From positions 1-64,000 of the IMG/VR virus record IMGVR_UViG_3300036785_000296: a stretch of 64,000 nucleotides of DNA. One strand, written 5' to 3'. Position 1 is the first letter of the stretch, and each line of letters opens with the position of its first letter. The notes under the pieces are model-generated. The model did no database searches, was not told the DNA's origin, and saw only the letters and a list, made by a program, of their open reading frames with translations. Of the stretch, positions 1-64,000 are shown in pieces. The DNA comes from a virus. The translations under genes and the position numbers were made by a program.

Positions 1-406
1 GCGCCCACCTGATCGTGTCCTTGATCCCGTTCCAGACGCCGTAGATCGCGAGCTGCTGGTCGATCAGCTCGTTGTCCTCCGGCGCGACGCCCTTCAGCTC
101 GACGCCCTTGCGGGTCATGTCCTCGGCCACCGCGTCGACCGCCCGCTGCACGATCCACGAGCCCCGGTACATCCACTCGCAGAGCGTCCGGTTCCTCGTG
201 ATCGGATTGAAGCCGTAGGTGCCGCCGCTCGGGTTGCCGACACCGCCGCCGCCGCCCCAGCCGAAGACGGTGCCTGGGCCGCTCGCGCCGCCGCCCAGCG
301 GCCCGATGCCGACCCTGGACGCGAAGTTCTGGAAGCTGTCCCAGGTGCGGGTCGAGCCCGCCTGCACGCGGATCACAGGCTTGGCGGGAACGGGCAACTC
401 AGCCAT
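1..406 (-). CDS. Portal protein, DUF1073/HI1409 family (5' part; runs off left edge)
   Basis: Not in ORF track. Hand translation from ATG 406: MAELPVPAKPVIRV...YGFNPITRNRTLCEWMYRGSWIVQRAVDAVAEDMTRKG, typical DUF1073 N-terminus. Confidence 0.85.
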   Translation of the reverse strand, partial: MAELPVPAKPVIRVQAGSTRTWDSFQNFASRVGIGPLGGGASGPGTVFGWGGGGGVGNPSGGTYGFNPITRNRTLCEWMYRGSWIVQRAVDAVAEDMTRKGVELKGVAPEDNELIDQQLAIYGVWNGIKDTIRWA

Positions 407-440
407 CGTGACGCCTCGAAGCTTCAGGCGGCCCTATACC

Positions 441-875
441 ATGCAGATCGAGCGCTTCACCCATGACGATCTCCACCGCGACGCCAAGGTCGACTGCGAG
501 GGCTGCACGATCTGCTGCCACCACCAGCGCGTCGCCGTCTTCCCCGGCCTCGACCCCATCGAGCGCTACGACGTCGAGGAGATCGGCGCCGGCAACATCC
601 AGAGCCCCAGCGGCAAGGACTTGGGTCCGATCCTGCTCCTGAAGCAGCGGCCGGACGGCTCGTGCATCCACCTGGGGCCGAAGGGCTGCGAGGTCTACGA
701 GTTTCGGCCGCGCATCTGCCGCTCGTTCGACTGCGGGGCGTGGTTCCGCAGCAAGCCCCGCCCCGAGCGCCAGCACTACATCCGCAAGGACCCCACCATG
801 CGCCCGCTGATCGAGCGCGGCCGGGTGATCTCGGCCCGGCAGATGGCCGCTCAGACGCCCCAGCGCATCGTGTAG
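441..875 (+). CDS. YkgJ-family CxxCxxCC cysteine-cluster protein
   Basis: CEGCTICC...CIHLGPKGCEVYEFRPRICRSFDC motif; ATG 441. Confidence 0.8.
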   Translation: MQIERFTHDDLHRDAKVDCEGCTICCHHQRVAVFPGLDPIERYDVEEIGAGNIQSPSGKDLGPILLLKQRPDGSCIHLGPKGCEVYEFRPRICRSFDCGAWFRSKPRPERQHYIRKDPTMRPLIERGRVISARQMAAQTPQRIV

Positions 876-1120
876 AGCCGCCCCCGCTCGGCGTAGGCCT
901 CCTTGAACGTCAGGCCCAGCAACGCGGCCGCCTCGCCGATCTCCTGCATCGTCACCGCCTTGATCAGGAGCTGCGCCGCCTCCTCGGGCGTATAGGTCGG
1001 CCGCTTTGGCCGCAGGCTCACCCGCAGGCGCGGGGCTGGCAGATCGGTGCGCGGCGGCCCAGGCATGCGACCGTTCAGCAAGCTGGCCTTGAAGCGCGCC
1101 ATCCGGAAGTCGTCAGCCAT
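851..1120 (-). CDS. Hypothetical protein
   Basis: ORF in coupled minus-strand run. Confidence 0.5.
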   Translation of the reverse strand: MADDFRMARFKASLLNGRMPGPPRTDLPAPRLRVSLRPKRPTYTPEEAAQLLIKAVTMQEIGEAAALLGLTFKEAYAERGRLYTMRWGV

Positions 1121-1202
1121 AGTGCATCGGCATGCACCAACTGAGCACCAGGGCGGCGACGAGGATGCCAGCGCTGAAGATCAGCACCCAGAACCAACGC
1201 AT
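1113..1202 (-). CDS. Small single-TM peptide
   Basis: MRWFWVLIFSAGILVAALVLSW..., AGGAGG upstream. Confidence 0.45.
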   Translation of the reverse strand: MRWFWVLIFSAGILVAALVLSWCMPMHYG

Positions 1203-1427
1203 GATGGCGCGCTCCCTCCTACGGCGCCTTCTTCTTAGCCGGTTCAGGAGGCTTCTTAAGTCGTGATCCGGGCTTCGGGACGGTGGGGCCAAGCTGGACA
1301 TCCAGCCTGCCTATATCAACCTCGGCCTTGCGGTCGAAGCGGCGAAGCAGCGCATCCGGCCGCTTCGAGCCCTTACCCATTCCGAAACCCCGGCCGACGC
1401 CCGGCTGCTGCACGCTCTCCTTGCCCA

Positions 1428-1619
1428 TCAGCTTCGCATCCACTGCTCCAGCGACGCCACGCAGGCCGGGCAGATCGTCTGATCCTCGGCCCAGCCGCCC
1501 TTGCGGTGCGGCAGCTCCAACATACGCCAGTTCGCGGGCCTGGGGTGCGGGTCGTCATCGCGCTGCGCGGTGTCCCTGATCCCGCAGCGGTCGCACGTCC
1601 AGAAGGCGCGGAACATCAC
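1428..1619 (-). CDS. Small Zn-finger protein
   Basis: CDRC...CPAC pairs; overlapping start/stop with neighbours. Confidence 0.65.
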   Translation of the reverse strand: MMFRAFWTCDRCGIRDTAQRDDDPHPRPANWRMLELPHRKGGWAEDQTICPACVASLEQWMRS

Positions 1620-1834
1620 AGGCGCAACCCCCTGGCCTCCAGCGCGCGCGCAAGCTCAGCGCGATGCTCCAGCGTCGTCAGCTCGTAGTTCTCCTGGGGG
1701 AACGGCGCCACCTGTCGGCCCTCCACGCCGACCAGCACGTAGCTGGTGTGCCCGCCCGCGTCGTCGGTCGGAGCGTGGCTCACCTCGATCCACCACTCGT
1801 CCTCGCCAACGCGCCGGTCGCGCATCTCCATCAC
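1616..1834 (-). CDS. Hypothetical protein
   Basis: Coupled ORF. Confidence 0.6.
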   Translation of the reverse strand: MMEMRDRRVGEDEWWIEVSHAPTDDAGGHTSYVLVGVEGRQVAPFPQENYELTTLEHRAELARALEARGLRL

Positions 1835-2142
1835 GGCTCGTCCGCGAAGCGCGCGTCCCGCTTCATCTCCTCGGTGAAGGCGTTCAGCTCGTCGGCGATC
1901 AGGTTGAAGCGCCGAAGGTCGTCGTCGGTCGGCTCGCGGCCCTCGTCTATGATGGCGTTGAGGCTGGCGAACAGGTGCTGCGCGCCCGCCATGAAGGCGA
2001 GGCGCATCTCCCTGATCTGCACCGGCGGCGCACTGGGCGGGACCGCCGCCGCCCGAAGGCCGACCCAGCCCGCCTCGATCAGCCTGCCCTCGTCGGAGAG
2101 CTGCTTGGTCAGCGCGATCAGTCGCTCACGGGTCTCGCTCAT
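1831..2142 (-). CDS. Hypothetical phage protein
   Basis: Coupled ORF, QIREMRLAFMAGA segment. Confidence 0.7.
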   Translation of the reverse strand: MSETRERLIALTKQLSDEGRLIEAGWVGLRAAAVPPSAPPVQIREMRLAFMAGAQHLFASLNAIIDEGREPTDDDLRRFNLIADELNAFTEEMKRDARFADEP

Positions 2143-2321
2143 CGGACGCCTTTCATCGCGGCGACGCGCACGTTCTCGCGCACCTGATCCCAGGTCGGCT
2201 TCCAGCCCCAGAGAGGATCGCGCCAGATCACCTGCGAGTACCGGAGGCCCTTCCAGATCGTCCAGACCTCGAAGCGCCCGATGTCCTCGTCGTAGCGCTC
2301 GTGCAGGACAAGCAGGCTCAT
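2139..2321 (-). CDS. Hypothetical protein
   Basis: MSLLVLHERY..., ATGA overlaps on both sides. Confidence 0.55.
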   Translation of the reverse strand: MSLLVLHERYDEDIGRFEVWTIWKGLRYSQVIWRDPLWGWKPTWDQVRENVRVAAMKGVR

Positions 2322-2575
2322 TGCCGCTTGCCCCCGGCCGCCTCGCCGGACTGGACCGCCTCCTTGTTCAGCCGCTCCAGCGCCTCGTCCCATTGGTCCC
2401 TCGGCACCAGCATGTGCAGCGCAATGCCCACGATGTAGCTGAGCGACGCCATGATCATCGCCGCGTTCGCCTCGGTGTACGGGACGCCGCTCACAGTCTC
2501 GCTGATCGCCCTGTCCAAGCGGCTCACCAGCCTGACGCCCAGATCGACAGCCGTCTCCTCGGGCGAAGCGCTCAT
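2318..2575 (-). CDS. Hypothetical protein
   Basis: MSASPEET..., ATGA overlaps. Confidence 0.6.
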   Translation of the reverse strand: MSASPEETAVDLGVRLVSRLDRAISETVSGVPYTEANAAMIMASLSYIVGIALHMLVPRDQWDEALERLNKEAVQSGEAAGGKRQ

Positions 2576-2925
2576 CTCAGCCCCAGCCGCCGCAGGATGC
2601 CACCGCCGAGCTGCACGGGCGCGGGCTTCGGCTTCACGTACTCGGCGAAGAAGCCGACGTGATCGCTCTGCGATCCGCCGACCCGCTTCCACTCGCAGTG
2701 GCACCACGACAAGCCCTGGATCAGCGGATACTCCTCCAAGAGGATGCCCGGCCCCTCGACCCGGCCGCACATATCGCAGAGGTTCGGCTTCGGGTCGGCG
2801 AACCCAGCCACGATGGCTCTGTCGCCCGGCCGGATCAGGTAGGGCACGCGCCCAGGCGTCAGGCCCCAGCCAACGATCCGCCCACGCACCGACGCCACCA
2901 CGTCGCCCTTGCCGATGTCCGTCAT
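2572..2925 (-). CDS. Hypothetical protein (Cys pairs)
   Basis: CDMC...CHC; coupled. Confidence 0.6.
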   Translation of the reverse strand: MTDIGKGDVVASVRGRIVGWGLTPGRVPYLIRPGDRAIVAGFADPKPNLCDMCGRVEGPGILLEEYPLIQGLSWCHCEWKRVGGSQSDHVGFFAEYVKPKPAPVQLGGGILRRLGLR

Positions 2926-3152
2926 GACCCGATCTCCACCCGCTTGACGCCCGCGTGCTTCAGCAGCAGCAGCGCGAAGCTGATCGCCAACTCCGGCGGC
3001 AGCGCGAGCCAGCCGACCGGCTTGGCGAAGTTGATGTGGACGAGACCGTCCAGCGGGTCTCTGGTGACGCCGAAGCGCAGCTCGCCCTCGTCGTCGGCGT
3101 TCAGTTGGCCCTGCGGGAACTTCCCGGTCGCGCCCAGCTTCGGCGTCTTCAT
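2922..3152 (-). CDS. Hypothetical phage protein
   Basis: MKTPKLGATGKFPQGQLNADDEGEL...; ATGA overlap. Confidence 0.65.
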   Translation of the reverse strand: MKTPKLGATGKFPQGQLNADDEGELRFGVTRDPLDGLVHINFAKPVGWLALPPELAISFALLLLKHAGVKRVEIGS

Positions 3153-3280
3153 CGCCCTCTCCCCAGGATCACCATCGCCAGCAGCAGCAGCGCCGCACTG
3201 ACCACCGTCCAGAACGCCGCCGTCCCGCTCTCGCCCCGCCGGCGCTCGCGACGCTCCCGGCGCTCCCGGTTCCAACTCAT
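3149..3280 (-). CDS. Small Arg-rich single-TM protein
   Basis: Hand translation MSWNRERRERRERRRGESGTAAFWTVVSAALLLLAMVILGRGR. Confidence 0.5.
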   Translation of the reverse strand: MSWNRERRERRERRRGESGTAAFWTVVSAALLLLAMVILGRGR

Positions 3281-3321
3281 ATCATTTGCCCGCTGAAGTC
3301 ACGCTTCGCCATATCAGACAA

Positions 3322-3358
3322 GCAAAGCCCCGGCCAGGGGGTCAACCCGACCGGGGCT
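3322..3358 (-). terminator. Intrinsic terminator
   Basis: AGCCCCGG/CCGGGGCT stem (3326-3333/3351-3358) followed by UUUGCUU on minus strand. Confidence 0.6.
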
Positions 3359-3360
3359 CC

Positions 3361-3495
3361 GGTGACATTCAGCTACCGGCCAGGAACCGCGAGGCCCACC
3401 AGGGAGGAAAGCCGCGAGGCCCCTGGCCGGGTGTGTTTCGGAGACACCCCGCATCCTGGGGCTTCAGGGGGCGTTCAGGAGGGTCGTGCGTCACC
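3361..3495. ncRNA. Candidate structured ncRNA
   Basis: Nested stems GGTGAC/GTCACC, CCGGCCAGG/CCTGGCCGG, two CCGCGAGG mini-hairpins, GGGTGT/ACACCC; no convincing ORF. Confidence 0.5.
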
Positions 3496-3535
3496 TAGCA
3501 CACGGCCCATCCTAAGCCCGGCAGCGCTTGGCCGT

Positions 3536-3967
3536 CTACTGGTCGGGCTTCAGCTCGGTGTCGATGATCACCCAGCGCCAGCCGATGCCCGGCACCCACG
3601 CCAGAACCAGCGCATCGCCCTGCACGGACGGCGGCAGCGGCGGCCACACCGTGCCCGGCGGCCCGGCGATGGGATGCTCCGGCGTCCCCGGAATGACCGG
3701 CACGCCCGGCCACACGCCCGGCGGCGGCTCGACGGGCCCACCGCCTACGGTCGGCGGCCAGACGCCTGGGAACTCAGGCGGCTGCGGCCACACTTGCGGC
3801 GGCGGCAGGATCGGGCCTCCACCCACTTCCGGCGGCTGACCCGGCAAGCCCTGGCCCGGATAGACGGGCGGCGGCCACACACTCGGCGGCTGGCCGCCTG
3901 GGGCAATCGGATGCGTCGGCGCGCCACCGCTGAGCGGCGTCACGAGCGCGAGAAACGGTTCGGCCAT
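3536..3967 (-). CDS. Proline-rich repeat protein
   Basis: VWP, GGGP and HPIA repeats; GGGAGAG RBS. Confidence 0.8.
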   Translation of the reverse strand: MAEPFLALVTPLSGGAPTHPIAPGGQPPSVWPPPVYPGQGLPGQPPEVGGGPILPPPQVWPQPPEFPGVWPPTVGGGPVEPPPGVWPGVPVIPGTPEHPIAGPPGTVWPPLPPSVQGDALVLAWVPGIGWRWVIIDTELKPDQ

Positions 3968-4043
3968 CTGGCTCTCCCATGAGGTAAACTGCGCCCCCTC
4001 TGTAGCTCAGTTACGTGACGGGAGCATCCTCGGAGACCCGCAC

Positions 4044-4202
4044 ATGCCCATCATCATCTTCTACATCCTCGTCGTGGTCGGCTTCATCTTCTGGTTCGCC
4101 GCCACCTTCCAGGGAGCGCCGTCATGGTGCGAGCGCGTCGCCAGAGGCTTCTTCCTGGCCGCCTCCATCGTCCTGGCCTGGGGCGCGCTCACCACCAAGT
4201 GA
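4044..4202 (+). CDS. 52-aa two-TM membrane protein (not in ORF track)
   Basis: MPIIIFYILVVVGFIFWFAATFQGAPSWCERVARGFFLAASIVLAWGALTTK; GGAGA RBS; GC-rich third positions. Confidence 0.7.
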   Translation: MPIIIFYILVVVGFIFWFAATFQGAPSWCERVARGFFLAASIVLAWGALTTK

Positions 4203-4400
4203 GCCGCCCGGCCCCTCGAACTTCAGCTCCGGCGCCTTGAGCTGCTCGATGCTCAGCTCGGGCGTGCCCGTGATCCCGTGGGCCGCCTCCAGCGCCTTCA
4301 CGTCAGCGTCCGGATGCAGCTTGCGCCAGAGCACCCGCGAGCGCTCGTAGCGCTGCTGCTTGGCCGCGCACCACGCCAGCCACCGATCCCAGCGCATCAT
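4122..4400 (-). CDS. Hypothetical protein
   Basis: Coupled ORF; 3' end overlaps antisense membrane gene. Confidence 0.45.
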   Translation of the reverse strand: MMRWDRWLAWCAAKQQRYERSRVLWRKLHPDADVKALEAAHGITGTPELSIEQLKAPELKFEGPGGSLGGERAPGQDDGGGQEEASGDALAP

Positions 4401-4546
4401 CGATCATCCGCCTCCCGCTCCAGGCTGGCCTTTTCCCGCTCAGCCAGCAGCCGCAGCCGCCAGCGCGCCCAGCGGCCGAGAGCCCAGACGACAAGGTAGA
4501 CGCCGCCGATGCAGCCCGCGAGGCCAGCCCAGTCCGCCGCGCTCAC
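4397..4546 (-). CDS. Small single-TM protein
   Basis: GTG start in GTGA overlap; WAGLAGCIGGVYLVVWAL. Confidence 0.5.
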   Translation of the reverse strand: MSAADWAGLAGCIGGVYLVVWALGRWARWRLRLLAEREKASLEREADDR

Positions 4547-5013
4547 CTCGGCGCTCCCAGCATCAGCGGACGCTTCGGGTCCTTGTAGTGCTCGATGAGC
4601 TGCGGCTGGATGATCTCGCTCACCGTCTCGCCGCTCGCCGTCATGGTCTGCGCCAGGAACTCGTCTTCGAGCGTGACGATCCCCACTTCGACGGCCTCCA
4701 GCTTCGCCTTGATCACCAGCAGCAGCGCCCGCCAGAGGCTTCGGCAGGCTTGGTCGTAGATGTTGGCGCGGCTCTGCGGCGACCGTGGCTGCATCCCGAT
4801 GGCCCCCTTGCTGACCATCGTGAAGCGCTCCTCGTTCGGGTCCGGCATGCTCAGCGTGAAGCGGAACTGCCGCGTCTTCATGCGGAAGGCGATACGGACC
4901 TTGCGCCCATCCTCGACGTAGCCGAACGCATCCGCGCCGTAGCGCTTCAGGGTCTTCTCGATGTCGACGCGGGACTGCTCGATGGAGATGGCGGTGGTGG
5001 TCGCGTAGGGCAT
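4543..5013 (-). CDS. Conserved phage hypothetical protein
   Basis: MPYATTTAISIEQSRVDIE...WRALLLVIKAKLEAVE...EDEFL. Confidence 0.75.
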   Translation of the reverse strand: MPYATTTAISIEQSRVDIEKTLKRYGADAFGYVEDGRKVRIAFRMKTRQFRFTLSMPDPNEERFTMVSKGAIGMQPRSPQSRANIYDQACRSLWRALLLVIKAKLEAVEVGIVTLEDEFLAQTMTASGETVSEIIQPQLIEHYKDPKRPLMLGAPR

Positions 5014-5282
5014 CAGGCGCGCTGCTCCGCATCGTTGCCGTTCTCGGCCTCCCAGCGCACGCACTGCCAGCCACCCTGCGCGAAGGTGGCGACGATCTGA
5101 TCCTCGGTGATGTCGCGCTCGACGCTCCGCGCCGCCAGCGTCGCGCGCATGAAGATGTCCAGCGAGCCGTCCTCCCGCTTAAGCCAGCCGATGCCGTCAT
5201 TGGGCCCGACGTCCCAGGTCTCCACATCGCTCGTGAGGGTCAGGATCGTCAGCGTCCCCGCGCCCGTCTGTTCGATCAGCAT
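5013..5282 (-). CDS. Hypothetical protein
   Basis: MLIEQTG..., RBS, coupled. Confidence 0.6.
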   Translation of the reverse strand: MLIEQTGAGTLTILTLTSDVETWDVGPNDGIGWLKREDGSLDIFMRATLAARSVERDITEDQIVATFAQGGWQCVRWEAENGNDAEQRA

Positions 5283-5284
5283 CT

Positions 5285-5611
5285 TCACGCCTTCCTGTAG
5301 ACCGCCGTCGAGCGCGCATGCGACTTGCGCGCCTTCATCTTCCGCCGCTTGCCGGTGTTCACGATGAGCCCCTTCTGGATCGCCTGCATGATCAGCGCGC
5401 CCCAGGCGCCGGGATCGGTCGGGTTGGGCAGGCCAGCCCAGCGCAGCCGCCGCCCGATGTCCTCGGCCGTGCCAAGCTCGCCCGCCGGCAAGCCACGCAT
5501 CATCCGAAGCGCGTCGCGCATCCACGTCCTGTTGTTGGTCGCGACCTTGTCCAGCGCCTCGTCGCGCGCGTCCTGGCCGCCCTCGAAGAGATCGCCCTCG
5601 TCGTCGCTCAC
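5285..5611 (-). CDS. Hypothetical protein (possible winged helix)
   Basis: PGAWGAL...KGLIV...SHAR pattern. Confidence 0.65.
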   Translation of the reverse strand: MSDDEGDLFEGGQDARDEALDKVATNNRTWMRDALRMMRGLPAGELGTAEDIGRRLRWAGLPNPTDPGAWGALIMQAIQKGLIVNTGKRRKMKARKSHARSTAVYRKA

Positions 5612-5847
5612 GGGACGCCCCAGCCATCGCCCTTGATGTCGGCGTTCGTCGGGCTGTCTGGTTCACGTCGTGGCCGCTCACGGGCGACCAACTCGGCGAG
5701 GGCTCTGACGTGCAGCAGCGCTTTCTCCAGCGTGTCCCAGTCCGGCCCCGAGAGCAGCACGGCGACCGCGTAGTCGGGCCGGTCGTACTTGGGCCGTCCC
5801 CGCTTCTCCCGAAGCTGGTCGCTCAGCCTGTCCAGCGCGTCGCTCAC
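5608..5847 (-). CDS. Hypothetical protein
   Basis: Coupled ORF. Confidence 0.55.
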   Translation of the reverse strand: MSDALDRLSDQLREKRGRPKYDRPDYAVAVLLSGPDWDTLEKALLHVRALAELVARERPRREPDSPTNADIKGDGWGVP

Positions 5848-6101
5848 GGCTCGTGCTCCAGCGGCAGCGGCGGCGGCTCCGGCAGCAAGTGGTCGCAGAG
5901 CGCGGCGTAGCTCAGCTCGATGCCCGCCAGCGAGTTGGCGATCCGGTTCAGCGAGATCAGCGCGAGCCGCATCATCTCCAGCCAGAGGCGCCCGTCCCGC
6001 GTCAGCACGCCGCTCGCACGCGCCGCCGTCATCAGCTCCTCGATCTCGCTGATCTGATCCACGAAGGCTTGGCCTTCATCGCCGTCGGATGTGGTCGCCA
6101 T
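5844..6101 (-). CDS. Hypothetical protein
   Basis: MATTSDG...; coupled. Confidence 0.55.
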   Translation of the reverse strand: MATTSDGDEGQAFVDQISEIEELMTAARASGVLTRDGRLWLEMMRLALISLNRIANSLAGIELSYAALCDHLLPEPPPLPLEHEP

Positions 6102-6142
6102 GCCCCTACAGTGGCCCGTGGAGCGCGATATCACAAGTGGCG

Positions 6143-6505
6143 CTAGGATAGCTCGTTTGGTTCGGTTGCAGGCTCTGGCGCCGCTCTTTCGACCCTCTGG
6201 CGCAGCCGCTCGGCGCGCGCCGCGCGCTTGGGCCCCACCGGCGCGCTCGCCGGAAGCGGCAGGCCCATCTGCTCGGCCACGTCGTTCGGGATCGAGAACG
6301 TCACCAGCGTGTTCAGCACCGGCGCAGGCTCGGGCGGCACCGGCGTCGTCGCCGGGTTCAGCTTCGGCAGCTTGTAGACCGGCCCGGCCGCATCGAGCGA
6401 GACGATCCAGAAGAACGGCTCGTCCGCCACGTAGAAGAGGTTCCAGCTCGAGATCGGGACGTGCGCCTCGCTGGCGTCGTTCGGGATGTAGCCGACCTCA
6501 GACAT
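6143..6505 (-). CDS. Hypothetical protein
   Basis: ORF with coding-like composition. Confidence 0.6.
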   Translation of the reverse strand: MSEVGYIPNDASEAHVPISSWNLFYVADEPFFWIVSLDAAGPVYKLPKLNPATTPVPPEPAPVLNTLVTFSIPNDVAEQMGLPLPASAPVGPKRAARAERLRQRVERAAPEPATEPNELS

Positions 6506-6701
6506 CCGGCGTCAGCTCTTCTTCGGAGAACGGCACGAACACCACCGCCATCATCAGCGGCTCGTGCGACGTGCCGGACTTGGTGCGGGTCGAGCGCCAC
6601 AGGTGGCCGCCGTCGACGGCGACGCGCTCCAGCAAGTCGGTGTCGGTAGACCACATCTCCTCCCAGCCCTCATCGAGATGCTGCGTGTCAGCGGTGCTCA
6701 T
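6498..6701 (-). CDS. Hypothetical protein
   Basis: MSTADTQH..., AAGGGAGA RBS. Confidence 0.6.
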   Translation of the reverse strand: MSTADTQHLDEGWEEMWSTDTDLLERVAVDGGHLWRSTRTKSGTSHEPLMMAVVFVPFSEEELTPDV

Positions 6702-6739
6702 GATCCGGTCTCCCTTCGTTCGACAGACGTTCGCCCAAA

Positions 6740-6769
6740 GTGGGGTATCATACCCACTCTTGTGGATAA
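6740..6769 (-). promoter_or_regulatory. Putative promoter with perfect DnaA box
   Basis: TTATCCACA (6761-6769, minus) 8 nt upstream of TATGAT -10 lying in near-palindrome GTGGGGTATCATACCCAC. Confidence 0.45.
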
Positions 6770-6879
6770 CTCCCCTCAGAACCACCTCCGGCGGATCGGG
6801 ACGAGCCTGCCCAGGCGCGAGACCACCGCTTGCAGCTCGATGGCGACCGGCGTCTTCGGCCCCTGCGGCTGGCCGTACT

Positions 6880-7326
6880 TCACGCCGTCAGGGCCTTCAC
6901 CGCCCACATCACCGCGCGCTCCAGATCGGTGACCGCCAGCGCCCTGTAGCGGTCCTCGGACGGCAGGCCCTCCTTCCGCCTGACGATCTCCACCTGATCG
7001 AACAGCGCCTCAAGCTCGGTCGCCTTCGTCTTGATCGCGTCGTGCAGATTGCGCTCGTCCACGCTCAGCGCCCGGTAGCGCGGACGGAAGCGGCTCGTCG
7101 GCAGCTTCGGATCGGCGCTCTGGCGCGCGTCGGGCTCGCCCTCGTAGACGTGCGTCGCCCGCTCGGGCGGGCCGGGATAGAGCTTGTCGTCCGACACCAT
7201 CGCCTCCTTCTCGTGAACCAGCCGGGTGATCACGCTGCGCGCCTGCTCCGGTGTCAAGCTGTCCAGGCGCTCTAGCATGCCATCGACGTGGACGTGGGTG
7301 ATGGGCAGATCGTCAGGCAGGCTCAT
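6880..7326 (-). CDS. Acb2/Tad1-like anti-defence nucleotide sponge with N-terminal extension
   Basis: RYRALSVDE...AIK and RYRALAVTDLERAVMWAVKAL match the Acb2 helical hairpin; alternative start ATG 7200. Confidence 0.65.
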   Translation of the reverse strand: MSLPDDLPITHVHVDGMLERLDSLTPEQARSVITRLVHEKEAMVSDDKLYPGPPERATHVYEGEPDARQSADPKLPTSRFRPRYRALSVDERNLHDAIKTKATELEALFDQVEIVRRKEGLPSEDRYRALAVTDLERAVMWAVKALTA

Positions 7327-7810
7327 GCGGCTGTGTCGCGTCAGCCTCGGGCGGTTGGTAACCGCGCAGCTTCTTCTCCAGATCGAGACGGGTTGGGCAG
7401 TCGGGGTTCGCCTTGAACTCCGCTGTGATCTGCCGGTCATGCTTGATCTGCCTCGCGTGGCGATCCCTCTCCATCTTCCATTCTCCTGCGCGCAGCCTGA
7501 CTGCCATTTCGTGGTCTCGGGGCGTCATTCGCCCCTCGCGGATGCGGATGTTCCTGCCTACGACGTGCAGGCGATCCTCCTCGAACATCTCAAGCTGCGT
7601 GCCCACCCCGCCTTGCAACTGCCTGCGGTCGTCGGCATCGACGCCGTCCGAAGCCTGCTGCGTGATGCCGACCACGAGCGTGCTGTCGGCTCTCATCTCC
7701 TCGGCGAGGCGCTCTTTGAGGATATTGTTGTCCGTCCGTCCGGTGGGGTTTTCCGCCTCAAGCTGGCGACGCAGCCTCTGGATGACGGCGGTCAGGCGCC
7801 GGTTCTTCAT
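7313..7810 (-). CDS. Hypothetical protein
   Basis: ATGA-coupled to ParB-like gene. Confidence 0.7.
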   Translation of the reverse strand: MKNRRLTAVIQRLRRQLEAENPTGRTDNNILKERLAEEMRADSTLVVGITQQASDGVDADDRRQLQGGVGTQLEMFEEDRLHVVGRNIRIREGRMTPRDHEMAVRLRAGEWKMERDRHARQIKHDRQITAEFKANPDCPTRLDLEKKLRGYQPPEADATQPHEPA

Positions 7811-8646
7811 CTCTCGTCCTCCAGCAAGTCAGCCAGCTTGGCCAGATACGACGACACCTTGCGGCAGGCCTCGACACTCAGCCCCTCGACCGGCTCGTCG
7901 CCGATGATGGCAAGGGTTGCCTTCGGATCGTCATCGATCTGGCCATACGCCAGGATCGTCTCCAGGCAAGTCGAAGCGCTCCGCGCCCGCCGCTCACGCT
8001 CTTCCTCGACGCGCTTCGCTTCCGCGAGCCGTCCCTGGTATGCGCCCTCGGCTTCCAGCAGCGACATCGTCTGTTCGCGCACCTGGGTGGCCAGGTCGAA
8101 CGCGCCTTCTGTCAGCCGCTGCAACCGACCTTCGACGCTCTCGTTCTGGTCGCGGACTTTCACAGCCTCGGCGTAGGCGTCGTTGAGCGTCCGCGTGCCT
8201 GCGAAGACGGCGGGGGCGACGGTCGGGGTCTCCTTGAGGACGAGGCGGGCCTTCGACAGTGTGACCTTGTTGACGCCCTCTTGGTTGTTTCCTGAGGAAA
8301 CATCAGCGCGCTTCAGCTTCTCCGGCTCCGGGTAGACCATCGCGACGGACATCGCGCACTGACCCCTGGTCAAGTGCCGCCTTCGGATATTGTCCGACAG
8401 GATGCGCCGGAGCACGGCAGCTTCGTCGCCCTCGAAGGTCTCGAACCTGGGCTCGACCTCGGCGCGACGGCAGGCCTCCAGGCGATTGCGGCCATCGATC
8501 AGCAGCCCGTCGCGGTCGATCAGCAGCGGATGGTTGAGCCCGTTCTCGGCGATGTCGGCCGCCAGTTCGTCCAGCGCCTCGTCGTCCAGCATCGGGAAGA
8601 GGGCGGCGAAGGGATGGACGCCGTTGATCTGCGAGCCGTCAGCCAT
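7807..8646 (-). CDS. ParB/Srx N-terminal domain protein
   Basis: HPFAALFPML...DIAENGL...LIDGRNRLEAC...NIRRRHLT. Confidence 0.85.
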   Translation of the reverse strand: MADGSQINGVHPFAALFPMLDDEALDELAADIAENGLNHPLLIDRDGLLIDGRNRLEACRRAEVEPRFETFEGDEAAVLRRILSDNIRRRHLTRGQCAMSVAMVYPEPEKLKRADVSSGNNQEGVNKVTLSKARLVLKETPTVAPAVFAGTRTLNDAYAEAVKVRDQNESVEGRLQRLTEGAFDLATQVREQTMSLLEAEGAYQGRLAEAKRVEEERERRARSASTCLETILAYGQIDDDPKATLAIIGDEPVEGLSVEACRKVSSYLAKLADLLEDER

Positions 8647-8661
8647 ATCAACGTCCTTACG

Positions 8662-10170
8662 TCAGGCCGCCAACTTATACCAGACGCCGAGATCAGTGCC
8701 GACGTGGCCGTTGGCCAGCACCAGCGCGTCCCAGTCGTCGGGGCTTTCCCGGCCGCGCTTCTTGAGATCGGCCTTCGCCTCGATCTGGATTTGGCCCCGG
8801 CTGGTGAAGAAGTACTTGATGTCGCCTGCCTCTGCGGCGAGGTCGTCGTCGCCTGGATCGATGTCGATGTCGCCGTCGATGAAGCGCTGGCGCATCCCCC
8901 AGTTCAGCTCGGCGCGCAGGTTCAGGTAGCGCTCGGTCTGCTGGAAGCGCGGATCGTCCGGATCGAGGATCACGGTCGGCTGCTCGCCCACGTTCACCGG
9001 CACGATCTCGACATGCCGCAGCAGCTTGTAGGCATCCTTGCCCGCCTCGCTGTCGTCCAGGCCGTTCTGCAACTCCTTCAGCCGGTCGGTGACGCCGCCG
9101 CCAATGCCGGTGTCATCGACCTTGACCTTCGTCGCGCCGGTCTCGCGGATCGCCACGATCACCCGGCCGGTGGTCTGCATGGTGTCTTCCTTGCCCGAGC
9201 GGAAGACCCTGCGGAACCACGCACCGCGCCGCACGTAGGCGACGCTGTGATCGTCGCCGAAGCGCGCCACGTCCACGCCAAGCTCGCACTCGGTCGGATG
9301 CGGCGTGATCTCGCGGAGCTGCGCGGCGCTGATCGCGCTCAGCGGCACCAAGCCGTCCGTCGCCTGCTCGGGGAACTGGCCCAGCACCTTCGAGCGATAG
9401 ATCGGGCTGTCCTCGCCCCACTTCTTCTTGCGCTCCTCGACCCAGATCGGCGAGACCAGCAGCGGACGCAGGAAGTCGGGCACCTCCTCGCCGGTGAAGT
9501 TCGGGCTCTCGAAGGCGTTCATCTTGATGACGTGCCAGCCCGAGCCCGGCTTGCAGACGTCGTGGAACTCGGTCGAGGGATCGTCCGGATTGCCGATGGC
9601 GAACATCCGCGAGTACTCGTTCGCCGCCATCGATGAGACCGCGTCCCACAGGCCTTTGGCAATGCCGCCCGCCTCGTCCAAGATCACCAGCACATACTTC
9701 TGGTGCAGCCCCTGGATCGAGGTCGGCGCGGTGTCTGAGGGCGAGCGGCCGAACGCCACAAGCTCTTGGTTCTCCAGCTTCCACTCGGTCTGGAGCATGC
9801 GCCCGATCAGGTTGCCCTGCCGATGGATGCGGTTCAGCTCGCGCCAGAGCAGCGCCCTCACCTGGGGCGCGGTCGGCGCCAGGGTCACCACGAAGGCCTC
9901 CCCAGGCTCGTGGCAGGCGATCCACCACGCCGTCAGGATCGCCGCCATGTAGGTCTTGCCCACGTCGTGGCAGCTCTGCACCGCCACCTGACGATTGTCG
10001 CGCACCGCCTCGGCCATCGTCTTCTGCGCCGACCAGAGGAAGCCGTAGAGGTGCTCGAACACGAAGCCGACCGGGTCGTGCTGATAGACCAGCAGCTTAG
10101 AGGTCTTCTCCCTCCGCCTCCGGTCCTGCTCCGCCCTCGCCGCCGCCAGCACTGCCTGCGCGCGCTGCAA
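8662..10170 (-). CDS. terL: Terminase large subunit
   Basis: Walker A SCHDVGKT, Walker B VILDEA, GNP motif, nuclease GVDVARFGDD and SPDDWDAL; start uncertain (TTG 10170 or ATG 10248). Confidence 0.95.
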   Translation of the reverse strand: MQRAQAVLAAARAEQDRRRREKTSKLLVYQHDPVGFVFEHLYGFLWSAQKTMAEAVRDNRQVAVQSCHDVGKTYMAAILTAWWIACHEPGEAFVVTLAPTAPQVRALLWRELNRIHRQGNLIGRMLQTEWKLENQELVAFGRSPSDTAPTSIQGLHQKYVLVILDEAGGIAKGLWDAVSSMAANEYSRMFAIGNPDDPSTEFHDVCKPGSGWHVIKMNAFESPNFTGEEVPDFLRPLLVSPIWVEERKKKWGEDSPIYRSKVLGQFPEQATDGLVPLSAISAAQLREITPHPTECELGVDVARFGDDHSVAYVRRGAWFRRVFRSGKEDTMQTTGRVIVAIRETGATKVKVDDTGIGGGVTDRLKELQNGLDDSEAGKDAYKLLRHVEIVPVNVGEQPTVILDPDDPRFQQTERYLNLRAELNWGMRQRFIDGDIDIDPGDDDLAAEAGDIKYFFTSRGQIQIEAKADLKKRGRESPDDWDALVLANGHVGTDLGVWYKLAA

Positions 10171-10642
10171 AGTCAGCGAGCCGGTCGATGAAGTTGGATA
10201 GCTGAGCGTCACTGAGGCTCTCGAACCGAAGCGGGATGGCGCCGCCATCTTCGCCCGTGTGCCGCTGCGTTGTCACCCTCCCGAAGCGCTTCGGCTGCTT
10301 GTGCGCCGTCGTCCACTTGATCGCGTCGATGGCCACCCGCGCCGCGTTGGCGTCGATCTTCCCCTGCGAGGTCAGGTAGGTGATGCGCTCGGCTTTCTCG
10401 GCATCGCTGAGCGCGCTGTACTCCTTCGCGCGCAGGTACATGTCCGCGAACTCAGGGTGCGCGTCCATCCACTGGTAGACGGTGGACCGCCCCGGCATGT
10501 CGTCGTCATCGTTGCAGATCGTCCAGAGGTCTCTGCCCTGACGCAGGCGGCTGCACAGCTCTTCGGCTAGCTCTGGGGTGTAGGTGGTGGGCGCCCCTGG
10601 CCTACGCTTCTCGGCGAACGGATCGAACGGCTTCTTGGCCAT
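10097..10642 (-). CDS. terS: Terminase small subunit
   Basis: PTTYTPELAEELCSRL...MPGRSTVYQW HTH (P22/Sf6-like); directly upstream of terL. Confidence 0.9.
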   Translation of the reverse strand: MAKKPFDPFAEKRRPGAPTTYTPELAEELCSRLRQGRDLWTICNDDDDMPGRSTVYQWMDAHPEFADMYLRAKEYSALSDAEKAERITYLTSQGKIDANAARVAIDAIKWTTAHKQPKRFGRVTTQRHTGEDGGAIPLRFESLSDAQLSNFIDRLADFAARAGSAGGGEGGAGPEAEGEDL

Positions 10643-10650
10643 GTGGGGCG

Positions 10651-10687
10651 AAAGAGCGGGGCGACGCCGGGAATGGAGCGCCGCCCC
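10651..10687 (-). terminator. Intrinsic terminator-like hairpin just upstream of terS
   Basis: GGGGCGGCGC/GCGTCGCCCC stem then GCUCUUU on minus. Confidence 0.5.
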
Positions 10688-10717
10688 CAGTTTATCGCAG
10701 CACGCGGGGGTGCGCTG

Positions 10718-10846
10718 CTAGTCCTTGTCGGCGGCCTGGGCCTCTTCGGCCTCTTCGTGTTCGTCCGCCTCGTCGGCCTGGGCCTCGACCTTCTCGTCTT
10801 CGACCTTCGGCTCTTCGTGATGCTCGGCGTCGTGGGTGTCGCTCAT
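10718..10846 (-). CDS. Small acidic peptide (42 aa)
   Basis: MSDTHDAEHHEEPKVEDEKVEAQADEADEHEEAEEAQAADKD; AGGAAGG RBS. Confidence 0.55.
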   Translation of the reverse strand: MSDTHDAEHHEEPKVEDEKVEAQADEADEHEEAEEAQAADKD

Positions 10847-10972
10847 GGTCGTCCTTCCTGCGTCACGGGTGCTGATCCGGCGCGCCTTGTCCTGCCTCAA
10901 GCGACGCTTGAGCGCGGCGTCCTCCAGCCTTCGCTGGTCTGGCGAGCGCCGATCCCCCATAGCCCAGGCCCC

Positions 10973-11104
10973 AAAGAGCCCCCGGCCGGTTGCGATGGGC
11001 CGGGAGCCAAGTTGGTCGATCAAGTCGTAGTCGGAACCTCCGACCGCCCCATGAAGACCGGCCGAAGGTCCAGCCACGCTCACGCTTTCTGATATCGTTG
11101 TCAA
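10973..11104 (-). ncRNA. Candidate promoter plus ~100-nt sRNA with terminator
   Basis: TTGACA (11099-11104, minus), two small hairpins, terminator stem 10978-11007 with UCUUU. Confidence 0.4.
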
Positions 11105-12036
11105 GCGCGCCGCCGCTGATGGACATCGTTCCAGTCGCCCTTGTCCTCGTCGGGCAGACGCACGATCACCCTGACCTTCTGGCCGCGCGCGACACGCCGC
11201 GCCAGATCGTAGGTCGCGCCCTCGCCGGTGTAGTAGGGCGGCCCGTCGCGGTCGCCGTAGATATGCAGCAGCCTGCACTCGGGCGGCGGCTCCCAGTTCG
11301 CCAGATGATGCGCGTCGAGCGCCGCCCAGGTCGGGATGCCAAACATCTTCGTGCAGCTCAGCGCGGTCTCGACGCCCTCGCTGACGCCCATCTCTTCGGC
11401 CACTGGAGCGAGGCGCACCGCCCCGCCCACCGGGAAGTCGCCCTTCGTGGTGATCTTGGCCTCCTCCAACGGCGCCTTGCGACCTTCGGGGGTCAGCAGC
11501 ACTGTCTGGAGCTGTAGCGCTCGCAAGCCATCCGCGCTCAGCACGCGCGCGATCAGCGCGGACCATCGCGCCCCTGCCCACTCATATGTCCCCGCCCGCA
11601 ACTCTCTCGGGTACGAGCCCTTCGTGTCGCAGCGGTAGTCGAGATATTGACCAGCAACAGACCCCGGCTCAATCGGCACCGTGTTCTTCCACATCCTGGC
11701 GCGGGCCAGTCGCCAGACCTCCGCATCTGTGGGCGTGCGTAGCGTCGGTGCTGTCATCGGTGCGATCCCTGCTGCCTTGATGATCTCCTCGACGGCGGTC
11801 CAGTAGTCACAGCCAAGCCTGTCCATCACCAGCTTGAGCGGCTTCCCGGCGCCGCAGTGCGTGCATATCCACGTCCCGGTGCCGTCCTTGTCATCGAAGC
11901 GGAACGAGGTCTTGGCGTCGCAGAGCGGGCAGGGGCCGTGCTTGTTTCGCAGCAGCGCGCCGTCGAAGCCTGCGGCGATGGGCAGGATGTCGCGCCAGCG
12001 CCCGTTCAGGGTGTCGAGATCAATGTGCTGCCTCAC
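11101..12036 (-). CDS. Primase-like protein (P4-alpha-type Zn finger + Toprim)
   Basis: KHGPCPLC...FRFDDKDGTGTWICTHCGAG; EGVETALS...IYGDRD...KGDWND. Confidence 0.85.
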   Translation of the reverse strand: MRQHIDLDTLNGRWRDILPIAAGFDGALLRNKHGPCPLCDAKTSFRFDDKDGTGTWICTHCGAGKPLKLVMDRLGCDYWTAVEEIIKAAGIAPMTAPTLRTPTDAEVWRLARARMWKNTVPIEPGSVAGQYLDYRCDTKGSYPRELRAGTYEWAGARWSALIARVLSADGLRALQLQTVLLTPEGRKAPLEEAKITTKGDFPVGGAVRLAPVAEEMGVSEGVETALSCTKMFGIPTWAALDAHHLANWEPPPECRLLHIYGDRDGPPYYTGEGATYDLARRVARGQKVRVIVRLPDEDKGDWNDVHQRRRA

Positions 12037-13528
12037 GGCGCTCCTTCTCCTTCGCCCGGCGGATGTTGCGGCTCTTGACCCACGAGCGCACGAAGGGCTC
12101 GATTTCGGTGGCTGGCGCGACCTCCCGAACGCGACTGTCGTTCGGCCAGACGCCGTACTTCTCCCTGTAGCTGTGCGCCCACCATCCCGGCTTGTAGCCA
12201 AGCTCGATCTCGAAGGCCTTGAGCCCGGCGGCCCAGGCGGCCTTCTCGGTCCACGGCGCCTCCTTGTTCGTCTTCTTGCGCGTCAGCTCGCTCAGCTCGC
12301 CGTCCTGCACCTCCACGTCGCGCGCCTGCGGCGTGGGCTCGAACCCGCACTCCAGGCAGCGCTTGGCGAACTTCGGCAGCAGCGCCGTGCAGTTCGGGTT
12401 GCTGCACTCGCGCGGCAGCGAGGGCTTCTTCTCGACCTCCTCCTTCCGGGGCGTGCCGTCGTGCAGGCGCGTGTGGTGGATTTCGTCGGGGAAGCCGAGC
12501 CGCAGGATCGAGTCCGAGTGGTCGAGGATCAGCAGCTCGTCCTTCGACGGATGCGTGCGAAGGCCCCGGCCCATGATCTGCACCAGCAGCATCTCGCTCT
12601 TCGTCGGCCGCGCCAGCACGATGCAGGCGATGGTCGGCCAGTCGATGCCCACCGTCAGCGTGGCGATGTTGCAGACCACCTCGACCTCGCCGCTGGCGAA
12701 GCCCTTCCTGATCTCCTCGCGCCGCCACTTCGGCGTGCCGCCGTCCTGATAGGCGACCCTGACGCCCGCGCCCGAGAACTGGCGGTGCAGCGAGAGGGCG
12801 TGCGCCCGGTCCACGCCGAACACCAGGGTCGGCATCCCCTTGCCACGCTGGAGCCACGTCGAGACCACGTCCGCCGTGATCGAGCCGCGCTGCATCGCCT
12901 CACTGAGCTGACCCTCCACGTAGTCCGGACCATGCGTGGTCGATGCCGTCTTGACGCCGCTGAGATCGGGATGGCTGGGCGCGAACACCCTGAACTTGCA
13001 TAGGCGGCCGACACGGATCAGGTCCGCCGTCGTCGCCGAGACGATCAGGGCGTTGAACCAGCGGCCCAGTCCGTTCGACCAGGGCGTTGCCGAGAGCCCG
13101 ATCACCGGCGTCTCCAGCCAGTCCTCGATGATCCGCTTGATCACGAGAAACTGCTCGTGGCACTCGTCCACCAGGATCAGGTCCGGCCGCCGCAGCTTGT
13201 CGAGCTTCAGGCCCATCAGCGTCTTCACGCTGACCACCTGAACCGGCTGGGCGTAGTCGGTCATCTGGTGAGACGCCTGCATGACACCGACGCAGCCCCG
13301 AACGCCCTCCTCCCAGAGCATCCGCACCGTCTGGTCGATCAGGTCGATGCGCGGGACCGTGATCCAGACCCGCCGACCCCTCTCCAGCGCGCTCTCCACG
13401 ATCTTCGCCGCCAGGACGCCCTTGCCGTAGCCCGTGGGCGCCATCAGCACCGGCCGCGTCCGCTTCTCGCTCAAGGCGAGCCGAAGCTTGTCCATCGCCA
13501 CCTGCTGGTAACCGTAGAGGGCCCGCAT
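12020..13528 (-). CDS. SF2 DExH helicase with C-terminal Zn ribbon
   Basis: APTGYGK, DECH, SAT, QIMGRGLR, CxxxxC...CLECG. Confidence 0.92.
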   Translation of the reverse strand: MRALYGYQQVAMDKLRLALSEKRTRPVLMAPTGYGKGVLAAKIVESALERGRRVWITVPRIDLIDQTVRMLWEEGVRGCVGVMQASHQMTDYAQPVQVVSVKTLMGLKLDKLRRPDLILVDECHEQFLVIKRIIEDWLETPVIGLSATPWSNGLGRWFNALIVSATTADLIRVGRLCKFRVFAPSHPDLSGVKTASTTHGPDYVEGQLSEAMQRGSITADVVSTWLQRGKGMPTLVFGVDRAHALSLHRQFSGAGVRVAYQDGGTPKWRREEIRKGFASGEVEVVCNIATLTVGIDWPTIACIVLARPTKSEMLLVQIMGRGLRTHPSKDELLILDHSDSILRLGFPDEIHHTRLHDGTPRKEEVEKKPSLPRECSNPNCTALLPKFAKRCLECGFEPTPQARDVEVQDGELSELTRKKTNKEAPWTEKAAWAAGLKAFEIELGYKPGWWAHSYREKYGVWPNDSRVREVAPATEIEPFVRSWVKSRNIRRAKEKERREAAH

Positions 13529-13839
13529 GGCTCAGCTTGCCTCGCCCCTAGCACTCTTCCTGAGAGACCCAGACAAACCGCTGGCCAATGGACAGACATC
13601 CTGGCCTTGAGAGGTTGTCCTCCACGCATGTCGGGCATGAGGGTTCGTTCGAGCGCCCATCCTGGGTCCCTCGCTGTCTGTCGCTTTTTCAGGGGAAGCT
13701 GGCGATGTACCCAGCGCGGCCTAGGCCTCGGCGCGCGCCTCGAAATGCGAGCAGCCGACTACGGCGGCCGGGGCTCTCCGGACGATGCGTCGGCGGACAA
13801 TCTGTGGATAGCCTGTGCGAAAAGTGAGGAGAGGCCCTC

Positions 13840-13869
13840 TTGACCCGGTCCCGTTTCGCTGTCTAGGCT
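13840..13869 (+). promoter_or_regulatory. Putative sigma70 promoter
   Basis: TTGACC-N18-TAGGCT within a 600-bp intergenic region. Confidence 0.4.
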
Positions 13870-14142
13870 TGGTGTCACGTTGGTCTCGTCGCTGTCACAG
13901 GCGATATCAACTAGGCGGTGCCGGGGTCGGTTCAGGACCCCGCCCGCCGCTCAACTTCCCCCCGAAACAGCAGCTCGCGCAAGCCCCCTTGCGATCACGA
14001 TTTGCGACAACAGGCTGAGCCGCCGTGCGCGCGCCAGGAGCCTTGCTGCGCAGCACGGGTACGAGGACACCAGCGCCCCGCCCCTCGTAGATTGGTCTAA
14101 TACCTACTTGATATCAAACCGTGTCGCTGCCATATGTGATTT

Positions 14143-14562
14143 ATGTCAGACGAACACACCTACGAACACAATCGCGTGTGCGCCCAGTGCGGCAAGCCGA
14201 TCCCCGACGAGCGCGCCAAGCGCGTCCTCTACTGCGACAAGGTCTGCAAGCGGGCCTTCCACAACGTCAGCCAGTGTCGCGGCCAGGAGATCATGGCGTT
14301 CCTCGAAGCGCAGCGCAGGCACTGCCGCGCCAAGTCGGGCAAGAACTCGGAGCACTACGAAATCCAGAAGTTCGCGCGCCAGCAAGTTGCCGAGCTTCTC
14401 GCCGACTACCTGCGGGCGGACAAGCTCAGCGGCCGGGACGCCAGCCTGATCGTGAGGGCGCGGATGGAAGAGGGCGTGCTGGTCATGGACAAGCGCCGCC
14501 GCCAGGATCGGCCGCAGCTCAGCTCGAAGCCCTGGTTCATGGAGAAGGAGCAGAGCGCATGA
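14143..14562 (+). CDS. Zn-finger hypothetical protein
   Basis: CAQC...YCDKVC; possibly leaderless. Confidence 0.7.
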   Translation: MSDEHTYEHNRVCAQCGKPIPDERAKRVLYCDKVCKRAFHNVSQCRGQEIMAFLEAQRRHCRAKSGKNSEHYEIQKFARQQVAELLADYLRADKLSGRDASLIVRARMEEGVLVMDKRRRQDRPQLSSKPWFMEKEQSA

Positions 14563-14756
14563 GCAGGGAGAAGCCCATCGCGTGGCTGATCCGCGAGGAC
14601 TTCGGCGTCAACCGCCCGCGCGTGATGGCGGGCAAGATGTACGTCAGCGAGGACGCGGCCAGGGCGGCGGCGGTGCGGCTGACCAACCGGCACCGGCTCT
14701 GCACCGCGTTCCCGGTGTTCAACCCGACGCCCAAGCAGTTGGGGTGGGTCACATGA
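14559..14756 (+). CDS. Hypothetical protein
   Basis: ATGA-coupled, AAGGAG RBS. Confidence 0.6.
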   Translation: MSREKPIAWLIREDFGVNRPRVMAGKMYVSEDAARAAAVRLTNRHRLCTAFPVFNPTPKQLGWVT

Positions 14757-14977
14757 AGGGCTGGGCCGTCGCCGAGGCCCAGCACGGGATCGTCGTCAAC
14801 TCGGTGGCCGACAGCCGGCGCAGCGCCATCGTCAACTGGTTCGCCGTCAGCGGGCCGCGCGTGGTGACGCTCGACTCGGCGACCGACGAACAGATCGAGG
14901 GGGTGTGGCGCAGGCTCGCGCCGCGCTATGGGGCAGAGGTCATCGAGGTCGAGGTCACCCCATGCCACCTGAACTGA
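14753..14977 (+). CDS. Hypothetical protein
   Basis: ATGA-coupled. Confidence 0.55.
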   Translation: MKGWAVAEAQHGIVVNSVADSRRSAIVNWFAVSGPRVVTLDSATDEQIEGVWRRLAPRYGAEVIEVEVTPCHLN

Positions 14978-15621
14978 ACGCGGCGATCCGTGGCATCCCG
15001 ATGCCGGAGCTGATGCAGAAGCTGCCCGTCGATGAGCGCGGCTTCCCGGTCCCGTGGTTCGTGGCGTGGTTCGGGGACAAGCCCGACTTCCGGGTCGCGG
15101 ACGAGCGCAAGTGGTTCGTGGCGATCAAGAAGGACCGCTGCTGGCTCTGCGGTGGGCCGCTGGGCAGGCTCAAGGTCTCGGTGATCGGGCCGATGTGTAC
15201 GATCAGCCGCTCGACCGCCGAGCCGCCGTGCCACCCAGGCTGCGCCCGCTACGCGGTGATGACCTGTCCGTTCATGACCAAGCCCCGGATGCGCCGCAAC
15301 GAGAAGGACTTGCCCGAGGAGCGCCAGCCGCCGGGCGGCGTGATGATCGAGCGGAACCCCGGCGTGATCGCGCTCTGGGCCTCGCTGCGGATGAGCAAGA
15401 TGTTCGACGCGGGCGACAAACGCCTGCTGCTGGAGGTCGGCTCGCCCCACTACGTCGAGTGGTACAGCCAGGGCAGGCTCGCGACGCGCAAGGAGTGCAT
15501 GGAGGCGATCCAGTCAGGCCTGCCGCTGCTGCGCGCCGAGGCCGAGCGCGATGGCGACGAAGGGATCGCGGCGCTCGGGCGGATGACGCTTGAGACGATC
15601 TCAATGCTGCCGGGAACCTGA
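14962..15621 (+). CDS. Conserved phage Cys-rich hypothetical protein
   Basis: RGFPVPWFV...CWLCG...GPMC...EPPCHPGCARYA...CPF. Confidence 0.8.
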   Translation: MPPELNAAIRGIPMPELMQKLPVDERGFPVPWFVAWFGDKPDFRVADERKWFVAIKKDRCWLCGGPLGRLKVSVIGPMCTISRSTAEPPCHPGCARYAVMTCPFMTKPRMRRNEKDLPEERQPPGGVMIERNPGVIALWASLRMSKMFDAGDKRLLLEVGSPHYVEWYSQGRLATRKECMEAIQSGLPLLRAEAERDGDEGIAALGRMTLETISMLPGT

Positions 15622-15622
15622 G

Positions 15623-15808
15623 ATGGCGTTCACCACCCCCGAGCTGATCCGCGAGATCAGGCGCGAGCTGAAGCAGCGCGAGCGGGTTTACCCCAGGCTG
15701 GTCGCCCAGCACACGCTGAGCCAACAGCTCGCCGACGAGCAGATCGCCAAGATGCAAGCGGTGCTGGCGATCCTGCTCAAGCTGGACGAGGCCGAGCGGC
15801 TGATATGA
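15623..15808 (+). CDS. Hypothetical protein
   Basis: RELKQRERVYPRLV; coupled. Confidence 0.65.
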   Translation: MAFTTPELIREIRRELKQRERVYPRLVAQHTLSQQLADEQIAKMQAVLAILLKLDEAERLI

Positions 15809-16035
15809 AGCTGGTCTGGGTCTACCGCGCGCCGGGCGGCTGGAGCATCCGGCGTCAGTCCGATGGCGCGTATCTGCTGAGACGGGATAGCCGCTACGGC
15901 GCGCTCACCACCGAGCTGAAGAGCCTGCCGGCCGCTAAGCTGGAGGCGCAGCGCATCGCCGATCAGGAAGACCCCGAGGATGCGCGGAAGCGGCGTCGGG
16001 CTCGGGCTTGGCGCCCCCGCAAAGCGAGGCCGTGA
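15805..16035 (+). CDS. Hypothetical protein
   Basis: ATGA-coupled. Confidence 0.55.
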   Translation: MKLVWVYRAPGGWSIRRQSDGAYLLRRDSRYGALTTELKSLPAAKLEAQRIADQEDPEDARKRRRARAWRPRKARP

Positions 16036-16199
16036 TGGGACGCAAGGTGCATCGGGGCGTGATGATCGAGCATGAGCCGCCGCTGATGCGGCGCGAGGAC
16101 AAGAAGCCGCCGCCGCCCGGCGACCGCGTGCTGAAGGGCAAGGACGGCTCGAAGTACTTCATCGACGGCGCGTCGGGGCGCGTGACGAAACTGAGCTAG
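16035..16199 (+). CDS. Hypothetical protein
   Basis: TGATG-coupled. Confidence 0.5.
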   Translation: MGRKVHRGVMIEHEPPLMRREDKKPPPPGDRVLKGKDGSKYFIDGASGRVTKLS

Positions 16200-16432
16200 A
16201 GCCAGCTATCCTTGATCGACTTGCCGCTCACCATGATCACCGGCGCTCGGTAGGCCCGGCCCATGTGAAAGGCGCAGTAGTTGGCGATGCCGCAGGGTCG
16301 GCCGCAGAAGCCGAAGCCCGGCATGCTCGGCGTGCCGATGGGCCACTTGCAGACGCCGCGCCGCAAGCTCTCGACGCTGGCGATGGTGGGCGTCAGCTCC
16401 GGCGCCAGCGGCTGGAGGAGCTTGCCGGACAA
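16196..16432 (-). CDS. gcrA: GcrA-family protein, C-terminal domain only
   Basis: L...CKWPIGTP...FGFCG...YCAFHMGRAY is the GcrA C-terminal signature; TTG start 1 nt after ruvC stop. Confidence 0.8.
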   Translation of the reverse strand: MSGKLLQPLAPELTPTIASVESLRRGVCKWPIGTPSMPGFGFCGRPCGIANYCAFHMGRAYRAPVIMVSGKSIKDSWL

Positions 16433-16433
16433 C

Positions 16434-16940
16434 TCAGCCTCGCAACTTGAACGCTGGCCGGAACTGCATCGCCGCCTCCGGGGCCAACAATCGAAGAGTG
16501 GAGAGCCATACGCCGAAAGCATCGGCCTCGTCGTGGTAAGAGATGGTGAGCCCGTACTGCTGCGCCGCCGCCACCATCTCGGGCTTCGAGGCACGCCCGC
16601 CGCCGGTCAGCGCGATCTTCACCTGTTGGGGCGACACGCGGCGGCAGGGCATCTTCTGCTCGCGGCAGACGAGGCCGGTGATCGCCTGGAGGCCGAAGGT
16701 GATCTCCACCGACGCATGGCTGGTGAAGCGCGCCAGGACCGGGCGCTCCCAGACGATGAGGGTCGGGTGGAAGTCGCGGACGACGCCGGTCAGCCAGTGG
16801 TGGTGCGCCTCGAAGAACGGCTCAAGCTCGGCGCCGCCGCCGCGATGCGGGTTCTGCCGCGAACCCACGGCTGGGAGGCGGCTTCCGTCGCCGACACACC
16901 AACCTGTTCGAGTACCATGATCCAATGCGAGCAGTCTCAA
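16434..16940 (-). CDS. ruvC: RuvC-like Holliday junction resolvase
   Basis: LALDHGTRTGW, WERP, K..LTGGGRASK, HDEADAFG. Confidence 0.88.
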   Translation of the reverse strand: MRLLALDHGTRTGWCVGDGSRLPAVGSRQNPHRGGGAELEPFFEAHHHWLTGVVRDFHPTLIVWERPVLARFTSHASVEITFGLQAITGLVCREQKMPCRRVSPQQVKIALTGGGRASKPEMVAAAQQYGLTISYHDEADAFGVWLSTLRLLAPEAAMQFRPAFKLRG

Positions 16941-17440
16941 GCGACCCTCGCGAACTCCCGGTGATGCTCCTGCGCGGCGGCGACATAGGCCGCGTGCGCC
17001 GCTTCAGCGGTCTTGAAGTAGCCGAGCCAGAGACGCTTGCCGGGAGCGATCCGTATCTGGGCCTGATAGACGCCGCGCCACGCGACGAAGGTCACGCCCT
17101 TGAAGCCCGACGTATTGCCGGGCATGCGGCCCTTGTTCTGACCGTTCTGCGACTTGGTCGCCTCGCGCAGGTTGGCCCAGCGGTTGTTGAGCGTGTCGGC
17201 GTCGTCGTGATCGGCCTCCGGGTCCGGCCACCGTCCCGTCATGTAGAAGAACGCCAGCCGGTGGGCACGATACTGGCGCCCATCGATACCGATCACCCAG
17301 TAGGTCTGGTTGTGGCCGCGCCAGAGGCCGCCTGCCTCGCAGCCACGCAGGCCCGGCTGCCCCCGCAGCCATGTGAACACGCCCGTCTCCGGGTCGTAGT
17401 GCAGCAGCCGCTTCAGCCGAACCTGCGTGAGGCCCGTCAC
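16937..17440 (-). CDS. HNH homing endonuclease with AP2 domain
   Basis: YRAHRLAF...DH...NNRWANLREAT; NTSGFKGV...WLGYF.TAEAA. Confidence 0.9.
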   Translation of the reverse strand: MTGLTQVRLKRLLHYDPETGVFTWLRGQPGLRGCEAGGLWRGHNQTYWVIGIDGRQYRAHRLAFFYMTGRWPDPEADHDDADTLNNRWANLREATKSQNGQNKGRMPGNTSGFKGVTFVAWRGVYQAQIRIAPGKRLWLGYFKTAEAAHAAYVAAAQEHHREFARVA

Positions 17441-17946
17441 GACACCGGACGGAGCTTGGTGGCGTTCGCTTCCTGGCTACGGTTCCATCCTGACATCCAG
17501 TCGGTCATGCGCTCGGGCGGGCAATCGGATGGCGGCTTGCCGACCGCGCCCTTGCCGGTGGTGCCTGCCAGGAACCCACGCAGCTCCCAGTCGGCTCTGG
17601 CGCGCTCGGTCGGTTCCATCTCGGGGAACAGCTCGATCTGCGCCTCTTCGGGCCGCTTCGGCAGCAGCTCGGCCAAGTCCATGTAGCGCAGCAAGGTCTC
17701 GATGAAGTCCCTGATCTCCTGCGGCTCCCAGGTCAGCATCTCCATGATCTGGTCGGCGTGCTGCAACTCGATGCCCGCCGCCTTGGCCTCCTTGCGGATT
17801 TTCTTGCGGTCGGCGAGCGAGAGGTCGCGCTTGCCGTCCGCCTCGATCATCCGCTTCAGGTGACGGCGGAAGACGTCCTGCGTGATCCCGTTGGTGTCGT
17901 CGCCCATCGGCAGCTCGCGGTCGTCTTCGCTCAGCTCTCTGGCCAT
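17437..17946 (-). CDS. GapR(DUF2312)-like domain fused to RMF-like domain
   Basis: DRKKIRKEAKAAGIE...LLRY (GapR-like); RGFLAG..GK...WMSGW (RMF-like). Confidence 0.6.
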   Translation of the reverse strand: MARELSEDDRELPMGDDTNGITQDVFRRHLKRMIEADGKRDLSLADRKKIRKEAKAAGIELQHADQIMEMLTWEPQEIRDFIETLLRYMDLAELLPKRPEEAQIELFPEMEPTERARADWELRGFLAGTTGKGAVGKPPSDCPPERMTDWMSGWNRSQEANATKLRPVS

Positions 17947-18033
17947 GTCGCTCTCCGGGTTTGGCCCCCGCGCAATGTCGCGCCGCAGCCGGGCGCCGTC
18001 CACGCATCAAGGGCACGGCTCCACAGTTTATTT

Positions 18034-18074
18034 TGATATCGTCATTGACAGAAGTGATGTCACAAACCTATGTG
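18034..18074 (+). promoter_or_regulatory. sigma70 promoter with upstream GATATC
   Basis: TTGACA 18045-18050, TATGTG 18069-18074, GATATC 18035-18040. Confidence 0.6.
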
Positions 18075-18101
18075 ATCGCACATGAGCAGCGGAGCACCGA
18101 T

Positions 18102-18767
18102 GTGAGCGACGAGAGCGAGCCGACCTTCAAGGACACGCCCGAACAGGTGGACCCGATCCGCCACGCGGGCCGCACCATCATCATCACGAAGACGGGCGAG
18201 CGCGCCCTGCTGATCGGCGGCACCGGCAGGCCCGGCTGGGTGGCGGCCTCGACCGAGTTCAGCAGACACATCATGCGCCACTACGCGGTGGAGGACGTGA
18301 CGCTGGCGCCGGCCCGCGAGTACGGGCGCAAGGGCTACGATCTGAGGGAAGACCTCACCCCGATCATGACCGGCCTGACGGCGGTGCCGAACTTCAAGCC
18401 CCACGAGGGCGACCCACTGGACTTCCTGAACGGCCTGACGCTGGGCGGCCAGTGGACGGCGCCCAACGCGGGCTACGCCAAGGTCTACCACGAGGGCCAG
18501 GAGCACAGCGGCTGGGCGAAGTACTTCCTCCGCACGACGCAGGGCGGCCAGTTCGACGGCACCGGCGACGTGATCATCTACGCCTCGCCGCGCTGGTCGA
18601 AGGACGCGGCGGGCAAGCAGATCAAGAGCGGCGGCGCGATCATCGGCCACTTCGCGATCTGCAAGCACGAGAAGGTCGAACACGCGGGTGCGAACCATCG
18701 GCGCGGCTGGCATCCTGGCCATTGTTCCAAGTGCGGTCTCGACCTGACCGTGGACAGCGGAGACTGA
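18102..18767 (+). CDS. Hypothetical protein with C-terminal Cys/His motif
   Basis: GTG start after GGAG; CKH...HCSKCG. Confidence 0.7.
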   Translation: MSDESEPTFKDTPEQVDPIRHAGRTIIITKTGERALLIGGTGRPGWVAASTEFSRHIMRHYAVEDVTLAPAREYGRKGYDLREDLTPIMTGLTAVPNFKPHEGDPLDFLNGLTLGGQWTAPNAGYAKVYHEGQEHSGWAKYFLRTTQGGQFDGTGDVIIYASPRWSKDAAGKQIKSGGAIIGHFAICKHEKVEHAGANHRRGWHPGHCSKCGLDLTVDSGD

Positions 18768-18768
18768 A

Positions 18769-19095
18769 ATGCCCAGACCGACTGCCGCCGAGCGCGACAA
18801 GCACCTCACCCGCGAGGAGCGCGAGTTCCGCAAGAAGCGGGCCGAGCTGGAGGCCTACCAAGACCTCCGCGACGACGTGATCACCCTGGTCGCCAACTCG
18901 AACTTCACCTTCGAGGCGATCCACGCCGCCTGCGGGCCGCACCCCTCGACGCTGAAGAAGTGGGACGCCAAGGATGTCGACAAGCCGCAGCTCGGCAAGA
19001 TGCGCTCGACGCTGCGGATCATCGGCTACGACATCGGCATCATCGAGCGCGGCGCGTCGAACGTCGTGGCGCTGCGGAGGGAGAGCGCAGCGTGA
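18769..19095 (+). CDS. Putative HTH (XRE-like) regulator
   Basis: FEAIHAACGPHPSTLKKW...KPQLGKM. Confidence 0.6.
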   Translation: MPRPTAAERDKHLTREEREFRKKRAELEAYQDLRDDVITLVANSNFTFEAIHAACGPHPSTLKKWDAKDVDKPQLGKMRSTLRIIGYDIGIIERGASNVVALRRESAA

Positions 19096-19247
19096 AGGTC
19101 CGCGAGATGCGCCAGTTCACGCTGCGGATGCCGCCCGACATCCGCATCTGGCTGGAGCTTCAGCGGCAGAAGCTCGGCAAGCGCTCGCTCAACGCCACCG
19201 TCGTCACGCTGCTTGAAACAGTCAGGAAGCAGGAGAAAGCAGCGTGA
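19092..19247 (+). CDS. Arc-like ribbon-helix-helix regulator
   Basis: QFTLRMPPDIR...RSLNATVVTLLE. Confidence 0.8.
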   Translation: MKVREMRQFTLRMPPDIRIWLELQRQKLGKRSLNATVVTLLETVRKQEKAA

Positions 19248-19615
19248 CGCGGAAGGCGACCCTGGCCGAGCGACGCCGGACGTGTCCGGCCTGCGGCGGG
19301 ACCTTCTACGCGGCGAAGCCGTCGAGCAAGCAGTGCTACTGCGGCCACAAGTGCGCGTTCATCGTCATCGGCGAGACCGTGCGCGCGGCGGCGAACGCGC
19401 CCGAGGTGCGGGCGAGGATGGCTGACGCCCGGCGCGGCCGAGGCAGCTACGCCTACGTCAAGCGTGGCGGTCGGCACGAACACCGCGTCGAGGCTGAGCA
19501 GAGCCTTCGGCGGCCACTCCTGGCCAACGAGATCGTGACCATCAACCGAACTGTCTATCCGAACCGGAGGGCCTACGTGCGCGCCGAAGGGTTCGTCCGA
19601 AGGGAAAATCAATGA
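19244..19615 (+). CDS. Degenerate HNH-like protein (Zn finger, truncated nuclease)
   Basis: CPACG...YCGHKC; HEHRVEAEQSLRRPLLANEIV not followed by the HH..N..N core. Confidence 0.55.
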   Translation: MTRKATLAERRRTCPACGGTFYAAKPSSKQCYCGHKCAFIVIGETVRAAANAPEVRARMADARRGRGSYAYVKRGGRHEHRVEAEQSLRRPLLANEIVTINRTVYPNRRAYVRAEGFVRRENQ

Positions 19616-20994
19616 AAATCATACATTTAGTTGCGGAGAACGTGAAGCGGCTCGTCGCCGTGGACATCACGCCCGAGGGCCATGTGATTGAGATCACAGG
19701 CGAAAATGGAAGTGGGAAGACCAGCGTCCTCGACGCGATCTTCTGGGCCATCGCGGGCGAGCGGCCAATCCAGAGCCACCCGATCCACGATGGCGAAGAG
19801 AAGGCGCGCATCCGGCTCGACCTGGGCGAGTTCATCGTGACGCGCCGCTTCGACGCCGTGGCGGGCGGCGGCTTCACCACCAGCGTGAAGGTCGAGAACG
19901 CGGACGGCGCCAGGGTCGCCAAGCCGCAGACCATGTTGGACAGCCTGATCGGCGCCCTGGCGTTCGACCCGCTCGCCTTCGCGCGCTCGAAGCCGGCGGA
20001 TCAGTTCGAGGAGCTGAAGCGGCTGACCGGGCTCGACTTCAACGCGCTGGAGGCGGCGAACAAGGCCGACTTCGAGACCCGCACCGGCGTGAGTCGGTTG
20101 ATCCGCGAGTATCAGGCGCTGCTGAGCAGCATGCCGCCGGTCGAGGCGCCCGGCGCGCCGGTGGACGAGGAAGCCCTGGTCACCGCGCTGCGCGATGCAG
20201 GGCCGCACAATACCGACATCCAGGCGCGCAAGCAGCGCCGTGACACCGCCGAGGCGCGCATCGTGGCCATCGATCAGGAGATGACCAAGCTGCTTCAGGA
20301 GAAGACCGACCTAAGACAGCGCCTCGACAACGCCGGGCCGCTGGCCGCGCTGATCGACACCAACGCCATCGTGGAGAAGCTGAGCGCAGCGAGGGAGGGC
20401 AACCGGCTGATCGCCAAGGCCAAGGAGCGCGCCGACATGGTCGCCAAGATCGCCAGCGTCGAGCAGCAGGCCCAGGCGCTGACGGCGGGGATCGAGGAGC
20501 GCGAGCGCGAGAAGCGCAGGATGATCGCGGGCGCCGAGATGCCCATCGAGGGCCTCTCCTTCGGCGACGGGATCGTGACGCTCGGCGGCCAGCCGTTCGA
20601 TCAGGCCAGCGATGCCGAGCAGCTCCAGGCGTCGGTCGCCATCGCGGCGGCGATGAACCCGAAGCTGCGGGTGATCCGGGTGCGCGACGGCTCGCTCTTG
20701 GACGACACCTCGATGAGCGCCCTGGCCGATTTCGCCGCCCAGCGCGACTATCAGGTCTGGATCGAGGTGGTCGATAGCGACCGGCCCGGCGCCATCATCA
20801 TCGAGGCGGGCAAGGTCGCGGGCGTGGTCGGAGACGACGGCGGCCCCCAGCGTGTCCCGCCTGCGGAGCGCGGCAGGGCTTCGTCGGCATCTGCGAACGG
20901 TGCGCCCGAGGCTTCGCAGGCGAGCGCGGGCTCTACCCAGCCGACGTCCGCGCCGCCGTCGAGCGCTGGCGATCCCGATGAACTGGATTTCTGA
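19612..20994 (+). CDS. SMC/SbcC-like coiled-coil ATPase
   Basis: ENVKRL, GENGSGKTS Walker A, coiled coil, ASDAEQ signature, RVRDGSLLD. Confidence 0.88.
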   Translation: MKIIHLVAENVKRLVAVDITPEGHVIEITGENGSGKTSVLDAIFWAIAGERPIQSHPIHDGEEKARIRLDLGEFIVTRRFDAVAGGGFTTSVKVENADGARVAKPQTMLDSLIGALAFDPLAFARSKPADQFEELKRLTGLDFNALEAANKADFETRTGVSRLIREYQALLSSMPPVEAPGAPVDEEALVTALRDAGPHNTDIQARKQRRDTAEARIVAIDQEMTKLLQEKTDLRQRLDNAGPLAALIDTNAIVEKLSAAREGNRLIAKAKERADMVAKIASVEQQAQALTAGIEEREREKRRMIAGAEMPIEGLSFGDGIVTLGGQPFDQASDAEQLQASVAIAAAMNPKLRVIRVRDGSLLDDTSMSALADFAAQRDYQVWIEVVDSDRPGAIIIEAGKVAGVVGDDGGPQRVPPAERGRASSASANGAPEASQASAGSTQPTSAPPSSAGDPDELDF

Positions 20995-20995
20995 A

Positions 20996-21265
20996 ATGAC
21001 CGAGCTTTCGGATGACGACGCCAAGGCGCTGCTGGTCGCGGCCAACTCGATCACCGGCGCGCTGATGGACGTGGCGCAGTGGCTCCAGCCGGAGGCGGTG
21101 GCCGCCACCTCCATGACGCTGGCGGAGACGGTTCTCGCCAAGGTCATCGCGGGCGCAGCCACCATGTCGGATCACTCGCTGGACGAGATCATCGAGCGCT
21201 GCCACGAGCACATGACGGTGCTGGCGAAGTACTACTACCTCAAGCTGAGCGAGGAGCGGGTATGA
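20996..21265 (+). CDS. Hypothetical protein
   Basis: Coupled ORF. Confidence 0.6.
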   Translation: MTELSDDDAKALLVAANSITGALMDVAQWLQPEAVAATSMTLAETVLAKVIAGAATMSDHSLDEIIERCHEHMTVLAKYYYLKLSEERV

Positions 21266-21504
21266 CCGCTGACGAGATCGACATGGCCGCCGTGCGCGAG
21301 TGCCAAGCGGTCGCCAGCATGGCCGCCGAGCACACCAGTCCCGAGAACCCCGGCGCGACCGCGCTGGCGATCATGATCAGCGCCTATTCGCTCGCCCTCG
21401 CCGAGTACATGAAGGCTGGCGTGATGACCCTGGAGCAGGCGCTGAGCGGCGTGCGGAGGGACTTCGACATCATCGAGAGCGAGCTGCGGAAGGTGACGCC
21501 ATGA
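21262..21504 (+). CDS. Hypothetical protein
   Basis: ATGA-coupled. Confidence 0.6.
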   Translation: MTADEIDMAAVRECQAVASMAAEHTSPENPGATALAIMISAYSLALAEYMKAGVMTLEQALSGVRRDFDIIESELRKVTP

Positions 21505-22436
21505 GCTTCCTAGTCGCGAAGTGGGAGGGCGTGGTGCCCGAGCCGGGCCTCTACCTGGGCACGCCCGAAGAGCGCTACCACGACGACCCGACGCCCGAGC
21601 CCTCGCTGAGCGCATCTGTCGCCAAGATCGCCTTCGAGAAGGCGCTGTCGAAGGCCCAGGCGGCTCACCCCCGGCTGCGCCTGCCGGACTATCCGGAGGA
21701 CGAGACCGGCGAGGAGGAGCGCTCGCCGATGTGGTATCAGGACGTCGGCTCGGCGGTTCACTCGCTGTCGCTGCGCGCTGGCCAGCAAGTCGAGTGCGCG
21801 CCCTACCAGAACTGGCGCTCCAAGGACGCCCAGCAGTACCGCGCCGAGTGCCGCAACGCCCGCCGCATCACGCTGATCCCACGCTACTACGACATGGCCA
21901 TGCGGATGGCGGCCAAGCTCCAGCCCAGGCTGATCGACCTGATGGGCTCGGACTTCGCCGCCGAGGCGATGGCCGCCTCGCGCGACACGAAATACGGCTA
22001 CTGGGTCCGCTCCCTGCTCGACGGGACCTCGGTCGATCTGCGGCAGATCGTGGAGCTGAAGACCACCGCCCAGGACGCCAGCCCGGCCGCTGCCGGCCGC
22101 ACCGTCAACCGCAACGGCAACGTCTTCCAGAGCCAGTTCTATTTGAGAAACCTCGACAACCTTGATCCCGGCGGCATGGGCAAGCGCCGCTTCAACTGGA
22201 TTTTTCAGGAGTTCTCGTACCCCCACGAGATCGCCATCCTCCACCCCGATCCGGCGCTGTCGAGCGCGGGCGACACCAAGGTCGAGGCGGCGATGTTCCT
22301 GTGGTCGAAGGCGCTGAAGAGTGGCCAGTGGCCCGGCTATCCGAAGGAGAGCCAGTCGGTCGGGCCCGAGCCCTGGATGCTCCGCGATCTGGAGGAGCGG
22401 ATGATGATGGACGAGGAGCTTCAGGATGCCTTCTGA
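21501..22436 (+). CDS. RecE/ExoVIII-like PD-(D/E)xK exonuclease (DUF3799-like)
   Basis: YH.D...SLSAS, GSAVH, RSLLD...ELKTT, Q..FY, WPGY. Confidence 0.85.
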   Translation: MSFLVAKWEGVVPEPGLYLGTPEERYHDDPTPEPSLSASVAKIAFEKALSKAQAAHPRLRLPDYPEDETGEEERSPMWYQDVGSAVHSLSLRAGQQVECAPYQNWRSKDAQQYRAECRNARRITLIPRYYDMAMRMAAKLQPRLIDLMGSDFAAEAMAASRDTKYGYWVRSLLDGTSVDLRQIVELKTTAQDASPAAAGRTVNRNGNVFQSQFYLRNLDNLDPGGMGKRRFNWIFQEFSYPHEIAILHPDPALSSAGDTKVEAAMFLWSKALKSGQWPGYPKESQSVGPEPWMLRDLEERMMMDEELQDAF

Positions 22437-22701
22437 GATCAACTGGTACGACCCGCAGAAGCAGCTCCCGCACGACGGCGAGGAATGTCTGATCATGCCG
22501 CACAGCCGTGGCGGCCTCATCACGGCCGGCGTCTTCGGCCCGATCAGATGGAAAGCCAACATGAACGGCACGGGCCTATGGCTCGATATCTTCCGCGATC
22601 CCGAGGCTGGGACGATGATCTCGCCGATGGACGTGGGCTGCTGGACGCTGTGGGACCCCATCGCCCCGCCCGAGGGCCTGCCGACGCCGAGGGAGCTGTA
22701 A
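22426..22701 (+). CDS. Hypothetical protein
   Basis: W...LP..GE.CL pattern; coupled. Confidence 0.65.
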   Translation: MPSEINWYDPQKQLPHDGEECLIMPHSRGGLITAGVFGPIRWKANMNGTGLWLDIFRDPEAGTMISPMDVGCWTLWDPIAPPEGLPTPREL

Positions 22702-22702
22702 G

Positions 22703-23848
22703 ATGTCTGACTGGGAAGCGACGCCCGCCAAGCGCGAGCATGTGCCGCTGCTGGTCGGCATCTTCGGACCCTCGGGTGGCGGCAAGACTTACAGCGCGTT
22801 GCGTCTCGCCAAGGGCATCCAGAGCGTGGTCGGCGGCGAGGTCTACGGCGTCGACACCGAGAGCCGCCGGATGCTGCACTATGCCGACGATCCCGACCTG
22901 ACCCGCGACGGCTGGTCGTTCAAGCACGTCGAGTTCAAGGCGCCGTTCGGCAGCTTGCGCTACCTCGAAGTGCTGCGCTGGTGCGTCGACCAGGGCGCCA
23001 AGACCGTCATCATCGACAGCATGTCTCACGAGCACGGCGGCGAGGGCGGCTACCTCGATGAGCACGACAAGGACTTGGACAGGTTCGGCGGCGCCGACGA
23101 GCGCAAGCGCGAGCGCAACAACATGCGCGCCTGGATCAGGCCCGCGACCGAGCGCAAGAAGCTGATCCGGGGCCTCTTGCAGCTCGACGCGAACTTCATC
23201 TTCACCTTCAGGGCCAAGGAGACCGTCAAGCCGGACGGCGGCGGCGGCGTCACCGAGATGGGTTTTGTCCCCGAGGCCGGGGACGCATTTTTGTACGAAA
23301 TGACCGTCTGCTGTCTCTTGATGCCGGTCGCGGGCGGCGTGCCGACTTGGACATCGAAGATGCCCGGCGAGGCGCAGATGATCAAACCGGCCAAGCAGTT
23401 CATCGATCTCTTCGCCGGTGTTCGCCGCCCGCTCGATGAGAAGCACGGCGCCGGGCTCGCGCTCTGGGCCAGGGGCACGTCACCGAGCCCCCAGCCCGCA
23501 ACGCCTGCACCGGACGCTACGCCCCCTGCCGCAGGCCCAGCCCCCACCGCTCCTGTGGAGACTGTCTCCGAGCCTGGAACGGAAGCTGGTACGCCGCCTA
23601 CTGGCGCCGCAACTTCGGAGCAGCCCGCTGACTGGGACCACGAGGCCTGGGCGAAGGCGTTCAACGAGTTCCTGCGTGCGGTGACGACCGTCGCCGACTT
23701 CGACGCGCTCTGGCAGGACCCGTCCAATCAGGCCCTGCGCGCTCAGCTCAAGACCCGCGATGCGTCACTGGCCAAGAGCCTGCACGCGGCCAGTACGTCG
23801 ATCCGCAAGGCGCTGCGCTCGAAGGAGACGGCGAGGGAAGAGTTCTGA
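22703..23848 (+). CDS. Sak4-like AAA ATPase (putative recombinase)
   Basis: GPSGGGKTYSALRLA, DTE, IIDSMSHE; next to RecE-like exonuclease. Confidence 0.85.
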   Translation: MSDWEATPAKREHVPLLVGIFGPSGGGKTYSALRLAKGIQSVVGGEVYGVDTESRRMLHYADDPDLTRDGWSFKHVEFKAPFGSLRYLEVLRWCVDQGAKTVIIDSMSHEHGGEGGYLDEHDKDLDRFGGADERKRERNNMRAWIRPATERKKLIRGLLQLDANFIFTFRAKETVKPDGGGGVTEMGFVPEAGDAFLYEMTVCCLLMPVAGGVPTWTSKMPGEAQMIKPAKQFIDLFAGVRRPLDEKHGAGLALWARGTSPSPQPATPAPDATPPAAGPAPTAPVETVSEPGTEAGTPPTGAATSEQPADWDHEAWAKAFNEFLRAVTTVADFDALWQDPSNQALRAQLKTRDASLAKSLHAASTSIRKALRSKETAREEF

Positions 23849-24066
23849 TGCCGAGCGCCGACACCCCAGGCGTCCCGCCGAAGGACGTGCCGCGTCCCGA
23901 CGAAGACCTCCATACGTGCGCCATCATGCTCGACCCAGGCTCGCCGCATCAGGACGACCCACCCGTCACCATCGTCATCTACCCGCTCGACTACGCCGCC
24001 GGTGGCCGCATCTTCAAATGGCTCCAGGGCCAGATGGCGCTCGCCAGGGAGGCACACGGTGGCTAG
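23848..24066 (+). CDS. Hypothetical protein
   Basis: TGATG-coupled. Confidence 0.55.
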   Translation: MPSADTPGVPPKDVPRPDEDLHTCAIMLDPGSPHQDDPPVTIVIYPLDYAAGGRIFKWLQGQMALAREAHGG

Positions 24067-24307
24067 CTCGACCTTCTACCGGCATGACATCCCCGAGCGG
24101 GCGACGCATCTGGTGCGCGGCTACATCGGGCGGGCGCTCCTGGCCGAGGTCTGGGCGCAGGGCTGGGGCACGGTCGAGACCGAGATCGAGGTGTTCAAGA
24201 GCCAGGAACACTGCGACCGGATCGAGGTGCAGTGGCTGGGCAACCCCTACGCCAGCGGGCCGCTGCGTGCGCGCGGTCACGTCGAGACGGTGTGGACCCG
24301 TGGCTGA
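24059..24307 (+). CDS. Hypothetical protein
   Basis: GTG after GGAGG. Confidence 0.55.
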   Translation: MASSTFYRHDIPERATHLVRGYIGRALLAEVWAQGWGTVETEIEVFKSQEHCDRIEVQWLGNPYASGPLRARGHVETVWTRG

Positions 24308-24521
24308 GCCGCCCACCCCCCAGGAAGTCCGCAGCGCGGTGGAGCAACGCTACTACGTGCAGCCCAGCGGCATTGGCTGGCAGGTACGGGACAACGAGAC
24401 TCAGCGGGTTGTCGAGCGCGACGGCTCGCTGTTGATCTTCAAGACGCAGAGCGCAGCCAACCGCGCGCGTCGTGCGATGCTCCACCCGGATGCCTTGCGT
24501 CAGCGGGAGCCCAAGCCGTGA
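24300..24521 (+). CDS. Hypothetical protein
   Basis: GTG start; PTPQEVRSAV N-terminus shared with next gene. Confidence 0.5.
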   Translation: MAEPPTPQEVRSAVEQRYYVQPSGIGWQVRDNETQRVVERDGSLLIFKTQSAANRARRAMLHPDALRQREPKP

Positions 24522-24793
24522 CCCCCACCCCCGAGGAGGTCCGCAGCGCGGTGATCGGCTTGCAGGCGTTCTGCGATGACCCCATCAACTCGAACCTGAT
24601 GTTCGCCGTCGCTCGGGCAAAAGCCGTCCTCGCCGCCCACGCCCAGCAGCAGGCCATGCTGAAGGAGCTTCTCGGAACCGCCGAAGCCATCAACGGATCG
24701 CTCGACCACTGTGAGGAACAGCAGCGCCCTTGGGAAGACAAGCAGCCGGAGCCGCTCATCTTTGCGAAGGTGCGCGAGATGCTGAAGCCATGA
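24518..24793 (+). CDS. Hypothetical protein
   Basis: GTGA-coupled; PTPEEVRSAV. Confidence 0.55.
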   Translation: MTPTPEEVRSAVIGLQAFCDDPINSNLMFAVARAKAVLAAHAQQQAMLKELLGTAEAINGSLDHCEEQQRPWEDKQPEPLIFAKVREMLKP

Positions 24794-24981
24794 TCCTGCG
24801 GACGTGCGGCGACTGCCGCCACCTCGACCCGGCCACGGTCCCCACCCAGTCGGCCCGCAAGGTTCGGTACTGCACCAAGCGCTGCACCTGGGAGTACGAG
24901 GCGACGCCGCGCGGCGAGTTCGAGAGCGAGTGGTGGTGCTCCTTCTGGGAAGCCATTGCGCCCGGCCGCGTGAGTGCATAG
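24790..24981 (+). CDS. Small Cys-rich protein
   Basis: CGDCRH...C...C. Confidence 0.55.
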   Translation: MILRTCGDCRHLDPATVPTQSARKVRYCTKRCTWEYEATPRGEFESEWWCSFWEAIAPGRVSA

Positions 24982-25022
24982 ATATCTTGTGAAGGTCCGG
25001 ATGGACCGCAGAGATATCCAAC

Positions 25023-26297
25023 ATGATGAAGCAAGTTGACGGCAACGCCCTGCGGGACTGGGTGCAAGTCGCCCCGGAGCAGGAAGGCGACGAGCCCCAC
25101 TACGTCCGCGCCGAGCGCGATGAGCCGGTCGAGGCCCACCTTCAGGTGCGGCCCCAGTTCGTCGGCGACCTCCTGAAGCGGGTCGCGAAGTTCCAGAAGA
25201 TCGCCGCCCGGCACGGCCAGGAGGTCAGCGCCAGGAAGATCGGCGAGGTCATGGCGCCTCACCCGGTCTTCGGCAAGAAGCGCCCCCAGCGGCGCGAGGT
25301 CTGGGCGGTGGTGGTCCCCCCGATGGTCGGGGTGAAGGGCCGGATCGTGGGCCACTTCGAGCAGGCCGAGGACCGCAAGAGCCAGTACGTCCACGTCTTC
25401 CACGAGGCCGAGCGGGCCGCCTGCGAGGCGCTCCTGCCCCGCGCTGGCCAGTGCGACCACTGCCACAAGCAGCGGGCGCGGGTGAAGTCCTTCGTGGTCG
25501 AGCATGAGGGCGAGGTCAAGCTGGTCGGCTCGAACTGCCTGATGGACTTCCTGGGCGTCGATCCCGGCTGGGCCCTGGCGGCGGCCGAGTGGTTCGAGGC
25601 GGCCGAGCGCAGCGAGAGCGAGGGCGGCTGGGGCGGCGGCGGCCACTACCGTGACCTGATGTCCCTAGTGGACGGCGCCTACAAGGTTGCCAAGAAGCAC
25701 GGCGGCTACCCCCAAGGCGACGACCGCTACTGGTTCCGGAACCACGCCCAGATCGTGGCCTTCGGCCCCAAGAGCGCCTCCGACCGGGAGGTCGCCAAGG
25801 AGTACGCCGGGTTCAAGCCCGAGCCCATCGACCTCCAGGCCCTCGCCGACTACGTCGAGCAGGCCTCCGGCGACTTCGGCGCCAACCTGCGGATCGCGAT
25901 GGAGCAGGACATGATCCACGCCAAGCGCTCGGCGCTGGTGATCGCCGGGGTGGCCATGTGGGTCGGCCGCTCCCTGAAGCGGAAGGACGAAGAGGTCAAG
26001 GCCGCCAAGCTACCCGCGCCCAAGGCCTTCGCCGAGAAGGTCGGGAGCCGGATCGACTTCGAGGCCGAGGTGGTCCGCGCGATCCCCCGGCAGGGCGACT
26101 TCGGGATGAGCCTGATCATCGCCCTGCGCTGCGCGGACGGTCGGCAGGCGGTGAACTTCCACTCCGGCTCGTTCCGCCCCGAGGCTGGCAAGCGCTACAA
26201 GGTGCGGGCGAGCATCAAGCGGCACCAGCCCGCCTTCAAGGGCTTCGGCGAGGAGAGCGTGCTGAGCCGGGCGGTCTACGAGGAGATCAAGGCATGA
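25023..26297 (+). CDS. Conserved phage protein with Zn motif and C-terminal OB-fold-like region
   Basis: CDHC...VGSNCLMDFLG; long ORF with strong codon bias. Confidence 0.8.
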   Translation: MMKQVDGNALRDWVQVAPEQEGDEPHYVRAERDEPVEAHLQVRPQFVGDLLKRVAKFQKIAARHGQEVSARKIGEVMAPHPVFGKKRPQRREVWAVVVPPMVGVKGRIVGHFEQAEDRKSQYVHVFHEAERAACEALLPRAGQCDHCHKQRARVKSFVVEHEGEVKLVGSNCLMDFLGVDPGWALAAAEWFEAAERSESEGGWGGGGHYRDLMSLVDGAYKVAKKHGGYPQGDDRYWFRNHAQIVAFGPKSASDREVAKEYAGFKPEPIDLQALADYVEQASGDFGANLRIAMEQDMIHAKRSALVIAGVAMWVGRSLKRKDEEVKAAKLPAPKAFAEKVGSRIDFEAEVVRAIPRQGDFGMSLIIALRCADGRQAVNFHSGSFRPEAGKRYKVRASIKRHQPAFKGFGEESVLSRAVYEEIKA

Positions 26298-26455
26298 GCG
26301 ACTACCGGGACGACTACGACGACGAGCCCGCCTGCTCGAACCCGAAGGGCCACGAGTGGGCCTACACCGGGGCCGAGTACGGCGGGGACGACGAGCGGTG
26401 GCACGGCGAGGGTCGCTGCTACTGCATCCACTGCGGCGCTGACGGCGACGCCTGA
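26294..26455 (+). CDS. Small Cys/His acidic protein
   Basis: ATGA-coupled; C...H...CIHC. Confidence 0.55.
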   Translation: MSDYRDDYDDEPACSNPKGHEWAYTGAEYGGDDERWHGEGRCYCIHCGADGDA

Positions 26456-26481
26456 AACCAGAGAGAGAAGGGAACCACAAC

Positions 26482-35550: not shown

Positions 35551-36225
35551 TCAGTAGCTCGCGAGCGGCTCAGTCCAGTTGCCCGTGCCCCAGCCGCCGA
35601 ACTGGGCCGCTGGCGTCGGACTGTCCCAGGCGAAGATCACCGGCGGCGCCTGATTGTAGATGTTCAGCCTGACGCCCGCTGGCTTGATGTTCACGTAGTT
35701 CTCGGTGATCAGCGACTTCTGCACCGGCGTCAGGCTGGGCGGGATGTAGAGGCTCATCGACATATCGCCGCCGTCCGAGATGTAGAACGTGGCCCCAGGC
35801 GCGAGCGCGGCCAGGATCGCATAGGCGCCGCTGATCGAGCCGTCCCAGTGGTTCGCCAGGATCGTCGCCTTCAGGTAGGCCCGGTAGTCGGCGTCGGAGA
35901 GCGCGTTGAGCGTCGAGCCCGACTCGTAGGGTCCGAACCAGTAGCCGTGGCCCCAGCCGTGCGCCGCATCGCCGCCCCAGGTGAACCAGTCCACGGCGGC
36001 TGGGACCTTCAGGTAGCGGCTCGCGCCGACCCACTGCCCGACGATGTCGAGCTGCTGGCCGACCGCCACGTCGAGGTCGAACAGGCCGGGCATGTCGCAC
36101 TGCTCTTCGATGATCTCGGCGATGGGCTCGATGATCGCCAGGAGCGACGCCATGAAGTTGGGCTTGTCGCTATGTTCTGAAGTGACAAGTCCGGTGTAGG
36201 CGTCGGTGGGCGGCACGTCGGTCAT
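35551..36225 (-). CDS. Baseplate protein, DUF2612 family
   Basis: FDLDVAVGQQLDIVGQWVG...LSDADYR..LKA.I..NHWDG. Confidence 0.9.
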   Translation of the reverse strand: MTDVPPTDAYTGLVTSEHSDKPNFMASLLAIIEPIAEIIEEQCDMPGLFDLDVAVGQQLDIVGQWVGASRYLKVPAAVDWFTWGGDAAHGWGHGYWFGPYESGSTLNALSDADYRAYLKATILANHWDGSISGAYAILAALAPGATFYISDGGDMSMSLYIPPSLTPVQKSLITENYVNIKPAGVRLNIYNQAPPVIFAWDSPTPAAQFGGWGTGNWTEPLASY

Positions 36226-37421
36226 GTGACCAGCGTCAGCGTGATGTTCGCCACCGGCAGGGCGGCCTGCTGGTTCCAGGCGATGGGCACGTCGGCCGTC
36301 GCCAGCGGCTGGCCAGCGAGCGCGATGGTGAGCTGATCGGCCTCGATGGTGTAGGTCCCGCCGCCCTGCGCGTTGGGAAGCCGCGCGGCGGCGAGGAGGT
36401 CGAGCAGGTAGACGTCGCCGCCGACCGGCAGGCCCGCCACCCAGGCCGACATCGCGTTCTGCACCGCTGTCCCGGTCGAGTTCAGGTAGCCCGCGAGCGG
36501 CTTGACGTTGACGGCGGCGATCAGCGTCGCGCCCGGCTGCGCCCGGCTGAAGTTGATCGTATCAGAGACGCCGTTCTGATCGGTCACCACCACCTGGGTG
36601 GTCCCGAAGGTGCCGGTCCCCAGCTTGTTCGTCGCGATGGCGTTGGCGATGTCGGTGTCGAGCCCGCCCGCCACCACGAACGCCACGCTGTGGCCGGGGA
36701 TGCCGTTCGCGTCCGGCCCCGAGGTGTCGTTCTCGTAGCCCTGGACTTCGGTGACGCCCGAGACGTTGGCGACCGCCGCCCACATCGCCTCGAACGGCGT
36801 CTGCGCCGCCAGCGAGGTCGAGACCGCCTGCCGCTGCCGGAGCTGCGCGTCGCTCTCCACGGGGGCGCCGACCGTCGCGGCGGCGGCGTTGGTCACCGAC
36901 GCCCAGCCCTGCGTCGGCGTGACGATCCCTGTGACGGTGCCCGGCCCGGCGATGATCGGCCCAGGCTGGAGCGCCGTCGCGGTGACCGTGATCGAGCCGC
37001 CGACCGGGATATTGACCGTCGCGGGCAGCGCCCACTGGTCGCCCTGCGGCACGCTCTGCACGACGCCGTTGACGATGGTCGTCGGGTTGCCGAACAGCGT
37101 CACGTCCACGGTCGAGTGCGAGGACCCCTGCCGCGTCAGGCCGTTGATCTTGACGTTCGAGCTTAAGCCCGCACCCACCCCCGTGGCCGGGCTGAAGCTG
37201 TTGTAGACCGCGATGGCCGAGCTGTTGGCGTCGTTGATCGCGGCGGCGAACACCGCCAGGAGCTGCCCGTCCTGGCTGTCCGGTTGGAGGTAGGCGTCCG
37301 GCCCGTAGATGTTCTGGTAGCTCGCCACCAGCGAGGCAAGCACGTCGTCGTAGGTCGGGGCGCTGATCCCGGTCGGGGTGACCTGGGCGGCCAGCGTCGG
37401 GAGCGGGTAGGGACCCGGCAT
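36222..37421 (-). CDS. Baseplate J-like protein
   Basis: ESDAQLRQRQ, YENDT...GIPGHS. Confidence 0.92.
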   Translation of the reverse strand: MPGPYPLPTLAAQVTPTGISAPTYDDVLASLVASYQNIYGPDAYLQPDSQDGQLLAVFAAAINDANSSAIAVYNSFSPATGVGAGLSSNVKINGLTRQGSSHSTVDVTLFGNPTTIVNGVVQSVPQGDQWALPATVNIPVGGSITVTATALQPGPIIAGPGTVTGIVTPTQGWASVTNAAAATVGAPVESDAQLRQRQAVSTSLAAQTPFEAMWAAVANVSGVTEVQGYENDTSGPDANGIPGHSVAFVVAGGLDTDIANAIATNKLGTGTFGTTQVVVTDQNGVSDTINFSRAQPGATLIAAVNVKPLAGYLNSTGTAVQNAMSAWVAGLPVGGDVYLLDLLAAARLPNAQGGGTYTIEADQLTIALAGQPLATADVPIAWNQQAALPVANITLTLVT

Positions 37422-37771
37422 CAGAAGACCGTCGCCACGGTGGTCTGCCCGTAGACGGTGTTCACCAGCGCCGCCGCCAGCCAGTTGCGCGCCGAGGTGA
37501 ACTGCGAGGCGTAGGCGACGAGGTCGGTGACCCCCTGCGTGCCCAGGATCACGGCCTGCGCCGCCCGATCAGCGGTGAACCGTCCGCCCTCAGTGAAGAC
37601 CTGGGTCGCGTAGGTCATCCCCACCGTCTTATCGAGAAACCACTCCCCCTGCATCAGCTTGAGCCGGGTCAGGATCGCCTGCCCGACAGCGGCGGGCGAG
37701 TTGACGAGGAAGTTCGCGTCGCCCTGGCCGAAGCTGTAGTCGCCGTTGGCGTCCAGTGCCCGGTATCTCAT
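37421..37771 (-). CDS. Baseplate wedge protein (gp25/W-like)
   Basis: MRYRALDANGDYSFG...TRLKL..GEWFLD. Confidence 0.85.
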   Translation of the reverse strand: MRYRALDANGDYSFGQGDANFLVNSPAAVGQAILTRLKLMQGEWFLDKTVGMTYATQVFTEGGRFTADRAAQAVILGTQGVTDLVAYASQFTSARNWLAAALVNTVYGQTTVATVF

Positions 37772-38262
37772 GCCGCCTCCCTCATCGAGCCGGGCGGGGT
37801 CCCGAGGTTGCAGAACGGGTCCGTGCCGGGGATGTTGATCGACCAGCCGTTGGCCGAGGCGAGGCTCTCAATCGCCGCCGTGGTCGCGGCAAGCTGGCCT
37901 TCGAGCGCCATGAGCTGCGCGTTGAACTTGGCGATGGGCGCGACCATCGGCAGCAGCGCCGCGTTGATGTAGTCGCTGATCCAGGTGACGATCTTGGCCA
38001 GATCGGCCGCAGGCGCGGCCAGCAGCGCCTGGAGCGGCCCCAGGAACGCGAGCTGCGAGGTGATGGTGCTCTTCAGGAGCGCGATGTCGCCGTAGGCCGC
38101 GTCGATCAGCTTCTGAAGCTCGGGCGGGACCTGGGCGTTGGTCGAGCCGTGATAGGCGTTGATCTGCGCCTGGAGGTCGGTGAACCACTGCGTGTTCAGC
38201 GTCGGGAAGCACAGCGGCATCGAGAGCGGATCGATCTCAGGAGAGGTTGGTGATGATCCCAT
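37768..38262 (-). CDS. Hypothetical helical protein in baseplate operon
   Basis: Coupled ORF between spike and wedge genes. Confidence 0.7.
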   Translation of the reverse strand: MGSSPTSPEIDPLSMPLCFPTLNTQWFTDLQAQINAYHGSTNAQVPPELQKLIDAAYGDIALLKSTITSQLAFLGPLQALLAAPAADLAKIVTWISDYINAALLPMVAPIAKFNAQLMALEGQLAATTAAIESLASANGWSINIPGTDPFCNLGTPPGSMREAA

Positions 38263-38920
38263 TCTGCACCGTCACGGTCTGGCCTGTCGGCGTGGTGAAC
38301 GAGCCCGACGCCCCGTTGCCGATCATCGCGCTGGCGCCGACGCTCAGCGATCCGGTGATCGAGACCGCACCGGACTTCGGGTTGAAGGCAAGGCTCTGAG
38401 AGCCATCCACGGAGCGCAGCTCTACTACGTCCGGGGAGGGTAGCCGACCCCCGTGGGTATTAGACGGAACGCGCGGTTGGCTGAACGGGCCAGGGATCAC
38501 GAAGCCGTCCGAGAGATCGTGCATGCGGCACTCGGCAGGCGGCTGCACGCCGCCTTGCTGCCACCACCAATCGATGCCGCGCGAGGCGAAGATGACCAGC
38601 ACCTCGTCGCCCGGCGTCAGCGGGAAGCTCAGTACCGCGCCGCCGCCCTGCGGGAAGACCACCGGGCAATCCATCAGCTTCGGGAAGTTGATGAAGTTGG
38701 TGATGAAGCTGCTGACGCCCTTCTGCTTGTTGTGGAGCTTCGGGTCGTCCACCGGCTGGGTGAAGCGCGCCTGGATCGCAACCTGCACCTCACACGTCAT
38801 GGCGGTCGGGTTGTAGGTGAGGATGAGCCCCGGCATGGCGGTCCACATCCGCGCCTGGAGCCCGGCCAGCGCAAGCCGGAGGTTCTCCTGGGGTTCGTTG
38901 GCGACCTCGCGCAAGTCCAT
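38237..38920 (-). CDS. Baseplate spike (Gp138/gpV-like)
   Basis: TAMPG...PVVFPQGGG...GDE.LVIF..R.ID.WWQ..G...RMHDLSD. Confidence 0.9.
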   Translation of the reverse strand: MDLREVANEPQENLRLALAGLQARMWTAMPGLILTYNPTAMTCEVQVAIQARFTQPVDDPKLHNKQKGVSSFITNFINFPKLMDCPVVFPQGGGAVLSFPLTPGDEVLVIFASRGIDWWWQQGGVQPPAECRMHDLSDGFVIPGPFSQPRVPSNTHGGRLPSPDVVELRSVDGSQSLAFNPKSGAVSITGSLSVGASAMIGNGASGSFTTPTGQTVTVQNGIITNLS

Positions 38921-39894
38921 CAGGAGAGCCCGGTGTGGCCGGTCGAGACGACATACGGCGTAGTCTGTGCCTGCTGGGGGTCGGTCGAGAGGCAGAGAAG
39001 GTCGGAGTACCAGTCGTTGCCGCGCGTGTCGCCTGAGTGGGTGATCTCGATGATCCGGTACATGCCGTCCGCGCTGATGATCGTCCGACTGCCTTCGGCG
39101 GCGAGGCCAGCTTGGTTTGCAACCGCACCCTCTCCGAAGACTAGATTGAGCTGCTGCTGGAGCGTGTCCCCATTGTTGATGCGGACGCGCTGATGACACT
39201 CCAGCCGCCCGTTGAGCAGGACTTGGACGCGGACGCCTTCGTCGGTCTGCTCGGGCCAGTTGACCATGCCGGTGGCGCCGTTGATCTCGACCGGGTCCAG
39301 CGAGGAGTAGCCGTTGTAGGGGACGATGACGATCTTGCCCCTCTGGATCGACCACGTACACATCATGTGCATCGCCTGATCGCGGGCGGCGTCGTCGCCG
39401 TTGGTGAAGAGGGTCCTGCCGCGCGGGCTTTGGTTTCGCAGCTCCTGCGGAAGCTGGTCTTCACTCGGCATCTGGCCGATGGGCAGCTTCAGCGCCTTGG
39501 CGATGGCCTCCCAGCGCTGCTGATAGGTCGAGCCGTTGCCTATGGCGGCGTAGACCATCTGGTAGGCGAGCGCCCGGTCGCCATCAATCGCCGTGATATC
39601 GATGTAGCGCTCGGCCTTGTCGCCGTCCCAGCCGCGCCGGACCTGAACGATGGTGCCCTCGAAGATGGTCGGCGGGTTCTCCTCGTAGCCCGCGTTCAGG
39701 ATCAGGTCGGTGAACTCACCCTGTACGCGCCCCACGTTCCGCTCATCGAGATTGTAGAGCCGGACGTTGCAGATGTTGCCGGTCTGCATGACCCACGAGG
39801 TGGTCGAGAAGGTGAAGTGCATATCCGAGACGTCGAGCCCGGCTTGGTTGCTGGTGAGGGCGAGCTGAACGTGCCGGAGATATTGCTGCGTCAT
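38920..39894 (-). CDS. Baseplate hub protein
   Basis: YNL...LNAGYE...IFEG...DGD...TGM..WP...GDTRGNDWY. Confidence 0.88.
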   Translation of the reverse strand: MTQQYLRHVQLALTSNQAGLDVSDMHFTFSTTSWVMQTGNICNVRLYNLDERNVGRVQGEFTDLILNAGYEENPPTIFEGTIVQVRRGWDGDKAERYIDITAIDGDRALAYQMVYAAIGNGSTYQQRWEAIAKALKLPIGQMPSEDQLPQELRNQSPRGRTLFTNGDDAARDQAMHMMCTWSIQRGKIVIVPYNGYSSLDPVEINGATGMVNWPEQTDEGVRVQVLLNGRLECHQRVRINNGDTLQQQLNLVFGEGAVANQAGLAAEGSRTIISADGMYRIIEITHSGDTRGNDWYSDLLCLSTDPQQAQTTPYVVSTGHTGLS

Positions 39895-40205
39895 GGCGTC
39901 ACCCAGTACATCGGACAGTCCGTCCCCAGGTTGTCGAAGGTCGGGTCAGCGGTCGGGTCCTGCGCCGTCTGCATCCACAGCTCGCCGATGAAGCCCAGGT
40001 AGCCGTACTGTTCAAGCAAATCGTGGCCCGCGACCATCGGGACGCCCTGCACCAGCGGATTGCCGCCGCCGTCGCCGATATCCAAGAACCAGCCGCCCAT
40101 GCCGCAGGGGTCGTCGCGCCAGACGATCTGGAAGGTGTAGGGCAGGCCGAGCGAGATCGTGAAGCGCTCGTTGACGCCAATCAGGGGGATGACGGCGACC
40201 GCCAC
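39891..40205 (-). CDS. Baseplate plug-like protein
   Basis: WFLDI...LVQGVPMVAG.DLL.QY.YLGF. Confidence 0.8.
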   Translation of the reverse strand: MAVAVIPLIGVNERFTISLGLPYTFQIVWRDDPCGMGGWFLDIGDGGGNPLVQGVPMVAGHDLLEQYGYLGFIGELWMQTAQDPTADPTFDNLGTDCPMYWVTP

Positions 40206-40891
40206 TAGATGACCGCTGGGACGGTGGCGCCGCTCGCCTGCGCCTGCTTGGGGCCGCCCTGAGAGACGCCGGAGGTCTTCTGCGGGTCGGCCTGCTTCCC
40301 CGCCGATGGCGGCCCCGGCGTGAAGGGGTTCAGTTCCCCGGTTTTCACGATGATGACCTCCTGGCAAGAAATCTGGAGCATGAGCGCATGCTCGGTCGAC
40401 TGGTCGTTCGTCATGCTGATGCTCGCCATCAGCATGTTCTCGTAGAGCCGCTTGCCGGTCTGGATCGGGAAGGTGAGGCGCGACTTCTGGAGATCGCGGA
40501 GCTGATCGTAGACGTGCTGGACGTAGCCCTCGCCCCACGACTGCGACTGAGCGTTCGTCGTCATCATGGTGAGATCGAGCCGCGCAGGCTCCATGAAGGA
40601 GTGGTCGGTGATCTGCGCGCCAGCCGCCACCGGGTGCTGGGTGATCTGAAGCGTGTCGGTGCCGCTCTCCCTGATCGTCATCAGGGCGGTGACCGGCCCC
40701 AGGTAGCGGAACTTGTCGCCCCAGACCCCGCCGTTGCCCGCGTTGCCCGCCAGGAGCGCACCCAGCAGACCGGGCAGGGCGAGGTTGACATTGAGCGGCC
40801 CGATGGTGACCGGCTGCACCACGCCGGGCGCCGGCGTCGGCTGAAGCCGAAGCGCCCGACCGCCCACAAGCACGAGGGGCTGCTGGTTCAC
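40205..40891 (-). CDS. Distal tail (Dit-like) baseplate protein
   Basis: ITQHPV..GA.ITDH...QTGKRLYENML. Confidence 0.85.
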   Translation of the reverse strand: MNQQPLVLVGGRALRLQPTPAPGVVQPVTIGPLNVNLALPGLLGALLAGNAGNGGVWGDKFRYLGPVTALMTIRESGTDTLQITQHPVAAGAQITDHSFMEPARLDLTMMTTNAQSQSWGEGYVQHVYDQLRDLQKSRLTFPIQTGKRLYENMLMASISMTNDQSTEHALMLQISCQEVIIVKTGELNPFTPGPPSAGKQADPQKTSGVSQGGPKQAQASGATVPAVI

Positions 40892-42564
40892 GCTACCGCC
40901 CTTGGCCGCGTGTGCCGCGCATTGAGGTGGCGATTAATCTCGCGCATGGTGCCGGGCGGGTCGGTGGCGCGGATGTTGAAGTTGTTGGTCTGGGAGCCGA
41001 TGGTCGGGCCGCCCCCAAGCGAACTCAGGTAGACGAGGCCTCGCCGGATGTCGCCCTCCGCCTGAACATGGCCCTCACCCTTCTTGTCCGGCCGCATGAC
41101 GTTGTAGACGTAGGCATGCTGCGCCTGCGCGGCGGTCACGGCGGCACGCACCGAGGCCCAGCCTGGGTCGGTCTGGTCGAGGGTGTTCAGGTACTCGATC
41201 ATGTGGCCAAACTTCTCTTCGGTGGTGCCGCCTGCCCCGTACTTTTTGAGGTAGCCAGCCTTGCGCGTCCCGAGGAGCTGCTCGATCCCGAGCGCGCCGT
41301 ATCCTTTGGGACCGATGGCGGTTGGCGTGCCACCTTCGCCGAGGACGCCCATCGCAATGCCGCGCGCCTGCTGAGCCGTCCACTTGCCGGACGCGATCAG
41401 CGCCGCCTCGACGCGGTGCGCCCAATAGAGCTTGTAGGCCGCCGTCTCGCCCTTGCCCCGCCCGAGGCGCGGCGGCGCGGCGCCTGACGGCGGCGGTTGC
41501 GGCGGCGGCGCAGCGTGCGTCGGGGCGTCGTGAGGATGGGTCGGCGGCGGCGGCGGCGTCGGCGAGCCAGCGCCAGCGCCGTGATGGGTCGGCGCCGGAG
41601 GCTTGGCCCCGCCGCCAGCACCGGCAGCGCCTCCGAAGCCTGCGAAGCCTCCCCAGCCCGCAAAGCTCGCGGCGGCTTGGCTGATCCCGGTCCCAATCGC
41701 GCTGGGGAGGATCAGGTTCTGCGGGACGCCCTTGGCGGTCGCGTCGGCCCAAGACCTAGCGATGCCTTCGATCCCGCGCGCGACGCCGGAAAGAGAGTTG
41801 GCGAACTGGACCCCGACCTGCACGCCCTGCGTCATCAGGCCCAGGAAGGGGTCGAGCGCGCCGATCTTGAGGTTGCGGACGTCCTCACCCAGTTCGCGCA
41901 TCGCGGTCGAGGTGGCGTTGGCGTCCTTGGTCGTCTGGTCGAGGTTGGCGCCGAAGTCCTTCTGGCTCTTGATGCTTTGGTCCCAGAACTGCTTGCTCTT
42001 CGAGGGGTCCCATTGGCTGACATCGCCGAAAGTGATCGGGAGACCGGACGCCTGTAGCAGCGCTGCCGTGCGCGACTGTTCGGCTGGGGTGCCGTGCGCG
42101 CCCCTGGCGAGCGCGTCCATCATCTTGCGGCTGGCGACCTCCGGCTTATCGGAGGGCAGCACGCCGGCGCCCGGCGCGACCGAGTTGGCCCACTGCGCGA
42201 AGGCCACCGGCTGCATCAAGGCCTTTTTCTGCTCTAGGTACTCGCCGAACGCCTGTCCCTTTTCCGGCGCGAGACCCATCTGCTTGTAGACGTAGGACAG
42301 CGCCGAGATGTTCTGGGCGGTGTCCTGCAAGCGGCGGCCAGCGAAGTAGAGCTGATCGAGCTGCGAGGTCAGCGCCAGCACGCCCTTCACCATCTTGGCC
42401 GCGTCCTTGCCGACGCTTTCGGCCACGTCGGACCAGATGTTGCCGAAGGCGACCGCCTGGGTGGCGTTGCTCTTCAGGGCCTTGGTGAAGTCGCCGAGGG
42501 TCTTCTGATCGACCTTGAAGCCAAGCTCCGCGAGGAACTCCTGAATGACCGTGGAGTCAGGCAT
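40888..42564 (-). CDS. Tape measure protein with C-terminal lysozyme-like domain
   Basis: EFLAELGFKVD N-terminus; QARGI...E...GALGIEQ.LG.R. Confidence 0.8.
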   Translation of the reverse strand: MPDSTVIQEFLAELGFKVDQKTLGDFTKALKSNATQAVAFGNIWSDVAESVGKDAAKMVKGVLALTSQLDQLYFAGRRLQDTAQNISALSYVYKQMGLAPEKGQAFGEYLEQKKALMQPVAFAQWANSVAPGAGVLPSDKPEVASRKMMDALARGAHGTPAEQSRTAALLQASGLPITFGDVSQWDPSKSKQFWDQSIKSQKDFGANLDQTTKDANATSTAMRELGEDVRNLKIGALDPFLGLMTQGVQVGVQFANSLSGVARGIEGIARSWADATAKGVPQNLILPSAIGTGISQAAASFAGWGGFAGFGGAAGAGGGAKPPAPTHHGAGAGSPTPPPPPTHPHDAPTHAAPPPQPPPSGAAPPRLGRGKGETAAYKLYWAHRVEAALIASGKWTAQQARGIAMGVLGEGGTPTAIGPKGYGALGIEQLLGTRKAGYLKKYGAGGTTEEKFGHMIEYLNTLDQTDPGWASVRAAVTAAQAQHAYVYNVMRPDKKGEGHVQAEGDIRRGLVYLSSLGGGPTIGSQTNNFNIRATDPPGTMREINRHLNARHTRPRAVA

Positions 42565-42730
42565 CGTCCTTCGTGGCCTCGTTCAGGCGGAAGTCGTTCT
42601 CGTCCTGCGCGTCCAGGGCGTTGTTGCAGTCCCAAATGAACTCCAGCTTGACGCTCGGGTCCAGCAGGCTCTCGGCCTTCAGCATACCCCGAAGCACGGG
42701 CCGCCATAGCCAGTCCTCGTCGTCCGGCAT
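42557..42730 (-). CDS. Tail assembly chaperone, frameshifted C-terminal part (GT-like)
   Basis: Hand translation MPDDEDWLWRPVLRGML..ESLLD...NNALD...EN; reachable by -1 slip. Confidence 0.75.
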   Translation of the reverse strand: MPDDEDWLWRPVLRGMLKAESLLDPSVKLEFIWDCNNALDAQDENDFRLNEATKDDA

Positions 42731-42768
42731 CGAGACCGGCTCGAAGCCGGCGGGCGTCTTTCGCCGAC

Positions 42769-43188
42769 TTACGAAGCTAGGGCTCCGGCGGGAATAAAAC
42801 CCCCGGCGTTCTCCAGCACCGCCTGGATCACCAGCCTCACCATCAGCGGCATCGTGATCCAGTCGAACATGAAGCTCGTGCCAAGCGTGATCGGCGCGAG
42901 CGCGTTGCCCTGCTCTGGGAGCCTCACCTGAACGACCGACAGCGAGGTGAAGATCACGTAGTTGGCGTCGGCTTCCGGCATCTCGGCGAGCGCCTTGGCG
43001 ACGGGCTCAACGAGCTGCGCCACCATCTCCAGATCGTTCTCATCGAAGATCACTGCGCCGGTGATGAACGGGATGAAGTCCTTCAGCGAGCCGACCAGCG
43101 GCGCGATCTTGCGGACGATGTGGAAAGCCCGGAGCGGGTCGAGGGTGCCGATGACGAACTGGCGTCCGTCCGATGGGTATTCGCGCAA
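42769..43188 (-). CDS. Tail assembly chaperone (G-like)
   Basis: Between tube and tape measure; FHIVRKIAP. Confidence 0.8.
   Translation of the reverse strand: MREYPSDGRQFVIGTLDPLRAFHIVRKIAPLVGSLKDFIPFITGAVIFDENDLEMVAQLVEPVAKALAEMPEADANYVIFTSLSVVQVRLPEQGNALAPITLGTSFMFDWITMPLMVRLVIQAVLENAGGFIPAGALAS
42796..42802 (-). other. -1 programmed frameshift slippery site G GGT TTT
   Basis: XXXYYYZ heptamer in correct phase; -1 frame open to stop at 42557. Confidence 0.75.
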
Positions 43189-43196
43189 GTGTCACC

Positions 43197-43727
43197 CTAT
43201 CCAGGGAGCGGGATGCTTATCCCTGTGCCGCCGAGGCCAGGGATTGCAACCCCCAGCGTGATGGCGCCGAGCTGCGGCGAGCCCGAGCCGATCAGGTCGT
43301 CGCGGCTGATGGCGTCGAACACCCACTCCATGATCCCGCCGTCCTTCGAGTAGGCGACCGGCGCCTGCTTGGCGAAGGCGCAGTTGCGGAGCGTGATCTG
43401 GTCGCCGCGCGCGAAGTCCTGCACCGTGATCAGGTTCTGGCCCCACATCGCGCTCGACTGTTGCTGGAAGTTGTAGACCGCCGAGAGCTGCGCGTTGGCC
43501 GGGCTGGTCTTCAGCAGCCGGACGGTCGCCCTGGCCGCCTTCGAGGCGTGCAGCGAGTGCATCCCGCTGCCGTCCGCCCCGATGGTCATGGTGTTCTTGT
43601 CCTCCATCATGTCCACGGTGATGCCTTCGTCAGCGTTGCCGACGCCGGAGCCCAGCGAGAACGAGCCGCCGGGCCCGCTGAACGACACCTTCACGTCCGT
43701 GAAACTATAAGTTTGTGACGCAGCCAT
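43197..43727 (-). CDS. Tail tube protein (DUF3277-like)
   Basis: YSF.DV...EGITV...TMTIGADG..MHSL...LLKTSP.N. Confidence 0.88.
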   Translation of the reverse strand: MAASQTYSFTDVKVSFSGPGGSFSLGSGVGNADEGITVDMMEDKNTMTIGADGSGMHSLHASKAARATVRLLKTSPANAQLSAVYNFQQQSSAMWGQNLITVQDFARGDQITLRNCAFAKQAPVAYSKDGGIMEWVFDAISRDDLIGSGSPQLGAITLGVAIPGLGGTGISIPLPG

Positions 43728-43737
43728 CGCTCAGCTC

Positions 43738-45321
43738 CTACGGGTTGACAGTGACTGCTATGTTCGCCGTGTGGACCGCCCCGGCCGTCTTCGCCGCCAC
43801 CTGATAGGGCACGCTCTTTCGCGCCGCCCGGTCGGCCTGCGCTTGGCTGATGATCGGCGGCGTGTAGACGTAGTAGCCCTTCGACAGGTAGCTGCCGTTG
43901 GTGATCTGGCCGAACCCGCCAGCGTTCCACTGCCCAGGCCCGATGTAGCCGTTGGTCACGTACTGCGCGCAGGCCGCCTCGATGGCGTTGGCGCCCTGGT
44001 GGTTGCCGCCGTCCGTCTGCGGCAGCTTCGGCACGCCCGCCAGGAGGTTGAAGTAGTCCACCTGAATGGAGTTGCAGAGCCCGTCCGCGCCGAAAATCTC
44101 GTCAACGAAGATTTCGTTCGCGCCGCTGCCGGGCGTGATCGAGGTGCAGATCATGCAGCCGTTCACCACCACCGGCACGCCGTTGTTGAACACCGCGTAG
44201 TAGTTGTAGCCCGAGGCATCGAGCGCGTTCGCCTGGGTCGCGGTGAGCTGCTCGGGCGTGATCCCCGGCTCCTGCTTGTAGGCCGCCGTGATCATCGTGT
44301 TCGCGCCGCGCAGGTTCACCGTCGCGAAGAGCGCGATCAGCGAGCACGCCGCGAAGCTGCACGCCGCCCAGGCGCTGCCGAAGGTGCTGGAGAAGTTCGG
44401 CGGGTTGCTCGACCACTGCACGAAGGTGCGCTGGTAGCCCGAGTTGTGCAGCACGGTCCCCACGTCGGTGCCGACCGCCGCGTTGAGCGCGTTCGGGTCG
44501 TTCGTGGTCAGGCCGTAGATGTGCGGCGCGGCGGTCTGGGTGGCCGCCTCGATGTACGCCGCGATGGCCTCGACGTCGGCGACCGCGAGGTGCGGGCAGG
44601 CGTCGGTGTTCAGCGCGTACCAGTAGGTCGCCTGCTGGTCGCAGGCCTGCACCGCCTGGAGCGCCGTCTCGGCCGCGATGCCGCTGATCGACTGGCCGCC
44701 GCTCGCGGCATTGGTATTCAGCAACGGGCCGAGGTCCGTGCCAGCGGTCGGCGCCGTGGTGACCGACATCGAGGAGGCGGGCCCGCTGGTGCCCGACTTC
44801 AGCACGAACTGCTGGCCGTTCCACGTACACGTCGAGCCCGCGAGCCCGCTCTGCATCGCGGCCTGGATCAGGGCGGCGACCGCATTGAGGTTCGCCGCCG
44901 TCGCGAGGTTGACCCCGGTCACGTTGACCGCCGCGCCGCCGTTCATGGCGACGTGGAAGCCGCCGTTCACGACGCCGGTGAAGTTGCTCATCGCCTGCTC
45001 GGCGCTCGTCAGCGGGGCGCCGAGGCAGCGCCCGGCGCTCGCCTGCTGGGCCCAGCGGCCGATGTAGAGCAGGTTCGGCTGCGGCAACTGGGAGAAGAAC
45101 GCCTGCGCGGCGAGGTACTCGGGCGGCCATGCGCCGCCGACCTGGGGGAACGCCTGGGCGACCGCGCTCAGCGAGTTGAACGACATGATCCGGCTGACGG
45201 GATCGATCACGGTGCTTTCGCCAAGGATCAGCGTCGAGTTGAGGTTGGCGAAGCCCGCCAGGGCGGCGGAAAGGCTCAGACTGACGTTGATCAGCCGGGA
45301 GGTGGACAGACCCTGCGGCAT
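43738..45321 (-). CDS. Tail sheath protein (DUF3383)
   Basis: PEYLAA..FFSQ.PQP..LYIGRW; PQTDGG; KGYY; RAARKS. Confidence 0.92.
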   Translation of the reverse strand: MPQGLSTSRLINVSLSLSAALAGFANLNSTLILGESTVIDPVSRIMSFNSLSAVAQAFPQVGGAWPPEYLAAQAFFSQLPQPNLLYIGRWAQQASAGRCLGAPLTSAEQAMSNFTGVVNGGFHVAMNGGAAVNVTGVNLATAANLNAVAALIQAAMQSGLAGSTCTWNGQQFVLKSGTSGPASSMSVTTAPTAGTDLGPLLNTNAASGGQSISGIAAETALQAVQACDQQATYWYALNTDACPHLAVADVEAIAAYIEAATQTAAPHIYGLTTNDPNALNAAVGTDVGTVLHNSGYQRTFVQWSSNPPNFSSTFGSAWAACSFAACSLIALFATVNLRGANTMITAAYKQEPGITPEQLTATQANALDASGYNYYAVFNNGVPVVVNGCMICTSITPGSGANEIFVDEIFGADGLCNSIQVDYFNLLAGVPKLPQTDGGNHQGANAIEAACAQYVTNGYIGPGQWNAGGFGQITNGSYLSKGYYVYTPPIISQAQADRAARKSVPYQVAAKTAGAVHTANIAVTVNP

Positions 45322-45324
45322 CGA

Positions 45325-45546
45325 TCAGCTCCTCTTCGACCGCGTCGGGTGCTGCGGCTCGTCGTCAGGATGGTCGGCAAGACCCTCCATCGGATGATCC
45401 TCGCCGCTTGGGCCGCGCGCCTCGACCACGTACTGCGGCATCGCGCCTGCGACCTCGTCCGTGTAGTAGCGCTTGCCGGCTGGGACGCTCAGCGTGCGGT
45501 AGCCGAGATCGAGTGGGAAGGCGACCGGAACATCGCACTCTTTCAT
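45325..45546 (-). CDS. Hypothetical protein
   Basis: ATGA-coupled in neck region. Confidence 0.55.
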   Translation of the reverse strand: MKECDVPVAFPLDLGYRTLSVPAGKRYYTDEVAGAMPQYVVEARGPSGEDHPMEGLADHPDDEPQHPTRSKRS

Positions 45547-46133
45547 GGCGCGGCTCCTCTCGGGGGACCATCGTAGCTCACGCTCACGGCCTCTGTCTTC
45601 ACCGTCACGTCGAGGGCGACGATGTCGCGGATCGGGTAGGTGCGGTTGATGATCCGCCGGATCGAGAACGGCAGCTCGCTGGTCTGCATCCAGCGGTTCT
45701 TGACCAGATCGCCGCCGCGCTGGAGCTGCCCGACGCTGACGAGCCCCATGCCGTTGGCGAAGAGGGGCTCGCGGTTCTGGGCGAGGCCCAGGCCGTCGCG
45801 CATCAGCGAGGCGTTCGCCTGACAGTGCGGCCCATAGAACGTCGTGGTGATGTCGAGCGTCTCATGCCGGGTGACGATGCTGACGCCGTCTTCCTCGTGC
45901 TCCTCGACCGCGTAGGTGTCGCCCTCGCGCATGCTGACGCCGACCGCCGCCCAGTCCACGCCCCACTCGGGGATGTTCGGCGGCTCCGGTTGCCAGCGCG
46001 GGTAGACGAGGTGGCCGGGCATTCCGGTGATCCCGACGACGAACGCCTGGAGGAAATCATCGAGCGCGTCGTCTTCCAGCGGGTCGCCCGCCAGGGGAAG
46101 CAACGGCCCGCCGGTGGATGAGTCAGCAGTCAT
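45543..46133 (-). CDS. Tail terminator/neck protein
   Basis: GITG.P..LV.PRWQ.EPP...FYGP. Confidence 0.8.
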   Translation of the reverse strand: MTADSSTGGPLLPLAGDPLEDDALDDFLQAFVVGITGMPGHLVYPRWQPEPPNIPEWGVDWAAVGVSMREGDTYAVEEHEEDGVSIVTRHETLDITTTFYGPHCQANASLMRDGLGLAQNREPLFANGMGLVSVGQLQRGGDLVKNRWMQTSELPFSIRRIINRTYPIRDIVALDVTVKTEAVSVSYDGPPRGAAP

Positions 46134-46554
46134 CGGCCGACCCGGAGCCGCTCGCCCACTGGTCCCAGCCGGTGCCGTCCGGCGGCTGGTCGAGGTGATC
46201 CATCGAGCTGCACTCGGCCTTCACGAAGCCCGCGCCGTAGTGGCTCCAGTTGTAGACCTTGTTCACCACGAACTGGGTGCCGTTCCAGAGGACGATGTCG
46301 GGCTGGAAGCCGGGGCTGATCCCGCGCACGCGGAACTTGGTGATGATCGCGATGAGCTGCGGCAGGTTCTGCTGGTCGGGCCCCCGGATCATCGGCTGGT
46401 CGGTCTGCGGCTGCACCGAGGCGATGATGGTGTGGACGGTGTTCGACGTGGTCATGCGACCGTTCTCGCCGATCACCTCCGCGCGGCGCAGCAGTTGGAT
46501 CGTCTCCACGAAGTCCGGATCGAGCAGAAGTTCGCTGACATCCACGTCAGGCAC
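46123..46554 (-). CDS. Head-closure/head-tail adaptor
   Basis: DVSELLLDPDF...W..YGAGF. Confidence 0.8.
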   Translation of the reverse strand: MPDVDVSELLLDPDFVETIQLLRRAEVIGENGRMTTSNTVHTIIASVQPQTDQPMIRGPDQQNLPQLIAIITKFRVRGISPGFQPDIVLWNGTQFVVNKVYNWSHYGAGFVKAECSSMDHLDQPPDGTGWDQWASGSGSADDC

Positions 46555-46852
46555 GGTCGGCGCTCCTCCAGTACGCGCGCATGGCCCTCGCCTTCTTCGC
46601 AAGGGCGTCAGGACTGTGCGTCTTGCCCCGGTGGGCCTGCCGCATCCGCTGCCTGTACTCCGGGTCCTGCCACTTCAGCTTCATGGCGGCCGACTGCGCC
46701 GGGTTGCCATGCAGCCGACGGTGTTCGGCCGATCTCGCCAGGGTGACGGGGCTCGGCACCCTGCCCGCCGTCACCCGCTTCAGGCCAGCGATCCGAGCGG
46801 CCCTGATCTCAGGGTCTTTCCAGCTTCGGCGAGTGCCTTCAGAGTGACCCAT
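46547..46852 (-). CDS. NUMOD3-like basic protein (nuclease-less homing endonuclease remnant)
   Basis: WKDPE/WQDPEYR repeats, GKTHSPD. Confidence 0.5.
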   Translation of the reverse strand: MGHSEGTRRSWKDPEIRAARIAGLKRVTAGRVPSPVTLARSAEHRRLHGNPAQSAAMKLKWQDPEYRQRMRQAHRGKTHSPDALAKKARAMRAYWRSADRA

Positions 46853-47674
46853 TCAGGACGCCAGCATCTCGCCGGAGGATTTAGCACCTTTCTGTCGGAC
46901 GGCGTAGGTGACCGAGTTCAGGAAGGTCCCGGTATTGATCAGGGGCTGGATGCCGTAGAGCCCCTGCGCCGCGCTCGGCGCCATGCCGCCTGCGACCGCC
47001 GCCATGTACTGGGTCTCGGACTTGCGCCGACGCCGAGCCTTGCGCTGCCGGAAGCGCGCGGCGACCGTCGAGGCCGCCAGCGGCGTGAAGGCGGCGGTCT
47101 TGATGTACTTCTTCACCGCGTCCCGAGCGATGGCGCCGACCCGCGCGTGCGCGCCGTGGATCGGCTGCGGATTGAAGGTGCGGAGCGAGCGCCGGGTCGC
47201 CTCAAGGTAGACGTTCAGCACCTCCTTGCGGGCGCTCATGATCCCAGGCGCCAGCCACGGGCGGGCCGGGATGTTCGCTGCCGGCGATCCCTTCTCCATG
47301 ATGAGGCCGATGGTGGCGTTGTTGATCGGGCCGCCGTCCTGGCGCTGCGCGGTGTCGGCGGCGACCCCGACCAGCACCTGCTCCCTGGTGAACTCCTTCA
47401 GCGCCTTCAGGAGGTCGTTCAGCCTGTCAGCCGTCTTGGTGACGGTGACGTGCGGGGTCTTGCTCTGTTGCTCACCCTGGCCCTTGCGCCGCTGCGCCCG
47501 CTTGCTGACCTCCTCGTCGGCCTCGCCTTCGGCGGCGCCCTCGTCCATCCCTTCGGCGGCGCCAGCGGCTCCTTCCGCAGCAGCCTCACCGCCAGCAGCA
47601 GCAGCCTCGCCGCCTGCCGCCGCAGCCTCGCCAACGCCCGCAAACAGCTCGGGGATCGCCGCGAGGAACGCCAT
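46853..47674 (-). CDS. Neck/tail completion protein
   Basis: VLVGV...G.P..NIPARPWL...PLINTG..LNSVTY. Confidence 0.8.
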   Translation of the reverse strand: MAFLAAIPELFAGVGEAAAAGGEAAAAGGEAAAEGAAGAAEGMDEGAAEGEADEEVSKRAQRRKGQGEQQSKTPHVTVTKTADRLNDLLKALKEFTREQVLVGVAADTAQRQDGGPINNATIGLIMEKGSPAANIPARPWLAPGIMSARKEVLNVYLEATRRSLRTFNPQPIHGAHARVGAIARDAVKKYIKTAAFTPLAASTVAARFRQRKARRRRKSETQYMAAVAGGMAPSAAQGLYGIQPLINTGTFLNSVTYAVRQKGAKSSGEMLAS

Positions 47675-48111
47675 CAGAGTTGGATCGCGCCAGCCCCGAA
47701 GAGCTGCGCGAAGTGATACCAGCGCCGCCCGTAGATCGTGCCGTTGAGCGCGCCCGCGCCCTCCTCAATCGCCGACTGCACCGCGTAGCTGATCGAGACC
47801 TCGCTCACCGACTTGGACTGCACCGGGCCGCCGATCTGGCCAGGATTGCCGCCCGCCACGCCGTGCTTCAGCGACTGCGCCTCTTCGGTGATGAAGTGCG
47901 CGGCCAGCAGCTCGATGCCGAGCGGCAGCAAGTCCTTCCAGACGCACGGGTTGTTCAGCCGCTGCGACACCGCCAGCCAGTAGTTGAGCGTGCCGTTGGT
48001 GTAGACCGAGGTGTCGGCGAACTCGGGGAAGTCCTTGCGGAACTGCTTGGGCGTCACCGGCGCGTAGAGGACCGTCGTGTCGAACGGGACCGGGAAGTAG
48101 ACTTGGCTCAA
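47674..48111 (-). CDS. Head-tail connector (DUF4054)
   Basis: FRKDFPEF...ELLAAH...[11 protein letters not shown]...T.YG. Confidence 0.88.
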
Positions 48112-48395
48112 GGCACGCGCCCCCGGCCCACGCGCTTCAGCGCATCGAGCGAGGCCACCTCCTTGTAGGGCTTCTGCGTGGGCCGCTCAGGGCCGGTCGG
48201 GCTCGGATCGGCCTTCGGCTCGTTGCCGCCGAGGATCGTGTCCAGCGACTGCGGGTCGGTGAGGATCACATCGCCGGTCTCGCGCGCGTTCGAGAGCGCG
48301 GCGGCGACCGCTTGCTTCTGCGGATGACCGCTCTTCACCATCTCGCTGATGTTCGAGGACACTGTCTCCTTGGAGGAGCCGGGCTCTAGCGGCAT
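48108..48395 (-). CDS. Conserved small phage protein
   Basis: [34 protein letters not shown]. Confidence 0.7.
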
Positions 48396-48907
48396 GGCAG
48401 CGCCTCTTCTTCCCTGACGCGCCGCACATGATAGCGGACCTCGTCAGCGAACCGCCAGGGGGCGATGCCTCGCTGGTTCAGGTTCCGAAGGTGGAAGTAG
48501 AGCGCCTCGCGGAAGTGCCAGAGCCACGCCGGGACAGGGTTGCCGTGCCCGAACGCCTTGCGGCCGGTCAGAGCGACGGCTGCGCGGTTCTCGGCCGCGA
48601 GCGCCAGGACGGCGTCGCACTGCGCCTGCTTGAGGACGAGGTGATCACGGACTGTTTCAAGCAGTGAGATCGCTTGGTTGCTCGCCACGGTCCAGTGCTC
48701 GACATCCTTGCAGTCGCGATGCAGGCGGGAGTGATACTGGACGTGGCCTACCCCAGTCACATCTGACAGCCAGCGGCTGAGCGCAGGGTTGGTGTTCGCC
48801 ACCTTCACGACTGGGAAGACGTAGCCCCCCGTCCGCTGGAGCATGATCGAGCCTTCACCGTCGATGATCCCGGCCAGATAGCCCTTCTGGCTCTGGGTGA
48901 GGGGCAT
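48386..48907 (-). CDS. LAGLIDADG homing endonuclease (single motif)
   Basis: [12 protein letters not shown]...HLVLKQAQ. Confidence 0.85.
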
Positions 48908-49374
48908 CAGGTGTGGCGACGGCTCGTCCTGGCCGTCTTGTCGGCGTCGGACTCGGGCTCGTGCGGCCCAGGCGCAGCGCCGTGCGGCGGCGGCGTGACC
49001 TTCGTGGCGGGATCGGGGTTCGGCGGCTCCTTGCCGCTCGCTTTGGCCTCCTCCTCGGCCTCGTCCGCCTGCACCTCCATCGCGTCGGCGAGCGCCGCAG
49101 CTTCGTCCGCCCTGGTCCGCTGGGCGTCGGCGGCAGCGCGGAGCTGCTCGGCGTAGGCCTTCGGGTCGAGCTGACCCTGGACCGAGTTGGCCTTGGTGAA
49201 CCAGTGCGCCGCGACCTCGTCGGGGAGCTGCTGGATGCCAGCCTCGACGGCTACGACGCGCGGCCCGGCGGCCTGGGCGCGGTTGGCGTAGTCCGTGTCG
49301 TTCTCGCCTTCGTTGCGCGGCACTTGGCCGAGGTTCAGCGTGAACGGCCGAACGATGTTGACGGTCTTCGTCAT
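48907..49374 (-). CDS. Phage-associated protein after capsid gene
   Basis: V.RPFTLNL...AG...PDEVA.HWF. Confidence 0.75.
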   Translation of the reverse strand: MTKTVNIVRPFTLNLGQVPRNEGENDTDYANRAQAAGPRVVAVEAGIQQLPDEVAAHWFTKANSVQGQLDPKAYAEQLRAAADAQRTRADEAAALADAMEVQADEAEEEAKASGKEPPNPDPATKVTPPPHGAAPGPHEPESDADKTARTSRRHT

Positions 49375-49994
49375 GCTTCAATCTCCGTGCCCCAACGCTT
49401 GGCGTTCAGCGCGGCGGCGTTCCTCTTGGCCGCCGCCCGCACCCTCGCTTTCCATTCTGGCGTCCAAGGGCGGGGCTTGCCCTTTTTCGCCCGGCTGAGC
49501 TTCGCACGCGCTTCTGGCGTCGGCGAACGTCCTGGCAGGCCGCGCCTCGCCGTCATCCCCAGCCGGTACGCGGCCGAGGCGCGGACGCCTGCGGCGATCT
49601 TCGCTTTGGTCTCCACGCTATGCGGGACGCCCAGGCGGCGCTGGTTCCCTTTCAGGCCCGCCGAGACCTTGGCGCTGATCCGGCCACGCACCTCCAGCGA
49701 TGGATCGATCAGGCCTTCGCCGCCCGCCGTCCCGTTCACCAAGCCGTCGAACGACGCGATCCAGAACCGCTCACGCTCGTGCCAGTCGTCGCCCTCGCTC
49801 AACGTCTCCAGCACCACGAGCCCCGGCCTGCGCCCTTCAACGGCCAGCTTCGCGATCCACTTGTGACGGTGGCACTTCAGCTTGCGCGCCTCGCACACAT
49901 GCTCTCTGAGCCGCCGCTCTGCGTCTTTGGTCGTATAGCCCACGTAGCGGACCACGTCGGGCTCGGCAGGGTCAAAGAGGCCGTAGATGAACAT
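49371..49994 (-). CDS. GIY-YIG homing endonuclease with NUMOD3 repeats
   Basis: FIYGL...RYVG...R...H...ERFWI...N...GGEG; HSVETKAKI. Confidence 0.88.
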   Translation of the reverse strand: MFIYGLFDPAEPDVVRYVGYTTKDAERRLREHVCEARKLKCHRHKWIAKLAVEGRRPGLVVLETLSEGDDWHERERFWIASFDGLVNGTAGGEGLIDPSLEVRGRISAKVSAGLKGNQRRLGVPHSVETKAKIAAGVRASAAYRLGMTARRGLPGRSPTPEARAKLSRAKKGKPRPWTPEWKARVRAAAKRNAAALNAKRWGTEIEA

Positions 49995-50017
49995 GAACTT
50001 ATCGCGCTAAGTCCTTG

Positions 50018-51115
50018 TTACAGACCGTCAAAATATTGGGCTGTCTCGGGATAGACGAACTCGACCACCCCCAGGCGGCCGAAATACGTGGTCGTCTGGA
50101 AGATGGCCCGGTACTCCAGCGGGGTGCGCTGGAGCGGGGTCATCGGGTAGCGGACCCGCAGCGGGTCCTTCGTGTAGACCACCATCCGGTCCACGGTCCC
50201 CAGCACGCCAGGGGTGCCGCCAGCGCCGCGCCCGATCAGCCACTTCAGCGGGCTGATCCGCAGCTTGCCGCCCGACTGCGTGGTGATGTTGTTTTCGAGC
50301 ACGTACTTCAGCGTGCTGATGTTGCCCGCCGTCGACACCTTCTGGCTGACGATGAAGCCGAACTGAGCGGGCGGGATCAGCACATCGGCGGGCGGCACGG
50401 CCCACGCGCTGTTCTGCCAGACCGTGGTCAGCGCCGTATTGAAGTCCGCCAGGATGTCGTCCGGCGTCTTGGTCGACCAGTGCGGCGAGCCGCTCGACGC
50501 ACCGTTCGCGAGGTTGTTGGCGCCGATGACGTTCGAGTTGCAGAGGCCGAAGTACCCGAGGTCGGTGTCGCCCGTGTACACCATCTCGTCGGTGTCCATC
50601 TGGTGCTTGAGCTTCAGGCCCTCGTACTTCTGGGCGTCGACCGGGCGGCCGAGCTTCTGCGCGCTCTCCAGCTCGGGGATCGTGTAGCTGACCTGTTCGC
50701 CCCAGAGGGTCAGCGGGTAGGCGGTCTTCGAGATATCGAGCTGCATGGCCGCGATGGCGTTCGCGTCCTTGCCGATCCACGACTTGCCTGCGGGCTTGAC
50801 GCCGCCGGTCGAGGCGAAGGTCGAGTTCGTGAACGAGCTGACCTCGTCGGCGATGGTCACGTCCTCGCGAAGGTCGATGTCACGGGACCATGACACCGAC
50901 ACCAGGGGCTCGTGCAGCGTCTGGTCGAGGCGCTCAAGCTCGCCGACGAGGAACGCGCCCGTCGAGTCGATGGTGCGCGCATCGAACGTCATCAGGTTGT
51001 CGCGCGTGCGCGCCCGGATGATCGCGGGCTTCTTCGGGACCCAGAGACCGCCGCCGAGACCCGGCAACAGGGGGCTCGCTGCCTCGAAGTGGCTGGCCGG
51101 TTCGTGAAGCATCAC
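50018..51115 (-). CDS. Major capsid protein (DUF2184)
   Basis: GAFLVGELERLD..L.EPL....WSRDI.LRED; EL..AQKLGRPVD.QK. Confidence 0.93.
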   Translation of the reverse strand: MMLHEPASHFEAASPLLPGLGGGLWVPKKPAIIRARTRDNLMTFDARTIDSTGAFLVGELERLDQTLHEPLVSVSWSRDIDLREDVTIADEVSSFTNSTFASTGGVKPAGKSWIGKDANAIAAMQLDISKTAYPLTLWGEQVSYTIPELESAQKLGRPVDAQKYEGLKLKHQMDTDEMVYTGDTDLGYFGLCNSNVIGANNLANGASSGSPHWSTKTPDDILADFNTALTTVWQNSAWAVPPADVLIPPAQFGFIVSQKVSTAGNISTLKYVLENNITTQSGGKLRISPLKWLIGRGAGGTPGVLGTVDRMVVYTKDPLRVRYPMTPLQRTPLEYRAIFQTTTYFGRLGVVEFVYPETAQYFDGL

Positions 51116-51121
51116 GCCCTC

Positions 51122-51661
51122 CTAGATGTTGTACATGATCTCGACTTGACCCTGGATCGTGGGCGGGCCAGCCGAGGAGTTGGTGGCGTCCGCCGGGCCG
51201 GTGAAGTAGCAGCCGGGGATCGCCGCGCCGTTCGCCGCGATGGACGCATCGCCCAGGTCGCCGACCGCCGAGCCAGCGGTCGCGGTCAGGCAGACCCAGA
51301 CGGGAGCGTCCTTGACCGCAGAGCCGAAGCCCATCTGGACCGTGAAGTAGCCGCGCCGGGCCCGGTCGCCGATGGTCCCGAACTGGGTCATGGGCGCGCC
51401 GGTCAGGAACGCCGCCCCCGGCCAGGAACTCGACTGGATCGGGAACGGGCGGACCAGCAGGCCGGTGATCAGCGAGACGGTGTCGGCAGCGGCCAGCGGC
51501 ACGAACAGGCCCGCCACGGTCTTGCCGAACCTGCCGTAGGCCGTGAACGGGTTGGCCGGGTTGAGCGCGACCGGCTCGATGGTCGCTTGGTCCGGGCGGT
51601 TGATCGCGCCGGGGATGCCTGCCGGCATCCGGTACATGTAGGCGTTGCCGAGAGCGGCCAT
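51122..51661 (-). CDS. Capsid cement/decoration protein
   Basis: YRMPAGIPG...GLLVRPFP...RRGY; between protease and capsid genes. Confidence 0.85.
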   Translation of the reverse strand: MAALGNAYMYRMPAGIPGAINRPDQATIEPVALNPANPFTAYGRFGKTVAGLFVPLAAADTVSLITGLLVRPFPIQSSSWPGAAFLTGAPMTQFGTIGDRARRGYFTVQMGFGSAVKDAPVWVCLTATAGSAVGDLGDASIAANGAAIPGCYFTGPADATNSSAGPPTIQGQVEIMYNI

Positions 51662-51670
51662 GTTGGTCTC

Positions 51671-53254
51671 CTAAACCCGGTCCTTCCAGAACTCGCGATT
51701 TCGCTTGTTCAGCTCCGCGTTGCTCGGCGGCCCCCTGTCGCCCGGCCGGGGCAGGCGATCATAGGTGGCGGCGCCGGAGATCACGCCATTGTTCCGCATG
51801 GCCGACATCGCCGCGACGGCGTTGAAGGCGGTCGTGATGGCGTCGCACGTCAGGCCGACGAGGTTCGGGCTCTCGCCCAGCACCCGGCGGACGATCTCCG
51901 ACTTGACGTCGTCGGTGCGGAGCGCCTTGGCCAGCACGCGGCGCCGCAGCAGGCACGTCCCGTTCACCGCGTCGGCCGCGTCGTAGGTCGGCATCCGCGT
52001 GCCGGGGCAGATAATCTCGGCCTTGGCGACGGTGTCGCGGAAGTCAGCCAGCAGCTCGGCCGAGTCCATCACCTTGCCGCCGAACGGCCCCTTGCCCAGG
52101 CCCTTGTCCTTCTCGTCCTTCTGGGCCTTCGCGCCGAACGGCCCCTTGCCGAGCGCGTCGGTGGTGTCCTTGGGCTCCTTGCGGCCTTCCTCGCCCTCCT
52201 GATCCACCTTGGTCAGCTCGGCCTCGTTGGGCTCGCTGTCCTTCGCGGGCGTCCCGTCCGGCTCCTTCTCAAGCTCGGCCGGATCGAGCTGCTGCACCGC
52301 GCCTCCCTCGTCGTGCTCGCCGTTGCCCTCGCCCGCGCCCGCGCCGCCGCCGAGCTTGGCGAGCGCCGCCTCGACCTTGTCGAAGCGCGCGTTGTTCTGC
52401 GCGACGTGCTGCTGGAACCACGGGGGCGTGTCTTCGTGGGCCTCGCCCGTGGGCTGATCCTTGCTCTCGACCGGCCCGGCCGCGCCCTCCGGCCCAGCGC
52501 CCGCGCCGTTGGGCTTCTCGGCGCCGCCAGGGAGATGGATGTGGATGTGCTGGTCGCTGTCTTCCCGCTCTTCAGGCGGGGTCTCGCTGGTCGGGTCCAG
52601 CGTCCGCAGCGCGCTCTCCACACCCGCCTCGTCGCGGGCCCGCACCATCCGCATGATCCGGTCGGTGAGGCTGTCGCCATGCCCTCGTGCCATGTCAGCG
52701 TCTCCTATGGCGCACCGGGGACCACAGCGCCCGTGATCCACCAGCGCGACGTGATTGTAGATGATGTTCCGCTGACGCGCCTGCCCCGGTTCGGTCTGCT
52801 CGTAGCTCGCGTCGTAGCCGCAGCTCACTTCCTTCTTGCCGCGCCGGACAGCGTCGATCCCTGCCTGCTTGGTGACCAAGAAATCGGCGAGGAGCATCTG
52901 ATCCATCGGCCCCTCGCCCCGGCGAGGGTTTAGGACCACCCCGACCGTGTGGTCGCTCCAGTTGCCGGGATGCACATCCTCTTCAGGGTGATCGTCCACG
53001 ATGGACTTGCCGTTCAGGCTGGCGATGGTCTCCGGCCGGAAGACCTCGTCGGCGTCGCGGTAGGCGGTGATGATCCCGTCCGGCCCAGGCGTGAGGTAGT
53101 TGCCCTCGTCGTCCTGAAGCTCGCCCGGCGCGTAGAACATCGAGCCGGTCCTGGCGACGGGCACGCCCTCGCAATAGAGGAAGCCCTCCGGGGTCATCGA
53201 CTGGGTCAGACCGACCGTGTCCGTCGTGTAGACCTCGCGGTCGAACGATCTCAC
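51671..53254 (-). CDS. Prohead protease/scaffold (DUF2213)
   Basis: TPEGFL...VARTG...EVSCGYDA...NHVALVDHGRCGPRCAIGD. Confidence 0.93.
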   Translation of the reverse strand: MRSFDREVYTTDTVGLTQSMTPEGFLYCEGVPVARTGSMFYAPGELQDDEGNYLTPGPDGIITAYRDADEVFRPETIASLNGKSIVDDHPEEDVHPGNWSDHTVGVVLNPRRGEGPMDQMLLADFLVTKQAGIDAVRRGKKEVSCGYDASYEQTEPGQARQRNIIYNHVALVDHGRCGPRCAIGDADMARGHGDSLTDRIMRMVRARDEAGVESALRTLDPTSETPPEEREDSDQHIHIHLPGGAEKPNGAGAGPEGAAGPVESKDQPTGEAHEDTPPWFQQHVAQNNARFDKVEAALAKLGGGAGAGEGNGEHDEGGAVQQLDPAELEKEPDGTPAKDSEPNEAELTKVDQEGEEGRKEPKDTTDALGKGPFGAKAQKDEKDKGLGKGPFGGKVMDSAELLADFRDTVAKAEIICPGTRMPTYDAADAVNGTCLLRRRVLAKALRTDDVKSEIVRRVLGESPNLVGLTCDAITTAFNAVAAMSAMRNNGVISGAATYDRLPRPGDRGPPSNAELNKRNREFWKDRV

Positions 53255-53847
53255 GGCGCCGCCCTTTCCCGCGCTCGGCGCAGAAGCTGCACCTCCGACA
53301 TCCGCGCCAGCGTCTCAGCCGTGTGCTGCTTCGGCCCCCTATGCGGGTAGCGCTTGATCGCCAGTCCCAGCTTCCTCCGGTGTTCGTCGCTGCGGGCAGG
53401 CAGTTTCTGGCCCCGCTTCGACGCGCTGATCCTCGCTCGGGTCTCGGCCGAGACGAACCGCCCGGTCTGGGCCGCGCGCACGCGCTCCTTGCCCTCTGGC
53501 GACATCGGGTTGGCCTGCTTGCCTGCTCTGATCCTGGCCCGCCCGGCCTCATCGAACTTGTAGCCTGCCGCTCCCCCGCCACCGTCTGTGAGGTTGTAGC
53601 CCGCTGGCTCTCGGCACCCGTGGTAGGCGATCCAGAAGCGCTCGCGCTCATCGAGCTGTGCCTGCGTGTCGCATCGCTCGATCTCGGCTACCGAGAAGGC
53701 ATCGGCGCCGTGCTTGCGGATGGCGCGGCCGATCATCCACTTCGACTTCGCGTGGCGCGCGAACCGGGGCGCGAGCCCCTCGCGGGTCTGGCCGACATAC
53801 TTCCGCCCGTCGATCAGGTTCGTGATCAGGTAGACGACAGCGACCAT
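53251..53847 (-). CDS. GIY-YIG homing endonuclease with NUMOD3 repeats
   Basis: VYLITN...YVGQT...ERFWI...GYNLTDGG; SAETRARIS. Confidence 0.9.
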   Translation of the reverse strand: MVAVVYLITNLIDGRKYVGQTREGLAPRFARHAKSKWMIGRAIRKHGADAFSVAEIERCDTQAQLDERERFWIAYHGCREPAGYNLTDGGGGAAGYKFDEAGRARIRAGKQANPMSPEGKERVRAAQTGRFVSAETRARISASKRGQKLPARSDEHRRKLGLAIKRYPHRGPKQHTAETLARMSEVQLLRRARERAAP

Positions 53848-53859
53848 GATCGCGCGCCT

Positions 53860-54627
53860 CTATCCGAAGACCGCGCGCGAGCCAAGCCGGGGCCACACGG
53901 GGCGGGGGTGGCAGCGGCAGTTGGCGAACCGGCCCGCGTGCGCCGTGTAGCCCTGGATCGTCGGCGGATCGTCCCAGCGCACGAACTTGCCCTGCATCGC
54001 CCGATGCTCCGGCCGCACCGCCCCGTCCTCCATGGTTTCCCAGTAATATCCCTCCGAGCCGGCGCTCCTGGCGCGCACCTCCACCATGCTCGACGCCGTA
54101 CTGCTGACCATCGTCCTGGCCAGCATCGTGGCGTGCGAGCGGCTGACCTCGCCCGAGCGCATGATCTCATCGATGTAGACGGTCGAGCGTTGCGGGTCCG
54201 ACAGGCCCTGTTGCACGATGAAGCTGATCCGTTGCGCCGCCTCCTGTGGGATGGACCTGATCTGCCGGGCGTTCTCCTCAACCAGCCGCGTCAGCCACTC
54301 GCCGACCGGCACGTTCCGCAGCTCGCGCTTGATCTCGTCGCTGATCTCGCCCGCCTGCTGCATCCAGGCCCGCGCCTCCTTGCCCTTGACCTCCGCCGCC
54401 ATCCGCGTCGCGGTGCTATCCGCCCACGGGCCCACCGCCTCCTCCAGCCGCGCCAGCGCTTCGGTGATCTGCGGGACGTTGGCCGGGTTCAGCGGATCGT
54501 CAGGATGCGCGCGGACCCAGGCCTTGATCAGCTCGCCAGAGATGTTGCTGAGCTTGCGGAGCTGCGCGCCGACGAAGGCCTCATGGCGCCGGACCTTCAC
54601 CAGATAGTCAGGCCGCTTGCGCGCCAC
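53860..54627 (-). CDS. Head morphogenesis protein (SPP1 gp7/MuF)
   Basis: LART...Y.WET..DG.VR..H...G....WD.PP...NCRC. Confidence 0.9.
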   Translation of the reverse strand: MARKRPDYLVKVRRHEAFVGAQLRKLSNISGELIKAWVRAHPDDPLNPANVPQITEALARLEEAVGPWADSTATRMAAEVKGKEARAWMQQAGEISDEIKRELRNVPVGEWLTRLVEENARQIRSIPQEAAQRISFIVQQGLSDPQRSTVYIDEIMRSGEVSRSHATMLARTMVSSTASSMVEVRARSAGSEGYYWETMEDGAVRPEHRAMQGKFVRWDDPPTIQGYTAHAGRFANCRCHPRPVWPRLGSRAVFG

Positions 54628-54629
54628 CT

Positions 54630-56204
54630 TTACGTGTCCTCGAAGACCGGCACCCCGTCGTCGTCCAGCAGCGGGATCGCCTCGTCATCGAGGATGCCGC
54701 CGACCACGGCGTGGCGATGCACGACGCGCGCCGTCATGCCCAGCACCTGGGCGTAGGCCAGCGAGCCCATCACGATCTGCGCGTCGCGCGCCGCGCCCTG
54801 CTCGATGACCGTCTCAGCGACGAGGCCGAAGGCGGCCGTGACGTCCTGCGCCGCGCCCTGCTCGGCGACGCTCTCTCCCCTGCTGACGCCGCCCGAGGGC
54901 GTGTCGAACGCCCTGCCCGCCTCGTAGATCGCAGGCCGGGTGACCGAGGAGACGACGCTCGGAGTGTCGAGGGCCGCGCCGCTCTCGGCGACGGCGAGCG
55001 GCAAGAGCCCGGCGCTGGTCACCACGTCGGCCGCCGCCCCAGCCTCGCTCACCAGCGTCAGGGAGGTCTCGACCACGCCGACGTGGGCGATGGTCAGCGG
55101 GTTGCCTGGGCCGGGCCCCGTGAGCACCCGGTAGTTGGCGGTGTCGGTCGACGTCAGCACGTCTTGGTTCGTCGCATCGGCGAACCAGCCGGTGAGCCCC
55201 GCGCCGATGGTGGCGCTCTGGTTGCCCGCCACGCCATTCTTGCGCGTCGTCAGCGTCCCCGGCCCCGTCATGGCGTTGGCGGTGACGTTGACCTTCAGGC
55301 CCGACATCGCGACGGGAAAGCCGTGCGGCGTGGCCGCCGCCGCGTCGCTCCCCAGGCCCACGCCGAGGGTGCCGCCCACCAGCGGGTAGTAGGCGGTGAA
55401 GTTCGCGCCCATCCCGCTGGCCGGGTAGCAGAAGAGGTCGTTGACCGGGGCGCTCGGGTTGACGAAGCCGATGGCGGCGCAACTTTGGCTGACCACGCCG
55501 CCGCCGGCTAGCATCGTCGCGCAGAAGAGGTCGCCGACGTTGACCGTCGTCTGGGTGGTGGTGTCTTGGAAGACGCCCGTGAGCCCAGGCCCGATGGTCG
55601 GTCCTTGGGCGCCGAGCGCCCCGTTCAGATAGAGGGTGAACTTCTGGGCCGAGGTCATCGCGTTGGCGGTGATGTTGACGCTCAGACCCTGAAGCAGCCC
55701 GGCCACGCCAACTTGCTGCTGCACGGTGGCGGTCACCGTGTTCAGCACCTGTCCGAGGCTACCGACGGGGTTGAAGTACTGACGGTTGTTGGCGCTGATC
55801 GTGTTCGTGGTGCTGCCGGTCGGGCTGGCTGCGTAGATCGCCGCGTGCGGGCTTGAGCCCAGGCGCATCTGTAGACGCGAGACGGTCGCGGCAGCGGCTG
55901 CGGTCCAGGCCAGATCGATCAGGTCGCCCTGCGCCACCACGTCGCCCGCGCCCGACGTCAGCGCCGTGTCGCTGATGCTCTGGTTGGCGTTGGCGCCGTT
56001 CTGGCGGAGCTGCCCGGTGAACGTCCCGGCCACCGTCAGCGCCGTCAGCCCCAGGAGCGTGCCCGCGACCGGCATCCTAAGCTGCGCCGCCGCCTCGGTG
56101 GCCTGCTTCGTGTAGGTCGTATTGCCGCCCAGGACGCCACTGAAGGTCCCGGCGGCCTGCGCCACAGCGCCTAGAGAGGCGGTCCCGAAGAGGGAATAGC
56201 CCAT
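54630..56204 (-). CDS. Putative virion fibre protein with internal repeats
   Basis: Three repeated beta modules plus five ExGxAxD repeats. Confidence 0.7.
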   Translation of the reverse strand: MGYSLFGTASLGAVAQAAGTFSGVLGGNTTYTKQATEAAAQLRMPVAGTLLGLTALTVAGTFTGQLRQNGANANQSISDTALTSGAGDVVAQGDLIDLAWTAAAAATVSRLQMRLGSSPHAAIYAASPTGSTTNTISANNRQYFNPVGSLGQVLNTVTATVQQQVGVAGLLQGLSVNITANAMTSAQKFTLYLNGALGAQGPTIGPGLTGVFQDTTTQTTVNVGDLFCATMLAGGGVVSQSCAAIGFVNPSAPVNDLFCYPASGMGANFTAYYPLVGGTLGVGLGSDAAAATPHGFPVAMSGLKVNVTANAMTGPGTLTTRKNGVAGNQSATIGAGLTGWFADATNQDVLTSTDTANYRVLTGPGPGNPLTIAHVGVVETSLTLVSEAGAAADVVTSAGLLPLAVAESGAALDTPSVVSSVTRPAIYEAGRAFDTPSGGVSRGESVAEQGAAQDVTAAFGLVAETVIEQGAARDAQIVMGSLAYAQVLGMTARVVHRHAVVGGILDDEAIPLLDDDGVPVFEDT

Positions 56205-56207
56205 CGG

Positions 56208-56537
56208 CTACCCCTTCCTGGCGTAGCTGGCCGCCCCTTCGTGCTGCGCGAGGTAGTCATCCAGGCTCAGCTTCGGGACTTCGGCGATCTCGCCGTTCGG
56301 CCCATGCGCTCGCCCGTGGCGATCATCGCCGACGACTTCGGTGATGATGTCGTCCCGAGCCACGCCGGTGTCCTCCAGCGCCTTCCTGGCGAGGCTCATC
56401 GCCCGGTTCTCGCCCGCCACATCCTCGTGGCTCGCGCCCGCGCCCGCATGGTAGGCACAGGGGCGCAGCAGCTCGGTGGGCTCGCCGTCCGGCTCGCGGA
56501 TCGCCAGCACGCAGCCGCAGTGCGCTGTCCACTCCAT
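56208..56537 (-). CDS. Hypothetical protein
   Basis: MEWTAHCGC...C..H...EN; TGATG-coupled. Confidence 0.65.
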   Translation of the reverse strand: MEWTAHCGCVLAIREPDGEPTELLRPCAYHAGAGASHEDVAGENRAMSLARKALEDTGVARDDIITEVVGDDRHGRAHGPNGEIAEVPKLSLDDYLAQHEGAASYARKG

Positions 56538-57121
56538 CAGAGACCCACCGAGTAGCCGACCGTCACGGTGTCGTTGGCCAGGACCGAGCGGTCGCCGCCC
56601 TGGAAGAGCCCGGCGCTGATCAAGACGCCGCCAGCGTTCATGACGCCGTTCGTCGCGCCCGCGCCACCGACGAGGAAGCAGCCCTTGATGATCCCGGTCC
56701 CGGTGATCGCGAAGCCAGGGTTCGCGCTGAGCGACTTGACGCCCGCCGAAGCCGCCGCCCAGGCGCACGCGCCACGGGTGCTGCTCATGGTCGGCGCGTT
56801 GGTGGTGCCCGCCTCGGTCCAGCCCGCGTGGCTGGCCATCGTGTCGGCCGCCGAGATCGCCGAGTAGCCGACCGACGAGATCAGCCCCATGAACTCGACC
56901 GCCGTGTAGGCCGCGCCCGCCAGCGCCTGATCGAGCATCAGGTTCTTGCCGACCGTGACCACCGTATTCGCGAAGCGCTCGCGCCAGCGCAGCCGTCCCT
57001 CGGCGTCGTGGCACCATGCCTCGAACTGACCCCTGGCCGACAGTTGGTCTAATACCAAACCAGACCGGGAGATGGCGGGGTAGATATCATCATGCGCCGC
57101 GAGAATGTCGCGCTGATCCAT
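56537..57121 (-). CDS. Putative virion structural protein
   Basis: WRERFANTVVTVGKN..LD; D.SV..NDT.TV.Y. Confidence 0.75.
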   Translation of the reverse strand: MDQRDILAAHDDIYPAISRSGLVLDQLSARGQFEAWCHDAEGRLRWRERFANTVVTVGKNLMLDQALAGAAYTAVEFMGLISSVGYSAISAADTMASHAGWTEAGTTNAPTMSSTRGACAWAAASAGVKSLSANPGFAITGTGIIKGCFLVGGAGATNGVMNAGGVLISAGLFQGGDRSVLANDTVTVGYSVGL

Positions 57122-57122
57122 C

Positions 57123-57389
57123 TCAGTCCTCCCGCGCGTCGATCACGGCCTGGGCCGCCTGATCGATGTCCTGCTGCGTGACGGCGCCGTCCTGCACCGC
57201 CTTCGCCGCCTTCGCGACGCGCTGCTCGGCCGCCGCCAGATCGCGCTGCATGACCGCCTTCGCGCCCTCGTGCGGCGTGGTCTCGATCAGCGTCTTCAGC
57301 GTCGCCAGATCGGCCGCCGCGTTCTGCGCCTCCTGCTGCGGGCCCTCCAGCTTGGCGAGATCGGCTTCGAGGCTCTTCAGGTCGGCCAT
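57123..57389 (-). CDS. Coiled-coil hypothetical protein
   Basis: Helical Ala/Gln-rich, coupled. Confidence 0.65.
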   Translation of the reverse strand: MADLKSLEADLAKLEGPQQEAQNAAADLATLKTLIETTPHEGAKAVMQRDLAAAEQRVAKAAKAVQDGAVTQQDIDQAAQAVIDARED

Positions 57390-57390
57390 G

Positions 57391-57813
57391 TCAGCCCTCC
57401 AGCGCCATGATGATCAGGGTGTCGGCGATGTTGCCGACCGCCAGCAGCGGCGCCGCCACCTTCAGGTCTTCGTCCGCGACGTAGGCTACCTGCGAGAGCG
57501 TCAGCACGCCATCGATCTGGCCAGCAGGCACCAGCCACTGGCCGATGGCGACGCCGCCGGAGCTGACCGGGCAGACGTAGTCGCTGGCGGGCGCGACGCC
57601 GACCCGCATCCGGCAGTTGGCGAGCACGACGGTCTGGGCGTCGATGAACTCGTACCAGAAGAGGATCGCGCCCGGCGGCGGCTGGCCCTCGCGCACGCCG
57701 ATGATCTCCTGCGCCGCGTCCTGGCCGGTCAGCCCCTGCTCCCCGGTCATCGAGATGATCAGGGTCGGGGGCGGCGCCGGCGGCGAGCCGGGGACGATGT
57801 CAGCGGCCGACAA
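57391..57813 (-). CDS. Hypothetical (virion-associated?) protein
   Basis: Short GEQGLTG collagen-like motif. Confidence 0.65.
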   Translation of the reverse strand: MSAADIVPGSPPAPPPTLIISMTGEQGLTGQDAAQEIIGVREGQPPPGAILFWYEFIDAQTVVLANCRMRVGVAPASDYVCPVSSGGVAIGQWLVPAGQIDGVLTLSQVAYVADEDLKVAAPLLAVGNIADTLIIMALEG

Positions 57814-58234
57814 CGGCGAACCTCCTGACGGGCACGGGCATCACCTGGGTCGGCTCATCGGTGTAGGCGCGCACGATGAACATCCCCTCCCAGCGCACGA
57901 CGCCGTTGTCATCGCCGGTGGTGATGTCGCGCAAGCTGAAGTAGGGGCCGACCTTCGGGTTGCCGCTCATGTCGACCAGCGCCACGTCGCTCTGGGTGAG
58001 CGTCAGCATCTGCTGGTCGGGGTGACCGAGGATCGGCTTCAGCAGCGTCTGGAAGGCGCCGTCGACCTCGAACTCGTAGACGCTCTGGCTGACGTCGAGC
58101 GGGTTGCCCGCGCCGTCCTGAAAGGCGATGGCGAGCGGCGCCGCCGTCCGACCGTGGAGGCGCAGATTGCCGCAGCCGTCGATCCAGGCGGGCTGATAGA
58201 CGACGACCTGGGCCGGAGGAGGGGTCGTGGCCAT
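57800..58234 (-). CDS. Hypothetical (virion-associated?) protein
   Basis: First gene of the structural run; GAGGAG RBS. Confidence 0.7.
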   Translation of the reverse strand: MATTPPPAQVVVYQPAWIDGCGNLRLHGRTAAPLAIAFQDGAGNPLDVSQSVYEFEVDGAFQTLLKPILGHPDQQMLTLTQSDVALVDMSGNPKVGPYFSLRDITTGDDNGVVRWEGMFIVRAYTDEPTQVMPVPVRRFAVVGR

Positions 58235-58286
58235 GCCCGGCTCCTCTACCCTAAGAGCGCCTCCCGCGCGAGGGTCCGCCGCGAGC

Positions 58287-58382
58287 TGATATCAGTGGGC
58301 CCTTGAAATGTCTGGTCGCGATACCTATATGTGGTAGGTGAGGCGCGGCCGGAGTGGTCGCGACGAAGGCCCCGGAGGAGCC
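58287..58382 (+). promoter_or_regulatory. Repeated promoter/leader element, copy 1
   Basis: TGATATCA, TTGAAA-N17-TATATG, GGA-loop hairpins. Confidence 0.7.
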
Positions 58383-59255
58383 ATGAACATAGGTCCCGTC
58401 ATCCGCCCGAAGACCGGGCACAACCGCTACTGCGGGCCGGCGGCGCTCAGCGCCATCTGCCGCATCGACACCGCCAAGGCGGCGGAGGTGCTGCGCGAGG
58501 TCACCGGCAAGAAGTCGATCAAGGGCGTCTGGGAGGCCCAGATGGTCCGCGCCCTGATGAAGCTCGGATACCGGGCGCTTCAGATGCCGACCCCCAAGGA
58601 GCAGTCCCTGGCGGCGTGGCTGAAGACCAGCAACCTGAAGGTCCGTGGAGCCAAGGTCTACCTCGTCGCCGCCGGCAACCACTTCGTCACCATCCAAGGG
58701 CGACGCGGCGTCTGCACGCTCTCCGATGGCGAGGTGGTGGCGCTCAGCAAGCTCAAGAGGCGCCGGGCCAACGTTCGGTCGGTCTTCGTGATCAGCAAGA
58801 AGACAGCGCCGCCGCCCGTGCAGCGGGTGCCCGGCGTCAAGCCGAAGGTCCCCGCCAAGCTCCTGCCGCTGAAGACCGTGGCTGCGGCCGAAGCGTCCCT
58901 GGCCAAGGCCAAGATCGCCGCCGACGCCGCCCTGGCGAAGCTGCGCGCGGAGGAGCTGCGGCTCGCCGCCACCAAGCGGTGGGTCGCCGAGCAGAAGGTC
59001 CGCGACGAGAAGAACGCGGAGGCGCGAGCCCGGCGGAAGGCCAAGCTGCTGGCCGCCGAGCACGGCATCGAGATCGAGATCGACCAGATCGAGCCGGGCT
59101 ACCGCCACTACTGGGTCACCGGGCCGGAGGCGATCTACCCCGGCGACGAGGGCGATCCCTGGAAGGGCGACCATATCGGCCACGGCTGGGAGGAGGTGCT
59201 CGACCGGGTCGAGGTCTACGTCGAGGACATCAAGAAGCGGAAGGAGGTGGCGTGA
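58383..59255 (+). CDS. Protein with C39/papain-like N-terminal motif and coiled coil
   Basis: YCGPAALSAI...GNHFVTI. Confidence 0.7.
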   Translation: MNIGPVIRPKTGHNRYCGPAALSAICRIDTAKAAEVLREVTGKKSIKGVWEAQMVRALMKLGYRALQMPTPKEQSLAAWLKTSNLKVRGAKVYLVAAGNHFVTIQGRRGVCTLSDGEVVALSKLKRRRANVRSVFVISKKTAPPPVQRVPGVKPKVPAKLLPLKTVAAAEASLAKAKIAADAALAKLRAEELRLAATKRWVAEQKVRDEKNAEARARRKAKLLAAEHGIEIEIDQIEPGYRHYWVTGPEAIYPGDEGDPWKGDHIGHGWEEVLDRVEVYVEDIKKRKEVA

Positions 59256-60412
59256 TGTCCGAGACCTACGTCAAGACCTTCAAGCCGAGCCCGCGCGGCC
59301 CCAAGCTCCGCTTCGCCGACGAGACCCTGGCCGAGCGCTTCCGCGACCCGAAGAAGGACGGTGAGGTCTGGCTGGCCCGCGAGCTTGGCCAGCACGCCCC
59401 CGACAACTCGGTGGTGCGCCGCATCCTGCTCGACGCCAAGCGCTACGTCATGGACGACGACGCGCTGAAGCTGGCAGTCGATCTCTCGGAGAGCTGGCCG
59501 CGCCAAGTCCTGCATCAGCTCGACGCCATCGAGATGCCAGCAAAGGAAGGGGTGTGGATCGAGTTCAGCTCGCAGACCCTGACACGGCAGCGGCTGAAGT
59601 ATGGGACCCTGGAAGACGCGCCCGCTGATCGCCCGCCCACGGCGCGCTGCGGGATGCTGATCAAGGACCGGGGCGACGGGCTGATCCAGACGTGGTGCAT
59701 CGAGGACGGCGACCCCGACGAGTTCGGCCAGCGCGAGGGCCTGATCGTCGCGTGGCCGATGAGCTACTGCATCAGCCTCAACGGCCCGCGCGAGGCCCAT
59801 CGCGGCCAACGCGGGCAACCGGGGTGGACCGCGCTCTGCTGGGGCTACGGCTCACAGGTGGAAGACCTCGCACTGCTCGACGGGCGCGCGTGGCCGACGA
59901 TGGACCCGAGCTTCATGAAGCTCTTCGCGCAGCAGCAGGGCGTGGGCAAGCTCATGCACGAGCTGCGCGGCTGGACCCGGCTCACCGTCGCGATGCTGGC
60001 GCTGCTCTCGACCGTCGCCTCCATCGTGGAGGTGCCGCGCCCTGCCGGCCACGCGCGGATCGGCGGCCTGATGCGGCCCCGGCTGAAGAGCGACCGGCTG
60101 GTGATCTACGTCCCCCGCACGATCCGCAAGCCGGTCCCGTGGGCGCGGAAGATCATCCACCAGAGCGCCCAGCACCGGCGCCGCCTGCACGAGGTCTCCA
60201 AGCACTGGCGCCACCTCGACCATCTGCCGAAGGCCCCAGGCTGGGAGCCGGTCCTCATCGGCAACAAGTGGATGTGGCGCAAGGAGATCGCGTTCCACCT
60301 CCGGGGCGACCCGGACCTGGGGGTGGTCGAGCACCGCGAGACGTTCGTCAAACTGAACAAGCGATACCGTCAGATCACGGAGGAGACCCATCATGGCGAC
60401 AACGACACGTAA
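59255..60412 (+). CDS. Conserved phage hypothetical protein
   Basis: WIEF; RLHEVSKHWR...HLRGDPDLG. Confidence 0.8.
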   Translation: MSETYVKTFKPSPRGPKLRFADETLAERFRDPKKDGEVWLARELGQHAPDNSVVRRILLDAKRYVMDDDALKLAVDLSESWPRQVLHQLDAIEMPAKEGVWIEFSSQTLTRQRLKYGTLEDAPADRPPTARCGMLIKDRGDGLIQTWCIEDGDPDEFGQREGLIVAWPMSYCISLNGPREAHRGQRGQPGWTALCWGYGSQVEDLALLDGRAWPTMDPSFMKLFAQQQGVGKLMHELRGWTRLTVAMLALLSTVASIVEVPRPAGHARIGGLMRPRLKSDRLVIYVPRTIRKPVPWARKIIHQSAQHRRRLHEVSKHWRHLDHLPKAPGWEPVLIGNKWMWRKEIAFHLRGDPDLGVVEHRETFVKLNKRYRQITEETHHGDNDT

Positions 60413-60635
60413 GCGATACTGGATGAGCGCGGTGGACGAGTTCGACTCGTTCGGGCGGCTGATCGTCGGCGAGTTCATCGACGGGCGGATCGGCCCGCAG
60501 TGCGGGAACACGCTGGCCTGGGCGATCTTCACGCCCGACTCGTGGAAGCACTTCGGCTTTGGCAGGCTGGGCACTGGCTACGGCCAGCGCTACGTGAAGC
60601 AGCCGGACGGCCGGTGGCTGAAAGTCGACGGATAG
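60393..60635 (+). CDS. Hypothetical protein
   Basis: FIDG...WA....LG.G.GQRY; GGAGGAG RBS. Confidence 0.7.
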   Translation: MATTTRKRYWMSAVDEFDSFGRLIVGEFIDGRIGPQCGNTLAWAIFTPDSWKHFGFGRLGTGYGQRYVKQPDGRWLKVDG

Positions 60636-60639
60636 GATC

Positions 60640-60807
60640 ATGACCGACGCACAGCTCGCAGCAGCGGCGACGATCCAGGCGATTGCCGAGGAGTTCAGCG
60701 AGACCGAGAAGCGCTGGAGCCCAACCGATCTGCGCCGCCAGGGCAGGCGGCTGCTCGAAGCGCTCGAAGCCATCGTGCCGAAGGAAACGATATCTCCCCT
60801 TGAATAG
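60640..60807 (+). CDS. Hypothetical protein (55 aa)
   Basis: Hand translation MTDAQLAAAATIQAIAEEF... Confidence 0.5.
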   Translation: MTDAQLAAAATIQAIAEEFSETEKRWSPTDLRRQGRRLLEALEAIVPKETISPLE

Positions 60808-60879
60808 GAAGGGTAGAATAGATATCTAAGACGTGCGGCCGGAGAGGTCGCGCGAGAGAGGTCTGGAGGACCGAACAGC
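60789..60879 (+). promoter_or_regulatory. Repeated promoter/leader element, copy 2
   Basis: GATATC, TTGAAT-N17-TATCTA, GGA-loop hairpins. Confidence 0.7.
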
Positions 60880-61239
60880 ATGAAGAACCTGAACGCCTAC
60901 AAGGCGATCCTCGCCGAAGCCGAAGCCGCCGCCGTCGAGGCGATCAAGGCCAACGCCGGACGCGAGAACCGCTTCGCCTTCGACTGCGGCTTCGCCTGGG
61001 CCGTGATCGAGGACGGTAGGTCCGATCTCTACAAGGCGGCCAAGCAGGCCAAGTCCGGCGAGCCCGGCTACGGCCACAAGAACTACGGCGCGCCCGGCTG
61101 GCAAGTCTGGATGCCCGGCCGCCACGGCTCCGGCTTCAACGGCCAGAGCGTCGGCATCTTCGAGGCGGGGGCCCGCGCCTTCGCGGAGGTGCTGAAGAAG
61201 CACGGCTTCGCCGCCCACTGGTCGAGCCGTCTGGACTGA
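60880..61239 (+). CDS. Conserved phage early protein
   Basis: CGFAW...QS...EAGARAFA.VL..HG....SRLD. Confidence 0.8.
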   Translation: MKNLNAYKAILAEAEAAAVEAIKANAGRENRFAFDCGFAWAVIEDGRSDLYKAAKQAKSGEPGYGHKNYGAPGWQVWMPGRHGSGFNGQSVGIFEAGARAFAEVLKKHGFAAHWSSRLD

Positions 61240-61253
61240 CCCCGGAGAGAACC

Positions 61254-61589
61254 ATGATCATCGTCCAAGTCCACCACAACCAGACCGGCAGCGCGCTCTA
61301 CGAGCACGTCGCCAACGTCAGCTACCAGGGCGAGGATGTCGAGCACGCGCTCGACTACGCCTGGGAGCGCACCCAAAACATCGACGGCTCTTGGTCGCGC
61401 GGGATCACCTACCCGGACGGTCAGCGCAACGCGGACTACTCCGCGCACATCGAGCGCCTCGCTCCGCTGCCGGTCTACGACGGCAAGACCTTCGGCCTGC
61501 GCTCCTCGATGGTCGGCGACCGCTTCGTGATCGAGGGCGTCGGCGCCTGGAAGGTCGCCGGCTGCGGCTTCGAGAAGGAGGCCGCATGA
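61254..61589 (+). CDS. YodL-like domain protein
   Basis: RSSMVGD.FVI....W.V...GF. Confidence 0.6.
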   Translation: MIIVQVHHNQTGSALYEHVANVSYQGEDVEHALDYAWERTQNIDGSWSRGITYPDGQRNADYSAHIERLAPLPVYDGKTFGLRSSMVGDRFVIEGVGAWKVAGCGFEKEAA

Positions 61590-61792
61590 GCGCGAGCAAG
61601 ACCGAGCAGCGCGTGCTGCGGAACGTGATCCGCAAGCTCGGGCCAGACGCCCAGGTCAGCGGCGAGGGGCGCGAGCACCTGAAGGCGCTCCGCATCTACC
61701 TCGACACCTGGGTGATCGCGCCGCTCGAACTGCTGGCCAAGGAGGATCGGACTTCCTGGGACCTCCGCCACGCCGACGATCTCGCCCGATGA
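61586..61792 (+). CDS. Hypothetical protein
   Basis: ATGA-coupled, AAGGAGG RBS. Confidence 0.6.
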   Translation: MSASKTEQRVLRNVIRKLGPDAQVSGEGREHLKALRIYLDTWVIAPLELLAKEDRTSWDLRHADDLAR

Positions 61793-61992
61793 GCCGCGAG
61801 ATCGACCGCCTGAAGTGCAAGGCCAGGAAGCTGTACCGCCGGATGATGCGCGAACTCGACACCGTGGACTGCGGCATCTCGATGCTCAGCTTCATCCGCC
61901 CCAGCTTCGGCCGCCTCGTCGCCGAGTACGACGCCACCATCGCCCGCCTGCGCGAGATCGATCCCAGCTTCCCCAAGGAGAAATCCCGATGA
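61789..61992 (+). CDS. Hypothetical protein
   Basis: ATGA-coupled. Confidence 0.6.
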   Translation: MSREIDRLKCKARKLYRRMMRELDTVDCGISMLSFIRPSFGRLVAEYDATIARLREIDPSFPKEKSR

Positions 61993-62141
61993 TCACCCAA
62001 GCCCAGCGCGACCGGGCCTACCACGTCCTGATGGCAGCTCTCGCCGAGGAGGCCGCAGTCCGCGAGCTGCCCGACGCCGAGCTGACCGAGAAGTCCAACG
62101 CCATCTGGGACGACTGCTACGGCGACAAGGAGACCCCATGA
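61989..62141 (+). CDS. Hypothetical protein
   Basis: ATGA-coupled, AAGGAG RBS. Confidence 0.55.
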   Translation: MITQAQRDRAYHVLMAALAEEAAVRELPDAELTEKSNAIWDDCYGDKETP

Positions 62142-62359
62142 CCGCACCGACCCACGTCCAGGGCCACGCGGTGACCGCCGCCGAGCCCGCCCTGCGCGGC
62201 GGCTACATCCTGCTGGTTGACCAGGGACCGGGGCGTCAGCTCCGCTGGGTCACCGGCTGGCTGGCCACCGGCGAGACCGTCCCGGCCTACCGCAACTACT
62301 TCCACGCCGAGGGCGCAGCCCGGCTGGATTTCACGCAGCGCTGCGAGAGAGGATGCTGA
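62138..62359 (+). CDS. Hypothetical protein
   Basis: ATGA-coupled. Confidence 0.6.
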   Translation: MTAPTHVQGHAVTAAEPALRGGYILLVDQGPGRQLRWVTGWLATGETVPAYRNYFHAEGAARLDFTQRCERGC

Positions 62360-62363
62360 CCCC

Positions 62364-62564
62364 ATGAACGACACCTTCGACCTTCACTTCTCGACCGAGA
62401 ACGCGGCCTTCGAGGACGCGCCGCTGACCGAAGTGGCGCGCATCCTGCGGAACCTCGCCGACCGCGTCGAGCGCATCACCGGCGGCTATCCGGCCGGCAC
62501 GGTTGTCGATGTGAACGGCAATACCATCGGCCACTGGTCCCACAACGCCAGCGGCAGGGCCTGA
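62364..62564 (+). CDS. Conserved small phage protein
   Basis: NAAF....EVARILR.LA...D.NGN.IG. Confidence 0.7.
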   Translation: MNDTFDLHFSTENAAFEDAPLTEVARILRNLADRVERITGGYPAGTVVDVNGNTIGHWSHNASGRA

Positions 62565-62654
62565 TATCAAACCCTTGCATTTTGGCCAGGGAATACATAT
62601 CTAAGTGATGCGGCCGGAAGCGCCGCGAGAGATGAGCCTGGAGGGCTCAAGACC
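62562..62654 (+). promoter_or_regulatory. Repeated promoter/leader element, copy 3
   Basis: TGATATCA, TTGCAT-N17-TATCTA, GGA-loop hairpins. Confidence 0.7.
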
Positions 62655-62849
62655 ATGACACTCTCGGAAGCCGTCGAACTGCGGGACTTCATCGCGGCCC
62701 TAGGCGGCTGCGAGCACGCCGCCGTCAAGCGACACCGCGCCGGCTACAAGCTGGTCGTCCGCTTGGTCGGCGAGCCGCCCCGCAGCTACGTCAACCACGA
62801 CCGCGCCTTCAACCACTACTGCGCCTCGCTGGACGAGGAAGACGCATGA
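62655..62849 (+). CDS. Hypothetical protein
   Basis: First gene after leader element. Confidence 0.6.
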   Translation: MTLSEAVELRDFIAALGGCEHAAVKRHRAGYKLVVRLVGEPPRSYVNHDRAFNHYCASLDEEDA

Positions 62850-63043
62850 GCCACCTCCCCTTCCACTACGTGAGCCCGGCGGGCAACGAGGTCTGGAGCC
62901 GCGAGCCGATGAGCCCGGCCGACCTGATCGAGCATGACGCGATGATCGCGGCGATGCCCGACGAGCCCGAGCCCGACTACGACGAAGACCCCGACGCTGA
63001 CGGCTACGGCTGGGAGCGCAAAGCCCTGAGAGGGATCGAATGA
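62846..63043 (+). CDS. Small acidic hypothetical protein
   Basis: ATGA-coupled. Confidence 0.6.
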   Translation: MSHLPFHYVSPAGNEVWSREPMSPADLIEHDAMIAAMPDEPEPDYDEDPDADGYGWERKALRGIE

Positions 63044-63246
63044 CCGTGTCTTGGAAGCCCGAAGTGATCGCCGATAGCACCGGCAAGTGGGCGGGCAACG
63101 CCCTGCGCTTCGCCACCAAGGAGGAGGCCGAGCAGAACGTCCTCGCCCTCTCCCTGCGCTGGCTCGCCGTCCGCGAGACCCGCGTGGTCGAGTGCGACGA
63201 TCCCGTCAACTACGCATGGCGCGATGGCGCGCTCGTGCAGGTCTGA
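63040..63246 (+). CDS. Conserved small phage protein
   Basis: SWKPEV.AD..GKW..NALRFAT.EEA. Confidence 0.7.
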   Translation: MTVSWKPEVIADSTGKWAGNALRFATKEEAEQNVLALSLRWLAVRETRVVECDDPVNYAWRDGALVQV

Positions 63247-63263
63247 GAAAGGACCCCCCGATC

Positions 63264-63803
63264 ATGGCCCGTAGAGCAGCAGGCTCCCGCAACCACCCCG
63301 TCCAGGCCGACCTCGCAGGCGCGCTCGGCGACGGCACCTCCGAAGTCGAGGAGCTGAAGAACGAGATGGAGGAGTGGGCCGAGAGCCTGGAGAGCAACAG
63401 CATGGAGCATCTCCCGAAGTACGACGAGGTGACCGAGGCCAAGGACGCGCTCGAAGCCGGGCTCGACACCCTCCAGGGCATCGAGGTCCCCGAGTTCTTG
63501 GAGAGCATCGACGCCAGCTACACCCAGGACACCCGGCGCAAGGCCCAGTCCCGCTCCTACCGCCTGGGCAACGCCACCAACGCCATCGAGGCCGCCAAGG
63601 ACGCGGCCAACTCCTGGCTGGAGGAGAACGACGAGCTTGAGCTGATGTCCGACGCCGACGCCATCGAGGATGGGGCCGAAGAGGTGACCCAGGAGATGGT
63701 GGACGAGCGCCGCTCGCAGCGCGACGACGCCGAGCAGTTCGCCAGCGAGGTCGAGAACGCGCTCGGCGAACTGGAGAACGTCAGCTTCCCGAGCATGTAC
63801 TGA
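63264..63803 (+). CDS. Highly acidic helical protein
   Basis: Dense Glu/Asp content; AAAGGA RBS. Confidence 0.75.
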   Translation: MARRAAGSRNHPVQADLAGALGDGTSEVEELKNEMEEWAESLESNSMEHLPKYDEVTEAKDALEAGLDTLQGIEVPEFLESIDASYTQDTRRKAQSRSYRLGNATNAIEAAKDAANSWLEENDELELMSDADAIEDGAEEVTQEMVDERRSQRDDAEQFASEVENALGELENVSFPSMY

Positions 63804-64000
63804 TGAACGAGCAAGCCATCGCCTCGATCCGCGAGTACCTCGAAGCCCTGGAGTCGCTGGCGGCCAAGTACCTGCGCTCCGGCGCCCAGTCGCCGCACCG
63901 CTTCCTGCTGGATCAGGGGCGCGCCTTCCGGGTTGGGTCTAATACCTACAAGGGTCGGCGCGACGCCCCGAAGGAGTGCTACAGCAACGCTGGCAGGCGC
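63803..64000 (+). CDS. Hypothetical protein (partial, runs off right edge)
   Basis: TGATG-coupled; ...PKECYSNA. Confidence 0.6.
   Translation, partial: MNEQAIASIREYLEALESLAAKYLRSGAQSPHRFLLDQGRAFRVGSNTYKGRRDAPKECYSNAGRR

Follow-up and report, generated by a model that had tools for sequence, protein, structure and literature searches.

The open reading frame P0001, on the minus strand at positions 6880–7326 of the window (the whole stretch of 64,000 nucleotides analysed here), probably encodes an Acb2-family sponge for immune signals (probability about 0.8), in which an N-terminal module (N-module) is followed by a linker and leader and then by an Acb2-family core. It specifies 148 amino acids plus a stop codon (TGA at 6880–6882). 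The window covers the initial 64 kb of an IMG/VR virus record of 74,004 bp, a complete phage genome with direct terminal repeats, and has a G+C content of 68%. The record stems from a soil metagenome, and sequence-identical pieces are present in a second soil study. The GC1/GC2/GC3 coding pattern matches the minus-strand frame of the sponge gene from about 7330–7360 to the stop codon, with its onset near ATG 7326, and the plus-strand ORFs that overlap the gene are shadows.

The first-pass annotation had proposed an Acb2-like sponge candidate at this locus, and Pfam, profile searches of the PDB, Foldseek and four conserved ligand residues all bear this out. Residues 84–147 (6886–7077, minus strand) match the Acb2/Tad1 hairpin family PF24729 with 56.5 bits (E=3.2e-15; Pfam gathering cut-off 27), and a genome-wide domain search returned the same match at 58.1 bits. 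In the AF2 monomer this region forms two long antiparallel helices (residues 89–118 and 125–147) with pLDDT >97. For both AF2 models, the best nine Foldseek matches were all Acb2 or T4 Vs.4 (probability 0.84–1.00, 20–23% identity), after which the probability falls steeply to ≤0.47; the E-values of the Acb2 matches are only about 0.05. Re-ranking with VIA-align was discarded as evidence for Acb2, its Z of 7.3 being level with that of many unrelated hairpins. Because a plain helical hairpin is weak evidence as a fold, it is the sequence profile together with the ligand residues that carries the case for Acb2. Profiles of the clade to which the protein belongs ranked the PaMx33 Acb2 chains first in the PDB (E 0.007 and 0.02), followed by Tad1 (E 0.08–0.2, hairpin alone) and by Acb2_43 (PDB 9ptq, E 0.49), while phmmer with the single protein against the PDB returned chance matches only, so that Acb2 was found by profiles alone. 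Comparison with Acb2 and Tad1 by HMM and structure prediction, as the earlier reading had suggested, placed Acb2 first in every search, the structural part of it with a monomer model only. Judged by its sequence, the C-terminal 92 residues of P0001 belong to the Acb2/Tad1 hairpin family, within a large uncharacterised clade (clade 1), and both the Acb2 motif and the profile match are far above chance level.

Acb2 is a homohexamer with three dinucleotide and two trinucleotide pockets; it captures CBASS signals, leaving them uncleaved, and protects phages against CBASS. In PaMx33 Acb2, mutagenesis assigned the binding of cyclic dinucleotides to Y11 and K26 and that of cyclic trinucleotides to R67 and T74, the latter pair being variable among genuine Acb2 proteins; A70 and I71 supply hydrophobic contacts (PMC10312549) and P90 a base contact (PMC12393519). 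In the profile-to-PDB alignment, PaMx33 Y11, K26, R67, T74, A70 and I71 correspond to Y84, K99, R126, T133, A129 and L130 of the window protein, the codons of the four ligand positions lying on the minus strand at 7075–7077 (Y84), 7030–7032 (K99), 6949–6951 (R126) and 6928–6930 (T133). Both motifs named in the earlier reading are present: Y-R-x-L-S with a Lys 15 residues after the Tyr, as Y84-R-A-L-S88 and K99, and R...T(+7)-D, as R126-Y-R-A-L-A-V-T133-D134. Its statement that the spacing equals that of the published Acb2 was likewise correct, since Y11/K26 and R67/T74 fall into the same alignment columns.

The core (residues 57–148; 6883–7158, minus strand) is the counterpart of the 82-aa stand-alone proteins of clade 1. 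In a word-indexed search, HMMER retrieved 697 homologues at E <0.001, all with PF24729, most of which are 82 aa long and span only residues 58–148. Among 120 homologues the ligand positions are conserved nearly without exception (Y84 in 119/120, K99 in 120/120, R126 in 118/120 and T133 in 120/120), and the clade consensus reads MTHVYEGxPDARQSxDxxMPTSRFRPRYRAL...GRYxxLAxTxLExxVMWxVKxLT. Ahead of the hairpin, residues 59–84 form an Arg-rich arm (HVYEGxPDARQSxDxxxPTSRFRPRY) with invariant D66, R68, Q69, R79, F80, R81, P82 and R85, and in each of the two AF2 models a beta-bridge connects this arm with the region around the Tyr.

A tblastn search of 50,697 cultured-phage records gave zero matches to clade 1. 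The genomic copies of the clade lie mainly, not solely, in alphaproteobacterial genomes, and two of five genomes bearing such copies also encode a SMODS (CD-NTase) domain. Of the earlier description as a divergent alphaproteobacterial sponge, membership in the Acb2 family stands, and the host assignment is weakened to a clade whose copies are mostly, not solely, alphaproteobacterial, the window itself coming from a soil metagenome. The neighbour genes of the window sponge are not conserved around other clade-1 loci, TerL gave no more than distant matches when compared with 151 Caulobacteraceae genomes, and a literature search for work combining Acb2, prophage and Alphaproteobacteria returned nothing. 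Two further clade-1 sponges, P0029 and P0043 (180–181 aa, 43% identical over their full length), have another N-terminal domain of about 75–95 aa in common, which lacks a Pfam family and constitutes a second, independent fusion to clade 1. The clade-1 copy of a Bosea sp. MAG (L010:2807–3048) is open for 64 aa only and ends in ...QVKPGVTAPSA; its tblastn match continues beyond this point, and the copy is probably the result of a frameshift or an assembly error.

Because the canonical ligand residues are conserved, we argue that the protein binds CBASS di- and trinucleotides. The core would assemble as a hexamer like PaMx33 Acb2 and would sequester 3',3'-cGAMP-type dinucleotides at Y84/K99 and cA3-type trinucleotides at R126/T133; with these signals sequestered, the host effector would stay inactive and infection would proceed. 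The ligand spectrum of the clade could differ from that of PaMx33 Acb2, since its arm is longer, its loop shorter and an equivalent of P90 is missing. A stronger form of this idea, in which a sponge of Acb2 fold chiefly takes up something other than a CBASS signal (a Thoeris cADPR isomer as in Acb2_43, or another molecule) in a pocket formed by the Arg-rich arm, seems to us rather unlikely. It has precedent, in that 10 of 46 Acb2 homologues assayed were inhibitors of type I Thoeris, and that the added N-terminal strand of Acb2_43 builds the 3'cADPR pocket (PMC12393519), and it would suit the invariance of the arm, the beta-bridge in both models and the missing P90 equivalent. However, the near-invariance of Y84/K99 and R126/T133 speaks for use of the canonical pockets, and the clade profile is nearer to PaMx33 Acb2 (E 0.02) than to Acb2_43, whose weak match (E 0.49) covers helix 2 only. 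The spacing between the N-terminal T-H and the first helix is also unlike that in Acb2_43, the clade starting with T-H-V-Y 25 residues before its first helix.

What sets P0001 apart within clade 1 is its N-terminus. The extra N-terminal region of about 70 aa noted earlier holds in comparison with PaMx33 Acb2 (Y84 versus Y11), whereas in comparison with its own clade, whose 82-aa proteins have the Tyr at about residue 28, it is residues 1–56 that are added. Residues 1–37 constitute the N-module (MSLPDDLPITHVHVDGMLERLDSLTPEQARSVITRLV; 7216–7326, minus strand), which begins with MSLPDDLPITHVHVDG, overlaps predicted helices at residues 14–23 and 26–44, and is absent from nearly all clade-1 proteins. 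A search with residues 1–57 retrieved four proteins, P0244, P0129, P0130 and P0155, with N-termini 76–90% identical to the module and a module consensus of MSLPDDLPITHVHVDGxLxRLDSLTxxxARxxIxRxV. In three of the four the module starts at Met1; in P0155 eight residues precede it, after an upstream GTG. In all four it is joined in frame to a sponge core of a different PF24729 clade (clade 2).

Two of these proteins are encoded by sister phages of the window phage, L102 (the contig of P0129) and L103 (the contig of P0244), with which it has gene order in common and TerL identities of 91% and 87.5%, respectively. The module DNA of the window is 89% identical to that of both; 9 or 7 of the substitutions are synonymous and 4 are non-synonymous, giving a dN/dS of about 0.12–0.17 over 111 nt only. 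This pattern of substitutions speaks for purifying selection on the N-module. In L102 the ATG of MSLPDD is preceded by a 258-nt gap, with GGAG 5 nt upstream; ATG 7326 of the window phage is without a Shine-Dalgarno sequence. We initially read residues 1–42 as an over-called start and dropped this view after the recurrence of the module, the dN/dS values and the Shine-Dalgarno sequence in L102. On these comparisons, the N-module is evidently translated and the N-terminal extension real, and because no stop codon follows the module, a 148-aa fusion should be made; translation from ATG 7326 would yield this N-module/sponge protein.

The N-module also has stand-alone homologues: it corresponds to the C-terminal two thirds of the 87-aa protein P0123 (48% identity over 48 residues), and in L072 a gene for an N-module homologue lies 3 kb upstream of a clade-1 sponge. 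A pattern scan of viral contigs found no relative of P0123, and the N-module gave no matches in Pfam or the PDB. Residues 4–37 (7225–7326) bear a likeness to the C-terminal glycyl-radical segment of GrcA/YfiD, with 15 of 34 residues identical, including SLTPEQ and R.VI.R, and with the radical motif RVSGY appearing as HVDGM here (NCBIfam E 9.5e-4, 19 bits where the cut-off is 170; PDB 6owr, E 0.16). The likeness was lost with the family profile and was treated as chance.

A possible second start at 7200 had been suggested as well, and the comparison with relatives lends it support. The ATG exists (7200–7198, M43), is followed by a GTG (7197–7195, V44) and is preceded by a Shine-Dalgarno-like AAGGAGG at 7203–7209 that is read in frame as K40-E41-(A42), so that initiation on the minus strand at either codon would give products of 106 or 105 aa. 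These would begin with the leader, M(V)SDDKLYPGPPER(A) (residues 43–57; 7156–7200, minus strand), which is also the shared boundary at the 5' end of the cassette described below. M43 aligns with Met1 of the leader-only proteins P0002, P0005 and P0124–P0127, which come from both clades; P0002 and P0005 are the nearest clade-1 relatives and start M(T/S)DDKLYPGPPER. It further aligns with the ATG of a third relative, L101, where this is the first start past a stop codon, and with ATG ACC of a co-occurring relative in run X1, where AGGAGA precedes it. In L102 and L103, too, AAGGAG lies 6 nt before an in-frame ATG, and in all three long genes the site falls at the junction of module and core, which reads AAGGAGGcgATGGTG in the window, AAGGAGcacccgATG in L102 and AAGGAGaagctgATG in L103. 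AGGAGG is common within the genes of the window phage (51 sites, with a start codon 3–10 nt downstream in just 11), so the internal start is not established by sequence alone. Since ATG 7200 matches the start of the leader-only forms, a second, shorter isoform from this codon is nevertheless plausible.

We consider it quite improbable that the short protein from ATG 7200 or GTG 7197 is the only true product, with the 42 upstream codons an in-frame, untranslated remnant of a neighbouring gene. The strong AAGGAGG before the internal start and the lack of one before ATG 7326 would favour such an arrangement, as would the beginning of P0002 and P0005 at the leader, the prevalence of 82-aa homologues that cover residues 58–148 only, and the rarity of stop codons at 68% GC. 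But the module is fused in frame to sponge cores in five proteins whose linkers differ, four of which begin at the same MSLPDD; its differences from L102 and L103 are mostly synonymous (dN/dS 0.12–0.17), and L102 has its own Shine-Dalgarno sequence before the MSLPDD ATG. The coding signature moreover shifts into the sponge frame already at about 7330–7360, and in the absence of a stop codon translation of the module necessarily continues into the sponge. The fusion, possibly accompanied by the shorter isoform, is therefore the reading we retain.

Comparison of the window with its relatives revealed how the gene is assembled. DNA homology to L102 and L103 is kept over the module (7327–7207), is lost over linker, leader and core, and resumes at 6884, at the stop codon of the sponge. 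L101 has a different left flank and a leader identical at 27 of 29 nt; the cargo behind the leader is unrelated, its core belonging to clade 2, and homology extends from the stop codon downstream (resuming at 6882/6884). Scans of metagenomes for the leader and for the flank with the downstream 35-aa ORF found nothing, and scans of viral sequences found L101 only. In run X1, from the source soil sample, a second contig of similar depth (31 versus 36) matches the window as far as 6882 and again from 7163, with other sequence in between, and upstream of its leader it reads AGGAGAcgaacgATGACC. Because similarity is lost over the core and is back exactly at the stop codon, the alignments identify the sponge core as a swapped cassette, whose left boundary is the leader and whose right boundary the start of the conserved 35-aa ORF. 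Run X1 contains a second related phage that diverges from the window in several patches (6348–6509, 6779–6882) and carries different cargo in the sponge slot.

The alternative core, clade 2, is characterised by the signature STFEYLKPT...DKTYALRKLREVAMWANVAITR and comprises 270 homologues, most of them 71–73 aa long. The profile comparison of clade 1 with clade 2 is weak (probability 34%) and aligns R126 and T133 with a Pro and an Arg of clade 2; on this weak alignment, the swap may alter the trinucleotide pocket. At L104:692–1036, a clade-2 sponge is extended N-terminally and in frame by yet another sequence (MSAPDDFMHYFNRAGELTKEVEHLRKEVERLKRERL..., of coiled-coil look), which stops at the usual core Met (MTLHDSTF).

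On the minus strand, the sponge ORF belongs to a run of genes in the order 181-aa ORF, large terminase, ParB-like gene, 165-aa gene, sponge ORF and many small ORFs. The 165-aa gene (7313–7810, minus strand) has no assigned function and overlaps ATG 7326 with its last 14 nt, an arrangement that could couple the two translationally; in L103 the 14-nt overlap upstream of the sponge ATG and the ...HEPA* ending of the upstream gene are identical. We compared the 165-aa gene with the lost N-terminal part of a P0123-like protein and rejected this origin. Downstream, a 35-aa ORF (VKYGQPQGPKTPVAIELQAVVSRLGRLVPIRRRWF; 6776–6883, minus strand) with a basic C-terminus begins at a GTG that overlaps the sponge TGA as GTGA, and this overlap could couple translation of the sponge and the 35-aa ORF. 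The ORF is kept in L101 (overlap ATGA) and L102, regardless of the clade of the preceding sponge. Between the sponge stop and the 35-aa ORF, L102 has an additional small ORF with a hydrophobic stretch (..KWLLLWIVISAASGALWAWARWKRHDDPDDPDLEGLS; L102:6376–6488), which likewise terminates in a GTGA overlap. The stretch from terL to the sponge varies among the sister phages (window 7328–8661, L102:4441–5999, L103:1938–3361): it holds the ParB-like and 165-aa genes in the window, a 39%-identical ParB-like gene and a 170-aa gene with the ...HEPA* end in L103, and an unrelated 209-aa gene and a long gap in L102. Within 6400–8000 no sigma-70-like promoter was found, and the sole terminator-like site lies on the strand opposite to the sponge gene. 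The 64-kb window contains no tRNA.

Taken as a whole, the window gene would be a mosaic of three parts: the N-module as in L102 and L103, the initiation region and leader as in L101, P0002 and P0005, and a clade-1 core. In the simplest history, recombination placed the initiation region, leader and clade-1 core of a donor gene in frame after the module. On this view the embedded AAGGAGG-ATG would be the site at which the donor gene natively initiated, and it may still give rise to a 106-aa sponge that lacks the module. Far more tentative, and on balance doubtful, is the extended proposal that the N-module is a portable domain giving Acb2 hexamers a second property (a host target, assembly control or localisation), situated ahead of a recombination joint, made of the initiation region and the 'DDKLYPGPPER' leader, at which sister phages exchange cores of different ligand spectra. 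In this proposal long and short isoforms would co-assemble, and the 35-aa protein would be a fixed partner of the resident sponge.

That the protein is a Tad1-type Thoeris sponge, with an N-terminal domain followed by the hairpin, is highly improbable: PF24729 spans both families, 148 aa and the order of N-domain and hairpin are Tad1-like and the clade profile matches Tad1 chains at E 0.08–0.2, but these matches are limited to the hairpin, every search ranked Acb2 first, the prediction for the N-terminal part is helical instead of beta-sheet, this part resembles no PDB chain, and nearly all clade members lack the N-module.

Acb2 sponges are a well-studied phage route past CBASS and, for some homologues, past Thoeris, with 4,204 non-redundant homologues from IMG/VR (PMC12393519), and Pfam already recognises P0001. 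The novelty of the locus consequently lies in an architectural variant and an informative natural swap within a known and very widespread family; it is not a new kind of system. Clade 1, with about 700 proteins, combines an invariant Arg-rich arm with all four ligand residues and has no match in the cultured-phage collection. The exchange of two Acb2 clades between fixed boundaries in sister phages makes a clean natural case, and a swap of this type is to be expected where different hosts rely on different signals. The N-module, although rare, occurs on both clades and as a stand-alone protein, and the start embedded behind it could give two isoforms.

Among known systems, the window protein is closest to the Acb2 of the Pseudomonas phages PaMx33 and JBD67 (PDB 8H2J, 8H2X, 8IXZ), which has the same hairpin, is the best PDB match by profile and by Foldseek, and has its Y11, K26, R67, T74, A70 and I71 equivalents at the same spacing. 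Identity is about 23%, and the cores are similar in size, with 82–92 aa in clade 1 compared with 94 aa in PaMx33 Acb2. Clade 1 has an invariant, Arg-rich arm before the Tyr that exceeds its PaMx33 counterpart by 17 residues (27 versus 10), its inter-helix loop is shorter by 14 residues, and P90 has no equivalent because the chain ends two residues past the last aligned column. The window protein has, in addition, a 56-residue N-terminus composed of N-module and leader.

T4 Vs.4, an Acb2 homologue (PDB 7UQ2), adopts the same fold (Foldseek probability 0.84–0.99; VIA Z 7.3 over residues 65–148). In Vs.4 the trinucleotide-site Arg is absent, and there is no binding of cA3 (PMC10312549). In contrast, the window protein retains both the Arg and the Thr.

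Acb2_43 (PDB 9PTQ) is a protein of 76 aa with short beta-strands at both ends, which does not inhibit CBASS and binds the Thoeris signal 3'cADPR. Its 3'cADPR-binding residues in the terminal strands are T4, H5, L6, V7, K19 and K55. It thus offers a precedent for N-terminal additions that reshape the ligand pocket of the hairpin, whereas the window protein retains the canonical CBASS-ligand residues, and the N-terminal parts of the two appear unrelated.

Tad1 (PDB 7UAV, 8KBB–8KBH), finally, has a C-terminal hairpin of the same Pfam family and the layout of an N-domain followed by the hairpin in common with the window protein. No antiparallel beta-sheet of the Tad1 type is predicted for the window N-terminus, which is helical or coil, and the N-module profile retrieved no Tad1 chain from the PDB. 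In Tad1 the beta-sheet N-domain contributes to gcADPR binding, whereas the N-module of the window protein is short and helical and is also found as a small stand-alone protein.

Follow-up and report, generated by a model that had tools for sequence, protein, structure and literature searches.

A repeated promoter-plus-leader cassette with two hairpins precedes small ORFan gene blocks in an uncultured soil myovirus

The genome of an uncultured soil myovirus (74 kb, 68% GC) carried a strand-specific family of promoter-plus-leader repeats, each preceding a group of small ORFan genes. Four cassette copies were present per genome, each about 95 bp long (range 91–99; 96 in P3 and 91 in P4) and all on the + strand. 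The cassette was composed, in order, of GATATC, a gap of 5–9 nt, the promoter TTGMAW-N16/17-(C/A)TAT(A/C)T, hairpin 1, hairpin 2 containing the Shine-Dalgarno (SD) sequence, and ATG. The window, which is the whole stretch of 64,000 nt that was analysed, contained P1, P2, and P3, and the complete copy P4 was located immediately beyond it (Table 1). [quoted passage not shown] A Pfam scan of 20 early proteins gave no match above the cut-off, the PHROGs matches of the early genes were to families of unknown function only, and a search for intrinsic terminators from 57 to 67.5 kb gave none on the + strand. The best explanation, which we favour tentatively and at somewhat short of an even chance, was an early cassette resembling the PeSL (promoter-early stem-loop) elements of T4-like phages, in which the 5′ hairpin would stabilise the mRNA and the SD hairpin would tune translation.

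Table 1. Positions of the cassettes and their parts, and of a promoter-like site outside the family
Feature	Position	Strand	Remarks
Cassette P1	58287–58385	+	
P1 upstream palindrome TGATATCA	58287–58294		GATATC within; 9 nt before -35
P1 promoter CTTGAA-N17-CTATAT	58302–58330	+	
P1 hairpin 1 CGCGGCC-GGAGT-GGTCGCG	58344–58362	+	7 bp, one G-U; R1 covariance model 34.2 bits
P1 hairpin 2 with SD GGCCC(C)-GGA-(G)GAGCC	58368–58382	+	One C-A mismatch; ATG 58383
Cassette P2	60789–60882	+	
P2 upstream GATATC	60789–60794		Within 3′ end of gene 60640–60807
P2 promoter CTTGAA-N17-ATATCT	60799–60827	+	Spacer holds the upstream gene's stop TAG
P2 hairpin 1 CGTGCGGCC-GGAGA-GGTCGCGCG	60832–60854	+	9 bp, two G-U; R1 33.7 bits
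P2 hairpin 2 GGTCT-GGA-GGACC	60860–60872	+	Half of SD in stem; ATG 60880
Cassette P3	62562–62657	+	
P3 upstream palindrome TGATATCA	62562–62569		Its TGA ends gene 62364–62564
P3 promoter CTTGCA-N17-ATATCT	62574–62602	+	
P3 hairpin 1 GCGGC(C)-GGAA-(G)C-GCCGC	62610–62626	+	R1 33.5 bits
P3 hairpin 2 TGAGCCT-GGA-GGGCTCA	62633–62649	+	7 bp; ATG 62655
Cassette P4	64286–64376 (genome)	+	Complete copy, beyond the window
Promoter-like site, non-member	24981–25018	+	Two GATATC 32 bp apart; ATG 25023

GATATC occurred 16 times against 4.85 expected, and the pattern TTGMAW-N17-TATMT matched three times in the window against 0.02 expected. The three cassettes of a promoter and two hairpins, described in an earlier sequence-only reading, were thus present and non-random. 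The P1 promoter was identical at 11 of 12 positions to CTTGAC-N17-CTATAT, the S. meliloti sigma-70 consensus (PMC2873474). This resemblance and weak protein matches to Roseobacter/Caulobacter phages weakly suggest a host link to Alphaproteobacteria. The fourth partial copy that had been placed at 24994–25007 (GGTCC-GGAT-GGACC) was rejected. It lay in the spacer of a promoter-like site, between two GATATC and upstream of any transcript start, and was unlisted even at E ≤ 10 when the genome was scanned with the hairpin-1 covariance model, R1; the true fourth copy is P4. The R1 scan listed no further copies of hairpin 1 in the rest of the genome. Rfam gave no match at gathering score over the whole genome and two chance-level matches only (E 1.6 and 4.1) within 58200–62800, both off the leaders.

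Both hairpins were found in the sequence as previously written and in the MFE folds of the leaders. Hairpin 1, of the general form GCGGCC-loop-GGYCGC and without a U-tract, was present in the MFE fold of every leader; in P3 the fold had a GGAA tetraloop and a bulged C, and in P4 the hairpin was missing from the MFE fold of a longer 64-nt context. The comparative set contained 10 hairpin-1 copies with 9 distinct sequences, which are not independent, since the four soil phage contigs that supplied them are closely related. Between the -10 hexamer and the hairpin-1 core lay exactly 7 nt in seven of the 10 copies (in P2, up to the core GCGGCC), despite five different discriminator sequences, whereas the remaining spacers within the cassette were variable. 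The corresponding distance to hairpin 1 in P1 was 11–14 nt.

Hairpin 1 was supported as a sense-strand RNA feature, because its non-Watson-Crick pairs were all G-U on the sense strand, the antisense folds were much weaker where G-U occurred (-17.1 vs -7.8 and -15.3 vs -5.5 kcal/mol, sense vs antisense), and the P2 ortholog of the related contig L126 kept the pairing, having gained a C in its 5′ arm and a compensating G in its 3′ arm. The columns were 90% paired in register and 28–50% paired with the partner columns slid. The stem was conserved in sequence rather than covarying, with four of eight pairs invariant and one running G-C/G-U/A-U, and covariation was not significant in the shuffle control. 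The folding-energy z-scores of the leaders were unremarkable (+1.2 to -1.5) and no better than shuffles. The sequence TGCGGCCGGA was identical in seven of the 10 copies (six of the 9 distinct sequences). The loop invariably started with GG, and nine copies had GGA; the GGA loops that had been reported as kept were so except in the L126 P2 ortholog, where the loop was GGUGU, and GGA is therefore not universal. A pure stabiliser needs no set sequence, yet TGCGGCCGGA was so conserved; its identity and the constant GG loop start thus hint at sequence-specific recognition or gene conversion.

Hairpin 2 covaried, with both sides changing in four of seven pairs and a covariation score of 0.316 vs 0.208 for shuffles, a value reached by 7 of 500 shuffles. 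The earlier statement that stems vary with pairing kept was thus upheld for hairpin 2, and weakly for hairpin 1. In the MFE folds, hairpin 2 closed on a GGA triloop, and the remaining SD bases (GG) were paired; the P4 hairpin 2 was weak. The SD did sit in hairpin 2, as had been read from the sequence, but was half-sequestered rather than fully displayed. Of the 115 gene starts genome-wide, seven had a hairpin over the SD with GGA in its loop, P2 and P3 among these.

The gene content was mosaic in comparison with the relatives L123 and L126. Homology with L123 ended exactly at P1 ATG+3 (58388), homology with L126 ended ~20 nt past the P3 ATG, and a 490-bp insert in L126 adjoined the 5′ edge of P4. 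On the left, the junctions coincided with the 3′ edge of the cassette for P1 and P3 and with its 5′ edge for P4, and the right junctions (59293 and 62980) were away from the cassettes. Metagenome-contig joints were observed at 58330>59309, 60785>60900, and 62654>63047. Mosaic junctions at cassette edges were seen in three relatives, and this coincidence fits the suggestion that the repeats may aid cassette shuffling.

For the early cassette proposed here, we infer the position of the transcription start, mRNA stabilisation, translation tuning, and early timing. A host RNA polymerase of the sigma-70 type would start, judging from the promoter sequence, at TTGMAW-N16/17-(C/A)TAT(A/C)T, and in P2, P3, P4, and Px the predicted initiation point lies 0–2 nt ahead of the invariant GCGGCC. 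Where hairpin 1 follows the -10 hexamer by 7 nt, it was predicted at the mRNA 5′ end, and the transcript would open with a stem-loop that is GC-rich and stable (-10 to -20 kcal/mol). By analogy with 5′ stabilisers of the ompA type, this 5′-terminal hairpin may shield the transcript from 5′-end-dependent decay (RppH, RNase E, and RNase J). Such decay and the protection against it by 5′ stem-loops are established (review PMC3997798). In the second, covarying hairpin, ~24 nt downstream, the loop would contain the first SD GGA and the stem the bases after it, and this hairpin may set or gate translation initiation of the first gene. The cassettes probably also mark exchange points of gene blocks between related phages, because they are conserved islands between fast-changing genes. 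In P1, a single-stranded 5′ tail is expected because of the longer distance between the -10 hexamer and hairpin 1. A 5′ stabiliser lengthens the mRNA half-life and leaves at most ~2–4 nt unpaired ahead of its stem-loop in the primary transcript, a geometry that the promoters predict for P2, P3, P4, and Px but not for P1. This tail, the sequence identity of hairpin 1, the shuffle-level folding energies, the P4 folds, and the relatedness of the copies count against the explanation.

The sequence-only reading had proposed a post-transcriptional regulon read by a phage or host RNA-binding protein. In such a regulon, a dimeric GGA reader (host CsrA/RsmA-type or an unrecognised phage protein) would use both GGA loops as a dual site, or a RegB-like GGAG nuclease would target them, and the cassettes would be switched together. 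If true, the phage would bear a regulon acting after transcription through a cis code of its own, common to all early cassettes of its lineage. The invariant GG, the near-constant GGA, and a hairpin-1 sequence conserved beyond the need of structure alone agree with such a reader, as does the GGA-to-GGA spacing of 23–24 nt in P1–P3. CsrA bridges sites 10–63 nt apart, with an optimum above 18 nt (PMC7652899). The arrangement is also like that of dual-site CsrA/RsmA targets (glgC and hcnA; review PMC7652899) in its GGA loops, present in hairpin 2 of P1–P3 as well, and in having the downstream site over the SD. However, ACA is 100% conserved in SELEX ligands of CsrA, most of whose hairpins have ≤4 contiguous bp (PMC7652899), whereas neither ACA nor an A(N)GGA context was present here: GGA stood in GCC-GGA or YCU-GGA on GC-rich stems of 5–9 bp (6–9 bp when set against the SELEX hairpins), and the GGUGU ortholog lacked it. 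The GGA in hairpin 2 is accounted for by the SD itself. As in T4 RegB targets, GGAG occurred on early-type transcripts: P1 and P2 had it in both the SD and the hairpin-1 loop, P3 in the SD only, and P4 in neither. Searches of the phage for CsrA, RegB (model PF10715), RegA, ProQ, and Hfq found none, so that neither a csrA-like nor a regB-like gene backs the proposal, and the scanned early proteins offered no Pfam candidate. One MAG holding a related contig had no CsrA, with the MAG incomplete and the binning of the contig doubtful. The analysis thus gave no evidence for the regulon, and a GGA reader is unlikely.

Hairpin 1 might instead act on double-stranded DNA, as a near-palindromic operator GCGRCC-N4-7-GGYCGC centred at about +11, at which a bound phage repressor would turn off early transcription. 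Models for such a site are the phiC31 conserved inverted repeats and the lac-type operator. Its place just after the -10 hexamer is the classical operator location, the half-sites were conserved in sequence without covariation, and the palindromes were perfect in L123 P1, L126 P4, and L126 P2. Against an operator, the half-site spacing varied (loop lengths 4, 5, and 7 nt; overall 16, 17, and 19 bp), the stem was extended past the core by U-G and then G-C pairs, a pairing available in sense-strand RNA only, and no helix-turn-helix-type regulator families were found in the subset of proteins scanned; we consider this reading quite improbable. The only hint of a regulator in that subset was a weak DksA/TraR-type zinc finger match, below the cut-off. 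Similarly small is the chance that the cassettes are recombination linkers only, kept alike by gene conversion as homology patches for block swaps, with hairpins that have no RNA function. The homology breaks at P1 and P3, the L126 insert at P4, the metagenome joints, and the PeSL precedent (PMC2839356) suit a linker, but the right-hand junctions did not lie at cassettes, the identical runs between paralogous copies were ≤~12 nt and short for homologous exchange, and selection alone also predicts junctions at gene borders. The hairpin-2 covariation and the fixed 7-nt spacing point to an RNA-level function. Antitermination, in which both hairpins near the promoter would act on RNA polymerase like lambda nut (boxB) or HK022 put RNA and let it read through the 9-kb early unit, is very improbable. 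The hairpin pair lies directly downstream of early promoters, and GGAGA and GGAA loops could take GNRA-like folds, but the GGAGU, GGAU, GGAUG, and GGUGU loops are not GNRA-like, the alignment contained no conserved boxA-like element, an Rfam match was lacking, the second hairpin is a ribosome-binding site, and the region on the + strand showed no intrinsic terminators to be read through.

The stable stem-loop predicted 0–2 nt from the mRNA 5′ end in most copies resembles the 5′ stabilisers of the ompA and papA 5′ UTRs (review PMC3997798), with the differences that the element here is repeated and conserved in sequence, and that P1 has a longer predicted 5′ tail. The SAS/ESAS elements (start-associated sequences) of Cluster K mycobacteriophages (Pope et al. 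2011, PMC3203893) are likewise conserved repeats, confined to non-structural genes and to one orientation, with an SD motif of self-complementary ends before the start codon and, upstream of this motif, an imperfect inverted repeat whose spacer varies. For both, a reader of host or phage origin has been proposed. The 13-bp SAS motif GGGATAGGAGCCC had no match here with up to two mismatches. The ESAS arms are 17 bp vs 6–9 bp here, SAS/ESAS occur in 11–19 copies per genome vs four, and they are not linked to promoters, whereas each copy here is located at a fixed distance after one.

A close known system is the PeSL of T4-like phages (Arbiol et al. 2010, PMC2839356; Comeau et al. 2014, PMC4122927), where exchanges occur between cassette pairs. 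The present cassettes differ from PeSL in that hairpin 1 lies 7 nt past the -10 hexamer, within the cassette's own transcript and without a U-tract, in the second hairpin over the SD, in the phage genome, which is that of a 74-kb, 68% GC soil myovirus and not T4-like, and in having only the left-hand junctions at cassettes. The two kinds are alike as intergenic repeats of ~100 bp. They start at the stop codon of the preceding gene and combine an early promoter of sigma-70-like type with a stem-loop that includes G-T pairs, an SD, and a start codon. Both are located in an ORFan-rich plastic region, and in both the cassette edges match insertions, deletions, and replacements between close relatives.

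The phage record is 74,004 bp long with a 126-bp end overlap and 68% GC, and its source was soil metagenomes. Genes for a tail sheath, a large terminase and a head protease, along with helicase and exonuclease genes, were found in this myovirus. No near-identical DNA was found in GenBank phages, and protein matches there were distant only. A terminase 91% identical to that of the phage was located on L205, a 12.8-kb contig binned in a 'Ca. Dormibacterota' MAG. L205 was the sole contig of this MAG that matched the phage, and its binning is weak and unreliable as evidence of the host. The last − strand structural-side gene, with its ATG at 58234, was divergent from a + strand cluster of small genes, which extended from 58.3 to about 67.35 kb and was opened by the cassettes. 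None of the 20 proteins scanned from this cluster scored above the Pfam cut-off, and the PHROGs matches were families of unknown function only.

The three promoter-plus-leader cassettes proposed in the sequence-only reading, P1, P2 and P3, proved to be real repeats, although details of that description required correction. They were alignable across about 95 nt, and TTGMAW-N17-TATMT occurred three times in the window against 0.02 expected. A complete fourth copy, P4, was found immediately beyond the window. Each cassette was composed of GATATC, a 5-9 nt spacer, TTGMAW, 16-17 nt, (C/A)TAT(A/C)T, hairpin 1, a purine-rich linker, hairpin 2 with the SD, and the ATG. The bare 9-mer GCGGCCGGA, with 8 occurrences against 4.1 expected, is not rare in such GC-rich DNA, and it is therefore the combination of elements and their position, rather than the sequence of the hairpin by itself, that makes the cassette significant. 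The promoter of P1, CTTGAA-N17-CTATAT, matched 11 of 12 positions of the Sinorhizobium meliloti sigma-70 consensus CTTGAC-N17-CTATAT (PMC2873474). A generic E. coli-style scan detected no cassette promoter because the scan demands an A at position 2 and a T at position 6 of the -10 hexamer, which the cassettes do not offer in any frame that leaves a 16-18 nt spacing.

Coordinates of the cassettes and of other features of the phage genome (positions above 64000 are beyond the window)
Feature	Position	Strand
Large terminase	8662-10248	-
Promoter-like GATATC site without leader hairpins	14105-14145	
Promoter-like GATATC site without leader hairpins	18023-18042	
Promoter-like GATATC site without leader hairpins	24981-25018	
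Tail sheath	43738-45321	-
Cassette P1	58287-58385	+
Cassette P2	60789-60882	+
Cassette P3	62562-62657	+
Cassette P4	64286-64376	
Promoter-like GATATC site without leader hairpins (L004 3097-3137)	67097-67137	

GATATC was found 16 times against 4.85 ± 2.3 expected, and may be a regulator binding site or an upstream promoter element. In P1 and P3 it sat within TGATATCA. Other promoter-like sites that had no leader hairpins also contained it, frequently in the form TGATATCA or within a more extended palindrome. The two sites at 24981 and 25013 were 32 bp apart, and so were the site at 67100 and its partner CATATC; P2-P4 have the same spacing. The first of these pairs flanked GGTCC-GGAT-GGACC (24994-25007, upstream of an ATG at 25023), which had been taken for a partial fourth cassette. 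Lying between two GATATC sites, it is part of a promoter-like spacer; it was unlisted by R1, the covariance model of hairpin 1, even at E<=10, and is not a member. At 14108-14145, TTGATA-N18-ATATGT ended 5 nt ahead of the ATG at 14143, and the gene may thus be translated from a leaderless mRNA; its product gave a weak DksA/TraR-type zinc-finger match, below the cut-off. In addition, an AT-rich motif, (T)TGGTCTAATACC, recurred in or beside genes at ~14094, ~57050 and ~63935 of the window, and was also present in the related contig L123.

Orthologous cassettes were found on three IMG/VR contigs from a single soil sample: P1 on L123 and L124, and P2, P3 and P4 on L126 together with an extra copy, Px, in a gene block absent from the window. 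Px, which represents a fifth type of cassette, was on the minus strand of L126 (locus positions ~10400-10570), with a GGAUG loop, and its gene block was 2.4 kb long. The resulting set comprised 10 copies, 9 of them distinct, from about 6 lineages. R1 detected all 10 at 24.9-35.7 bits and gave one weak match, of 20.9 bits, elsewhere in the 74-kb genome. The match at 28682-28707(-) was rejected as antisense within a signal-peptide coding region; the + strand gene starting in 28671-28710 has a signal-peptide-like N-terminus (MNKLLATTAVALLLGGPVLAQQ), and its coding palindrome gave the extra match. Two scans of IMG/VR with loose DNA patterns returned 118 and 59 single matches. Of the 59, every match inspected other than L126 was a chance or coding match with no promoter context, and by inference the same holds for the single matches among the 118. 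A stricter pattern recovered L126 and one coding match, L125, and nothing else.

The 119-aa protein downstream of P2 had distant homologs only (30-41% identical) in a metagenome scan, and in IMG/VR it matched the contig of L126 itself (89%) and likewise distant homologs of 30-47% identity. Such distant homologs were often located behind sigma-70-like promoters, with comparable hairpins absent. In six marine contigs of 37-42% GC (L131, L134, L137, L138, L140 and L143), a distant homolog was the first gene behind a strong sigma-70-like promoter (GGGTTGAAAT...), and the leaders were short, AT-rich and devoid of hairpins. Closer homologs, P0002, P0003 and P0007, were 74-81% identical and came from contigs of 49-73 kb. 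Relatives sought through TerL were short fragments without the early region. No RNA run was listed among the sequencing runs that contain the stretch, and four soil DNA runs yielded junctions and no usable leader variants.

Where gene blocks had been exchanged, the cassettes formed conserved islands at the left block edges. The homology that the window shares with L123 covered 56004-58388, ended exactly at ATG+3 of the first gene and resumed at 59293, with an unrelated gene between the two blocks. Homology with L126 ended about 20 nt past the ATG of P3 and resumed at 62980; in this gap L126 carried 2.4 kb of other genes, including Px. L126 also had a 490-bp insert adjoining the 5' edge of P4, and soil contigs showed the joints 58330>59309, 60785>60900 and 62654>63047. 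The right edges of the exchanged blocks, however, were not at cassettes, so exchange between two cassettes, of the type seen with PeSLs (promoter-early stem-loops), is only a candidate mechanism. The junctions at cassette edges fit the earlier suggestion that the repeats may aid cassette shuffling.

Since MAFFT alignment of full leaders lost the register of one or the other hairpin, the two hairpins were aligned separately; thermodynamic z-scores were uninformative at 68% GC. In hairpin 2, both partners had changed in 4 of 7 pairs, with G-C, A-U, C-G and U-A all represented. It scored 0.316 for covariation, where shuffles averaged 0.208; 7 of 500 shuffles scored as high, and all slid controls were lower. 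Two rows were off register through loop insertions, and the covariation held regardless. For hairpin 2, therefore, stems that vary while pairing is kept were confirmed. The loop in the minimum free energy folds was GGA (GGAG or GGAAA in orthologs), and the SD is half-sequestered because its bases following this loop were paired. A hairpin with a GGA loop at the SD occurred at 7 of 115 gene starts genome-wide, P2 and P3 among them. Both P1, where the stem has one C-A mismatch, and P4 had a weak hairpin 2, and the arrangement was different in Px, where the start codon was inside a possible hairpin, GGACCC-CGGAGAU-GGGUCU.

In hairpin 1, 90% of the cells were paired in register, compared with 28-50% when the 3' partners were slid. 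Pairing was thus kept, whereas stem variation was limited: 4 of 8 pairs were invariant, a single pair showed G-C/G-U/A-U, and the shuffle control was not significant. The stem is therefore a conserved sequence with weak covariation. The loop began with GG in all 10 copies and continued with A in 9, so that the GGA described earlier was kept everywhere except in P2 of L126 (GGUGU).

A palindromic stem of this kind could also be a DNA operator. All non-Watson-Crick pairs of hairpin 1 were G-U on the + strand, so the antisense RNA folded much more weakly (for example, -17.1 vs -7.8 and -15.3 vs -5.5 kcal/mol). In three lineages the stem was lengthened by U-G and then G-C, and in P2 of L126 an additional C in the 5' arm was matched by an additional G in the 3' arm. 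Furthermore, the loop between the six-base cores was 4, 5 or 7 nt long, and the half-sites of a DNA-binding dimer would fall out of phase. The G-U pairs, the C/G insertion and the loop-length variation speak for a hairpin in sense-strand RNA rather than a palindrome in double-stranded DNA, and the operator is disfavoured, as its half-site spacing would be variable and part of the pairing exists only in RNA. An antitermination signal of the nut/put type is highly improbable, since no intrinsic terminators on which it could act were found on the + strand at 57-67.5 kb, and the cassette alignment showed no conserved boxA-like element.

The sequence-only reading had proposed a post-transcriptional regulon read by a phage or host RNA-binding protein, with CsrA/RsmA and T4 RegB as the known comparisons. 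The GGA-GGA spacing of 23-24 nt, with one GGA on the SD, is within the CsrA bridging range (PMC7652899), and the sequence of hairpin 1 is conserved beyond the need of a purely structural element, which leaves room for a specific reader. However, no CsrA, RegB, RegA, ProQ or Hfq match was found in the phage, the ACA motif conserved in SELEX ligands was absent from the leaders, and the stems were GC-rich and long, unlike those of SELEX hairpins, most of which have <=4 contiguous bp (PMC7652899). The GGA of hairpin 2 is also simply the SD. No evidence for a CsrA/RegB-type regulon was obtained, and no Rfam family was matched by the cassette. The conserved GG(A) loop may have a specific reader, though such a reading, CsrA-type or other, seems unlikely.

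The leading, though tentative, interpretation of the cassette is a PeSL-like early expression unit, in which a hairpin at the 5' terminus would stabilise the mRNA and the SD hairpin would tune its translation. The GCGGCC core of hairpin 1 was exactly 7 nt past the -10 hexamer in 7 of 10 copies (P2, P3, P4, Px and orthologs), and this 7-nt stretch had 5 distinct sequences. The other spacers, namely GATATC to -35 (5-9 nt), the hairpin-1 loop, the linker and SD to ATG, varied in length, and P1 differed in having 11-14 nt between the -10 hexamer and hairpin 1. By usual promoter geometry, transcription is predicted to start 0-2 nt ahead of the stem, in which case the mRNA would open with hairpin 1. 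By analogy, a hairpin in this position would stabilise the mRNA, and the 5'-terminal stabiliser stem-loop (review PMC3997798) is the best-supported functional analogy. The SD hairpin would tune translation. A similar layout was observed in an unrelated phage contig, L192 (IMGVR_UViG_3300001682_000665, minus strand, ~146-230), where a sigma-70-like promoter ending in ATATCT was followed by GCGACCC-GCAA-GGGGTCGC, a hairpin whose loop is of the GNRA type, and then by an SD and an ATG; early promoters followed by a 5'-end hairpin may be more widespread. Should hairpin 1 stabilise the mRNA and hairpin 2 gate translation, the cassette would offer a high-GC phage a compact and portable means of expressing newly acquired genes. 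It would likewise serve to locate early genes and sites of exchange in phage genomes from metagenomes.

Among described elements, the PeSL of T4-like phages comes closest: a unit of about 100 bp that combines a stop codon with an early promoter, a stem-loop and SD/ATG, flanks ORFans and mediates modular shuffling (PMC2839356, PMC4122927). The defining difference lies in the stem-loop. In PeSLs it overlaps the promoter or lies inside it and ends transcription that arrives from upstream (PMC2839356, PMC4122927), whereas hairpin 1 was downstream of the -10 hexamer, in the leader of its own cassette and without a U-tract, and a second hairpin held the SD. The SAS/ESAS elements of Cluster K mycobacteriophages, of unknown function, consist of an SD-containing 13-mer and an upstream imperfect inverted repeat with a variable spacer, ahead of non-structural genes (PMC3203893). 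The SAS 13-mer motif was absent here, and SAS/ESAS are not linked to promoters, whereas the phage cassettes follow promoters. Most descriptions and tests of repeated promoter/stem-loop cassettes concern T4-like coliphages; after PeSL and SAS/ESAS, the soil myovirus shows a third layout, in which a promoter, a hairpin at the predicted 5' end of the mRNA and an SD hairpin are arranged at a fixed distance from the -10 hexamer.
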